From: Kofleriaceae bacterium | GTDB taxonomy: Bacteria > Myxococcota_A > Polyangia > Haliangiales > Haliangiaceae | NCBI GenBank assembly: GCA_046597055.1 | Contig: JBKJLC010000271.1 | Span: 1 to 42,202 of the forward strand | Length of the DNA stretch: 42,202 bases | Reading direction: 5' to 3' | Shown: one piece after another, positions 1 through 42,202 of the stretch | Numbering within the stretch: the stretch's first letter is position 1 | How the letters are laid out: each line of letters begins with the position of its first letter | The notes under the pieces: model-generated | What the model saw: only the letters and a program-made list of their open reading frames with translations | Told to the model about the DNA's origin: nothing | Databases searched by the model: none | Translations under genes and position numbers: made by a program

Positions 1-753
1 GACCCGCTCGGTGGTGACCGCGTAGACCAGCTCGGTGGGTCCGCGGTTGGTCAGCTGCATGCCCGCGCCCGTGAGGGTGATCGGGAACTCGTCACCGGCG
101 AAGCCCGAACCGCGGTACTTGACCACGCGCAGGTTGCGGAACGCCGAGCCGTCGAGGACCTGGTGACGCAGGACCACCACGCAGTCGACCATGAACTGCA
201 AGAAGGCGTGGCGCTGGTCCTCGTGGCCCCCCACCTTCTGGGTGATGATCCCGGTCAGGCCGGTCGCCGCCAGCCAGTCGCGGATGCGATAGATCTCGCG
301 CCGCTCGACCGCCGGATCGTCGAGCAGGTTCAGCAGCACGTCGATGCCATCGAACACGATGAAGGTGGCGTGCATCTCGGCGGCCTTGGCGCCGAGCACG
401 GCGAGCATGCCGGCCAGATCGAACTCGCCGGACCTCACCACGTCGGGCGACAGCCGGGCATCCAGGAAGAACAGCTGCTTCCGCACGAGCCCGGGCAGGT
501 CCCAGCCGAGCGTGGCGCCGTTGGCGACGATCTGGCGGACACTCTCCTCGAACGCGACGAAGATCCCGGCTTCCCGGTGGCGACGCGCGCGATGCACCAG
601 CGTCTGCAGCGCGAACAGGGTCTTGCCGCAGCCGGGGCCACCCATCACCAGCGTGGTCCGTCCGTGCGGCAGGCCGCCCTGGGTGATCTCGTCGAACCCG
701 CGGATCCCGGTGAGCAGCTTGGTCATGCGGCTCGGGTTGGAGGTGGTCTTCAC
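1..753 (-). CDS. kaiC: KaiC-family RecA-like ATPase, N-terminal part (runs off the window edge)
   Basis: Not in the ORF track; translated by hand. From ATG 726 it reads MTKLLTGIRGFDEITQGGLPHGRTTLVMGGPGCGKT (Walker A), then VFVAFEE, FDGID, CVVVL and LRVVKYRGS, which is the KaiC CI pattern. An in-frame GTG at 753 overlaps the stop of the EAL gene (GTGA), so the start is 753 or 726. Confidence 0.88.
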   Translation of the reverse strand, partial: MKTTSNPSRMTKLLTGIRGFDEITQGGLPHGRTTLVMGGPGCGKTLFALQTLVHRARRHREAGIFVAFEESVRQIVANGATLGWDLPGLVRKQLFFLDARLSPDVVRSGEFDLAGMLAVLGAKAAEMHATFIVFDGIDVLLNLLDDPAVERREIYRIRDWLAATGLTGIITQKVGGHEDQRHAFLQFMVDCVVVLRHQVLDGSAFRNLRVVKYRGSGFAGDEFPITLTGAGMQLTNRGPTELVYAVTTERV

Positions 754-2549
754 GTCGCGCCGCCCGTCCAGTCGACGTCGGGGAACGGCCGCCCCGGCTT
801 CGCGAACAGATAGCCTTGCAGCTGGTCGCAGCCGAGCGCGCTGACCGCGTCGCGCTCCGCCACCGTCTCGACGCCCTCGGCGACCACCCGCATCCCCAGG
901 TCCTTGCACAAGGTCGCCAGCGAGCCGACCAGCTTCTGCTTCACCGGCTCGCGGTCGACGTGGCGGATGAGCGACATGTCGATCTTGACCACCTCGGGCG
1001 CGAGCTGGACCAGGTAGCTGAGCCCCGAGTAGCCGGCGCCGAGGTCGTCGATCGCGATGCGATAGCCCAGCGCGCGCAGGCGGGTGGCGCGGGCGGCGAT
1101 GCCGGCGGTCTCGTCGAGCGCCGCGCGCTCGGTGACCTCGAGGACGATCCGGCTGGCGAACGGCGCCAGCGGATCGTCCGGCCCGTACAGGGTCTCGTCC
1201 AGGAAGTCAGCCGGATGCAGGTTGACGAAGAGGTCGACCTCCGGCGGGCGTTCGCGCAGCGTACGTCCCACGCTGGCGCGGATCGCGCGGCCGACCTCCG
1301 GCAGCATGCCGAGCTCCTGGGCGAGGCCGAACAGGATGCCGGGGTGGGGCACCGCCGGATCGTTGGTCCGGACCAGCGCCTCGTACGCGACGATCCGGCG
1401 CGCTCGCCAGTCGACGATCGGCTGGTACGCCATCCACAGCGTGTCGAGCGCGCGCCGCAGGTTGGCCTGCCGCGCGGCCCCGGCGCTCGCCGCCTCCGCC
1501 AGCGAGGCCAGGTAGTCGACGGACTCGCGCTTGATCCGGCCGATGCGCCGCAAGGTCGCCGCCCGGTGCACGGCGTCGAGCAGATCGTCCGCGTTCACCG
1601 GCTTGACCAGGTACCGCATGGCCCCGTTCTCCACGGCGTGGACGGCGGACTCGACGGTGGGATTGCCGGTGACCAGCAGGACCGGGATGTCTGGGTCGAC
1701 CTGACGGACCGCGTGGAGCAGCTCGGTGCCGGTCATGCCCGGCATCGTGATGTCCGTGATGATCACGTCGTAGCGGCTCCCGGCCAGCGCGGCCATCGCT
1801 TCGCGGCCGTCGGCCGCCTGCACCACGGTGTAGCCCGCGTTCTCGAGGATCCGGGCGCCGGCGCGTCGCAGGGCCGGCTCGTCTTCGACCAGCAGGACCC
1901 GCGCCTTCAAGGATGCCTCGATCGCGGCCGGGTGGGACGCCAGGGGGACGGACGCCGACGTCGCTGGCGGCGCTGGGGTCGCGGCCACCCCTGGGGTTGC
2001 GGCGGTCCCGGGTGGCGCGGGCGCCCCGGGCACCGCGGGCGCCGCGGGGATCCGGCCCAGGCTCACGAGGCGTTGCCGGACCCAGTCGCGCAGCAGGGGG
2101 ACATCGAGCGGCTTCTGGAGCTGCAGGTTGTCGACGGTCTCCAGGAACGCGAGCTGCGTCGGCGTGCGAGCCCCGGTCAGGAAGACGAAGCGCTCGGCCG
2201 ACGCTGGCGCCTGCTGCCGCGCCTGCTGGAACAGCTCCTCGCCCGACATGCCCGGCATCTGGAGATCGCAGAGGATCAGGTCGAAGTCACCGTCCGCGAT
2301 CAGCTCCAGGGCGCGTGCCGCCCGGGTGACCCCTTCTGCATCGCACTCCCGCTCGAGCGCCTTGATGCAGACGCGCACGAACGCGGGCTCGTCGTCCACG
2401 ATGAGCACGCGCGGCCGTCGGGTCGCGCCCGGGCCGGGGCCGACGTCGCCGGTCGGCAACCAGGCGAGCGGCGATCTGCCGGTGGGGGCGGTCACCAGCG
2501 CCCGCTCTGGTCGAGCGCGCTCGACCCCGGGCTGGACATCCCCCGGCAT
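750..2549 (-). CDS. Dual receiver (REC-REC) EAL c-di-GMP phosphodiesterase response regulator
   Basis: REC1: VLIVDDE..DLILCDLQMP..FLTG..KP. A Pro/Ala linker follows. REC2: VLLVEDE..DVIITDITMP..VTG..KP. EAL motifs: YEALVR, FVNL, LEVTE, IDDLGAGYSGL, KID, AEGVE, QGY. Start placed at ATG 2549 rather than 2942; the start is uncertain. Confidence 0.88.
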   Translation of the reverse strand: MPGDVQPGVERARPERALVTAPTGRSPLAWLPTGDVGPGPGATRRPRVLIVDDEPAFVRVCIKALERECDAEGVTRAARALELIADGDFDLILCDLQMPGMSGEELFQQARQQAPASAERFVFLTGARTPTQLAFLETVDNLQLQKPLDVPLLRDWVRQRLVSLGRIPAAPAVPGAPAPPGTAATPGVAATPAPPATSASVPLASHPAAIEASLKARVLLVEDEPALRRAGARILENAGYTVVQAADGREAMAALAGSRYDVIITDITMPGMTGTELLHAVRQVDPDIPVLLVTGNPTVESAVHAVENGAMRYLVKPVNADDLLDAVHRAATLRRIGRIKRESVDYLASLAEAASAGAARQANLRRALDTLWMAYQPIVDWRARRIVAYEALVRTNDPAVPHPGILFGLAQELGMLPEVGRAIRASVGRTLRERPPEVDLFVNLHPADFLDETLYGPDDPLAPFASRIVLEVTERAALDETAGIAARATRLRALGYRIAIDDLGAGYSGLSYLVQLAPEVVKIDMSLIRHVDREPVKQKLVGSLATLCKDLGMRVVAEGVETVAERDAVSALGCDQLQGYLFAKPGRPFPDVDWTGGAT

Positions 2550-2704
2550 CGATGGGTCGTTCCGGTTGCGTTCGAGCTCCTCACGCCACGACGGTTCGGC
2601 CAAAAACCGTCGCTCGGGAGAGGGAATCGACGACCCCTGTCCGAGGGTGGGCGGCGGTGGGAGCGCAAGGTTTGCGTCTCTGACGGGCCTGGCAAGGTAG
2701 ACCG

Positions 2705-2875
2705 GTGAGCAGCGCGGCGGTATGCGTGCTGGTCGTCGAGGACGACCCGGAGCTACGGGAGCTCGAGTGCGAGCTGCTCGAGGAAGAGGGCTACGAGGTG
2801 GTCCCGGTCGCCGATGATGCCCAACATGGACGGACTCCAGCTGCTGGAGGCGATCGTGGGCGCCGACGACGTCCA
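2705..2875 (+). pseudogene. Decayed receiver-domain (response regulator) gene with internal deletion and frameshift
   Basis: VLVVEDDPELRELECELLEEEGYEVVPVAD is followed in another frame (ATG 2814) by MMPNMDGLQLLEAI. The intervening helix and the strand carrying the phospho-acceptor Asp are missing. The end coordinate is approximate. Confidence 0.7.
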
Positions 2876-2952
2876 CCAGGGTCGATCCACCGCACGCCTC
2901 GACGCGGCGACGGTGCCACGCCATGCGCGGTGCCCGTGCCATGCGACGCGCG

Positions 2953-3930
<978 letters not shown>

Positions 3931-3988
3931 GGGGCACTCCGGAAGGCTTGGGTCGTCCTGGCGCACGCCATGACCCAGGGCTATCAAG

Positions 3989-4978
3989 CTAGATGTCACT
4001 TGGGTAGTCAGGATCTGGCGCCTTGGCTCGAGCCCCGGCCGCCGGCACCCCGGTGACCAGCAGGTAGTGGCTGCCGGTGACATGGACCTGACGGCCGTGC
4101 TGCTGGAGATACTTCCGATAGAACGCCACGTCCTTGACCAGCAGACCGAGCTCCGGCTCACGGAAGTTCTTCATGCGCGCACCGTGTTGAACCTCACCGT
4201 CCAGATAGCGGCAGTTGGGGAAGCCGAGGATCAGCGAGCCGCCGGGGGCGAGGTGGTGCTGGACCAGGCGGCGCAACACCGCGCGATCGTCGATGCCCGG
4301 GCTCTGCAGGGTCCCGATCGAGACGATCAGATCGAACCTGCCGAGGTCGAGGTCGGCGAGCGCCCCCAGGTCGGCTTGCACGAAGCGCACGCCGGCGGCC
4401 GGGAAGCGGGCGCGGGCGACCGCGAGCGCCGACGCGCTGTGGTCGACACCGACGAACGTCAACGCCTCGGCCTCGGGCGGGAGCCGCGCGGCGATCAGCG
4501 CCAGCTCGTCACCGGTGTTCACGCCCAGGTCGAGGATGCGCGGGCGCGGGCCCAGCCCGACCCGGCGCAGCGCGGTGGCGAAGTCGAGGACGAACCCGGG
4601 ATCCTCCAGCTTCGAGATGCGCGCGAAGGCCGAGCTGGCGCCGTACTTCTCGGTGAGGTCGGCGACCGGCGCGGCGTGCCAGCCGGCGCGGTCGGCCAGG
4701 CGGGTGAAGCGCAGCTCGACCAGCGGGGCCGGTCCCGGGCGCGGGGTGGCCAGGCGCAGGCCCAGCCGGTCGGCCAGCTCGACCCAGGCCGCGAACGGTC
4801 GGTGCACGTAGTCAGTGCCGTCGTGCGCGACCCGCTCGCCGGCGTGGCGCCCGGCGCCGTGATCGGGATCGAGCACGCGGAACGCGACCGAGGTCGCGCC
4901 GCCGGCGAGCGCCGCCTGCACGTGGGTGAGGATCTCGAGCAGGGGCGCGCCCGCAAACACCGGGACCGGCTCGGTCAT
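3989..4978 (-). CDS. Class I SAM-dependent methyltransferase with N-terminal extension
   Basis: Motif I ILDLGVNTG, motif II GVDHS, then FVQADL, FDLIVS and LAPGG. Confidence 0.82.
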   Translation of the reverse strand: MTEPVPVFAGAPLLEILTHVQAALAGGATSVAFRVLDPDHGAGRHAGERVAHDGTDYVHRPFAAWVELADRLGLRLATPRPGPAPLVELRFTRLADRAGWHAAPVADLTEKYGASSAFARISKLEDPGFVLDFATALRRVGLGPRPRILDLGVNTGDELALIAARLPPEAEALTFVGVDHSASALAVARARFPAAGVRFVQADLGALADLDLGRFDLIVSIGTLQSPGIDDRAVLRRLVQHHLAPGGSLILGFPNCRYLDGEVQHGARMKNFREPELGLLVKDVAFYRKYLQQHGRQVHVTGSHYLLVTGVPAAGARAKAPDPDYPSDI

Positions 4979-5052
4979 CGTGCCGCATGTAGCACGCACC
5001 GGTGGCGCGGAGGCACCGGCGCTGCCGGACCGCGGCGTGGTACCTGTGCGGC

Positions 5053-6507
5053 GTGAAGCTCACCTGCCACCTCGTCCTCGCCCTCGCATTCGCGGCCTGC
5101 GGCGGGTCTGCCCGCCCGCCGGCCCCCGCGCCGGCCCCCACGACGCCGGTCGCGGCGCCACCGACCGAGGCCACCGGCGGCGCCGCCGCCGCCCCCGCCG
5201 GCGATGGCCCCACCGCCGACGAGTCGATGGCGTGGGTGCTGGCCGCGCTCCAGGCCAGCAAGCCGCCGACCGCCGCCGAGATCGACGCGCGCTTCGCGCC
5301 GGCGTTCCTCGCCGAGGTGCCGACCGCGAAGATCATCGAGATCTTCGGGATGCTCGCCAGCCAGCTGCCGCCGCTGAAGGTGGTCGAGCAGAAGAGCCAG
5401 CCCCCACAGTCCACGATCACGCTGCTCGACACCAAGTCGGGCGGGATCCGCGTGATCCTGGCCATGACCAAGACCACGCCGCGGCAGATCACGACGCTGC
5501 TGATCCAGCCGGCCACCGCCGAGACCCCGCCGCGCACCTACGGCGACGCGGTCGCCCAGCTGACCCGGGCCGGCGCGCGCAGCCAGCTGTTCGTCGCCGA
5601 GCTCGATCGCGGTCGCTGCATCCCACGCCAGAACCACAACACGACCACCAGCCTGGCGGTCGGCTCGACCGCCAAGCTGTGGGTGCTGCTCGCCCTCGAC
5701 GAGAAGCTGAAGCGCAGCAAGGGCCTCGGCTGGGACACGCCGCTGGCGATCCGCGACGCGGGCAAGAGCCTGCCGTCGGGCGAGATGCAGGACCTGGCCG
5801 CCGGCACCGAGCGCCCGCTGCGCGAGTACGCCGAGAAGATGATCTCGATCAGCGACAACACCGCGACCGACCACCTGATCGACTACGTCGGCCGCGAGGC
5901 GGTCGAGCGCGGGCTCAAGCTCGCCAAGCACGGCAAGCCGGCGGCCAACACGCCGTTCCTCGGCACCCGCGAGCTGTTCGTGCTCAAGCTGGCGACCTCG
6001 GCCGAGGAGCTCGCCGCGTACAAGAAGGCGAAGCCGGCCGGCAAGCGCAAGCTGCTCGCGCAGCTGCGCGGGCGACCGCTCGACCTGGCGACCGCGGTGA
6101 AGGAGTGGACCGCGCCGCGCCACCTCGACCTCGAGTGGTTCGCCGACGGCCGCGACCTGTGCCAGGTCATGGCCGCGCTCGCCGTGCGCGGCAAGCTCGA
6201 CCCCGGCTCCGAGCTCCTGAAGATCCTCGGCAAGAACCCGGGCGTGCCGTTCGACGAGAAGCAGTGGAGCTACGTCGGGTTCAAGGGCGGCTCGGAGCCC
6301 GGCGTCGTCAACCTGACCTGGCTGGCCCGGCGCGCCGACGGCAAGTGGTTCGTCGTCGTCGCCGCCGTCAACGACGACAGCAAGATCGTCGACGAGGGCC
6401 TGGTCGCCAACGCGGGCGCGGGCACCCTGCAGATCCTGGGCGCCGAGGCCGCGCCTGCCCCGGCGCCGAAGGCCGCACCTGCGCCTGCGCCCGCACCGAA
6501 GCCGTGA
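5053..6507 (+). CDS. Lipoprotein serine hydrolase, class A beta-lactamase / PBP-like fold
   Basis: Signal peptide with lipobox-like AFAAC; SxxK (STAK), SDN and KGG motifs; Pro/Ala-rich ends. Start GTG 5053. Confidence 0.85.
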   Translation: MKLTCHLVLALAFAACGGSARPPAPAPAPTTPVAAPPTEATGGAAAAPAGDGPTADESMAWVLAALQASKPPTAAEIDARFAPAFLAEVPTAKIIEIFGMLASQLPPLKVVEQKSQPPQSTITLLDTKSGGIRVILAMTKTTPRQITTLLIQPATAETPPRTYGDAVAQLTRAGARSQLFVAELDRGRCIPRQNHNTTTSLAVGSTAKLWVLLALDEKLKRSKGLGWDTPLAIRDAGKSLPSGEMQDLAAGTERPLREYAEKMISISDNTATDHLIDYVGREAVERGLKLAKHGKPAANTPFLGTRELFVLKLATSAEELAAYKKAKPAGKRKLLAQLRGRPLDLATAVKEWTAPRHLDLEWFADGRDLCQVMAALAVRGKLDPGSELLKILGKNPGVPFDEKQWSYVGFKGGSEPGVVNLTWLARRADGKWFVVVAAVNDDSKIVDEGLVANAGAGTLQILGAEAAPAPAPKAAPAPAPAPKP

Positions 6508-6517
6508 CCGGCGGTGA

Positions 6518-9500
6518 TCACCGGGCCAGCGCGGCCCGGTAGATCGCGATCAGCGCGTCGTCGATGCGCGGGCGCTGGACGCCGAGCCCGGCGAGCACCG
6601 CGACCGTGCGCGCGCACGGCCATGGGCCCATGGCCAGGCCGAAGCGGGCGGGAAAGAACGACGCCAGCGGCGCGAGCCGCGACCCCGGCGCCCGGGTCAG
6701 CGCGGCCCGGAAGTCGGGATAGCTCGACGGCACCAGCGGCGCGCCGGCGGCGACCAGCGCGCGGCCGAGCCCCGCGTGCGACAGCGACTGGTCGGCGTTG
6801 GCGAGGTGGTAGGGCCCGCCGCCGCGCGGCCGCGCGATCAGCAGGGCGGCGATCGCCTCGGCGACGAAGTCGACCGGGGTCATGTCGACGATCGCGTCGT
6901 CGCGATCGAGGTAGCGGCCGAGCTCGAGCATGCCGGCCAGGTAGCGACTGAGGAAGTCGTCGGGGTTGCCGACCCCGCGCCGGGTGTGGCCGGCGATCAT
7001 CGCGGGCCGGTAGATCGCGACCGGCAGGCCGGCGGCGCCGGCGCGGCGCACGTGCTGCTCGGCTACCCACTTCGACAGCGCGTACGGGGTGCCGAGGTGG
7101 GCCGCGGCCAGCGTCAGCGCGCTGTCCTCGTCGCCGTCGACGGGCACCGTGCTGATGGTCGACACGTGGTGGAACGGGAGGCCGCGGCGGGCGGCGAGCG
7201 CGAGGAGCGCGACCGTGCCGAGCACGTTGGGCGCGCGCAGCGCCGGGTAGCTCGCGAGCCAGCTCACGGTGGCGCCGGCATGGACGATCGCGTCGACGCT
7301 GGCGGCGAGCCCGGCCCGGGCGGTGGCGGTGAGCCCGAGCTCGGGCGCGGCCAGGTCGGCGACCACGACCCGCACGCGGTCGCCGTCGACCGCGATCGGG
7401 ATGGCGCGCGCGGCCAAGGCCGCCGCCAGCCGGGCCGCGGCCGACGCGCTGTCCGGCGACCGGACGAGGCAGACCACCCGCAGGCCGCGCCCGCGCAGGG
7501 CCTCGACCAGGTGGGCGCCGAGGAAGCCGGTGGCGCCGGTGAGGAGCACGGTCCCGATCGCGGCGCCGACGTCGGTCACCCGGGGCGCGACCGGCAGCGC
7601 CAGATCGGCGTCGACCTGGGCGGCGGCGGCCGCGGGCGGATGCTCGTCGCCGAAGCGGCCGAGCCGCACCGCCAGGTCCTCGAGCGAGGCGGCCTCGAAC
7701 CACCACGCCAGCGGCACCTCGCGGCCGAGCTCCTCGCCCAGCGCCGCCAGGATCTCGGCGGCGGCCAGCGAGTCGACGCCAGCCTCGCCGAGCGGCTCGC
7801 GCGGCGACGCGGTGCGGCCCAGCACCCGGCTGGCGGCGCGGACGACGCGCGCGCGCAGATCGTCGTCGGCGACCGCCGCCTCGTCGTCGATGCTGGTGGC
7901 GGCGCTGCCGCTGGCGAGCGCGGCCAGCGCGGCGCCGTGGCGCTCGGCCAGCGCGACCCGGGCCAGCTTGCCGCTGGCGGTGAGCCGGCCGTCGTCGGCG
8001 GTGAGCGGCGCCGGCGCGAGCCACACGCCGCGCGGCAGCTCGTAGGCGGCCAGCCCGGCCGAGCGCCCGTGCGCCCGCACCGCCGCCAGCACCGCCGCGG
8101 CCGCGCCCGGCGCCGCGGCCAGCGTGGCGAGCGGGTCGCCGGCGGGCACCGGCTCGCCGAGCAACCCGGCCAGCACCGCGGGGTGCGGCACGATCAGCGC
8201 CGCGACCCCGGCCGCGCCCGAGGCCGCGTGCACGTAGACCTGATCGACGACCGCCGCCGACGCCAGCACGGTCTCGATCCGCTCGGCCGACACGAACTCG
8301 CCCTGCGCCAGCTTCACCGTGTTGCGGACCCGGCCGATCACGCGGACCCGCCCGGCAAGGTCGTGCTCGCCGAGATCGCCGGTGGCGAAGAACCCCTCGC
8401 CGTCGATCGCGGCGTCGGTGGCGGCGGGATCGCCGAGGTAGCCCGCGATCACGTGCGGCGTGCGCACCCAGAGCTCGCCGCGCTCGGGCTCGCCGGCCCG
8501 GCCCACCACCGCCGGCGCATCGACCACCGGCCGCAGCTGGACCTCGACGCCGGCCAGCACCGTGCCGTCGAACGCGATCGACCCGACCTCGGTGCTGCCG
8601 TAGCCCTCGCTGACCCACAGATCGGCGAAGCAGCGGCGCAGGAACCCCAGCACCTCGGCGCCGACCGGCGCGCTGCCGACCGACACCGCGAGCAGGCGGT
8701 CGCCGAACGCGGCTCGACTGTCGGCCAGGACCCGGGCCTCGATCGCCGCGCGCGGCGCCGACGGGTCGGCCGCCAGCGCGGCCCGGAGCCGCCGCTGATG
8801 GCCGGCGTACAGCACCTCGTAGAGACGCGGGACCGAGCCGAGCGTGGTCGGCGCCAGCGCGCGCAGCTCGCTCGCGAGGTGGGCCCCGCCGCGCGAGAAG
8901 CCGATCGTGCCGCCGTGCACGATCACCGACGGCAGGTACATGCGCTCGCTCAGGTGCGACAGCGGCTGGAACGACAGGTGCTGCGGCGAGTGCCCGACCG
9001 GATAGCTCTGCAGCATGGCGTGGAAGCCGGCGTAGGTGCGCATCGCGCCCTTCGGCGTCCCGGTCGAGCCGCTGGTGAACAGCACCGCGTACAGCTCGTC
9101 CTCGCCGCGCATCGCCGGCGGCGACACCGCGGCGGTGGTCCCCTCGGCGACCAGCGCGTCGAAGCCGATCCGGCCCGGGCCGGCGGCGTCGTCGTCGCAC
9201 ACGACCAGCAGTCGCAGGCTGTCGGCCGCCAGCCGCGCGACCCGGTCGGCGTCGGCCGGCTCGCAGATCACGCAGGTCGGGCGGGCCCGCGCGATGATCT
9301 GCGCGAGCCGGTCGTCGGGCTCCTCGGGCGCGATCGGCACCACCACGTAGCCACGGGCCAGCGCGGCCAGGTCGGCCATCACCCACTCGGGCCGGTTGCG
9401 GGTCATCGCCGCGAGCACGACCCGAGCCGCGCCCAGGCCCGGCTCCAGCCGCGCCGCGATCCCGCGGCCGAGGGCCATCGCCCGGGTCCACACCGCGCCG

Positions 9501-10483
9501 TAGGTCAGCGACGGCGCATAGCGACCGTCGTCGCCGCGCGCCACGAACAGCGGGCGGTCGACGTGCAGCCCGAAGCTCCGCCGCAGGGTCGCGGCCAGGG
9601 TGTCGGCGTACAGCGCAGCCGCCAGGACCTCGGCGCCAATCACCGCCAGGGACACCGCCTGTCCCGCTGGCGCGACCGCGGTGACCCGCAGGTAGCGCGC
9701 GACCACGCCACCGGCGGTGAGCGAGGTCCCGACCGAAGGCTCGACCGTGCGGGTGACGGTCAGCTCGCTGCCCGGCGGCGGCGCGCCCGACGGCATCACG
9801 AAGCCGTACCCGTGGATCACCAGGCGCGCGTCGCGCGGCACCGACCCCAGCTCGATCCGGATCTGCGACAGGTACATCGAGGTCCCGAGGTCGAGCTCCC
9901 ACCACGGCGCCGACTCGGCCGCGGTCGGCTCGGCCCACGGCATGGGTGAGCCCGCCGGCGACCGCACCAGGCTCGACTGGCGCGTGAAGCGATGAAAGGC
10001 GACATCGAACAGCGGCACGGTCTCGTCGCGCCCGTCGAGGACCCGGACCAGCGCGCGCCGCGCGACCCGCAGGTACGCGCACACGGTCGCGCCCTCGACG
10101 CCGGCGAGCTCGATCGCCGGGCCACCCGCGGTGAGCACGCGCGCGGGTCCGTCACCCTGCACGATCTCGAGCGTCCACCCCTCGCGCCAGCCGTGGCCAC
10201 GCACCACCCGCGGCGCCAGCTCGAGGCTCACCCGGTCGGCGTCGAAGCCGAGCGCGAGCACGACCTCGCCGTCCTGCAGCTGCACCTCGGCGCGGAAGCC
10301 CGCGTCGTCGACGCCCGCCATGCGCTCGATTCCGCCATCGTGAACGAACCGCGCCCGCAGCGCCGCGCGCGCCAGCGCGGCGAACAGCGGCGCCTCTTCG
10401 GGCGTCCACCGGATCAAGGACACGCCGGCGGGCGATGCACGCGCAGCTCCCGTGGTCTCGTCGGTCCCGGCACCAGCGGACAT
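6518..10483 (-). CDS. Carboxylic acid reductase-like A-T-R enzyme with ~300-aa N-terminal extension
   Basis: A domain: FTSGSTGTPKG, GYGSTE, TGDL, KLAQGEFV. Carrier domain: GVDSL. Thioester reductase: LLTGATGFLG, YALSK, IYRP. ATG 10483 is preceded by a TACCGT box. Confidence 0.87.
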   Translation of the reverse strand: MSAGAGTDETTGAARASPAGVSLIRWTPEEAPLFAALARAALRARFVHDGGIERMAGVDDAGFRAEVQLQDGEVVLALGFDADRVSLELAPRVVRGHGWREGWTLEIVQGDGPARVLTAGGPAIELAGVEGATVCAYLRVARRALVRVLDGRDETVPLFDVAFHRFTRQSSLVRSPAGSPMPWAEPTAAESAPWWELDLGTSMYLSQIRIELGSVPRDARLVIHGYGFVMPSGAPPPGSELTVTRTVEPSVGTSLTAGGVVARYLRVTAVAPAGQAVSLAVIGAEVLAAALYADTLAATLRRSFGLHVDRPLFVARGDDGRYAPSLTYGAVWTRAMALGRGIAARLEPGLGAARVVLAAMTRNRPEWVMADLAALARGYVVVPIAPEEPDDRLAQIIARARPTCVICEPADADRVARLAADSLRLLVVCDDDAAGPGRIGFDALVAEGTTAAVSPPAMRGEDELYAVLFTSGSTGTPKGAMRTYAGFHAMLQSYPVGHSPQHLSFQPLSHLSERMYLPSVIVHGGTIGFSRGGAHLASELRALAPTTLGSVPRLYEVLYAGHQRRLRAALAADPSAPRAAIEARVLADSRAAFGDRLLAVSVGSAPVGAEVLGFLRRCFADLWVSEGYGSTEVGSIAFDGTVLAGVEVQLRPVVDAPAVVGRAGEPERGELWVRTPHVIAGYLGDPAATDAAIDGEGFFATGDLGEHDLAGRVRVIGRVRNTVKLAQGEFVSAERIETVLASAAVVDQVYVHAASGAAGVAALIVPHPAVLAGLLGEPVPAGDPLATLAAAPGAAAAVLAAVRAHGRSAGLAAYELPRGVWLAPAPLTADDGRLTASGKLARVALAERHGAALAALASGSAATSIDDEAAVADDDLRARVVRAASRVLGRTASPREPLGEAGVDSLAAAEILAALGEELGREVPLAWWFEAASLEDLAVRLGRFGDEHPPAAAAAQVDADLALPVAPRVTDVGAAIGTVLLTGATGFLGAHLVEALRGRGLRVVCLVRSPDSASAAARLAAALAARAIPIAVDGDRVRVVVADLAAPELGLTATARAGLAASVDAIVHAGATVSWLASYPALRAPNVLGTVALLALAARRGLPFHHVSTISTVPVDGDEDSALTLAAAHLGTPYALSKWVAEQHVRRAGAAGLPVAIYRPAMIAGHTRRGVGNPDDFLSRYLAGMLELGRYLDRDDAIVDMTPVDFVAEAIAALLIARPRGGGPYHLANADQSLSHAGLGRALVAAGAPLVPSSYPDFRAALTRAPGSRLAPLASFFPARFGLAMGPWPCARTVAVLAGLGVQRPRIDDALIAIYRAALAR

Positions 10484-10689
10484 CGGCGCGACGGTACCGC
10501 GGCGCGCCGCTGGCCAGCGCGCGCGGGCGACCGGCGTGGTCACGGCAAACAGCGGCACCTGCCCCTTCGGGTCGTTGGATCGCCGGGCCCGCGGGCCCAG
10601 AGTGGCGCGCGTGAAGGAATGCGCGCGCCAGCGTGGCTGTTGATTCAGCCGGTGAGACCTGCAACTCCGCCCTGCGCCGCGCGTCGTCC

Positions 10690-10705
10690 TGGCACGATGG
10701 CTGCT
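10690..10705 (+). promoter_or_regulatory. Putative sigma-54 (-24/-12) promoter of the export operon
   Basis: TGGCACG-ATGG-CTGCT has exact GG-N10-GC spacing, with one mismatch to the TGGCACG-N4-TTGCW consensus, and lies directly upstream of the ABC ATPase gene. Confidence 0.6.
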
Positions 10706-10719
10706 CCGTGATGGAACCC

Positions 10720-11454
10720 ATGAGCCCCGGTGACGCCACGGCTGGCCCGTTGATCGAGCTGATCGACATCACCCGTCACTACCAGATGGGCGACGAGCGC
10801 ATCGCGGCGCTGGCCGGGGTCGGCTTCACGATCCAGCGCGGCGAGCTGGTCGCGATCATCGGCTCGTCGGGCTCGGGCAAGAGCACGCTGCTCAACATCC
10901 TCGGCTGCCTCGACACGCCGACCACCGGCCAGTACCGCCTGGGCGGCCGCGACGTGCAGTCGCTGTCCGACGACGAGCGCGCCTACGCGCGCAACCGCCA
11001 GATCGGCTTCGTCTTCCAGAGCTTCCAGCTCCTGCCCAAGTCGACCGCGGTCAAGAACGTCGCGCTGCCGCTGGTCTATCGCGGCGTGCCGGCGCGCGAG
11101 CGGGTCGCCCGCGCGACCGCGGCGCTGGCCCGGGTCGGCCTGGCCGGACGCACCGGCCACCGCCCCAACCAGATGTCGGGCGGCCAGCGCCAGCGCACGG
11201 CGATCGCGCGCGCGCTGGTCACCGATCCGTCACTGCTCCTGTGCGACGAGCCGACCGGCAACCTCGACTCGGCCACCGGCGAGGACATCATGGCGCTCTT
11301 CCACCGCCTGCACGCCGAGGGCAACACCATCCTCATCGTGACCCACGAGCCGACCATCGCGGCGCGCTGCCAGCGCGCGATCCGCATCGCCGACGGCCGC
11401 GTCGTCGCCGACGGGCCCGGGCCCGACGTCGCCTACGCCGCGGTGCGCGCGTGA
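10720..11454 (+). CDS. MacB/LolD-family ABC transporter ATP-binding protein
   Basis: Walker A GSSGSGKS, IGFVFQSFQL, signature MSGGQRQR, LLCDEPTGNLD, VTHE. Start is ATG 10720 or 10711. Confidence 0.93.
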   Translation: MSPGDATAGPLIELIDITRHYQMGDERIAALAGVGFTIQRGELVAIIGSSGSGKSTLLNILGCLDTPTTGQYRLGGRDVQSLSDDERAYARNRQIGFVFQSFQLLPKSTAVKNVALPLVYRGVPARERVARATAALARVGLAGRTGHRPNQMSGGQRQRTAIARALVTDPSLLLCDEPTGNLDSATGEDIMALFHRLHAEGNTILIVTHEPTIAARCQRAIRIADGRVVADGPGPDVAYAAVRA

Positions 11455-12650
11455 TCCGGCTCCGCGCCCTGCTGCTGATCGGGCTGGCCGCGGCCGGCTG
11501 CGATCGCGCGGCCCGCGCCGGCGGCACCGCCCAGGCCGATCATCCCCACCAGGCCCGGGTGATCACCGGCGAGCTGGCCGAGCGGGTCGTGGTCACCGGC
11601 GAGCTCCGCGCCGTGAGCTCGGTCGACCTCGGCACCCCGCGCACCGACGCCTGGCAGCTGTCGATCCGGTGGATGGCCGAGGACGGCGCGACGGTCAAGG
11701 CGGGTGAGCGCGTGGTCGAGTTCGACAACTCCGCGGTCACCAGCCAGCTCGACCAGAAGAAGCTGCTGCTGCGCCAGGCCGAGATGGCGCTGCGCAGCAC
11801 GCGCGACGTCAGCGCGCTGGCCAGCGCCGACCAGGCGGCCGAGGTGCGCGAGAAGGGCGCCGCGGTCGAGAAGGCCCAGATCCTGGCCGGGGTCCCCGCC
11901 GATCTGCTGCCGGGCCGGACCGTCCAGGAGCGCCAGCTCGAGCTCAGCCGGGCCCAGGCCGCGCTCGCGACCGCCGAGCACGATCTGGTCGCGCACCGCA
12001 AGGCGACCGCGCTCGACCTGAAGGTGAAGCAGATCGAGCTCGACAAGACCGCGCGCTCGATCGCCGACGCGACCCGCCTGCTCGACGAGCTGGTGCTCGA
12101 GGCGCCGCGCGACGGCATCATCCAGGTGGCCGATCAGCCGTGGGAAGGCCGCAAGCTGCAGATCGGTGACTCGACCCAGCCGGGGTGGACCGTGGTGTCG
12201 CTGCCCGAGCTCGGCAAGGGCATGGAGGTGCACGCCACGCTGAGCGACGTCGACGACGGCAAGCTCACGCCCGGCATGGTCGGCACCTGCACGCTCGACG
12301 CGTTCCCGGCCGCGCCGCGGCCGTGCACGGTGCGCACGCTGGCCCCGGTCGCCGGGTCCGAGAGCAACCGCACGCTGCGCAAGGCGTTCGCGCTGGTGCT
12401 CACGCTCGCGCCGGGCCCGAGCCAGCAAGGCCGCCCCGGCATGTCGGTGAAGGTCGAGCTGCAACGACCGGCGGGCGGGCCGGCGACGCTGGTGCCGCGC
12501 GGCGCGGTCCGGGGCACCGGCGCCGAGGCGCGGGTCCGCGTCCCCGGCGGCCTGCGCGCGGTCACGCTCGGTCGGTGCGACGCCCAGCGCTGCGCGGTCG
12601 AGCGCGGCCTGGTCGCCGGCGATGTGGTCGAGCTCGGTGGTGCGCCGTGA
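11451..12650 (+). CDS. Periplasmic adaptor (MFP/HlyD-family) subunit 1, lipoprotein
   Basis: GTGA overlap with the upstream stop; lipobox LAAAGC; EDGATVKAGE lipoyl half-motif, long coiled coil, APRDG, RPGMS, VPRGAV. Confidence 0.85.
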   Translation: MIRLRALLLIGLAAAGCDRAARAGGTAQADHPHQARVITGELAERVVVTGELRAVSSVDLGTPRTDAWQLSIRWMAEDGATVKAGERVVEFDNSAVTSQLDQKKLLLRQAEMALRSTRDVSALASADQAAEVREKGAAVEKAQILAGVPADLLPGRTVQERQLELSRAQAALATAEHDLVAHRKATALDLKVKQIELDKTARSIADATRLLDELVLEAPRDGIIQVADQPWEGRKLQIGDSTQPGWTVVSLPELGKGMEVHATLSDVDDGKLTPGMVGTCTLDAFPAAPRPCTVRTLAPVAGSESNRTLRKAFALVLTLAPGPSQQGRPGMSVKVELQRPAGGPATLVPRGAVRGTGAEARVRVPGGLRAVTLGRCDAQRCAVERGLVAGDVVELGGAP

Positions 12651-13849
12651 TCGGGCGTCGCCTGGTCGCGGCGCTGGCGCTGCTCGCGTGCGCGGCCGGC
12701 TGCGGGCGCGACGTCGCCGGCGCCGACCTGATCGAGATCAAGCGCGAGGTTCTGGTCATCGCGGTCGAGGTCACCGGCGAGCTCGCGGCGGTCGACTCGA
12801 CCAACGTCATGCCGCCGGGCCTGCCCGACGTCTGGGAGTACAAGATCGCCAACCTCGCCGAGGAGGGCGAGGAGGTCGCGGCCGGCGCGCCGGTGGTCGG
12901 CTTCGACGCGTCGGAGCTGGAGCGCGAGCTCGACAACATGCGAAACGAGGCCGACGCCGCCCTGAAGAAGCTCGAGAAGCGGCAGGTCGACGCCCAGCTC
13001 GCGCGCCGCGACGAGGAGCTGCGGCTGCAGGAGGCCGAGGCCGCGCTGCGCAAGGCCACCCTCAAGACCGGCGCCGAGGCCGACCGCACCGCGGCGATCG
13101 AGCTGCGGCTGGTCGAGGCCGATCGCAAGCTGGCCGAGATGGCGCTCGAGCGCGCCCGGGGCCGGGCCGCCCAGGTCCAGCGCACCGATGCGTCCGAGCT
13201 GGCCAGCCTCGCCGACGAGCGGGCTTACGCGGCCGGCCGGGTCGCGATCATCGAGAAGAACATCGCCCGCATGATGATCGTCGCGCCGCGCGCGGGCACC
13301 GTGGTGTACCCGACCGGCTGGGGCGGCGAGAAGAAGAAGGTCGGCGACGGCGTGTGGCGCATGCAGGCGGTGCTGCAGATCGTCAGCCTCGACAAGATGG
13401 TCGGGCGCGGCCAGATCGACGAGGTCGACCTGGCCCGGGTCGCCGACGGCCAGCCGGTGAACCTGCGCCTCGACGCCCTCCCCGACGTCCAGCTGCACGG
13501 CAAGGTCACCTCGATCGGCAAGAACGTCGAGGCCCACTCCAAGAACGATCCCAGCAAGGTCGCGAAGGTGGAGCTGGCGCTCGACGGCAAGGGCGACCAT
13601 CCGCTGCGCCCCGGCATGCGCTTCCGCGGCGAGGTCGAGACCGAGCGCCACCCTGACCTGCTGGTGATCCCGGTCGGCGCGGTGTTCGTCACGCCCGACG
13701 GGCCGGTCGCGTATCGGCTCGACGGTGACCAGCTCGCGCCGGTCCGCCTCGAGCTCGGCCGCCGCAACCGCACCAGCGTCGAGGTGGTGCGCGGCCTGGC
13801 CGCCGGCGACCGGGTGTCGCGGGTCGATCCGGCGCGGAGCCCGCGATGA
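12647..13849 (+). CDS. Periplasmic adaptor (MFP/HlyD-family) subunit 2, lipoprotein
   Basis: GTGA overlap; lipobox-like AAGC; EEGEEVAAG, coiled coil, APRAG, IDEVD, LRPGM, GLAAGDRV. Confidence 0.87.
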   Translation: MIGRRLVAALALLACAAGCGRDVAGADLIEIKREVLVIAVEVTGELAAVDSTNVMPPGLPDVWEYKIANLAEEGEEVAAGAPVVGFDASELERELDNMRNEADAALKKLEKRQVDAQLARRDEELRLQEAEAALRKATLKTGAEADRTAAIELRLVEADRKLAEMALERARGRAAQVQRTDASELASLADERAYAAGRVAIIEKNIARMMIVAPRAGTVVYPTGWGGEKKKVGDGVWRMQAVLQIVSLDKMVGRGQIDEVDLARVADGQPVNLRLDALPDVQLHGKVTSIGKNVEAHSKNDPSKVAKVELALDGKGDHPLRPGMRFRGEVETERHPDLLVIPVGAVFVTPDGPVAYRLDGDQLAPVRLELGRRNRTSVEVVRGLAAGDRVSRVDPARSPR

Positions 13850-15135
13850 AGCGCGCGCTGTTCGCGCTGGTGGTGCTGCTCGGGTTCGCCGGCGCCGGCT
13901 GGGCGACCTGGCGGGCGCTGACCGCCCGGGTGGCCACGCCGCCGATCCCGACCGTGGTGGTCGCCCGCGAGCGCTTCGTCCGCCGGGTCACCACCGAGGG
14001 CGTGCTGCGCGCGGTCAAGGCCACGCCGCTGCCGGTGCCGCAGGGCTCGGGCGAGGGCGGGCCGGTCAAGCTGGCCTGGCTCGCCGACGACGGCTCGGCG
14101 GTCAAGGCCGGCGACGTGGTGGTCCGCTTCGATCAGACCGACCCCGAGCGCCAGCTCCGCGACGGCGAGTCGGATCTGGCGGTGGCGTCGACCCGGCTGG
14201 CCCAGGAGCAGGTGCAGTCGCAGGCGGCGGTGCGCGGGCGCGACGCCACCGCGGTGCTCGCCGAGCAGGAGCTGACCCGGACCCGCCAGTTCCAGCAGAA
14301 GGATCAGGCGATCTTCTCGCGCAACCAGATCGTCGAGTCCGAGATCGACGAGACCCTGGCCGGGGCCCGCCAGGCGCACGCCGAGCGGCTCAAGCAGATC
14401 GAGCGCAACCTGTCGCGGTCCAAGGCCAGCGTGATCGGCGTCGACCGCAAGAAGGCCGAGCTGGCGATCGCCCACGCCCGGTCGGCGCTGAAGCGCATGG
14501 AGATCCGCGCGCCCCACGACGGCATCCTGGTCCTGCGCCGCGGCTGGCGCGGCGCGCTGCCCCGGGTCGGCGAGCAGATGTGGCCGGGCCAGTCGGTCGC
14601 CGACATCCCGCTGCTCGACGTCATGGAGGCCGAGGTGTTCGTGCTCGAGGTCGACGCCAGCGGTCTCAAGGAGGGCCAGCCGGCCGAGGTCGCGATCGAG
14701 GCGCGCGCGGGCTCGAGGTTTGCCGGCAAGATCCGCCTGGTCGACAAGCTGGCCAAGCCGCGCCTGCCCGGCTCGCCGGTGCAGTACTTCGCGGTCGTGA
14801 TCGAGCTCGAGCGCACCGATCGCGCGCTGATGAAGCTGGGCCAGCGGGTCCGCGCGACCTTGACCCTCGCCGACGAGGACGCGCTGGTGGTGCCGCGCCA
14901 GGCCGTCATCAACCGGGGCGAGCAGAACCTGGTCTACCGGCACGGACCCAAGGGCTTCGAGGCGGTGCCGGTCGAGCTCGGCGCCGCGACCTCGGGCCGC
15001 GTGATCGTGAAGCAGGGCCTCGCGCCGGGCGACCGGATCGCCCTGCGCGACCCCAACCAGACCACCAGCCAGGCCCTGCAGGGCGGCGGCACCGGCTCGG
15101 CCGAACCGACCGCGCCCGAGGGAGACCCGCCATGA
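13846..15135 (+). CDS. Periplasmic adaptor (MFP/HlyD-family) subunit 3
   Basis: ATGA overlap; N-terminal TM; DDGSAVKAGD, coiled coil, APHDG, VPRQAV, GLAPGDRI. Confidence 0.87.
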   Translation: MKRALFALVVLLGFAGAGWATWRALTARVATPPIPTVVVARERFVRRVTTEGVLRAVKATPLPVPQGSGEGGPVKLAWLADDGSAVKAGDVVVRFDQTDPERQLRDGESDLAVASTRLAQEQVQSQAAVRGRDATAVLAEQELTRTRQFQQKDQAIFSRNQIVESEIDETLAGARQAHAERLKQIERNLSRSKASVIGVDRKKAELAIAHARSALKRMEIRAPHDGILVLRRGWRGALPRVGEQMWPGQSVADIPLLDVMEAEVFVLEVDASGLKEGQPAEVAIEARAGSRFAGKIRLVDKLAKPRLPGSPVQYFAVVIELERTDRALMKLGQRVRATLTLADEDALVVPRQAVINRGEQNLVYRHGPKGFEAVPVELGAATSGRVIVKQGLAPGDRIALRDPNQTTSQALQGGGTGSAEPTAPEGDPP

Positions 15136-16370
15136 GACGGCTGCTCGATGCGTTCGCGGTGGCGCTGGCCGACCTGGCCGACCACAAGCTGCGCACGCTC
15201 TTGACCACGCTCGGCATGATGTTCGGGGTCGGCGCGGTGATCGCGATGCTGTCGATCGGCGCGGGCGCCGAGCGCGAGGCGCTGGCGCTGATCGATCGGC
15301 TCGGCACCCGCAACGTGGTGGTCCGCGCCAAGAGCTTCAAGCCCGACGAGCTCGAGGAGATCCGCAAGAAGTCGATCGGCCTGTCGCCGCGCGACGTCGA
15401 GGCGATCGAGGAGGCGGTGCCCGGGGTCGACTTCGCGGCGCCGCGCCTCGAGGTCGAGCCGTACAAGATCCTGTCGGCGGCCGGCAAGACCAAGGCGCGG
15501 GTGTACGGGGTCGGCCACCGCCATCGCGAGGTCACCCCGTTCGCGCTGTCGGAGGGCCGGTTCTTCGACGCCGCCGACGAGACCGCGCACGGCCAGGTGT
15601 GCGTGATCGGCGCGGCGGTGCGCCGCGAGCTGTTCGGCGCCGACCCCGCGCTCGGCCGCGATCTCAAGATCAACGACGTCTGGTTCGAGGTGGTCGGCGT
15701 GCTGGCCCCCGAGCCGACCGCGGTGGCCGCGGTCCAGGGCGTGGCGGTCACCTCGACCGAGCGCGAGATCTTCCTGCCGCTGGCGACCGCGCTGCGCAAG
15801 CTCGATCGCGATCCGCTCAAGTCGCCGCTGACCGAGATCGTGGTCCGGCTGGACCCGAACGCGCCGGCCGGCGAGACCGGCGCGGTGGTCGGCACCCTGC
15901 TCGACCGCCTGCACGGCGGCGCCGCCGACTACGAGATCGTGGTGCCCGAGGCGCTGCTCCAGCACAGCGCGCAGACCCAGCGCCTGTTCAGCCTGGTCAT
16001 GGGCCTCATCGCCGGCATCTCGCTCCTGGTCGGTGGCATCGGCATCATGAACATCATGCTCGCCTCGGTGCTCGAGCAGACCCGCGAGATCGGCGTGCGC
16101 CGCGCGGTCGGCGCCCGCCGCCGCGACATCCGCTTCCAGTTCCTGGTCACCGCGTTCGCGCTGGCCATGCTCGGCGGCCTGCTCGGCGTCGCGATCGGCG
16201 TCGGCATCGCCCAGGCGGTGGCCGCCTACGCCAGCTGGCCGACGGTGGTGACGACCTGGTCGATCGCGCTGTCGCTCGGCGTGTCGGTCGCGGTCGGCGT
16301 CGGCTCGGGGCTGTACCCGGCGGTGCGCGCGGCCCGCCTCGATCCGATCCAGGCCCTGCACAGCGAGTGA
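15132..16370 (+). CDS. MacB/FtsX-family ABC permease
   Basis: HKLRTLLTTLGMMFGVGAVIAM, a large periplasmic domain, GGIGIMNIMLASVLEQTREIGVRRAVGA, YPAVRAARLDPIQAL. ATG 15132 has an ATGA overlap. Confidence 0.93.
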   Translation: MRRLLDAFAVALADLADHKLRTLLTTLGMMFGVGAVIAMLSIGAGAEREALALIDRLGTRNVVVRAKSFKPDELEEIRKKSIGLSPRDVEAIEEAVPGVDFAAPRLEVEPYKILSAAGKTKARVYGVGHRHREVTPFALSEGRFFDAADETAHGQVCVIGAAVRRELFGADPALGRDLKINDVWFEVVGVLAPEPTAVAAVQGVAVTSTEREIFLPLATALRKLDRDPLKSPLTEIVVRLDPNAPAGETGAVVGTLLDRLHGGAADYEIVVPEALLQHSAQTQRLFSLVMGLIAGISLLVGGIGIMNIMLASVLEQTREIGVRRAVGARRRDIRFQFLVTAFALAMLGGLLGVAIGVGIAQAVAAYASWPTVVTTWSIALSLGVSVAVGVGSGLYPAVRAARLDPIQALHSE

Positions 16371-18007
16371 TCCCCGTGACCCTCGACCCGGAGTCCGACG
16401 TGTCCGACGTGTCCGACGTGAAGACGACCGCTCGCCGTGGGTGCCGCCTCGGGCTCGTGCTCGCGCTGGTGGCCGCGGCCACCCCGGCCGCGCCGGCGCT
16501 GGCGCTGGCCGACGACGCCGCGCCCTACGTGGCGCCTGCGTTCATGGCGATCCCGCCCAGCCTGCCCGGGGGTGCCAGCCGCGACACCGCCTGGCGGCTC
16601 GAGCTGGCCGAGGCGCTGCAGCTCGCGGTGCGGCACAACCTCGGCATCTCGCTCGAGCGCGAGGCGGTGCAGGTCGCCCGGCTCGGCGTCGAGGTCGCGC
16701 GCGGCGCGCGCGAGCCGACCGTGGGGATCTCGTACCGCCACGGCGACAACCGCCGGCCCCCGGTCACGACCGAGGAGGGCGACGCGGTGGTGTCCGCGGT
16801 CGACGACGTGGTCGCGCTGTCGTACCGGCAGCGGTTCGCGACCGGCCTGGTGGTCGGGGTCGGCGCCGACGCCGGCCGGGTCCGTTCGTCGCAGCAGAAC
16901 GCGGTCGATCCGGTCGAGGTCCGCTCGACCCTGGGGGTCAACCTCACCCAGCCGCTCCTGCGCGGCTTCTCGCTCGATCTCGACATCCCGCAGGCCGACA
17001 TCCTGCGCGCGCGGATCGGCTCGGAGCGCGAGCGGCGCCAGCTCGAGGTGGTGGTGGCCGACGTGGTCGAGCGCACCGAGCGCGCCTACTGGGACGTGGT
17101 CCAGGCGCTGTATCGCCACGACCTCGAGGTCAGCTCGACCCAGCGCGCCCGCGACCAGCTCGCCCTCACCCGCCGTCAGATCGACGCCGGCATGCTGCCG
17201 CCGTCCGACGTGATCGGCGCCGAGAGCACGCTGGCCCAGCGCGAGCTGCAGCAGGTCCAGGCCGAGCTGGCGGTCGAGCAGACCTGGGATCGCCTGCGCC
17301 AGGTGGTCAACCTGCCGCGCGACCAGTGGACGCGGCCGATCCTGCCGGTCGAGCTGCCGCGGTTCGCGCCCGGCCAGCTGACCGCCGACCAGGCCATGGC
17401 GACCGCGCTGGCCAACCGCCCCGAGCGCGACCAGCTCGACCTCGACCTGGCCGAGTCGACGCTGGCGCTGCGCAAGGCCGACAACGATCGGCTGCCGCAG
17501 CTCGATCTCGGGCTGACCGGCGCGATCATCGGCCGCGACACCAGCTACCGCGGCGCGCTGACCGAGCTCGGCGCCGCCGACGTGACCGGCTGGACCGTCT
17601 CGGTCGACATGACCTGGACGCCGATGGGGCGCAGCGCCTCGGCCGGCCTGGGCCTCGAGCGCAGCCGGCGCCGCACGCTCGACGCGCGGCGCGAGCAGCA
17701 GCTCCAGCAGATCTGGATCGAGGTCCGCGATGCGGTCCGCGATCAGCGCAGCGTCGAGCGCCAGGTCGCCGCCGCCGCCAGCTTCCGCCGGCTCGCCGAG
17801 CAGAGCCTCGACATCGAGCAGCGCAAGTTCATGAACGGCACCTCGTCGAACTTCGTGGTCGCCCAGCGCCAGGAGGAGCTCGCCGCCGCCCAGCTCGCCG
17901 AGCTGACCGCGGTGCTCGGCCACCACAAGGCGGCGGCGACCCTCCTGCACGCGACCGGCCGCCTGCTGGCCGAGCGGCACATCGAGCTCGACGTCGCGCC
18001 CCGCTGA
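16367..18007 (+). CDS. TolC-family outer membrane efflux protein
   Basis: Signal-like LGLVLALVAAA; LELAEALQLAVRHN, LTQPLLRG, AYWDV, NRPE, LPQLDL; two OEP-type repeats. Start is GTG 16367 or 16418. Confidence 0.88.
   Translation: MIPVTLDPESDVSDVSDVKTTARRGCRLGLVLALVAAATPAAPALALADDAAPYVAPAFMAIPPSLPGGASRDTAWRLELAEALQLAVRHNLGISLEREAVQVARLGVEVARGAREPTVGISYRHGDNRRPPVTTEEGDAVVSAVDDVVALSYRQRFATGLVVGVGADAGRVRSSQQNAVDPVEVRSTLGVNLTQPLLRGFSLDLDIPQADILRARIGSERERRQLEVVVADVVERTERAYWDVVQALYRHDLEVSSTQRARDQLALTRRQIDAGMLPPSDVIGAESTLAQRELQQVQAELAVEQTWDRLRQVVNLPRDQWTRPILPVELPRFAPGQLTADQAMATALANRPERDQLDLDLAESTLALRKADNDRLPQLDLGLTGAIIGRDTSYRGALTELGAADVTGWTVSVDMTWTPMGRSASAGLGLERSRRRTLDARREQQLQQIWIEVRDAVRDQRSVERQVAAAASFRRLAEQSLDIEQRKFMNGTSSNFVVAQRQEELAAAQLAELTAVLGHHKAAATLLHATGRLLAERHIELDVAPR
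16393..16419 (+). repeat. 9-bp tandem repeat (GTCCGACGT)x3
   Basis: Three exact copies at 16393, 16402 and 16411 in the 5' end of the TolC gene. Confidence 0.9.
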
Positions 18008-18112
18008 CGTCCCCGGCCGATTCGCCAGCGGCTGCCACGTTGTGGCGTCCGCGCACGCAGGCTGCACAGGATTGCCGGCAGGGATCGAGGCCGCGATCGC
18101 TACGGTGCGCCG

Positions 18113-19150
18113 ATGCACCCCCGCCCCCTCGCCCTCATCCTCCTAGCTGCCGCCGCGTGCGGTGACGCCGCCATCACCGACGCCCCCCTCGACGCCGCGG
18201 TCGCCACCCCCGACGGCCCTCCCGGCACGGTGCCGGCGTCCACCTGCCGCGAGGCGATCGGCGCCGGCGTCGTGGGCACCGATCCGGTGCCGCACGTCTT
18301 CCTGCTGCGCGGCGGCGACAAGACCCTGCTCTACCCGACCGCGGGCACCGTGCGCGTGGTCAGCCCGACCGCCGACCGGATCGCGATCGGCGCCGGCCGC
18401 CAGCTCCACATCGTGACGATCGCGACCCGCGCCGCGCAGGTGATCGAGCTGCCGGCCGACGTGGTCGCGCTCGACTGGACCGGCGGCGACCGGGTGCTGG
18501 TGACCGGCCGTACCGCCGACGGTGATCGGCTCGACCTGGTCGCGCCGACCGGCGCCGTGCTGGCGCTCCTGGCGGCCAACGGCGCGCCGGTGACGACCGC
18601 CCGGCTCGCGTCCGACGGCGCACGCGCCGGCTTCGTCCGCAGCGGTGCCCTGTACGAGGTGCGGACCGCCAGCAGCGGCGCGCCGATCGAGGTCGCCCTG
18701 CCCGAGCCGGGCGCGGTCCGCGAGTTCGCGGGCTGGTCGGCCCGGCCCGGGTTCGTCGCCTACCGCCAGGGCAACGCGATCCACATCGATGGCGCCAGCG
18801 GCCACGTCGCGTCGTTCCCGCTGGCCGGCCCGACGCCTCAGTGGGCGCCGACCGGCACACGCCTGCTCCTCCAGCTGAACCACCCGCTGCGCGGCGGGAA
18901 CGTGCAGGCCAGTCTGGTCGTCATCGATCCGTCGATCGGCACCCAGGGCACCAGCCTCGCGCAGCAGGTCGGCACCACCACCGATCGACATCCGACCTGG
19001 TCGCGCGACGGCGCCGAGGTCGCCTGGACCGACGACGGCTCGCCCACGATCGTCGTGGCCAGCGCGACCGTCGGCGCCGACCCGGGCCCCCCGACCATCG
19101 TCACCGACTGGACCGGGCCGGCGATCCTGCTCGGCGCCTGCCGCGACTGA
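18113..19150 (+). CDS. Lipoprotein with TolB/PD40-like beta-propeller segments
   Basis: Signal ending AAAC; repeated short beta strands including PQWAPTG, PTWSRDG and LASDG. Confidence 0.6.
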   Translation: MHPRPLALILLAAAACGDAAITDAPLDAAVATPDGPPGTVPASTCREAIGAGVVGTDPVPHVFLLRGGDKTLLYPTAGTVRVVSPTADRIAIGAGRQLHIVTIATRAAQVIELPADVVALDWTGGDRVLVTGRTADGDRLDLVAPTGAVLALLAANGAPVTTARLASDGARAGFVRSGALYEVRTASSGAPIEVALPEPGAVREFAGWSARPGFVAYRQGNAIHIDGASGHVASFPLAGPTPQWAPTGTRLLLQLNHPLRGGNVQASLVVIDPSIGTQGTSLAQQVGTTTDRHPTWSRDGAEVAWTDDGSPTIVVASATVGADPGPPTIVTDWTGPAILLGACRD

Positions 19151-19342
19151 CGCGCCGGCCGGAGCTGGGCCGGACCCACCGCGACGGCGGCGGCCGGTCG
19201 GTGACGTCGAGGCCTCCGGCCTGACCGACCGACGCACGTCGTAGCCTCTTGCTGACCGATCGATCAGGCGAACTGCCTGGGCAGTTGTGCCGGCGGCGGT
19301 CCCGAGGCACGTGATCTCGAAGACCTGCGGCCGTGGATGCAC

Positions 19343-19358
19343 CGGCACGACCGTTGCT
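19343..19358 (+). promoter_or_regulatory. Putative sigma-54 (-24/-12) promoter
   Basis: CGGCACG-ACCG-TTGCT is near consensus; the predicted +1 (~19369) abuts ATG 19370. Confidence 0.65.
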
Positions 19359-19369
19359 GTACAGGCGCC

Positions 19370-21301
19370 ATGCCCCTCCGCCTGTCGCCGATCCGCTTCT
19401 CGCTGGTCCTTCTCGCGCTCGCCGGGTGCGGCGAGGTCGATCCCATCTTCGTCGACGCCGGTGACGGCAGCGGGCTGCCCGACGACGGCGGCGACGCGAC
19501 CGCTCCCGAGACCCTGTTGATCGAGGGCCCGGCGGCGCTCAGCCGTGAGCCCACGCCACGCTTCGAGTTCCGCGCCGACCGACCGGCGACCTTCACCTGC
19601 GCGCTCGACGGGGCGGCGCCGGCGCCGTGCACGTCGCCGCTGACGATCTCGGTGGCAGACGGCTCGCACGTTTTCCTGATCACCGCGACCACCCCCGAGG
19701 GCATCGCCGATCCGAGCCCGGCGCAGCACGCCTGGCGGGTCGACAGCGCACCGCCCGACACCTCGTTCGTGACCACGCCGGCATCACTCGATAACAGCGA
19801 GACCGTCCGGTTCGAGTTCCAGGCCAACGAGGCCGCGACCTTCACCTGCGCGCTCGACGGCGCGGCCGCGGTGCCGTGCCTGTCGCCCCACACGCTCACC
19901 GCGCTCACCGACGGCGCCCACACCCTGCTCGTCCTCGCCACCGACCTCGCCGGCAACCCCGAGGTCCTGCCGGCGAGCCACGCCTGGACCCTCGACAGCT
20001 CGACGCCCGACACCCGGATCGACGCCGGCCCCACCGGCGCGGTGGCGTCGACCTCGGCCCGCTTCGAGTTCTCGTCGCCCGACGCCGGCGCCGGCGCGGT
20101 CTTCGAGTGCGCGCTCGACGCCGCCGCGTTCACCCCGTGCACGTCGCCGCGCGACCTGACCGCGCAGCCCGAGGGCGAGCGCCGCTTCCGCGTCCGCGTC
20201 CGCGACGCCACCGGCAACGTCGACCCGACCCCGGCCGAGCGACGCTGGACCGTCGACACCGTGGCGCCGACCGTCTCGATCGCGCCGCTGACGACGCCGA
20301 CCCGCGACGCCTCCCCCACGTTCGGCTTCACCCCGGGCGGCAACCCCACCACGGTCGAGTGCCGCATCGGCGCCGCCAGCTTCGGGCCGTGCACCACCGC
20401 GACCTCGCACACCCCGTCCGCGCTGACCGACGGGCTCCACATCTTCGAGGTCCGCGTCATCGACGCCGCGGCCAACCAGGCCAGCGCGACCGCATCGGTG
20501 ACCATCGACACCGTGGCGCCGACCGTGAGCCTCGCGCCGGCGACGCCGAACCCGACCAACGACCACACGCCGACGTTCACGTTCACCACGGCCGGCAGCC
20601 CGGCCAGCATCCAGTGCCGCATGGGCACCGCCGCCCTGGGCCCGTGCACCACCGCGACCTCGCACACGCCGACGGCGCTCACCGATGGCGCCCACACGGT
20701 CGAGGTCCGCGTGGCCGACGCCGCCGGCAACACCGGCAGCGCGACCGCCGACCTCACGATCGACACGATCGCGCCGACCGTGACGTTCGGCACCTACCGC
20801 AGCCCGATCAACACCACCACGCCGACCATCCCGTTCACCACCGGCGGCAACCCGACCAGCATCAACTGCCGGGTCGACACCGCCGGCTTCGGCCTGTGCA
20901 CCAGCGCGACCTCGCACACCTCGGCCGCGCTCGACCAGGGCGCCCACACCTTCCATGTCCGCGTCATCGACGCCGCCGGCAACTCCACGCTCGCGAGCAC
21001 CAGCGTCACCGTCGATACGGTGGCGCCGCGGGTCCGGATCGAATCGGGCCCGACCGGAACGATCTTTCAACGGTCCGCCGTCTTCGGGTTCACCACCAGC
21101 GGCGGCGTGGCCCGGACCGGCTGCCGCGTCTACGTGTCCGGCTCCCCCACCGGCGCGTTCGAGACGTGCCTGTCGCCGGTCACGATGGCTCTGCCGAGCG
21201 TCACCCGCCCCACCGCCATGATCTTCGAGGTCGAGGGCCGCGACGCCGCCGACAACCCCGCCTACTCGACCTGGTCGTTCACCATCGACGGCATCAACTG
21301 A
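19370..21301 (+). CDS. Surface lipoprotein with seven tandem Ig-like (Big) repeats
   Basis: Lipobox LAGC; seven ~80-85 aa repeats of the form (D)TxAP..F.F....C..D/G....C.S...L.DG.H.F.V...D.AGN, each with a Cys pair. Confidence 0.85.
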   Translation: MPLRLSPIRFSLVLLALAGCGEVDPIFVDAGDGSGLPDDGGDATAPETLLIEGPAALSREPTPRFEFRADRPATFTCALDGAAPAPCTSPLTISVADGSHVFLITATTPEGIADPSPAQHAWRVDSAPPDTSFVTTPASLDNSETVRFEFQANEAATFTCALDGAAAVPCLSPHTLTALTDGAHTLLVLATDLAGNPEVLPASHAWTLDSSTPDTRIDAGPTGAVASTSARFEFSSPDAGAGAVFECALDAAAFTPCTSPRDLTAQPEGERRFRVRVRDATGNVDPTPAERRWTVDTVAPTVSIAPLTTPTRDASPTFGFTPGGNPTTVECRIGAASFGPCTTATSHTPSALTDGLHIFEVRVIDAAANQASATASVTIDTVAPTVSLAPATPNPTNDHTPTFTFTTAGSPASIQCRMGTAALGPCTTATSHTPTALTDGAHTVEVRVADAAGNTGSATADLTIDTIAPTVTFGTYRSPINTTTPTIPFTTGGNPTSINCRVDTAGFGLCTSATSHTSAALDQGAHTFHVRVIDAAGNSTLASTSVTVDTVAPRVRIESGPTGTIFQRSAVFGFTTSGGVARTGCRVYVSGSPTGAFETCLSPVTMALPSVTRPTAMIFEVEGRDAADNPAYSTWSFTIDGIN

Positions 21302-21407
21302 CCCGCCTCCGCACCACCGGCCGCGTCGACCAGGCGCGCGCGCCTCGCACGGGCGCGTCGAGGCGACCACCGCCGCGGCTCCTTGAGGCCGTGACAGACT
21401 CGCCGAC

Positions 21408-21909
21408 GTGGCCACACGGCACTTCATCTGCGGCAAGGCGGGCTCGGGCAAGACGACGCTGGCGCGCGCGCTCGGGCGGTCGCTGCCGGCGGTCGTGTTC
21501 TGCGAGCACGAGTGGATCGCCGCGCTCGGGTTCGAGGTCCGCACGCTCGAGGACTACCTCGACGCTTCCAGCCGGTGCCGGAGGCTGATCGGCACGATGG
21601 TGCCGGACCTGCTCCGGTTCGGCGGCTCGGTCGTCTTCGACTTCGCCGCGAACACGGTCCGTGGTCGCGTCTGGGTGCGGTCGCTGTTCGAGGCGGCCGG
21701 CGCCGACCCACGCACTGCACTGGATCGAGGCCTCCGACGCCGCGTCCCTTGACAACATCCACCGGCGGAACCACGAGCAGCCGGCCGGGATCTACTGGGG
21801 CGCGGTCTCGGACGAGCTGTTCCATGCCGTCACCGCGCACTTCGTCCCACCCGGGACCGACGAGGGATTTCAGCTGAGCCGGCGGACCGCGGCGGCGCCG
21901 GCGCGCTGA
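21408..21909 (+). pseudogene. Small AAA_33-like P-loop kinase interrupted by a 1-nt insertion
   Basis: GKAGSGKTT and VVFDF lie in the first frame. The C-terminal half (HALHWIEASDAASLDNIHRRN...FVPP..DEGF) is in another frame. Removing one C from CCC at 21707-21709 restores one ORF. Confidence 0.72.
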
Positions 21910-22120
21910 CGTCGCGCGATCGGGGGCCCCGCCGGCCACTGACAAGGGCTGTCACGCGCTACCAGGACCGCGCGAAAGCAACGATCGTGCGTGCCAGCGT
22001 GGGTGGCCCACACCGGCCCGCATGTCGGCGCGAGATGCTCGGAGCACAAAGGATTCGCGGCGACGAACACCCGCGGGAAAGATCTCGATTCGATTGCGTA
22101 GCTCTCTAGTATGCGAGGCC

Positions 22121-23098
22121 ATGCGTCAGCCATCTGTCTCGCTGTCCGCGGTCGTCGCCGCACTCGCGTTCACCGCCGCCACCGCCGTCACCGGCCTCGC
22201 CGGCTGCACCACCACGGTCGAGTCCACCGAGGCGCCCGAGGGCTTCTCGGCGCCCGACGAGGCGGTGTTCGCGCTGGCCGCGGCGACCACGCTCGGCAAT
22301 GGCCAGCCGGTCACCGGGCTGGGCGCGGCCCGCGGGGTCGAGCTGCACTACCAGCTCGCGGTCCCCGCCGGCGCCACCGCGCTGCGGGTCCAGATCGCGG
22401 GCGGCACCGGCGACGCCGACCTCTACGTCCGCTTCGGCGCCGCGCCGACCATCACCACCTACGACGCGCGGCCGTACCTGGACGGCAACGCCGAGACCAT
22501 CCTGCCCGCGCCGATCCGGACCGGCACGTACTTCGTCATGCTCCGCGCGTATCGCGCGTTCACCGGCGTGACCTTGACCGCGTCATTCCAGACGGCCACC
22601 GAGCCCCCGCCGCCCCCGCCGCCGCCGCCCCCGCCCGAGACGATCGACTGCACCGTGGCCGAGAGCTGGCCGGCCGCGTGGGTCGCGCTCGAGAATGACG
22701 GGCTCGCACGCATCAACGCGCATCGCGCCGCCGGCGCGACCTGCGGCGGCGTCGTGAAGCCGGCGGTCGGCCCGGTGGTGATGAACGCCGAGCTGCGCGA
22801 GGCCGCGCGCTGTCACAGCCAGGACATGGGCGTGAACGCGTACTTCAGTCACACCAGCCAGGACGGCCGCAGCCCGTGGACGCGCATCGCCGACGCCGGC
22901 TACACCGCATCGGCCACCGGCGAGAACATCGCCGCCGGCTACGGCACCGCCGCGCAGGTGGTGACCGGCTGGATGGCCTCCACCGGTCACTGCAACAACA
23001 TCATGAATGGCTCGTCGAACGAGACCGGCCTCGGCTACGCGCTCCAGGCCGGCTCACCCTACGGCAGCTACTGGACGCAGACCTTCGGCCGTCGCTGA
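22121..23098 (+). CDS. Lipoprotein with PPC (pre-peptidase C-terminal) domain, poly-Pro linker and CAP/SCP domain
   Basis: Lipobox LAGC; PPC GGTGDADLYV; P11 linker; CAP motifs INAHR, HSQDM..YFSH, GENIAAG, WMASTGHCNNI. Confidence 0.88.
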   Translation: MRQPSVSLSAVVAALAFTAATAVTGLAGCTTTVESTEAPEGFSAPDEAVFALAAATTLGNGQPVTGLGAARGVELHYQLAVPAGATALRVQIAGGTGDADLYVRFGAAPTITTYDARPYLDGNAETILPAPIRTGTYFVMLRAYRAFTGVTLTASFQTATEPPPPPPPPPPPETIDCTVAESWPAAWVALENDGLARINAHRAAGATCGGVVKPAVGPVVMNAELREAARCHSQDMGVNAYFSHTSQDGRSPWTRIADAGYTASATGENIAAGYGTAAQVVTGWMASTGHCNNIMNGSSNETGLGYALQAGSPYGSYWTQTFGRR

Positions 23099-23486
23099 GC
23101 CGCGACTGCTGGTCGGTCCGGTCGGTCCAGCAAAACAACGTTCAATCACGCTGAGCGCGCTTCTGGTCAGTGGCTACTGCCATCACCACTTGCGATCTGT
23201 CCGGACTGTCCCGTAACGTCCGCCGTCAGCAAGTCACCTAGATTTGCCCCTTCGGCCCACGTCAGTCACGGATCGAGTCAGTACAAAGACGGTAGCAACC
23301 GTCGCGCGACGGCGCGCATTCTCGCCTGGCTCTCCGGCCGGCGCGGCCCGGCCGTGCCCGCGCCCTGGGCCCGACCAGGATGGCGCCTCGCGTGGGACGC
23401 CCACGGCGTCTCGACCATCGCCAACGTGACCGCGCCGAGGGGGTGCTGGGTGCCTGCGTCCACCGCGCTCCCGGAGATACGACATC

Positions 23487-26441
23487 ATGCTCACTCGTCT
23501 CGCGATACGCGTACGCTGGCTGGTTCTTCCCCTGCTGATGGTCCTGGGCTGCCTCGAGGGCAGCTCCAGCGCACCTGATCTCGCCACCGAGTCGAGCGAG
23601 CTGGTCGAGGGTGACTTCTGCTATCTGCCCTCGTATGGCCGCGGCGTGGGGTCGATTCCCACCGTGTGCCCGGCCGGCACTGAGTACGATGCAGGGCTCT
23701 GCTACGGCCTGTGCGATGCCGGCTTCGACGGCGTCGGCCCGGTGTGCTGGAGGTCCTGCCCCGCGGGCTACATCGATGACGGCGCGTTCTGCCGCAAGGA
23801 CGTCATCATCGTCGGCAAGCCCTCGTACGGCCGCGGCGCCGGCGGCGTGCCCGACGCGTGTCCGGCCGGCTCCCAGCGCGACGGCGCGCTGTGCTACCCG
23901 GACTGCGCCGGTGGCTACTACGGCGTCGGCCCGGTGTGCTGGCAGGCGTGCCCGGCCGGCTACACCGACGACGGCGCGTTCTGCCGCCGGGACGCCGTCA
24001 TCATCGGCTCCAACCGGGACAGCTGTCCCTGGTACGACACCTGCGGCGTGACCCTCGCCCGCGGCTGCTCGTCGTGCCCGGCCGGCTACATCAATGATGG
24101 CTGTACCTGCCGCCAGGACGCCCACATCTTCGCCAAGGCCACGTACGGGCGCGGCGGCGGCAGCCCGCTGACCTGTCGCGCCGGCCTGCAGAACGACGCC
24201 GGGCTCTGCTATCCGGCGTGCGCCGGCGGCTACGCCGGCGCGGGCCCGGTGTGCTGGGGCAGCTGCCCCGCCGGCTACGCCGACGACGGCGCAACCTGCC
24301 GGCTCGACGCGATCATCTTCGCCAAGGACACCCACGTGCGCGGCGTCGGCAGCCTGCTGTCGTGCAGCGACGGGCTCGAATCGGATGCCGGGCTCTGCTA
24401 CGAGACGTGCGCCGCCAGCTACGACGGCATCGGCCCGGTCTGCTGGGGTGTGTGCCCGGCCGGCATGGTCGCGTGCGGCGCCGGCTGCGCGGTGTCGTCG
24501 GCCGTCTGCGCCAACGTGATCGTCAGTCAGGTCATCGCCCCGTTCGACGTGCTGGCCAACCTGACGTTGATGGCGGTCAGCTTCGGCAGCTCGACCGTGT
24601 TCCAGTCGGGCGTGCGGGCGGCGCTGTCGGCGGCCCAGCAGGCGACGCTGCGCGAGACCCTGCGCGCCGCCCTGCGCCAGGCCGCGCAGGAGGCGGGCCA
24701 GGCCGCCACCGAGGAGTACATCGAGACCAACGCCGAGATCCTCGCCAACGCGGCCGAGGTCGGCGAGATGGACTGGACGCTGCTCGATCCGACCGGGATC
24801 GCGTCGTTCGTCCAGGCCTTCAATCACCCGACCTGCGACGCCCCGCCCCCGGGCGCCGGCAGCGGTGCCGCGCAGGACGCCGACCTCGACGGCGTCATCA
24901 ACGCGACCGACAACTGCCCGGCGCTGAACAACCCGGATCAGCGCGACACCGACGGCGACCGCCAGGGCGACGCCTGCGACGCCGACGACGACAACGACGG
25001 CGCGCTCGACCCGTCGGACAGCTGCCCCCGCCAGGCCAACACCGATCAGCGCGACGCCGACGCTGACGGCCAGGGCGATCCGTGCGATCCCGACGACGAC
25101 AACGACCTCGTGCTCGACGCCGCCGACAACTGCGGCTTCGTCGTCAACCCCGACCAGCGCGACGCGGATCGCGACGGCAGCGGCGACCCGTGCGACGGCG
25201 ACCTCGATGGTGACGGCGTGGCCAACCCCACCGACACCTGCCCGGCCAGCCCGGACCCGCTGCAGGAGGACGCCGACCGCGATGGCGCCGGTGACGCCTG
25301 CGACGACGACGACGACGGCGACGGCGCGCTCGACGCCGCCGACAACTGCCTCCTGATCGGCAACGCCGATCAGGCCGACGCCGATGGCGATCACCTCGGC
25401 AACGCCTGCGACGGGGACGACGACGGCGACGACGTGCGCGATGACGTCGACAGCTGCCCGCTGGTCGCCAACTTCGATCAGCTCGACCACGACGGCGACC
25501 GTGCCGGCGACGCCTGCGATCCCGATGACGACGACGACCGCGTCCTCGACCCGACCGACAACTGCGCGATGGTGGCCAACCCCGACCAGGGCGACCACGA
25601 CCGCGACGGCCTCGGCGACGAGTGCGACGCCGACGACGACAACGACGGGATCCTCGACGACGTCGACACCTGCATCGTGGCGGCGAACCCCGACCAGATC
25701 GACAACGACCGCGACGGCGCCGGCGATGCCTGTGATGGCGACGACGACAACGACGGCGTCGACGACGGCGCCGACAACTGCGCCTTCACCGCCAACCTCG
25801 ATCAGCTCGATCTCGACGCCGACGGCAGCGGCGACCGGTGTGATGCCGACGTCGATGGTGACACGGTCGGGAACGACGTCGACAACTGCCCGGTCCAGCC
25901 CAACCCGACCCAGGTCGACCTCGACCTGGACCGGCTGGGCGACTCGTGCGACGGCGACCTCGACGGCGACACCGTGCCGAACGCCGCCGACAGCTGCCCG
26001 TTCGTGCGCAACGTCGATCAGCGCGACCACGAGGGCGACGGCCTGGGTGACGTCTGCGACGACGATGACGACAACGACGGCGTGGTCGATGGCGGCGACA
26101 ACTGCCCGCGCGCCGCCAACCCGGCGCAGGGCGACTTCGACCGCGACGGCCTCGGCGACGTGTGCGACGGTGACCGCGACGCCGACGGGGTGGCCAACGA
26201 CGCCGACGTCTGCGAGCTCACCCCGATCGCGGCCGTGATCGACCCGGCCAGCGGCTGCTCGATCGCGCAGCTGGTGCCCTGCGCCGGCCCGCGCGGCGCG
26301 TCGACCTCGTGGCGCAACCACGGCGCCTACGTGTCGACCGTGACCCAGACCGCCGGTCAGTTCGTCGCGCTCGGGCTGATCTCGGCCGCCGACCGGGACC
26401 GCATCGTCTCGGCCGCCGGCCGCAGCAGCTGCGGCAAGTAG
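23487..26441 (+). CDS. Large lipoprotein: Cys-rich repeats + helical spacer + thrombospondin type-3 (Ca-binding) repeats
   Basis: GGAG upstream of the start; signal ending VLGC; four YGRG..C..G...DAGLCY..C..G(Y/F).G.GPVCW..CP repeats; 12 full 36-aa D.D.DG..D..DNC....N.DQ.D.D.DG.GD.CD units; C-terminal WRNHGAYVS domain. Confidence 0.88.
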   Translation: MLTRLAIRVRWLVLPLLMVLGCLEGSSSAPDLATESSELVEGDFCYLPSYGRGVGSIPTVCPAGTEYDAGLCYGLCDAGFDGVGPVCWRSCPAGYIDDGAFCRKDVIIVGKPSYGRGAGGVPDACPAGSQRDGALCYPDCAGGYYGVGPVCWQACPAGYTDDGAFCRRDAVIIGSNRDSCPWYDTCGVTLARGCSSCPAGYINDGCTCRQDAHIFAKATYGRGGGSPLTCRAGLQNDAGLCYPACAGGYAGAGPVCWGSCPAGYADDGATCRLDAIIFAKDTHVRGVGSLLSCSDGLESDAGLCYETCAASYDGIGPVCWGVCPAGMVACGAGCAVSSAVCANVIVSQVIAPFDVLANLTLMAVSFGSSTVFQSGVRAALSAAQQATLRETLRAALRQAAQEAGQAATEEYIETNAEILANAAEVGEMDWTLLDPTGIASFVQAFNHPTCDAPPPGAGSGAAQDADLDGVINATDNCPALNNPDQRDTDGDRQGDACDADDDNDGALDPSDSCPRQANTDQRDADADGQGDPCDPDDDNDLVLDAADNCGFVVNPDQRDADRDGSGDPCDGDLDGDGVANPTDTCPASPDPLQEDADRDGAGDACDDDDDGDGALDAADNCLLIGNADQADADGDHLGNACDGDDDGDDVRDDVDSCPLVANFDQLDHDGDRAGDACDPDDDDDRVLDPTDNCAMVANPDQGDHDRDGLGDECDADDDNDGILDDVDTCIVAANPDQIDNDRDGAGDACDGDDDNDGVDDGADNCAFTANLDQLDLDADGSGDRCDADVDGDTVGNDVDNCPVQPNPTQVDLDLDRLGDSCDGDLDGDTVPNAADSCPFVRNVDQRDHEGDGLGDVCDDDDDNDGVVDGGDNCPRAANPAQGDFDRDGLGDVCDGDRDADGVANDADVCELTPIAAVIDPASGCSIAQLVPCAGPRGASTSWRNHGAYVSTVTQTAGQFVALGLISAADRDRIVSAAGRSSCGK
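24876..26213 (+). repeat. 108-bp coding tandem repeat (TSP3-type), 12 full units plus a partial one
   Basis: Counted from the translation: 36-aa period with a conserved Cys pair and Asp-rich pattern. Confidence 0.85.
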
Positions 26442-26465
26442 CCGGGGCCAACGCCCGCGCCGGCG

Positions 26466-27446
26466 TCAGGGCACGCCGGTGACGTCGACCGTGATCCGAC
26501 GCAGCGGGCCGCTCGACGTCACGTAGAGGTCGGTGCAACCGAGCGCGCCGCGGGCGAACGCCATGTTGGCCGCGCCGCCGACGCCGGTGAGCAGCTCCTC
26601 GCGCGCGCCGAACCTCGGGCCGGCGCCGAACCGCAGCACCTTGCGACCGGCGTTGTCGGTCAGGTAGTAGCGACCCTGGACGTCGCGGGCCAGGCCGTCG
26701 GGGCTGCCGGTGTCGTCGGTGCCGCGGTCGGCAACCGTCATGCGCATGGCGCCGAGCTCGACCTGGTTCCCGTCGAGCATCAGGCGGTACACAGTGCCGT
26801 TGCCGTAGCTCGCGACCAGCAGCGAGCCATCGGCCTCGAACAGGAGGCCGTTGGGCTGCGCGATCGCGGTGGTGGTCACCGTGGTGCGCACGTTGGCCCG
26901 CGCGACCCGGTGGACGTGCCCGGCGGCGACGAAGCTCGTGTAGTAGACCGCGCCGTCGGGCCCGACGATCAGCCCGTTGGGGCTGTTCGCGCCCGCGAAG
27001 TAGACGGTGGCGGTCGGGGTCGCGTCGCTGGTGTCGATCCGCCAGATCGTCCCGGTGTTGGCCGGGGTCGCGACGTAGAGGATCCCGCCGGGTCCGAGCG
27101 CCATGCCCCACACCGTCGTGGTGCCGGGCAGGGTCACCCACGCGTTCTCCGGTGCTGCCTGCCCGGGCCGCCACCGGCCGACCGCACCCGACTTCGAGAA
27201 GTAGGTGGTGCCATCGACAGCGATCGCGAGGCCCTCGGTCCCGGTGATCTGCGCGGTCGGCAGGACCTGCGTGGCGCAGCCGCCGCCGGCGTCGGGCGCG
27301 CCATCGAGGTCGCCGGCGTCGACCAGGTCGGCGGCATCGACCGTGGCCGCGGCCGCATCGGGATCGACCGCGGGCTCATCGCCACCGCCGCAGCCGCCGA
27401 TGGCGAGCGCGGCGACGATCCCGAGCCAGCGCCGGCGCGCGGTCAT
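26466..27446 (-). CDS. SMP-30/gluconolactonase/LRE-family beta-propeller lipoprotein
   Basis: Signal ending IGGC; blade motifs TEGLAI, PNGLIV, PNGLLF, PDGLA, ANMAF. ATG 27446 overlaps the upstream stop. Confidence 0.82.
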   Translation of the reverse strand: MTARRRWLGIVAALAIGGCGGGDEPAVDPDAAAATVDAADLVDAGDLDGAPDAGGGCATQVLPTAQITGTEGLAIAVDGTTYFSKSGAVGRWRPGQAAPENAWVTLPGTTTVWGMALGPGGILYVATPANTGTIWRIDTSDATPTATVYFAGANSPNGLIVGPDGAVYYTSFVAAGHVHRVARANVRTTVTTTAIAQPNGLLFEADGSLLVASYGNGTVYRLMLDGNQVELGAMRMTVADRGTDDTGSPDGLARDVQGRYYLTDNAGRKVLRFGAGPRFGAREELLTGVGGAANMAFARGALGCTDLYVTSSGPLRRITVDVTGVP

Positions 27447-28498
27447 CACAGCGCCCTCCCGGTCATCTCGGCCCAGCGCCGGCGGCCATCGGCCTCCAGC
27501 CGGACCAGATCGACGCCGAGCGTGCGCGCGACCTCGAGCTCGGCGCGGAACGACGTGCCCATCGGCGTCGGATCGTCGCTGCCGAGGATGCAGTGCACGC
27601 CGGCCCGCTGGAGCGCGCGCAGCGGCGTCACGCCGTCGTGGGCACGCTCGAGCGCGGCCAGCGCGGTCGGGATGAGCAGGCGGTTGCTGGTCGGGCACAC
27701 CTCGAGGGTCACGCCCTCGCGCGCGAGCCGCGCCAGGGTCGCCGGGCTCTGCAGCGCGTGGACGCCGTGGCCGATCCCGCGCGGCGCCAGCGCCAGCGTG
27801 CGATCGACCGAGGCGTGGCCCTCGAACTCGCCGGCGTGGATCGTGAGGTCGGGCAGGTGCGGGCGCAGCTGATCGAGGATCGCGACCAGCGCGGGCGGCA
27901 GCGGCTCCTTGTCGGCGCCGGTGACGATGCCGAGCACGTCGAGCCCGACCAGCCCGGGCGCGTGCTCGATCACCATCGCCGCCAGCGCGCGGTAGTGCGG
28001 CTCGCTCTCGAACGTGCGCGACAGGCCGAGCCGGAGCACCATCGGCGTCCCGGTGGCCGCGGCGACCTGGTCGCGCGCAGCCAGGACCTCGAGCAAGATC
28101 GGCCGCGCGTAGCGGTCGGCGAACTCGACCGGCGGCACGTCGCGCCACGCCCGGCGCTGGTGCTCGATCAGCGTGCGCGCCATCGAGAACAGGCTCAACC
28201 GCATCTCGAAGCCATCGGTGTCGGCCGCGGCCTCGCGGAACGCGGTGCGGGCGAGCGCGCCGATCGCCGGCACGCTCACGTAGGCGGCCCGCGCCGCGAC
28301 GATGCACCCATAGAAGAGGGTGGCGTCGTCCGACGGCGCGCGCATCGTCACCGTCGCGGCCAGCTCGTCGGGGGTCCGGAACCGCTGCTCGGCCGGGTCG
28401 AAGAAGACCGGATCTCGGATGTCGAACTGGCGGGCGACGTCGAGCAGCGCGGTCGCGCTGTGCGATCCCTCGAGATGGCGGTGGAGGTCCAGATGCAC
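27446..28498 (-). CDS. Adenosine deaminase-family amidohydrolase
   Basis: DLHRHLEGS, TIHAGE, IGHG, EVCPTSN and SDDP metal/catalytic motifs. Start GTG 28498 (or 28516). Confidence 0.87.
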   Translation of the reverse strand: MHLDLHRHLEGSHSATALLDVARQFDIRDPVFFDPAEQRFRTPDELAATVTMRAPSDDATLFYGCIVAARAAYVSVPAIGALARTAFREAAADTDGFEMRLSLFSMARTLIEHQRRAWRDVPPVEFADRYARPILLEVLAARDQVAAATGTPMVLRLGLSRTFESEPHYRALAAMVIEHAPGLVGLDVLGIVTGADKEPLPPALVAILDQLRPHLPDLTIHAGEFEGHASVDRTLALAPRGIGHGVHALQSPATLARLAREGVTLEVCPTSNRLLIPTALAALERAHDGVTPLRALQRAGVHCILGSDDPTPMGTSFRAELEVARTLGVDLVRLEADGRRRWAEMTGRAL

Positions 28499-28566
28499 GG
28501 CCCAGTGGTACCGCACGAGCCCGAAACCAGCCAGAAACCAGGGCTGGCGATGTAAGGTCCGCCGCC

Positions 28567-31023
28567 ATGGTCGAACCGGTCCTCCCTCAGCGCGCGCGGG
28601 TCGTCGTGATCGGCGGCGGCGTGATCGGCTGCTCCGTCGCGTATCACCTGGCGCACATGGGCTGGAAGGACGTGGTCCTGCTCGAGCGCGACCGGCTGAC
28701 CTCGGGCACCACCTGGCACGCGGCCGGCCTGATGGTCACCTTCGGCTCGACCTCCGAGACCTCGACCGAGATGCGCAAGTACACGCGCGACCTGTACGCG
28801 CGGCTCGAGGCCGAGACCGGCCAGGCCACCGGGTTCAAGCCGGTCGGGTTCATCGAGGTCGCGAGCGACCCCGACCGCCTCGAGGAGTACCGGCGGATCT
28901 CGGCGTTCAACCGTCACTGCGGCGTCGACGTCGAGGAGATCTCGCCGGCCCAGGTGAAGGAGCTGTTCCCGCTCGCGCGCACCGACGACCTGCTCGCCGG
29001 CTTCTACGTCCGCGGCGACGGCCGCGCCGATCCGGTCGACGTCACGATGGCGCTGGCCAGGGGCGCCCGCCAGCAGGGCGTGACGATCCTCGAGGGGGTC
29101 GCCGCCACCGGCGTGACCCGGCGCGCCGGCGCGGTGACCGGCGTCGATACCGCCTACGGCCACATCGAGGCCGAGTACGTCGTGAACTGCGCCGGCATGT
29201 GGGCGCGTCAGCTGGGCGCGAAGTCGGGCGTGAACATCCCGCTGCAGTCGGCCGAGCACTACTACCTCATCACCGAGAAGATCCCCGGGCTGAGCCCGAG
29301 CTGGCCGGTGCTCGAGGATCCGGCCTCGTACGGCTACTTCCGCGAGGAGGTCGGCGGCCTGATGATCGGCCTGTTCGAGCCGGTGTGCGCGCCGTGGCAG
29401 GTCGGCGGCGTGCCCGACGACTTCTCGTTCGGCTCGCTGCCGCCCGACTGGGATCGGATGAGCCCGTACCTCGAGAAGGCGATGCAGCGGGTGCCGATCT
29501 CGTCGGAGGTCGGCGTGAAGAAGTTCTTCTGCGGGCCCGAGAGCTTCACGCCCGACCTGCAGCCGATCGTCGGCGAGGCGCCCGAGCTGAAGAACTACTT
29601 CGTCGCGGCCGGGATGAACTCGATCGGCATCCTCACCGGCGGCGGGCTCGGCCGCGTGCTCGCGCACTGGATCATCAACGGCCGCGCCGACGTCGACATC
29701 ACCGGCTTCAACATCGACCGCCTGCACCCGTACCAGGCCAACCCCGAGTACCGGCGGACGCGCACGGTCGAGTCGCTGGGCATGGTCTACCAGTGTCACT
29801 ACCCGAACCGGTCGATGCAGACCGCGCGCGGCGCCAAGACCTCGGCGCTGCACGATCGGCTGGTCGCGCGCGGCGCCTACTTCCGCGACGTCAGCGGCTG
29901 GGAAGGCGCCGACTGGTACGCGCCGCCCGGCCTCGAGCCGGTGGTCGAGCGGCTGTCGTTCGCGCGCGAGAGCTGGTTCCCGCACTGGGCGGCCGAGCAC
30001 CGGGCCGCGCGCGAGGGCGTGATCGTCATGGACATGTCGTTCATGTCGAAGTTCCTCGTGCAGGGTCGCGACGCCGGCCGGATCCTCGAGCACCTGTCGG
30101 CCAACCGGGTCGACGGCGACCCCGGCGTCATCACCTACACGCAGTGGCTCAACGACGCCGGCAAGCTCGAGGCCGACCTGACCGTGACCAAGCTCGACGA
30201 CGACCGGTTCTGGGTGGTCGCGTCGGACAACGCCTACCGCCACGTCCTCACCTGGATGCGCCGCCACCTCGGCGACGCCCACGCGTTCGTCAGCGATCAG
30301 ACCTCGGGCTACGCCCAGCTCAACGTGCAGGGCCCGCGCTCGCGCGAGCTCTTGCAGTCGATCACCAGCGCCGACCTGTCAAACCCGGCGTTCCCGTTCC
30401 GGACCGCCCGCGAGATCGACATCGGCTTCGGCCGGGTGCTGTGCATCCGCATCACGTACCTCGGCGAGCTCGGCTACGAGCTGTACATCCCGACCGAGCA
30501 AGCGACCCACGTCTACGATCGGCTGGTGACCGCCGGTGCCCGGGTCGGCCTGCGCCACGCCGGGCTCAAGGCGCTGGCCAGCCTGCGCATGGAGAAGGCC
30601 TACCGCGACTACGGGCACGACATCGACAACACCGACTCGGTGCTCGAGGCCGGCCTCGGCTTCGCGGTCGATCTGAAGAAGCCGGGCGGCTTTCTCGGCA
30701 AGGACGCGGTGCTGGCACAAAAAGCGGCCGGGCCGCTGCGCAAGCGGCTCGTGCAGATCCTGGTCAAGGACCCGCAGCCGCTCCTGTTCCACGCCGAGGT
30801 GGTGCGCCGCGACGGCACCGCGGTCGGCTACGTCCGCGCCGCCTCGTACGGTCACACCCTGGGCGGCGCGGTCGGCCTGGTCATGGTCGAGGCCGATCAG
30901 CCGGTCGACGCGGCCTACCTCGCCAGCGGTCGCTGGGAGGTCGAGATCAACGGCGCGTCGTACCCGGCCGTGCTGTCGCTCAAGCCGCTCTACGATCCGA
31001 CCAACGAGCGCATCAAGGCCTGA
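28567..31023 (+). CDS. GcvT-family FAD-dependent oxidoreductase (sarcosine/dimethylglycine dehydrogenase-like)
   Basis: VIGGGVIG FAD motif, SGTTWHAAG, ESFTPD, then a folate-binding GcvT region (YLGELGYELY, LRMEKAY, YDPTNERIK). Confidence 0.92.
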   Translation: MVEPVLPQRARVVVIGGGVIGCSVAYHLAHMGWKDVVLLERDRLTSGTTWHAAGLMVTFGSTSETSTEMRKYTRDLYARLEAETGQATGFKPVGFIEVASDPDRLEEYRRISAFNRHCGVDVEEISPAQVKELFPLARTDDLLAGFYVRGDGRADPVDVTMALARGARQQGVTILEGVAATGVTRRAGAVTGVDTAYGHIEAEYVVNCAGMWARQLGAKSGVNIPLQSAEHYYLITEKIPGLSPSWPVLEDPASYGYFREEVGGLMIGLFEPVCAPWQVGGVPDDFSFGSLPPDWDRMSPYLEKAMQRVPISSEVGVKKFFCGPESFTPDLQPIVGEAPELKNYFVAAGMNSIGILTGGGLGRVLAHWIINGRADVDITGFNIDRLHPYQANPEYRRTRTVESLGMVYQCHYPNRSMQTARGAKTSALHDRLVARGAYFRDVSGWEGADWYAPPGLEPVVERLSFARESWFPHWAAEHRAAREGVIVMDMSFMSKFLVQGRDAGRILEHLSANRVDGDPGVITYTQWLNDAGKLEADLTVTKLDDDRFWVVASDNAYRHVLTWMRRHLGDAHAFVSDQTSGYAQLNVQGPRSRELLQSITSADLSNPAFPFRTAREIDIGFGRVLCIRITYLGELGYELYIPTEQATHVYDRLVTAGARVGLRHAGLKALASLRMEKAYRDYGHDIDNTDSVLEAGLGFAVDLKKPGGFLGKDAVLAQKAAGPLRKRLVQILVKDPQPLLFHAEVVRRDGTAVGYVRAASYGHTLGGAVGLVMVEADQPVDAAYLASGRWEVEINGASYPAVLSLKPLYDPTNERIKA

Positions 31024-31026
31024 GCT

Positions 31027-31645
31027 TCACTCCAGCCGATCGTACGCGAGGAAGTCGACCCCGACCTCGCGCGCCACCGCGCGGAACGCGGCGGTGTGGG
31101 GCGTGTCGGACAGCCGCAGCTGGCGGCCCTTCGCGTGCGCGCGGTCGGCGAGCCCGCGCAGCCGATCGCGCTGTGACTCGGGGATCACGCCGGCGCCGCT
31201 CCAGTCGAGGTAGTCGCCCTACTCGAGCGCGTAGTGGTCCCACCGGCCATCGGCCGGCCGGTCGTCGTGGGCGTACGTGTTGGAGTCGCGCACGTACGGC
31301 CGTGGGCCCGCGCGCCCGACCAGGGCGCACTTGGCCTCCGCGTCGCCGGTCAGGACCACCGTGACCGCGCCCGGCTGCTGGGTCCCGTCGTCCGCGAACC
31401 GGACGAACATCGGATAGTCGTCGAGCGCGGCGCGCACCGCGTCCTGCAGGTCGCCATCGTCGTCCTTCAGGTCGATCCACAGGAAGAACCGGGCGCCGTC
31501 GCCGTCACACCGGCGTGGTCGCCGGGCCGATCGACGTCGGCGGCGGGATGTACGGCAGCTCGCACTCGACCAGCGCGACCAGCGCGAGCGCGGCGGCCGG
31601 CGCGACCACGTCCCGCGGTCGACCGGGTGCAAGCCGTGGGCGCAT
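31027..31645 (-). pseudogene. Disrupted PI-PLC/GDPD-like phosphodiesterase (TIM barrel) gene
   Basis: LWIDLK...VTVVLTG...YALE is followed by TAG at 31219-31221, and the frame continues GDYLDWSGAGVIPESQRDRLRGLADRAHAKGRQLRLSDTP...GVDFLAYD to TGA at 31027. A signal-like N-terminus (ATG 31645) is in another frame and the N-terminal catalytic part appears deleted. Confidence 0.62.
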
Positions 31646-31713
31646 CGCTGTAAGCATGCCCTGGCGACGCCGCCGATGGTCTGGCGGATCACGCCGATCG
31701 GGTCGCCGGACGC

Positions 31714-33414
31714 TCAGAACGGCGCCGGCCGCTCGAGCTCGATCCGCGCGCCGGTCCGGGGATGCAGGAACGCCAGCGCCTCGGCGTGCAGCAACAGCCG
31801 GTCCGCGCCGTCGCCACCCGCGTCGCCGTCGGCGCGTCCGTACAGCCGGTCACCGACGATGGGCGTGCCGAGGCCCAGCGGGTGCGCGGCGTGGACCCGC
31901 AGCTGGTGGGTGCGGCCGGTGCGCGGGACCAGCGCGACCCGGGTCCGGTCCGCGGTCCGGCCGATCACGCGCCACTCGGTGCGGGCCGCCTTGCCGTGGA
32001 CCGGATCGTGGATCTGGCGCGGGCGATCGTCGAGATCGACCCGCAGCGCCAGCTCGATCACGCCGGCGTCTCCGGCCACCGGGCCGGCGAGCCACGCGGC
32101 GTAGCGCTTGTCGACCTCGCGGCGCGCGAACTGGCGCTGGAGCGCCGCGTGGGTGTCGGCATCCTTGGCCGCGAGCAGCAGCCCGGACGTGTCGAGATCG
32201 AGGCGGTGCACGATGAGCGGGCCCGTCGCGTCGGGGTAGCGCTCGCGCAGGCGCACCAGCACCGAGTCGCGCAGCTGGGCGTGGCGGCCCGGCACCGACA
32301 GCAGGCCGCATGGCTTGTCGACCACGACCAGCCAGGGATCCTCGAACACGACCCGGGGCTCGTCCGCGCCGATCGGCGCGGCCCCGAACACCGGGGCCGG
32401 CTCGGCGGCCAGGCCCTCGAGCATGAACGGCAGGACGCCGCCGCACTTGCCGCGGCACGCCGGGTAGAAGCTGCCGGCATGACGACCGCCGGTGACCGGC
32501 GGCGCGCCCCACCACAGCTCGGCCAGCGCGACCGGCCGCAGGCCGTGCCGGTAGGCCAGCGCGAGCAGCTTGGGCGCCGCGCAGTCGCCGGCGCCGCCGG
32601 GCGGCTCGTCGGGCGCGAACAGCGCGCGCAGCGACCGGCGCTCGCCGCGCGCGCTCGTGATGACGTAGGTGTCGTGGATGCGATGCAGGTAGTGGCGCGA
32701 GCGCTCGGCGCGGCGCTGGTCGAGCGCGGCCCGCTGCGCCTCGAGCGCCCGCAGCGGCGCCGCGATCGCCTCGCGCTCGGCGTGGTGGCCGGCCTCGAGC
32801 CGCCGCGCCTCGGCGGTGTCGGCCCGGCTCGCCTGGGCGAGCGCGTGCAGGTCGGCCGCATGCTCGGCGGCGACCGCGCCCAGCGCGGCGCGGGCCTGGT
32901 GACGGCGGCGCTTGTTGTCGTGGTGGCGCGCGCGTACTGCGGCTGCGGCCCGGTCGTGGCGCGTGGTCAGCGCCGCCAGCGCGTCGCGCAGCGCGACCGG
33001 CTCGGCGCCATCGAACAGCGCCTGGCGCTGGTCCTCGATCGCGCGCAGCTCGGCCTCGCCGGCCGGCCAGAACTCGTCGCGCGCGGGCTGCTCGAACAGC
33101 GGCGGCGCGAAGCCGGCAAGGTCCCAGCGGCCGGCCAGCATGCCCGAAAACGCGCGCAGGTAGCCGACCCGGCCGTCGGGCGCGGCGACCACGAGCACGC
33201 CGAACATCTTGCCGCCGCCGGGCTGGTCGAGGCCGCGCAGGTCGACGCCGCCGGCGAGGACGCCCCGGCGCAGCTCGGCGACCAGCGCCGCGGCCGCGCG
33301 CCGCGCGATCGGGACCGGCAGCCCGGGCGCGAACGGGCTCGGGAACCGGGCCGGCAGCTCGGCCGGTTCCGGCTGCGGATCGAAGTACGTGACGAACGCA
33401 GGCACGGCGCACAT
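31714..33414 (-). CDS. rluA: Long-form RluA-family pseudouridine synthase
   Basis: VDKPCGLLSVPG, catalytic VHRLDLDTSG, KRY, TGRTHQLRVH, IVGDRLYG, LHAE. N-terminal region has GKMFGVL, a coiled coil, GDCAAPKLL and YPACRGKC. Start approximate. Confidence 0.9.
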   Translation of the reverse strand: MCAVPAFVTYFDPQPEPAELPARFPSPFAPGLPVPIARRAAAALVAELRRGVLAGGVDLRGLDQPGGGKMFGVLVVAAPDGRVGYLRAFSGMLAGRWDLAGFAPPLFEQPARDEFWPAGEAELRAIEDQRQALFDGAEPVALRDALAALTTRHDRAAAAVRARHHDNKRRRHQARAALGAVAAEHAADLHALAQASRADTAEARRLEAGHHAEREAIAAPLRALEAQRAALDQRRAERSRHYLHRIHDTYVITSARGERRSLRALFAPDEPPGGAGDCAAPKLLALAYRHGLRPVALAELWWGAPPVTGGRHAGSFYPACRGKCGGVLPFMLEGLAAEPAPVFGAAPIGADEPRVVFEDPWLVVVDKPCGLLSVPGRHAQLRDSVLVRLRERYPDATGPLIVHRLDLDTSGLLLAAKDADTHAALQRQFARREVDKRYAAWLAGPVAGDAGVIELALRVDLDDRPRQIHDPVHGKAARTEWRVIGRTADRTRVALVPRTGRTHQLRVHAAHPLGLGTPIVGDRLYGRADGDAGGDGADRLLLHAEALAFLHPRTGARIELERPAPF

Positions 33415-33630
33415 CAACGCGGGGACGGCTCGGCGCGCATGGCAGCGCCGGAGCGTACACCGCACGCCGTCGTCGGGTGCCCACGGCCGGGACGCGGCGA
33501 CCGCTCGCCGCCGCCCGTGCCGTCGAGCGCGCCGCCGCCACGCCCGGCAGCAACTGGCAAACAACGGCGCTTCGAGCAACCCGCGCCATCGCGGCCGAGA
33601 CCCTGCGCACACTGGCCCCAGGAGATCGAC

Positions 33631-33915
33631 GTGAGTGAAATCAGTCTCGAAGTGTGGGACGCGACCGGGAACAAGCGTCTCGATGTCGCCGTCCCCGACG
33701 ATGTCGCGGTCGAGCGGATCTTGCTGGTGCTGGCCGACCGGCTGCATCTGCCCAAGCACGCGCCCGACGGCCAGCTGATGAGCTACAAGTTCCATCATCG
33801 GCGCCTCGGCGTGCAGCTGCTCGACGAGCAGACGCTCGCCGCGCAGCAGGTGGAGGCCGGCGACATCGTCCGGATCCAGCCCGAGATCACCGCCGGTGGC
33901 GACCTCCCCCGCTGA
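33631..33915 (+). CDS. Ubiquitin-like (beta-grasp) protein, 94 aa, C-terminus ...ITAGG-DLPR
   Basis: AGGAG at 33620-33624 then GTG 33631. Ub/YukD-like pattern ISLEV..RLDVAVPDDVAVERILLVL..YKF..LLDEQTLAAQQVEAGDIVRI with Gly89-Gly90. Appears only as the tail of the spurious 717-aa ORF in the track. Confidence 0.85.
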   Translation: MSEISLEVWDATGNKRLDVAVPDDVAVERILLVLADRLHLPKHAPDGQLMSYKFHHRRLGVQLLDEQTLAAQQVEAGDIVRIQPEITAGGDLPR

Positions 33916-35137
33916 GGTGCGGATCGCAGCGGCCGAGCTGGCCGACGCGGCGCACGACGATCGGTACCACCGCCAGTCCTTGATCGACTGGTGGGATCAG
34001 GCGCGCGTGGCCCGGACCCGGATCCTCGTGGTCGGCGCGGGCGCGCTCGGCAACGAGATCCTCAAGTCGCTCGCGCTGATCGGCAGCGGCTTCACCCTCG
34101 TCTACGATCCCGACCGGATCGAGCGATCGAACCTGTCGCGGAGCGTCCTGTTCCGGCAGGCCGACGAGGCCGACGGCAAGGCGGCCGTGGCCGTGCGGCA
34201 GATGCGCGAGATCAATCCGGGCGTCCACGCCCACGCGATCGCGGGCAACGTGCTCGACCAGGCCGGGCTCGGGGTCTTTCACTGGGCCGACGTCGTGATC
34301 GGCGCGGTCGACAACCGGGAAGCCCGCGTCTTCATCAACGGCGCGTGCGCGCGCACCGGCAAGACCTGGGTCGATGGCGCCATCGAGGGCCTGGCCGGCG
34401 TCGTCCGCGTCTTCGCGCCGGGTCAGGGCGCTTGTTACGAGTGCACGATGAACTCGACCGATCGCAAGCTGCTGGCGACCCGTCGCTCGTGTGCGCTGCT
34501 CGCCCGCGACGCCGTCGCGCGCGGCCACGTGCCGACCTCCGCGATCGCGGCGTCGGTCATCGGCGCCATGGAGGTCCAGGAGGCGATCAAGCTCGTCCAC
34601 GGGCAGCCGACGCTGACCGGCCACGGGCTCCACCTCGACGGGCTCCATGGCGAGATCAGCCGCGTGCGCTACCAGCGCCGCCCGGACTGCTCGGGCCATG
34701 ACGCGCTCGGCCCGATCGTGCCGCTCGGCCTCGGGGTCGACGACGTGACGCTCGGCGCCCTGCTCGAGCGCGCCGAGACCGCGCTGGGCGCCGGGGCCGC
34801 CCTCGATCTCTCGCGCGACGTGATCGTCAGCCTCACCTGCCCGACCTGCAGCACCCGGACGCCCGGGCGCACGGTCCTCGGCGCGGTGCGCGAGTCGCAG
34901 GCCGCGTGTCCGCGCTGTGCCACCCATCGCGTGGTCGAGATCACGTCGTCGATCAGCCGCGACAGCGACCTCGACCTGGGCCAGACGCCGGGCGAGCTCG
35001 GCCTGCCGCCGTTCGACATCATCGTGGCCCGTCAGGGCCTGGACCGGCAGGAGGCCTGGCTGTTCGACGGCGACGCCGCGCGGGTCCTGGGGTCATTGGC
35101 GGGGTCCCGGACGGGCCCCCAAGGGAATCCGACATGA
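33896..35137 (+). CDS. E1-like (ThiF/MoeB/UBA) activating enzyme with C-terminal Zn-ribbon region
   Basis: GAGALG, DPDRIERSNLSR, KA, AVDNREAR, CYEC, candidate catalytic Cys199 (RRSC), CSGH, extra CPTC...CPRC. No rhodanese domain. Alternative start GTG 33917. Confidence 0.92.
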   Translation: MATSPAEVRIAAAELADAAHDDRYHRQSLIDWWDQARVARTRILVVGAGALGNEILKSLALIGSGFTLVYDPDRIERSNLSRSVLFRQADEADGKAAVAVRQMREINPGVHAHAIAGNVLDQAGLGVFHWADVVIGAVDNREARVFINGACARTGKTWVDGAIEGLAGVVRVFAPGQGACYECTMNSTDRKLLATRRSCALLARDAVARGHVPTSAIAASVIGAMEVQEAIKLVHGQPTLTGHGLHLDGLHGEISRVRYQRRPDCSGHDALGPIVPLGLGVDDVTLGALLERAETALGAGAALDLSRDVIVSLTCPTCSTRTPGRTVLGAVRESQAACPRCATHRVVEITSSISRDSDLDLGQTPGELGLPPFDIIVARQGLDRQEAWLFDGDAARVLGSLAGSRTGPQGNPT

Positions 35138-36645
35138 GCTCACTCGACATCCGCGCGATCGACCAGACCCACCTGCGCCAGCAGCCGTGCCCGGCGACCA
35201 AGCACGAGCTGGCGGTGTTCCTCGCCGAGGAAGCCTTCGACCGCGCGGTCGCCCGCGGCGACAGCGACACCACCCGCGAGATCGGCGGCGTCCTCGTCGG
35301 CGAGCTGCTGCGCGATGCCGGCGGCCCGTATCTGCGCATCGACACCACGATCGATGCGCTGCACGCCGAGGAGAAGGGTGCCGAGCTGACGTTCACCCAC
35401 GCCACGTGGGAGCACATCCACAAGGAGATGGACACCCGCCATCAGGGCAAGAAGGTGGTGGGCTGGTACCACACCCACCCTGGCTTCGGCGTCTTCCTCT
35501 CCGACCGCGATCAGTTCATTCACAAGAGCTTCTTCAACCTCCCCTTCCAGGTCGCGTTCGTCTACGACCCGAAGAGCAAGGAGCACGGGCTGTTCACGTG
35601 GCGGGACAACGAGGTGTGGCGCATGCGCCGCTACGCGATCGGCGACCGCGAGCACACCTGGGACGGCAATCGCGCCAGCGCCCGTCCGAGCGATGCGACC
35701 GAGAAGCCGGACGACGCCCGCCGCGACGCCCGCGACACCGCCCGGGATCGTGGCGAAGATCCGGGCCTGAATGGCTCGTTCGCGACGGTGGTCATGGTGG
35801 CGACCGTGCTGGTGCTGCTCGCGGGCTTCGCTGGCCACTGGTTCGGCTCGTCGGCCGCGAACGCCACGATCGGGCAGGCCCAGATCGAGATCGCCAAGGC
35901 CCGCAGCGACGGCGCCCAGCTCGCGGTCGCGTCCCTCGAGCACGACCTGGTCGGGCTGTTGCGCGCGACGCTCGGCGACCAGGCGGTCCACCAGCCGGTC
36001 GCCCAGGCAATCGCCGGGGTGGATCGGGCGCTGGCGAGCCTCGCCCCTGCGGTCCCCGGCGGGGCCACCGCCGGCGCCGCCGCGCCGAGCCCGGACCCGC
36101 GCCAGGCCGACGCGATCAGCCAGCTCAGGACCGCCCGCGAGGGCCTCCTGCGGTTGAGCGTGGATCGCAGCTCGGCCGAGGCGCTGCTCGCGGCGATCGA
36201 GCGAGCCACCCGCCAGGGTGGCGACGCCCGGGCCGATCTCGCCCGCGACGTGGCGGCCCAACGGTCGGGCATCGGTGGGCTGTACGCCGAGCTGGCGACC
36301 GAGGTCGTGAAGGCCGGCGATGTGCGTCGCGCCCAGCGCTTGCTCACGACGGCCGCGCTGCTCGATCCCGGCAATCGCCCGCGCTACGAGAAGCAGCTGC
36401 AGTCGTTCGCCCGGGGCGCCACGCTGCCGCGGGCCCCCGCGATCAAGGAAAGCGCGCCGGCCGCCACTTTCCCGGCAACCGCCCCCGCGACCGGGCCGAC
36501 AGCTGCGCCCGTAACCCCACCGACCGCCGCGCCCGCAACCCCACCGACCGCCCCGCCCGCACCGCCCGCGACGTTGCCGGCAACCGCCCCCGCGGTCGGG
36601 CCGACCGCCGGGCCGACCGCGAACGCCGACGGAGGAACCCGATGA
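35134..36645 (+). CDS. Membrane-anchored JAB/MPN+ (JAMM) metallo-isopeptidase
   Basis: REIGGVLVG and GWYHTHPGFGVFLSDRD give an intact E...HxH-x7-S-x2-D motif; one TM, a helical region with a TPR-like motif and a Pro/Ala/Thr tail. ATG 35134 has an ATGA overlap. Confidence 0.92.
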   Translation: MSSLDIRAIDQTHLRQQPCPATKHELAVFLAEEAFDRAVARGDSDTTREIGGVLVGELLRDAGGPYLRIDTTIDALHAEEKGAELTFTHATWEHIHKEMDTRHQGKKVVGWYHTHPGFGVFLSDRDQFIHKSFFNLPFQVAFVYDPKSKEHGLFTWRDNEVWRMRRYAIGDREHTWDGNRASARPSDATEKPDDARRDARDTARDRGEDPGLNGSFATVVMVATVLVLLAGFAGHWFGSSAANATIGQAQIEIAKARSDGAQLAVASLEHDLVGLLRATLGDQAVHQPVAQAIAGVDRALASLAPAVPGGATAGAAAPSPDPRQADAISQLRTAREGLLRLSVDRSSAEALLAAIERATRQGGDARADLARDVAAQRSGIGGLYAELATEVVKAGDVRRAQRLLTTAALLDPGNRPRYEKQLQSFARGATLPRAPAIKESAPAATFPATAPATGPTAAPVTPPTAAPATPPTAPPAPPATLPATAPAVGPTAGPTANADGGTR

Positions 36646-38003
36646 GCGACAACGAGAAGCTTCGAATCGACCGACAGGAGCTGTTCGACCCGGGGGTCGA
36701 CCAGGCCCTCGCGCGCGAACGCGCTGGTCGCGAACGCGTCGTCGCGGATGCGCCGCCGGTCTCGGCCCTGCGCCGGCTGCTGCTCAACAGCCTGTTTCAC
36801 ATGCCGCTGGCGGCGGTGCTCGGCGCGCTGGTCTGCTGGCTGCTGCTCGAGCCCAAGATCACCGACATGCCGGTGGTCGGCGGCGAGGTGATCCTGGTCA
36901 ACGCCGAGCCGTTCGACGCGGACGACGGCATCCTCGCCATCACGATCGGCGACCACGCCGTCTACGTCGACCCCGAGCGGGTGGTCCTCGAGCCCGGCGC
37001 CAACGGCGAGCCCGCGCTCGCCAGCGTCGACGACATCCAGGTCGGCGACCGGATCGAGGCGACCGGGCTCGCCGCCGGTAGCAACCTGGCCGCCGCCGCG
37101 CTCCGCCCGACCAGCCGGACCGACTCCTACGGGGAGCTGGCCGAGCCGCAGTGGCCGATGTTCGTGCTGTTCCCGCTGACGGCGGCGCTGATCGCGTTCG
37201 GCCTGCTGTTCGCCGAGGGCCTCACGACCCGCAACTGGATCCGGATGATCGAGCGGTCGCTGCTCGGCAGCTTCCTGGCGGCGCTGTTCGCGTGCCTCGC
37301 GTTCGTGCCCGCTGGCCTGTTCATGACGATCTCCGACCGCGTGTTCGCGTCGGAGGCGGCGCGGCATCCGGAGCTGCTCGTCGTGACGGTCGATGACGTC
37401 GGCGGCTTCACCTTCCTCGTGGTCGTCGTGTGTCGCAGCGCGGCGTGGGCATGCATCGGCGCGGCGACCGGGCTCGGCATGAACCTGGTCCGGTCGACGC
37501 GGGCCCAGCTCCGGAACTCGACGATCGGCGGCGCGCTCGGCGGCGCGATCGGCGGCATGTTCTTCGATCCGATCGCGCGCTTCCTGCAGACGACGATGTT
37601 CGCCGATGCCGCGGTGTCACGGGCGGTCGGCCTGGTCGCGGTCGGGCTGTCGGTCGGCATCTTCGTGGCCCTGGTCGAGCGGCTGGCGCGGGACGCCTGG
37701 CTGCGCGTGCGGACCGGCCCGCTCGCCGGCAAGTCGTTCATCCTCTACAAGACGCCCTCGGTCATCGGCAACGCGCCGTCGTCCGACGTCTATCTGTACA
37801 AGGACGCGGAGATCGATCCGGCCCACGCGTCGATCCACCGGGTCGGCACGATGTACGAGATCGAAGACCTGGGCAGTCGCATGGGCACCCAGGTCGCCGG
37901 CACCAAGGTCCGGCGCCGGCGGCTGACCTCCGGCGATCAGATTGTCATTGGCAGCACGATCCTCGATTTCGAGGAACGGCAACAACGCACGCAGCTCGCG
38001 TGA
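36642..38003 (+). CDS. Polytopic membrane protein with C-terminal FHA-fold domain
   Basis: GGAGG at 36631 and ATGA overlap; about 6 hydrophobic segments; C-terminal WLRVRTGPLAGKSFIL..IG...DV.L....I...HASI....IEDLGS..GT.V.......L.SGD.I.IG is the FHA pattern. Confidence 0.85.
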   Translation: MSDNEKLRIDRQELFDPGVDQALARERAGRERVVADAPPVSALRRLLLNSLFHMPLAAVLGALVCWLLLEPKITDMPVVGGEVILVNAEPFDADDGILAITIGDHAVYVDPERVVLEPGANGEPALASVDDIQVGDRIEATGLAAGSNLAAAALRPTSRTDSYGELAEPQWPMFVLFPLTAALIAFGLLFAEGLTTRNWIRMIERSLLGSFLAALFACLAFVPAGLFMTISDRVFASEAARHPELLVVTVDDVGGFTFLVVVVCRSAAWACIGAATGLGMNLVRSTRAQLRNSTIGGALGGAIGGMFFDPIARFLQTTMFADAAVSRAVGLVAVGLSVGIFVALVERLARDAWLRVRTGPLAGKSFILYKTPSVIGNAPSSDVYLYKDAEIDPAHASIHRVGTMYEIEDLGSRMGTQVAGTKVRRRRLTSGDQIVIGSTILDFEERQQRTQLA

Positions 38004-38004
38004 G

Positions 38005-38604
38005 ATGGAACGAACGACGATGGAAGCTGTGCGAATTCTCAAGGTCAATCTCAAGCTCGCCGGCAAGCCGTGCAAGTGGTGCCAGGTCCCGCTCGAGCTC
38101 GCCGAGGAAGCGGCGGTCTGCACCGCCTGCGAGGGCGAGCATCACCGCCGCTGCTGGGAGCCCAGCGGCGGCTGTGCCACCGTCGAGTGCGTGAACGCGC
38201 CGCTGCGGCGGCTCGACGCGCCCGGCCACCGGGCGATGCCGCTGCCGGCCGCGGCCGTGCTCGCCCCTGGCACCATGCACTGTCCGCGCTGCCGCGACAT
38301 CATCATGATGGGCAGTCCGCTGTGCCCCAGCTGCAACGCGGTGACGAGCCCCGACGGCCTCTACCATGGCCCGAAGACGAACGCGCCCGGCGCGGTGTCG
38401 TCGCTCGTCTACGGCATCATCGGCGTCTTCATCTGCGGCATCATCGCGGGTCCGATCGCGATCTCGAAGTCGAGTCAGGCGAAGCGCGAGATCGCCAGCA
38501 ACCCGACCTACGGCGGCGGCGGGCTCGCCAGCGCCGGCATGGTGCTGGGCATCGTCGACCTCGTGCTGTGGGCCGTCTTCCTGATCGCCAAGATCGGCGG
38601 ATAG
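38005..38604 (+). CDS. RING-like (C4HC3, Prok-RING type) + Zn ribbon + DUF4190-like 2-TM protein; candidate E3
   Basis: CKWC-x12-CTAC-x4-H-x2-CW-x5-C-x4-C; CPRC...CPSC; AVSSLVYGIIG...AKREI...GGGLASAGMVLG. Start is ATG 38005 or 38020. Confidence 0.8.
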   Translation: MERTTMEAVRILKVNLKLAGKPCKWCQVPLELAEEAAVCTACEGEHHRRCWEPSGGCATVECVNAPLRRLDAPGHRAMPLPAAAVLAPGTMHCPRCRDIIMMGSPLCPSCNAVTSPDGLYHGPKTNAPGAVSSLVYGIIGVFICGIIAGPIAISKSSQAKREIASNPTYGGGGLASAGMVLGIVDLVLWAVFLIAKIGG

Positions 38605-38608
38605 GCCG

Positions 38609-39025
38609 ATGGTCGGGGCGGGCCCGCGCGGCCGGATGCTCGATCTCGGCTGGGCGGCCCTGGTGGCCGCCCAGCTGGGCGCGGCGGCCGTGCTGGACCG
38701 CCGCGGCGACCAGCTCGCGTGGCCGGGCGGGTCACCGCTCGGCGGGGCCTGCCTGTCGCGCGCGCTGTTCGACGTCAGCTGTCCGTTCTGCGGCATGACC
38801 CGCAGCTTCGTCGCGCTGGCCGACGGCGAGCTGGGCGCCGCGGTCGGCTTCCACCCGGCGGGGCCGATCCTGTTCGCCGCGATGGTGGCGTTCCTGGTGG
38901 CGGTGGTCGTGGTCTGGGCACGGCGGGCGCCGCCGCTGTTCGCGCGCCGCCGGTTCCTGGTCGGGTTCGAGGCGGTCGTGCTCGTATGCATGGCGGTCGG
39001 TGTCTTCAAGATGGTGAGGAGCTAG
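38609..39025 (+). CDS. DUF2752-like membrane protein
   Basis: C-x9-CPFCGMTRS..AL..G....A..FHP signature flanked by three hydrophobic segments. Confidence 0.8.
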   Translation: MVGAGPRGRMLDLGWAALVAAQLGAAAVLDRRGDQLAWPGGSPLGGACLSRALFDVSCPFCGMTRSFVALADGELGAAVGFHPAGPILFAAMVAFLVAVVVVWARRAPPLFARRRFLVGFEAVVLVCMAVGVFKMVRS

Positions 39026-39027
39026 CG

Positions 39028-39567
39028 ATGACCCGTTGCGCGATCTGCTACACGGTCCTGAGCCAGGAGGAGCCGCGCACGGCGTGCCCCGAATGCCGGA
39101 CCGACTATCACAAGACCTGCTGGGACGAGATCGGCGGCTGCGGCACCTACGGGTGCCAGCGCGCCGCGGTCGCCCAGAAGCCGCCGGTGCCGGTGCTGGT
39201 CGGTGCCGGCTGGGGTGACACCAAGGAGTGTCCGGCGTGCACCTGCGAGATCAGCTCGAGCCTGCTCGTGTGCGCGTGCGGCGCCCGGTTCCCGTGGGCC
39301 GATGCGATGACGCGCGCGGAGTATCAGCGCTGGGGCGCGAGCCAGCAGGCGATCAAGACCTCACGCACGACCTTGATCTGCCTGTTCCTGCTGTCGCTGG
39401 TCGGGTTCACCGCACCGCTCGCGGGGCCGCTCGCGGGCGTCTACGCGTTCCGCAAGCGTGACCAGCTGGCCGGCACCGGCGGGACCTACCTGGCGATGGG
39501 CTATGGCAGCGCCGCGATCGGCGGCCTCTACGCGCTCCTGTTCGCGATCATCGCGCTGGGACACTGA
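39028..39567 (+). CDS. RING-like (C4HC3) + Zn ribbon + 2-TM protein; second candidate E3
   Basis: GAGGAG upstream of ATG 39028; CAIC-x12-CPEC-x4-H-x2-CW-x5-C-x4-C; CPAC...CAC; two C-terminal TM helices. Confidence 0.82.
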   Translation: MTRCAICYTVLSQEEPRTACPECRTDYHKTCWDEIGGCGTYGCQRAAVAQKPPVPVLVGAGWGDTKECPACTCEISSSLLVCACGARFPWADAMTRAEYQRWGASQQAIKTSRTTLICLFLLSLVGFTAPLAGPLAGVYAFRKRDQLAGTGGTYLAMGYGSAAIGGLYALLFAIIALGH

Positions 39568-39569
39568 CG

Positions 39570-40892
39570 ATGAGCGGGCCCGGCCACGTTGCACCGCCGG
39601 GTCCGCGCAAGCGGCGCTGGTTCCGTCGGGGGCCAGCGACCATCGCGACCCAGATGACGACGATCTGTCCGTGCTGCCAGGTGGCAGGACTGACCCGCCT
39701 CGCCCCCGGCCAGCCGTGCGGCGCGTGTCGGTCGCAGCAAGCCTGGACCGAGCTGGGCGCCGCGGGCCTCGTCGTCGATCACGACGCGATCGAGCAGGCC
39801 GTGCAGGCCCGGCGCGGTGAGGCAGCGGGCGCACCGGCGTGGCGGCGGCTCCTGGCGTGGGCACCGCCCGCGCTGACCCTGGGCGTCGCCGCGGTGGCAG
39901 CCTGGGCGACCGTCGCGCTGCTGTCGGCACGCCCGATCGGGCCGCTCGACGGGTTGATCGCGGACCTGCGCGGCGCGAGCCGGTGCGCCGCCCTGGTCGG
40001 GCTGCTCGCCCTGGTCGCCGGCGTGATCGCCACGGTCCGGCTGCGGCGGCAGCGGCATTTTCGCCGCCTGCCGTTCGTGATCGCGCACGCGGTGGCGGTC
40101 GTGATCGGAACCTCGGCGATGGCGATCGGCGGGCTGCACTGGCTCGCGCTGCGCAGCGCCGTCTCGGCCGCGTACACCTCGATGCCGGCGCGTACGTCGC
40201 TGGGCGTGGCGTCGCAGCTGGAGCGCATCATGGACGCGACCGTGGTGGTGCTGGCGCCCGACCGCGACGGCGATGGCCGCAACCCGGCCATGGGCACCGG
40301 CGCGATCGTCGCCGCCGACGACCACCGCGCCTGGATCGTCACGTGCAGCCATGTCGCGATGCCGTACGCCGCGGTCGGCGGGTATCGTCATGCGCGCGCG
40401 GCGCACCCGGTGTGGGTGCAGCTCAGCGACGGCCGCGGCGGTCGAGCCCGGGTGCGCTGGGCCGCGCCGCCGCCACTCGACCTGGTCGTGGTCGAGCTGC
40501 CGATCGAGCACCCACCGGCGCCGGTGGCGATCAGCCTCGACGCCGGGCTGCCGGTGTCGGCGGGCGTCACCTTCGTGCCGAATCCGTATCGCGACGGCTG
40601 GAAGGTGATCCACGGCGAGCTGCTGCGCCGCGTGCCTCACCGCACCCCGGCCGGCACCTACGACCTGCTGTACACGGATCTCCCCGTGATCCCCGGCGAC
40701 AGTGGCAGCGGGTTGTTCGACGCCCGCGGCCAGCTGATCGGGCTCAACACCTGGACCCGGCTCCGCCCCGGGGGTGCGTCCGAAGGCATCAGCCTGCCGT
40801 CCGAGACCATGCGCGCGGTGGTCGACGCGATCCAGCGCGGCACCCTCGACCAGCTCGATGACGCGCTTTCTTCACCGACGACGAGAGAGTGA
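39570..40892 (+). CDS. Membrane-anchored trypsin-like serine protease with N-terminal Zn ribbon
   Basis: CPCC...CGAC, three TM-like segments, GTGAIV, TCSHV (His), DLVVV (Asp), PGDSGSGLF (Ser), LIGLNT. No PDZ domain. The start may be ~28 codons downstream. Confidence 0.88.
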   Translation: MSGPGHVAPPGPRKRRWFRRGPATIATQMTTICPCCQVAGLTRLAPGQPCGACRSQQAWTELGAAGLVVDHDAIEQAVQARRGEAAGAPAWRRLLAWAPPALTLGVAAVAAWATVALLSARPIGPLDGLIADLRGASRCAALVGLLALVAGVIATVRLRRQRHFRRLPFVIAHAVAVVIGTSAMAIGGLHWLALRSAVSAAYTSMPARTSLGVASQLERIMDATVVVLAPDRDGDGRNPAMGTGAIVAADDHRAWIVTCSHVAMPYAAVGGYRHARAAHPVWVQLSDGRGGRARVRWAAPPPLDLVVVELPIEHPPAPVAISLDAGLPVSAGVTFVPNPYRDGWKVIHGELLRRVPHRTPAGTYDLLYTDLPVIPGDSGSGLFDARGQLIGLNTWTRLRPGGASEGISLPSETMRAVVDAIQRGTLDQLDDALSSPTTRE

Positions 40893-40895
40893 CCC

Positions 40896-41600
40896 ATGGA
40901 CAACGTACGGCTTCGCCGCTTGAAGGCCGACCACGAGGCGCTGCGCCGGCTCGCGCACCTCCATCCCAAGATCGAGATCGAAGGGGTGTTCGGCAACCCG
41001 CCCGAGCGCTACCGGCTGGTGCTCAAGGTCAAGTCCCTGCGCGAGCGCGGCGAGACCATCGAGACCGTCGACGAGCATCGCCTCGAGGTCACGATGCCGC
41101 GCGGCTATCCCCGGGACGCCCCGCTGTTCCGGATGCTCACGCCGGTGTTCCATCCGAACATCGCGCCGCACGCGGTCTGCATCGGCGATGACTGGACCGC
41201 GGGCGAGCCGCTCGATCTGCTGATCCAGCGGGTCGGCGAGATCCTCGCCTACCAGAGCTACAACACGAAGAGCCCGCTCAACGGCCGCGCCGCCCAGTGG
41301 GTCGACCAGCACCGCGATCAGGTCCCGATCGATCGCGAGGAGTTCTTCGTCGACCTGGCCGGGGCCGAGGCCCGCTCCGCCGACCCGGTCGACCCGGTTG
41401 GCTCGAGCGAGGCCGCGGTGGCGTGCGCGAACTGCGGTGCCGCGGTCGCCGGCAGCCCCGACATGACGGTGTGCCCCGCGTCGCACCCGCTGTGTGGAGA
41501 CTGCGCGGTCACGTGCAGCAGCTGCTCGACGGTGCTGTGCCTGGTCTGCGGCAGCTATCCGTGCGCGACCTGCGGTCCATCGGCCTCGGCGACCGGCTGA
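40896..41600 (+). CDS. E2 ubiquitin-conjugating (UBC-fold) enzyme fused to a C-terminal Cys/His cluster
   Basis: RLRRLKADHE helix 1, MPRGYPRDAP, TPVFHPNI, catalytic Cys95 (AVCIGDDW), SPLNGRAA. The C-terminal 50 aa contain 11 Cys and 1 His. Confidence 0.92.
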   Translation: MDNVRLRRLKADHEALRRLAHLHPKIEIEGVFGNPPERYRLVLKVKSLRERGETIETVDEHRLEVTMPRGYPRDAPLFRMLTPVFHPNIAPHAVCIGDDWTAGEPLDLLIQRVGEILAYQSYNTKSPLNGRAAQWVDQHRDQVPIDREEFFVDLAGAEARSADPVDPVGSSEAAVACANCGAAVAGSPDMTVCPASHPLCGDCAVTCSSCSTVLCLVCGSYPCATCGPSASATG

Positions 41601-41664
41601 CGAGCGCGCCGCGGCCACGGCCGTCGGTGGTGACGGTCGCGCCGACGCACATCGGCCGGCAGAC

Positions 41665-42177
41665 GGCAGACCTCGCGCTTGATCGTCTCGCCATGCGATC
41701 GAATGGACACATCCTCCCGGTGGCCGTGAGCCGGCGCCGCAGGCGCCGTGTCGAAGGGCCGACCGGTCACGCGCAGCCGCACGCGCAGCCGGACGCGCCG
41801 TCGGCGCGGCCAAGGTCCCGTCGCTGGCTCGATCCGGGGTCCCCGGGTGCATCGCTGGGCGGTGCCGTTGCCTCGACTCGCCGACGCCCTCACCACCCGG
41901 CCGTGGAACTTACGAGCGCTCTGGGACCTCGCCCCCGCCTCGGCTCGTCCTCCGTGCGGGTCACGAACACCGGGCACGTGCCCGGCGCCCCCTCGAGACT
42001 GATCACTTCCCTCCATGTGATCGAGCGCGCTCCCCGTGCCCGGTGGCCCGGAGCTGGTGCCGCAGGCGCCGTGTCGAAGGGCAGACCTCGGGATTGATCA
42101 CAAGTCTTCATGTGATCGGAAGCGCTCACCTTTCCCGGTGGCCCTGAGCCGGCGCCGCAGGCGCCGTGTCGAAGGGC
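41665..42177. repeat. Three copies of a ~95-bp palindromic REP/MITE-like repeat
   Basis: A 44-bp core CCCGGTGGCCnnGAGCyGGyGCCGCAGGCGCCGTGTCGAAGGGC occurs at 41716-41759, 42039-42082 and 42134-42177. Each is preceded by a GATCRY...GYGATC inverted repeat. Confidence 0.85.
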
Positions 42178-42202
42178 AGAGCGCCAAAGTGCCGCACGTG
42201 AT

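Follow-up and report, generated by a model that had tools for sequence, protein, structure and literature searches.

A conserved nine-gene cassette encoding a YukD-like protein with E1, E2, RING and JAB partners, mostly membrane-anchored, in a soil myxobacterium

The window analyzed here is a 42,202-nucleotide stretch of DNA from a soil myxobacterium, and positions 33631 to 41600 of its plus strand carry nine co-oriented genes that overlap or lie no more than 4 nt apart. Neighboring genes in this run either overlap by 4 or 20 nt or are separated by 1 to 4 nt. The strand, the coordinates and the near-contiguity of the nine genes are as the initial annotation had described them, as is the number of products with membrane segments: hydrophobic segments were found in six of the nine, with one in the JAB peptidase, about six in the FHA protein, two in each of the RING proteins, three in the DUF2752 protein and three in the serine protease. 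The Pfam assignments given below for the nine products are matches that exceed the curated cut-offs. Because the same gene order was observed in all 10 full-length genome loci and in dozens of metagenome loci, the arrangement is not due to chance, and the nine-gene cassette is a real system.

The first gene (33631..33915, +, 94 aa) starts with a GTG codon that is preceded 7 nt upstream by AGGAG, and it encodes a ubiquitin-like protein (Ubl) with a YukD-like beta-grasp fold (Pfam YukD 1.5e-9, 38.9 bits, cut-off 27); a comparison with solved structures returned no sequence match at E<=1. The Ubl had been described as containing GG. A GG is present in the window, but the conserved C-terminus in an alignment of 11 orthologues is QPEITAG, so that the conserved end is Ala88-Gly89. 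The window protein carries a 5-residue tail, GDLPR, after Gly89; the protein ends exactly at AG in three of the 11 orthologues and has a variable tail in the other eight, and this pattern fits maturation by a peptidase. YukD, the nearest Pfam family, is reported in the available text of one study not to be conjugated (PMC1779556).

The second gene (33896..35137, +, alternative start 33917) encodes a 413-aa E1 adenylating enzyme (Pfam ThiF 1.7e-47, 162.1 bits) with a GxGxxG motif at 47-52, a CxxC pair at 180/183 and the candidate catalytic Cys199 that had been singled out earlier, all of which are invariant in 11 orthologues. Two more CxxC pairs (315/318 and 338/341) lie in the C-terminal ~140 residues. 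Among solved structures, the E1 sequence comes closest to the adenylation domains of eukaryotic Uba1 (1.2e-22). Membership in the ThiF family, together with ThiF and MoeB as the best NCBIfam rows, could point to a sulfur-carrier pair of the ThiS/MoaD-ThiF/MoeB type, in which the Ubl and E1 would take part in making a cofactor or metabolite, with the remaining genes as unrelated neighbors. The NCBIfam scores are far below both cut-offs, however (123 versus 275 for ThiF and 120 versus 449 for MoeB), Pfam detected neither a rhodanese domain nor biosynthetic genes in the cassette, and the E2, RING and JAB genes are co-conserved with the pair at every locus with room for them. A sulfur-carrier role is therefore considered very improbable.

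The third gene (35134..36645, +, 503 aa) encodes a membrane-anchored JAB/JAMM metallopeptidase (Pfam JAB 9.9e-10, 38.7 bits; Prok-JAB 8.7e-7). All 10 orthologues compared keep residues E49, H113, H115, S123 and D126, which agrees with the intact JAMM peptidase of the initial annotation. The cytoplasmic JAB domain (~1-190) is followed by a single transmembrane (TM) segment at 216-234 and by an Ala/Pro-rich tail, which is poorly conserved and probably lies in the periplasm. Rpn11 is among its best solved relatives (6.5e-8), and the peptidase also matches the 'N11-like protein' entry 6fjv (1.6e-7), which we take to be the archaeal (Caldiarchaeum) enzyme.

The last gene of the run (40896..41600, +, 234 aa) encodes an E2 of the UBC fold with a Cys-rich tail (Pfam UQ_con 31.0 bits, cut-off 27). 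As had been noted, it has an HPN motif and a Cys, and both H86-P87-N88 and C95 are invariant in 25 sequences. Its best solved relatives are eukaryotic E2s (UBE2C 9.3e-8), and a fold search with a low-confidence model also matched UbcH5c and Ubc13; the model is poor near the active site, with pLDDT <50 for residues 70-102. Identity to the 119 homologues listed, the window's own protein excluded, is 59-79%. The C-terminal module (177-226) contains 11 Cys and 1 His and is duplicated in some homologues. It matches Pfam Siva at 22.3 bits, below the cut-off of 26.2, and has a weak likeness to tandem GATA-type zinc fingers (E ~1e-4).

Two genes in the middle of the cassette encode RING proteins. RING1 (38005..38604, +, 199 aa; alternative start 38020) consists of an N-terminal C4HC3 RING (C23 to C62), a CxxC...CxxC zinc ribbon at 93-110 and a DUF4190 two-TM hairpin (Prok-RING_1 34.0 bits, cut-off 29.1; DUF4190 46.4 bits), and its Cys/His pattern is kept in 13 sequences. 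RING2 (39028..39567, +, 179 aa; Prok-RING_1 31.1 bits, same cut-off) has an N-terminal C4HC3 RING (C4 to C43), a conserved linker, a zinc ribbon (C68/C71 and C82/C84) and a two-TM hairpin, with ligands that are invariant in 15 sequences. Comparison of the RING2 profile with solved structures gave no significant relative (best E 0.06). RING1 and RING2 are the only Prok-RING_1 matches in the genome; of the three RING-like fingers that had been proposed, these two pass the family model, while the third, the tail of the E2, is unproven as a RING. Between the two RING genes lies the gene for a small membrane protein (38609..39025, +, 138 aa; Pfam DUF2752 4.8e-15, 55.8 bits) with three hydrophobic segments and a CxxC motif. 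Not every cassette has this gene: it is present in 5 of the 10 full genome loci and in 14 of the 22 metagenome loci whose downstream sequence covers 5 kb or more, where it sometimes follows the E2 gene.

Prediction of an E2-RING complex had been proposed as a check. The predicted contact between the E2 core and RING2 scored 0.56, compared to 0.00 for the best control, with at least 76% of contacts in agreement between runs and a partner pLDDT of at least 75. In the benchmark, 116 of 157 solved complexes passed, as did 2 of 215 mismatched pairs, and the passes at or below 0.60 comprised 18 of the 157 solved complexes and both of the passing mismatches. As E2-RING complexes have already been solved, the pass may reflect likeness only, and the model lends weak support to an E2 core-RING2 contact.

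The two remaining genes encode a polytopic membrane protein with an FHA domain and a membrane-tethered protease. The AlphaFold2 model of the FHA protein (36642..38003, +, 453 aa; Pfam FHA 5e-12, 46.5 bits) has a pLDDT of 92.7 and a pTM of 0.87, and shows a cytoplasmic N-terminus, TM1 at 50-72, a beta domain at 78-156, then five more membrane helices, and the FHA domain at 352-445. According to this model, the FHA domain is on the cytoplasmic side and only the ~80-residue beta domain faces outward. In the fold search the FHA part alone matched solved folds (GarA, Z 18.9, rmsd 1.2 over 97 aligned residues); the canonical pThr-binding Arg, Ser and Asn are absent from the alignment with GarA, and none of 47 members of the FHA-protein family has an Arg at the pThr-binding position. 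The initial annotation had an envelope-facing FHA protein, which the model contradicts as far as the FHA domain is concerned. The trypsin/HtrA-like serine protease (39570..40892, +, 440 aa; Pfam Trypsin_2 1.7e-15, 58.4 bits) has a cytoplasmic zinc ribbon (CxCC...CxxC), three TM segments and a protease domain at ~240-400, whose H261, D304 and S378 do not vary among 16 orthologues. Because the protease domain follows three TM segments and a positively charged loop follows the second of these, the domain is probably periplasmic, in line with the earlier description of an envelope-facing protease.

These features could also suit a Ubl that acts within its own complex, attached or bound to the FHA scaffold, the RING proteins or the N-terminus of the protease, where it would control how a trans-envelope signaling or proteolytic device assembles or works. 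This would loosely resemble free YukD controlling the assembly of the type VIIb secretion system, a control reported for a YukD-type Ubl in the available text of PMC12637312. The Ubl is YukD-like, the FHA domain looks phospho-independent, and the cytoplasmic zinc ribbon that all membrane partners other than the FHA protein and the JAB peptidase carry could be a shared docking handle. However, an E1, an E2 with an intact HPN-Cys site, RING proteins and an isopeptidase would be superfluous in a non-covalent or purely internal role, and their strict conservation speaks against one; the cassette is also without secretion-system genes. We regard such a role as improbable.

Conservation of the gene order extends well beyond the clade of the window. 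The metagenome set consisted of the best 80 of 409 relatives of the FHA protein, and since its loci were picked via this protein and the detection HMMs were built from close orthologues of the window proteins, the counts describe FHA-bearing loci only: the Ubl, E1 and JAB genes were found in 33 of 33 loci with at least 3.3 kb upstream, RING gene(s) and the E2 gene in 22 of 22 loci with at least 5 kb downstream, and the protease gene in 18 of these 22. Loss of co-conservation between the membrane genes and the Ubl/E1/E2/JAB core had been named as a result that would speak against the initial annotation, and in these loci the two are co-conserved. In a second phylum, the FHA-protein family is present in 23 of 301 genomes, with JAB upstream at 11 of 12 loci and RING downstream at 9 of 12.

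The distribution of the cassette is patchy: within the order, 19 of 147 genomes carry it (11 of 79 among those of high quality), as do 18 of 137 genomes of one family and 4 of 16 genomes of the genus. Flanks are unrelated between loci (45 singleton flank ORFs), and the number of RING genes per locus varies from 1 to 4, as does the number of extra zinc-ribbon membrane proteins. These properties, and the weak, generic matches of the E1 and JAB proteins to CBASS-type PADLOC models, would suit a conflict or anti-phage system in which the RING proteins tag either the proteins of an incoming or assembling phage or membrane proteins of the host cell itself so as to abort infection, and the JAB peptidase resets the system; it would be likened to Bil systems, which tag a virion protein. 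Defense or selfish-element roles have been predicted for such operons in the available text of PMC10557695 and PMC3417536, the former being explicit about an antiviral role. On the other side, no known defense genes were found among the scanned ORFs of the window, whose flanks are ordinary metabolic genes; seven of the nine products, the E2 included, have no PADLOC family; no relatives were found on viral contigs; the E2 identity given above is unusually high for defense genes; and the gene order is fixed across a GC range of 0.38 to 0.74 (18 complete metagenome loci). A conflict role is possible but rather doubtful. A distant myxobacterial Ubl/E1/E2/JAB core adjoins ClpS, and this neighbor, the E2 identity, the metabolic flanks, the few PADLOC matches and the viral-contig result all lean toward protein turnover over defense.

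Our preferred reading, to which we assign a probability of roughly 0.45, is that of a self-contained Ubl conjugation cassette assembled at the inner membrane, and we infer its biochemical steps and substrates as follows. The JAB peptidase would mature the Ubl by cutting off its variable tail, which leaves Ala88-Gly89 at the end, and would later strip the Ubl off its targets. Gly89 would be adenylated by the E1 and then held as a thioester on Cys199, from which the Ubl would be handed to Cys95 of the canonical, eukaryote-like E2. The two membrane-anchored C4HC3 RING proteins may recruit the E2~Ubl and steer conjugation toward lysines in proteins that lie at the cytoplasmic membrane face. The polytopic FHA protein could act as a scaffold, with an FHA domain that binds a partner without phosphothreonine and an outward beta domain that reports on the periplasm, while the membrane-tethered serine protease would be the periplasmic arm.

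That the cassette conjugates the Ubl to proteins is likely, and is the firmest part of this proposal. In favor of it, the E1, E2 and JAB proteins are nearest in sequence to eukaryotic Uba1, UBE2C-type E2s and Rpn11; against it are the report on YukD, the poor E2 model at the active site and the weak E2-RING support. The role is put forward more tentatively as regulated turnover or remodeling of membrane or envelope proteins, ahead of a conflict or anti-phage role; turnover is a guess, as no tag reader or degradation machine is encoded in the cassette. With respect to the initial annotation, its full and mostly membrane-anchored Ubl/E1/E2/RING/JAB set stands, with catalytic motifs that are intact and invariant in orthologues, while the side of the FHA domain, the third RING and the GG end needed revision.

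Among known systems, YukD of the type VIIb secretion systems belongs to the same Pfam family as the Ubl described here, and both are associated with membrane proteins. In contrast to YukD, for which the available text of PMC1779556 reports no conjugation and no E1 or E2 partners, this Ubl keeps a terminal Gly across orthologues and is encoded together with a complete set of conjugation proteins. In Bil (BilABCD), Bub and type II CBASS Cap2/Cap3, an E1 activates the C-terminus of a Ubl or of a substrate, an E2 takes it over and a JAB-type or other peptidase undoes the linkage, as proposed here, and all of these, like our cassette, are sparsely distributed operons (PMC11601603, PMC10557695, as far as their available text goes). 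Those systems are described there as anti-phage and without a RING E3. In the cassette, a gene of its own encodes each of the E1 and the E2, and the nine products do not include a CD-NTase. Among the solved relatives listed for the E1 (45) and the E2 (best 60 of 83), no Bil, Bub or Cap2 name was noticed; the names are eukaryotic Uba/UBE2 or ThiF, MoeB and MccB, with two GATA-factor rows on the E2 tail.

The MARCH/Doa10 RING-CH ligases and ERAD share with the cassette the C4HC3 order, a position on the cytoplasmic side of a membrane anchor and a canonical UBC-type E2. The cassette may work in a similar manner. The likeness to RING-CH in ligand order is our own reading rather than the outcome of a family test; the Pfam matches listed at E<=1 include no RINGv, only Prok-RING_1 and a sub-threshold zf-RING_2. 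In addition, the anchors here are DUF4190-like hairpins, and the cassette has no AAA+ extraction machine or proteasome.

The operon of the archaeon Caldiarchaeum subterraneum presumably specifies a soluble system with a true ubiquitin that ends in GG. Unlike that ubiquitin, the modifier here has a YukD-like sequence with AG as its conserved end, and no solved relative was found for it; six of the nine products are membrane proteins, with an FHA scaffold and a protease added. Like the cassette, the archaeal operon (Ub, E1, E2, small RING finger protein and Rpn11), reconstituted in vitro, combines an E1-E2-RING cascade with an Rpn11-like JAB, and in the archaeon this JAB acts on the precursor of the modifier as well (available text of PMC5654768 and PMC6043591). 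The earlier statement that characterized systems are soluble and lack a RING E3 holds in the searchable literature for the absence of a RING in CBASS Cap2, Bil and Bub, but this archaeal cascade, which has been reconstituted, includes one (PMC5654768).

The cassette belongs to the Ubl/E1/E2/RING/JAB class that was predicted from genomes in 2011, for which a search of the accessible literature found no experimental study or biochemistry in bacteria. The abstract of the 2011 paper by Burroughs, Iyer and Aravind is said to propose that YukD-like Ubls are conjugated by such systems. The shared features are a YukD-like Ubl, a ThiF-type E1, an HPN-Cys E2, a JAB and Prok-RING_1 in one operon (Burroughs, Iyer and Aravind, Mol Biosyst 2011; Pfam PF14446). 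Complete prokaryotic Ubl systems with RING-type E3s are credited to that paper in the available text of PMC7159879 and PMC10557695, which accords with the earlier remark that RING-bearing operons had been predicted computationally. The polytopic FHA protein, the tethered protease and the DUF2752 and DUF4190 proteins are shown here to belong to the conserved cassette.

The nine-gene, + strand operon proposed in the initial annotation is present at 33631-41600. The G+C content of the window is about 73% and many of its long ORFs are therefore spurious; the nine genes were picked out via start-codon context and domain scans. In order, they encode a Ubl (33631-33915; Pfam YukD), an E1 (33896-35137; ThiF), a JAB protein (35134-36645; JAB), an FHA membrane protein (36642-38003; FHA), RING1 (38005-38604; Prok-RING_1 and DUF4190), a DUF2752 protein (38609-39025; DUF2752), RING2 (39028-39567; Prok-RING_1), a serine protease (39570-40892; Trypsin_2) and an E2 (40896-41600; UQ_con), and all nine products scored above the curated Pfam cut-offs. 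Each junction is either an overlap of 4 or 20 nt or a gap of 1 to 4 nt. According to a hydropathy scan, six of the nine products contain membrane segments, the same count as was originally reported. Consensus scans of 33000-42202 found no sigma-70-like promoter on either strand and no terminator-like site on the + strand, and the cassette is therefore taken to be unsplit. The genome holds a single copy, as its one E2 match and its only two Prok-RING_1 matches (genome-scan scores of 37.4 and 35.4 bits) all lie in the operon. The operon observation is confirmed, and the cassette is a complete, typical member of a computationally predicted class, found here in an uncultured soil myxobacterium.

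Just past the E2 gene, an intergenic repeat of about 95 nt, dispersed in the genome, is present three times (41665-41765, 41991-42085 and 42086-42180). This repeat has 56 matches across the contigs of the genome, many of them at contig ends, and it probably breaks the assembly. Because the repeat occurs across the genome's contigs, the window contig can be assigned to this genome and not to contamination.

Complete E1-E2-RING-DUB cascades are characteristically eukaryotic. Orthologue alignments showed that the catalytic residues of the cassette are invariant: GxGxxG, C180/C183 and C199 of the E1, H86-P87-N88 and C95 of the E2, the JAMM residues E49, H113, H115, S123 and D126 of the JAB protein, and H261, D304 and S378 of the protease. 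A candidate E1 cysteine, the E2 HPN and cysteine, and an intact JAMM motif had been noted, and the alignments bear this out. Among solved sequences, the E1 is nearest to adenylation domains from the eukaryotic enzymes Uba1, UBA7 and UBA6 (1.2e-22 and weaker), the E2 to eukaryotic UBE2C, UBE2T, UBE2K, UBE2A/B and UBC13 (9.3e-8 and weaker), and the JAB protein to Rpn11 (6.5e-8). The class is the nearest in sequence to eukaryotic E1, E2 and Rpn11. No solved relative of the Ubl was found at E ≤ 1. A sulfur-carrier role for the E1, as a ThiF or MoeB equivalog, is very unlikely: its scores on these NCBIfam models are far below the cut-offs (123.1 versus 275.25 and 120 versus 449, respectively), and its neighbours are E2, RING and JAB genes.

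Database relatives of the E2 number 1565 at E ≤ 0.001; among the matches listed, excluding the window's own, identity is 59-79% and those named come from metagenome-assembled genomes of Kofleriaceae, Myxococcales or Deltaproteobacteria. Sixteen genome loci were recovered, of which 10 span the whole region and six are partial. The gene-neighbourhood check that had been called for agrees with the proposed arrangement, in that the order Ubl-E1-JAB-FHA-RING1-RING2-protease-E2 is kept in 10/10 full-span loci, with DUF2752 in five of them, and the partial loci have the same order as far as their sequence reaches. For the metagenomes, a search of all representatives with the FHA protein (7013 relatives at E ≤ 0.001, 1248 at 1e-10 and 173 at 1e-30) led to an alignment of 46 diverse members, which was used to scan metagenome contigs; the best 80 of 409 FHA-protein relatives (30-79% identity) were kept, and their loci were scanned with HMMs built from the window's orthologues. 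Within these best 80 of 409, Ubl, E1 and JAB genes occur in each of the 33 loci that extend 3.3 kb or more upstream, and at least one RING gene plus E2 occurs in all 22 loci with at least 5 kb downstream, 18 of which also carry the protease. The number of RING genes in the 30 loci where E2 was seen is one (5 loci), two (17), three (5) or four (3), and the GC content of the complete metagenome loci (n = 18) ranges from 0.38 to 0.74.

The FHA protein family was also found in 23 of 301 sampled genomes of a second phylum, that of the genome holding the related locus L016, which is labelled a Planctomycetaceae MAG. Of 12 loci from this phylum, 11 have JAB upstream and nine have a RING gene downstream; two loci have no room for a RING gene and one has none in 1.2 kb. 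The nearest FHA-protein clusters in the protein atlas are from Acidobacteriota, Verrucomicrobiota and Planctomycetota, and these are regarded as leads only. The gene order of the class is strikingly constant across very different genomes, and the co-conservation across genome, metagenome and second-phylum loci argues that the membrane genes are core parts of the cassette rather than passengers, as the initial annotation had required of a membrane-tethered system. The quantification of this co-conservation is a new point of the present analysis.

In the more distant loci, additional small membrane proteins are encoded between the FHA and RING genes, and their N-terminal zinc ribbons are fused to Yip1, RDD, TM2 or DUF2085 modules. 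Extra membrane proteins with double zinc ribbons were seen in four related loci (L052:11500-14407, L062:4915-5811, L085:4245-5331 and L086:10365-10718), which indicates that the array of cytoplasmic zinc-finger membrane proteins varies between loci.

Three RING-like fingers had been reported, and two of these were upheld. RING1 and RING2 score 34.0 and 31.1 bits on Prok-RING_1 (cut-off 29.1), and their ligands follow the C4HC3 pattern C-x2-C-x10-12-C-x2-C-x4-H-x2-C-x6-C-x4-C, which is kept in 13 sequences for RING1 and in 15-16 for RING2. In both proteins the finger is accompanied by another zinc ribbon and by a membrane hairpin of two helices. The best match of RING2 among solved structures (E 0.06) is not significant. 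The third finger, the E2 tail, is not counted as a RING. This tail has 11 Cys and 1 His as twelve ligands running from C177 to C226, reaches 22.3 bits on Pfam Siva, under the cut-off of 26.2, and shows a weak likeness to tandem GATA-type double zinc fingers (~1e-4). The E2 model has four short hairpins with pLDDT >80 at residues 190-230, and its mean pLDDT of 65.3 is too low for the fold of the tail to be judged. The Cys-rich tail module is duplicated in many E2 homologues (columns 200-383 of their alignment, A1), with one copy in the window's E2; in the homologues P0040 and P0045 a long Ala/Pro-rich linker lies between the two copies.

Structure prediction of an E2-RING pair, which the initial annotation had suggested, was carried out for the E2 with RING2. 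E2-RING2 passed a structure-based contact test at 0.56 (best control, 0.00), with at least 76% of contacts agreeing between runs and a partner pLDDT of at least 75. Of 157 solved complexes, 116 reach the test mark, as do 2 of 215 mismatches, and scores of 0.60 or less include 18 of the 157 solved complexes and both passing mismatches. Since E2-RING complexes have already been solved, the pass may reflect likeness alone, and the models lend weak support to an E2-RING2 contact.

In the model of the FHA protein (pLDDT 92.7, pTM 0.87, from a 47-sequence alignment), a cytoplasmic N-terminus leads into membrane helix 1; residues 78-156 then form a beta domain that faces outward, and five further helices cross the membrane before the C-terminal FHA domain. 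From the helix count, this model places the FHA domain in the cytoplasm, whereas the FHA protein was originally described as envelope-facing. The domain superimposes on GarA with Z 18.9 and rmsd 1.2 over 97 residues, and when the whole 453-residue model was used for Foldseek and a wide VIA search, matches were to the FHA domain only. The Arg (Gly-Arg), Ser (Ser-x-x-His) and Asn (Asn-Gly) of GarA, which we take to be the phosphopeptide contacts of a canonical FHA domain, align to N377, D392 and M414. Across 47 family members, the Arg position is occupied by Ser in 42, Ala in three, Asn in two and Arg in none. A canonical phosphothreonine binder was therefore rejected, as the fold is FHA but the three contacts are replaced, and the residues at these positions suggest that the domain probably binds a partner without phosphothreonine. 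A cytoplasmic and probably phospho-independent FHA domain, carried by a polytopic scaffold with a confident model, is another new point of this analysis. In the protein atlas, 11% of the members of a Planctomycetota-rich cluster of FHA membrane proteins also have UQ_con, which suggests E2-FHA fusions in some lineages.

The Ubl had been described as containing a GG. A GG is present, but the orthologues point to another end: ...QPEITAG is common to 11 orthologues, three of which stop exactly at AG, while the other eight continue into unrelated tails; in the window, the tail after AG is GDLPR. The shared end with variable tails beyond it indicates that the predicted reactive end is Ala88-Gly89 and that the second Gly belongs to a removable tail. 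This AG end is likewise new here. YukD-like Ubls were reportedly proposed as conjugated in the 2011 abstract of Burroughs, Iyer and Aravind.

True protein conjugation is favoured by the components of the cassette and by the way they are conserved. In the proposed mechanism, the JAB protein would remove the Ubl tail, and the E1 would adenylate the Ubl and then hold it as a thioester. The Ubl would pass from the E1 to the E2 and then, with help from the RINGs, to targets on the cytoplasmic side of the membrane. The FHA protein could act as a scaffold, the RING proteins and the protease may use their zinc ribbons as docking handles, and the protease domain and JAB tail would lie on the periplasmic side. 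The role that we favour, with a probability of roughly 0.4, is the regulated turnover or remodelling of membrane proteins, because of the high sequence conservation, fixed architecture and ordinary neighbourhood of the cassette.

This neighbourhood includes dimethylglycine-dehydrogenase-like, adenosine-deaminase-like and pseudouridine-synthase proteins, none of which recurs beside the cassette at other loci. The flanks of the other loci are mostly mutually unrelated (45 singleton ORFs), with sharing only between closely related loci. The sole apparent flank match was discarded as an artefact, the antisense of the Ubl gene inside an over-long ORF. The 694-aa ORF at 31714-33798 (-) has a pseudouridine synthase domain only at 490-639, with an N-terminal extension that runs antisense through the Ubl start and produced spurious flank matches, and its true start is probably internal. 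Elsewhere in the window, the 984-aa product of 23487-26441 (+) contains thrombospondin type 3 repeats in 12 stretches (Pfam TSP_3, 3.7e-100), with a CAP/PPC-domain secreted protein encoded immediately upstream (22022-23098), and 6518-10558 (-) encodes a 1346-aa carboxylic-acid-reductase-like protein (AMP-binding, PP-binding, NAD_binding_4) that adjoins ABC-transporter and HlyD-type genes.

The E2 was found in 19 of 147 genomes of the order (11 of 79 high-quality ones) and in four of 16 other genomes of the same genus, one 99%-complete genome of the genus being without a match. In an even sample of the phylum it was found in 7 of 401 genomes, six of them with distant copies (28-36% identity). 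Identity to the window's E2 is 70-71% in three genomes of its own genus and 75-80% in another genus of the family, a pattern that may point to horizontal transfer or old paralogy. The patchy distribution of the E2 fits a conflict or anti-phage role, as do the mobile appearance of the cassette and the varying array of zinc-finger membrane proteins, and such a role has been predicted by workers in the field, as far as the available text of PMC10557695 and PMC3417536 shows. None of nine pattern matches in viral contigs encoded an E2 relative. Such a role is ranked close behind turnover and is held tentatively, as the conserved sequence and fixed architecture favour the latter.

The distant E2 loci of the phylum (L024-L028) are Ubl/E1/E2/JAB cores of another kind. 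In these, phmmer with the window's proteins detected neither RING nor FHA nor protease genes, and the ORFs submitted, which were rough picks, gave no RING or FHA Pfam family. These loci were set aside as a different variety. In one of them, L024:6902-12095 (-), an E1 (541 aa) and an E2 occur with a YbjN-like protein, a YukD-like Ubl and a long JAB protein of 579 aa; ClpS comes next, and a Trypsin_2 gene is located about 1.7 kb past the E1. This arrangement hints at a link between its YukD-like Ubl family and Clp-dependent proteolysis.

Beyond membrane protein turnover as such, the cassette might be a bacterial counterpart of the eukaryotic membrane-bound RING-CH ligases, that is, a trans-envelope device on a phospho-independent FHA scaffold that would sense the periplasm via the beta domain and tethered protease and mark the cytoplasmic face of membrane proteins for removal. 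We consider this rather unlikely. If this holds, ERAD/MARCH-type membrane ubiquitination would have in it a free-living model and perhaps also an evolutionary antecedent. Knowing the substrates of the class would tell what ubiquitin-like tagging does at a bacterial membrane, and bears on the origin of membrane-bound ubiquitin ligases.

Prokaryotic RING E3s in Ubl/E1/E2/JAB operons are credited as a prediction to Burroughs, Iyer and Aravind (2011) in the accessible parts of PMC7159879, PMC10557695 and PMC5654768, and the first two agree with the earlier statement that RING-bearing operons had been predicted computationally. In the accessible text of a 2006 survey by the same group (PMC1779556), FHA is not mentioned and RINGs are regarded as apparently eukaryotic. 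According to the portion available of PMC5654768, reconstitution has been achieved for an archaeal E1/E2/RING cascade. In the available sections of 2023-2024 preprints (PMC11601603, PMC10557695), the bacterial systems named as characterised, CBASS Cap2, Bil and Bub, have no RING, again as previously stated. The class is membrane-anchored, and a literature search, with most subscription journals outside its coverage, found no experimental study of a bacterial RING-bearing Ubl operon, in line with the claim that this architecture had no experimental description.

Among known systems, the cassette is most like the Prok-RING_1 Ubl operons, with which it shares a RING above the cut-off, linked Ubl/E1/E2/JAB genes and intact catalytic residues. 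As regards the E1-E2 fusion and CD-NTase of CBASS, the E1 and E2 here are separate genes and no Pfam CD-NTase domain occurs in the nine products. The proteins are not recognised as Bil or CBASS Cap2-Cap3 by PADLOC, one of the checks proposed earlier: the E1 (45.9 bits on a generic 'E1-E2' model, adenylation domain only) and the JAB protein (best, 22.8 bits) were weakly recognised, but the other seven products, including the E2 and Ubl, match no family. Finally, comparison with the eukaryotic RING-CH (RINGv) fingers showed the C4HC3 order in the cassette RINGs and, among the Pfam rows at E ≤ 1, no RINGv match.

Follow-up and report, generated by a model that had tools for sequence, protein, structure and literature searches.

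Why a bacterial JAMM protease should sit in the membrane, and what the part beyond its membrane helix does there, is the question raised by one gene in the window, the whole 42,202-nucleotide stretch of Kofleriaceae DNA that was analysed. The characterised JAMM proteases that we examined are soluble, as far as the excerpts describing them go, and the earlier note had read this one as a receptor-like deubiquitinase, with a cytoplasmic enzyme, a single transmembrane (TM) helix and an outer TPR-like domain responding to an external cue.

The operon around the JAMM gene

The JAMM gene is the third of nine tightly packed genes, which encode, in order:

33631..33915, + strand: YukD-like ubiquitin-like protein (Ubl) of 94 aa, with a conserved end at Gly89 and a 5-residue extension (Pfam YukD, E 1.5e-9)
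33896..35137, + strand: E1 of the ThiF family, with nucleotide-binding glycines, zinc cysteines and Cys199 (Pfam; Cys199 in 80/80)
35134..36645, + strand: single-pass membrane JAMM protease of 503 aa (open reading frame, hydropathy, Pfam, homologue alignment, AlphaFold model)
36642..38003, + strand: multi-pass membrane protein with a C-terminal FHA domain (Pfam, alignment, hydropathy)
38020..38604, + strand: candidate E3 with Prok-RING_1, zinc ribbon and DUF4190 and two TM helices (Pfam)
38609..39025, + strand: DUF2752 membrane protein (Pfam; in 6/15 closest loci)
39028..39567, + strand: second Prok-RING_1 protein with two TM helices, candidate E3 (Pfam)
39570..40892, + strand: three-TM protein with a C-terminal trypsin-like serine protease domain (Pfam)
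40896..41600, + strand: E2 (UQ_con) with an HPN motif, Cys95 and a Cys-rich tail (Pfam; HPN and Cys95 in 60-61/61)

The JAMM start codon, an ATG, overlaps the E1 stop, the JAMM stop overlaps the ATG of the FHA protein, and GC at third codon positions of the JAMM reading frame is 0.91. An upstream in-frame GTG at 34906 (579-aa frame) was rejected as the JAMM start because homologues begin at the methionine encoded at 35134. A long open frame at 34917-38003 was likewise discarded as the FHA frame running backward through GC-rich DNA, its homologues beginning at 36642. A search for a sigma-70 promoter found no site, and the one terminator-like site is what chance predicts. Downstream of the operon, 41600-42202 holds several copies of a 51-nt GC-rich intergenic repeat, a REP-like element with 139 matches of at least 35 nt on up to 86 contigs of the genome. 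Elsewhere in the window we detected a 984-aa protein with 13 matches to thrombospondin type 3 repeats (23487-26441) and, on the minus strand, a 1346-aa protein whose adenylation, carrier and terminal reductase domains make it carboxylic acid reductase-like or NRPS-like (6518-10558).

That a Ubl system accompanies the JAMM was borne out by a cognate Ubl, E1, E2 and RING set in the same operon. It comprises a Ubl with its terminal glycine (Gly89, 75/75), an E1 and an E2 with their conserved cysteines (Cys199, 80/80, and Cys95, 61/61), and two Prok-RING_1 proteins that both score above the Pfam cut-off and are the only two in the genome. From these genes, Ubl conjugation and its cleavage by the JAMM are predicted to occur here. 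Of the other eight operon proteins, five contain at least two TM helices.

The order Ubl-E1-JAMM was kept in all 15 of the closest genome loci, which come from Kofleriaceae, Myxococcales, Haliangium and one Planctomycetaceae MAG, and the run through to the E2 was kept in all 11 whose contigs extend far enough. Our own profiles detected the E1 in all 26 metagenome loci of at least 9 kb, the Ubl and a RING protein in 24 each, the E2 in 23, the FHA protein in 22 and the trypsin-like protein in 18. The FHA membrane gene lies immediately downstream of the JAMM in 59 of 90 loci with enough sequence. Neighbours at other loci (138 proteins scanned out of 159 picked from 34 loci, with crude gene calls) included 12 GYF_2 membrane proteins, 4 M48 proteases and 2 TM2 proteins. 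At three loci (L073, L084, L090) an M48 (Ste24/HtpX-like) membrane protease follows the JAMM at the usual FHA position, and another set (L017, L119-L128) carries related soluble, TM-less JAMMs in the order Ubl-E2-JAMM, mostly with a different Ubl end.

Canonical FHA domains bind phosphothreonine through an Arg, a Ser and an Asn. The FHA domain here (37760-37955) has none of the three, as is the case across 33 aligned homologues; its ligand may instead be the Ubl or some other partner. The same protein holds, in the loop after its first helix (36860-37130), an optional beta-rich domain of about 90 aa that is present in the Kofleriaceae clade and some others and absent in many.

Enzyme, anchor and outer part

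The JAMM protein divides into the following parts:

35134..35667, + strand: Rpn11-like JAMM/MPN+ domain, residues 1-178 (Pfam, PDB sequence and structure matches, conservation)
35674..35775, + strand: charged, variable, probably disordered linker, residues 181-214 (16% identity; pLDDT under 50)
35779..35835, + strand: transmembrane helix, residues 216-234, with a GxxxG-like motif at its end (hydropathy, homologues)
35845..36312, + strand: outer hairpin of coiled coil, residues 238-393, turning at a variable low-complexity loop (304-321) (model, period 3.5, structure comparison)
36256..36426, + strand: one TPR motif and a capping helix, residues about 375-431 (profile, superposition; 63% identity in close homologues)
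36439..36642, + strand: Pro/Ala/Thr-rich tail, residues 436-503, not conserved (homologue alignment)

The enzyme domain is intact, as the earlier note had claimed. Residues 1-178 have the MPN fold and match Pfam JAB above its cut-off (E 9.9e-10), and the catalytic Glu and the HxH-x7-S-x2-D zinc motif (E49, H113, H115, S123, D126) are invariant in 120/120 close and 88/88 distant homologues. By sequence, the solved structures closest to it are Rpn11 proteins (E 8.6e-7 for CsRpn11), and the AlphaFold model matches Caldiarchaeum Rpn11 (6fju) with a Foldseek E of 1.6e-10. Within the clade the JAMM domain shows 80% identity and the TPR cap 63%; the linker falls to 16% and the tail to 5%, with the helix (40%) and the coil (41-49%) in between.

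We called TM segments by hydropathy over 19 residues with a threshold of 1.6, a hydropathy scan rather than a trained topology predictor. Residues 216-234 form the sole strongly hydrophobic 19-mer (Kyte-Doolittle 2.36, next best 1.21), in line with the single TM helix claimed before. By the same measure the segment is present in 119/120 close homologues and, about 100 residues past the zinc motif, in 131 of 139 distant ones (147 further representatives minus 8 without the zinc motif). Among the JAMMs of 129 loci (three of which duplicate the window or another locus), 112 carry the TM segment, one is cut off, and 16 are closed reading frames without it, so the anchor is not universal; 3 of these 16 fall inside a mainly anchored clade. 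The predicted anchor is nonetheless a family-wide feature, and the check on its conservation that the earlier note had proposed came out in its favour.

No hydrophobic N-terminal segment was found in any of 254 homologues, so the folded zinc domain before the helix should remain in the cytoplasm. One relative (locus L026) carries a LysM domain past the helix, above cut-off, which fits a layout with the C terminus outside. The positive-inside signal is weak, Lys and Arg being richer on the N side in 34 proteins, richer on the C side in 24 and equal in 33 (n=91). The JAMM enzyme is most probably cytoplasmic, which is how the earlier note had placed it.

Beyond the helix, the AlphaFold model predicts helices at residues 215-280, 283-303, 322-393, 397-410 and 412-425. 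The stretch 322-395 has a hydrophobic period of 3.5, and in structural comparison residues 235-375 of the model resemble antiparallel coiled coils. Residues 375-433 of the model superpose on TPR helices (rmsd 1.6-2.8 A over 51-61 aa, Z about 8), and a profile built from 25 outer domains aligns with consensus TPR proteins across one stretch of 31-34 residues, which together identify at least one TPR helix pair. VIA-align Z values of 7.5-8.8 for the outer domain lie in the range that helical models reach by chance, so we accept only local TPR and coiled-coil likeness. Pfam reports no TPR in the JAMM protein itself, and TPR_2 is weakly matched by 8 of 88 members (best E 0.0039, below cut-off in single sequences). 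Thus the TPR-like region of the earlier note holds as one real motif, and we found no tandem array with a groove: there is one repeat and its cap, and the remaining 140 or so outer residues are coiled coil. The repetitive Pro/Ala/Thr tail is present as described and is poorly kept among 119 homologues (5% identity, 22% coverage). Foldseek with the outer domain gave no match at E 0.001, ESM Atlas feature matches (0.81-0.84) are a lead only, and a homodimer prediction for residues 208-433 scored 0.05 against a mark of 0.42, which is not evidence for or against. The outer-domain profile did not match the FHA-protein profile.

Across the family this outer part is conserved within a clade and replaced or nearly absent elsewhere. 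Its length ranges from 16 to 281 aa in 106 closed reading frames, which BLAST sorts into 39 groups, one with LysM; BLAST over-splits short and helical tails, and two of the 39 align mutually. The TPR-cap profile finds 38/131 representatives and 16/103 locus proteins. Fewer than 40 residues follow the helix in 8/103 locus proteins and 11/131 representatives, and relatives with tails of 16-21 aa retain the anchor.

These observations bear on a receptor-like deubiquitinase, in which an external cue bound by the outer domain would switch the enzyme in the cytoplasm; clustering that brings the enzyme together with the E3s, or draws it away from them, is the most plausible means. Receptors, too, can pair an unchanging enzyme with outer domains that are swapped from one member to the next, as here with coiled coil-TPR, LysM and short hairpins, the TPR cap is the best-conserved region outside the enzyme within the clade, which is also consistent with sensing, and the GxxxG-like motif at the helix end recurs in 101/120 close homologues. 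However, the 35-aa linker between enzyme and helix is variable and probably disordered, which argues against rigid signal transfer; the single TPR motif lacks a multi-repeat groove; some relatives have the short outer parts just counted; and antiparallel matches (model residues 1-142) would put the TPR beside the membrane and not at the tip, a low-confidence geometry (pTM 0.49). We consider a receptor unlikely. Of the earlier reading, the conserved anchor, a likely cytoplasmic enzyme and the cognate Ubl set were supported, and the TPR domain as an outer sensor was not, being a hairpin with one TPR that a minority of the family shares, joined to the enzyme by a variable linker and dispensed with by short-tailed relatives that keep the anchor. 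The outer part varies freely and, from these comparisons, looks more like a scaffold than a sensor. It is similarly doubtful that the proteins form a receptor deubiquitinase family in which a constant cytoplasmic JAMM with exchangeable periplasmic sensors (coiled coil-TPR, LysM and others) switches a membrane-embedded, E3-dependent Ubl cascade on or off. If true, such a family would respond to envelope damage or phage attachment and would be to bacteria what membrane ubiquitin signalling and ERAD are to eukaryotes.

Distribution and known systems

The system is patchy: 14 of 100 family genomes have it, as do 4 of 16 genomes from the genus, 3 of 301 in the phylum sample and, counting soluble forms, 35 of 301 from the phylum to which the Planctomycetaceae MAG belongs. 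Plasmid pCRI9333.03 of Crinalium epipsammum carries an E1, two small proteins, an E2 and a TM-anchored JAMM (L019:6369-11587), with a type IV coupling protein gene immediately downstream. In a JAMM tree made by a quick method (119 rows, with 10 of the 129 loci omitted, 2 as duplicates and the others as open-ended or short matches), the window's protein falls in a Kofleriaceae-Planctomycete group and tail types switch many times; the tree was not used to infer the order of events.

This patchiness, the relative on a cyanobacterial plasmid and the statement, in the portion of bioRxiv 2024.11.21.623966 available, that certain bacterial ubiquitination pathways counter phage would suit a phage-defence or conflict system comparable to Bil or type II CBASS, in which the membrane JAMM would restrain the system until infection or mature the Ubl to be attached to phage proteins at the membrane. 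Other results tell against it. None of the 138 neighbour proteins (crude gene calls) fell in a defence or integrase Pfam family at E 1e-4, and most were metabolic and transport genes; GC in the operon (0.721) is near that of the genome (0.723); PADLOC gave only weak, generic E1 and JAB matches in the operon; and no match to the system was found in 50,697 phage records. We regard a defence role as quite improbable. A further alternative is that the Ubl is never conjugated and serves as an adaptor for secretion or membrane-assembly machinery, like YukD in type VII secretion, with a JAMM that only trims it. Pfam does assign the Ubl to YukD, Bacillus YukD is reported as unconjugated in the section of PMC1779556 seen, and the plasmid copy adjoins a coupling protein gene, but the invariant E1 and E2 cysteines and Ubl glycine described above count against it, and no FtsK-like or WXG100 gene was found among the operon proteins or the 138 neighbours, making an adaptor very improbable indeed. 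We found no Pup ligase and one proteasome-family match in this 94%-complete genome, and so saw no 20S proteasome pair to receive the tag.

Prokaryotic Ubl/E1/E2/RING/JAB operons were reportedly predicted from genomes by Burroughs, Iyer and Aravind in Mol Biosyst in 2011. With that class the present operon shares a YukD-like Ubl, ThiF E1, UBC E2, Prok-RING_1 protein and JAB peptidase in one operon and a sporadic distribution; it differs in lying in a myxobacterial-type genome, its closest relatives being Kofleriaceae and Myxococcales MAGs, and in a JAB with a TM helix and a coiled coil-TPR outer domain, though a JAB with a TM helix may already appear in the 2011 paper and its supplement. In the literature searched, mostly open-access main texts, we found no description of a TM-anchored bacterial JAMM or of a test of this system. 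Such operons exist in Actinobacteria, Planctomycetes and Acidobacteria according to an extract of PMC4197634, and tri-ligase systems are mentioned in an extract of PMC7159879.

The best structural match to the enzyme domain is CsRpn11 of Caldiarchaeum subterraneum (6FJU, 6FJV, 6FNN; 24-25% identity), whose gene, as the passages available of PMC6043591 describe, is encoded with Ub, E1, E2 and RING, and which matures the ubiquitin precursor, deconjugates, and is activated by ubiquitin binding alone. In the same passages CsRpn11 is soluble and its Ub eukaryote-like, whereas here the enzyme is TM-anchored and the Ubl YukD-like; the word membrane is absent from the main text of that paper. Its map (section 6, as excerpted) omits 'bacterial lysM-associated JAMM sequences', so LysM-linked bacterial JAMMs had already been noticed. 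The Bil and Bub operons, in the parts available of bioRxiv 2024.11.21.623966 and PMC11601596, likewise combine a bacterial Ubl, E1, E2 and JAMM peptidase; as described in those parts they have four or fused components plus DUF6527, and RING, FHA and integral membrane subunits are not named. For BubE, a deconjugase that is a serine protease without a TM helix, peripheral association with membranes is proposed in the portion of PMC11601596 seen. The nine proteins here are encoded by separate genes and include no DUF6527 and no fused Ubl-E2, JAMM-E1 or E2-E1, which sets them apart from Bub, nor did we find among them a CD-NTase or E2-E1 fusion as in type II CBASS (Cap2/Cap3).

A proposed tethered maturase and deconjugase

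We propose, as the probable reading and with considerable room for doubt, that the protein is a membrane-tethered Ubl maturase and deconjugase that works beside membrane E3s, with its outer domain as a scaffold. The Ubl of this operon has five residues past Gly89, so trimming is needed. At 26 of 61 loci that glycine is already the last residue of the Ubl, and the JAMM site is intact in all 26, which means that maturation is not the sole job and that deconjugation must also be selected. Together with the dual activity of CsRpn11, these intact sites lead us to read the protein as both maturase and deconjugase.

In this scheme, the JAMM domain would face the cytoplasm and, judging by the patterns of Ubl ends, would clip the Ubl precursor after Gly89. 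The E1, E2 and membrane RING E3s would then join the Ubl to proteins that lie within the inner membrane or at its surface, and the tethered JAMM would remove the tag again at the same membrane, its TM helix keeping the enzyme near the ligases. The coiled-coil hairpin and single TPR may be a clade-specific scaffold touching the periplasmic parts of partner membrane proteins, the likeliest partner by gene order being the FHA membrane protein of the following gene. Membrane proteases linked to the system hint at a role in membrane-protein quality control or an envelope-stress response, the weakest step of the scheme.

Eukaryotes have TM-anchored deubiquitinases, USP19 and USP30, and membrane-bound ERAD-type RING ligases. 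The likeness to our operon, a deconjugase and ligases in one membrane, is an analogy only, and USP19 and USP30 are cysteine proteases of another fold whereas the enzyme here is a JAMM zinc protease. The family offers a natural series, from 16-residue tails to 280-residue outer domains and from Ubls with a C-terminal extension to Ubls without one, so that the question of anchor versus sensor is directly testable by swaps. As its writers and eraser are all predicted integral membrane proteins, the Ubl system probably edits membrane proteins, and it bears on the origin of membrane-linked ubiquitin signalling.
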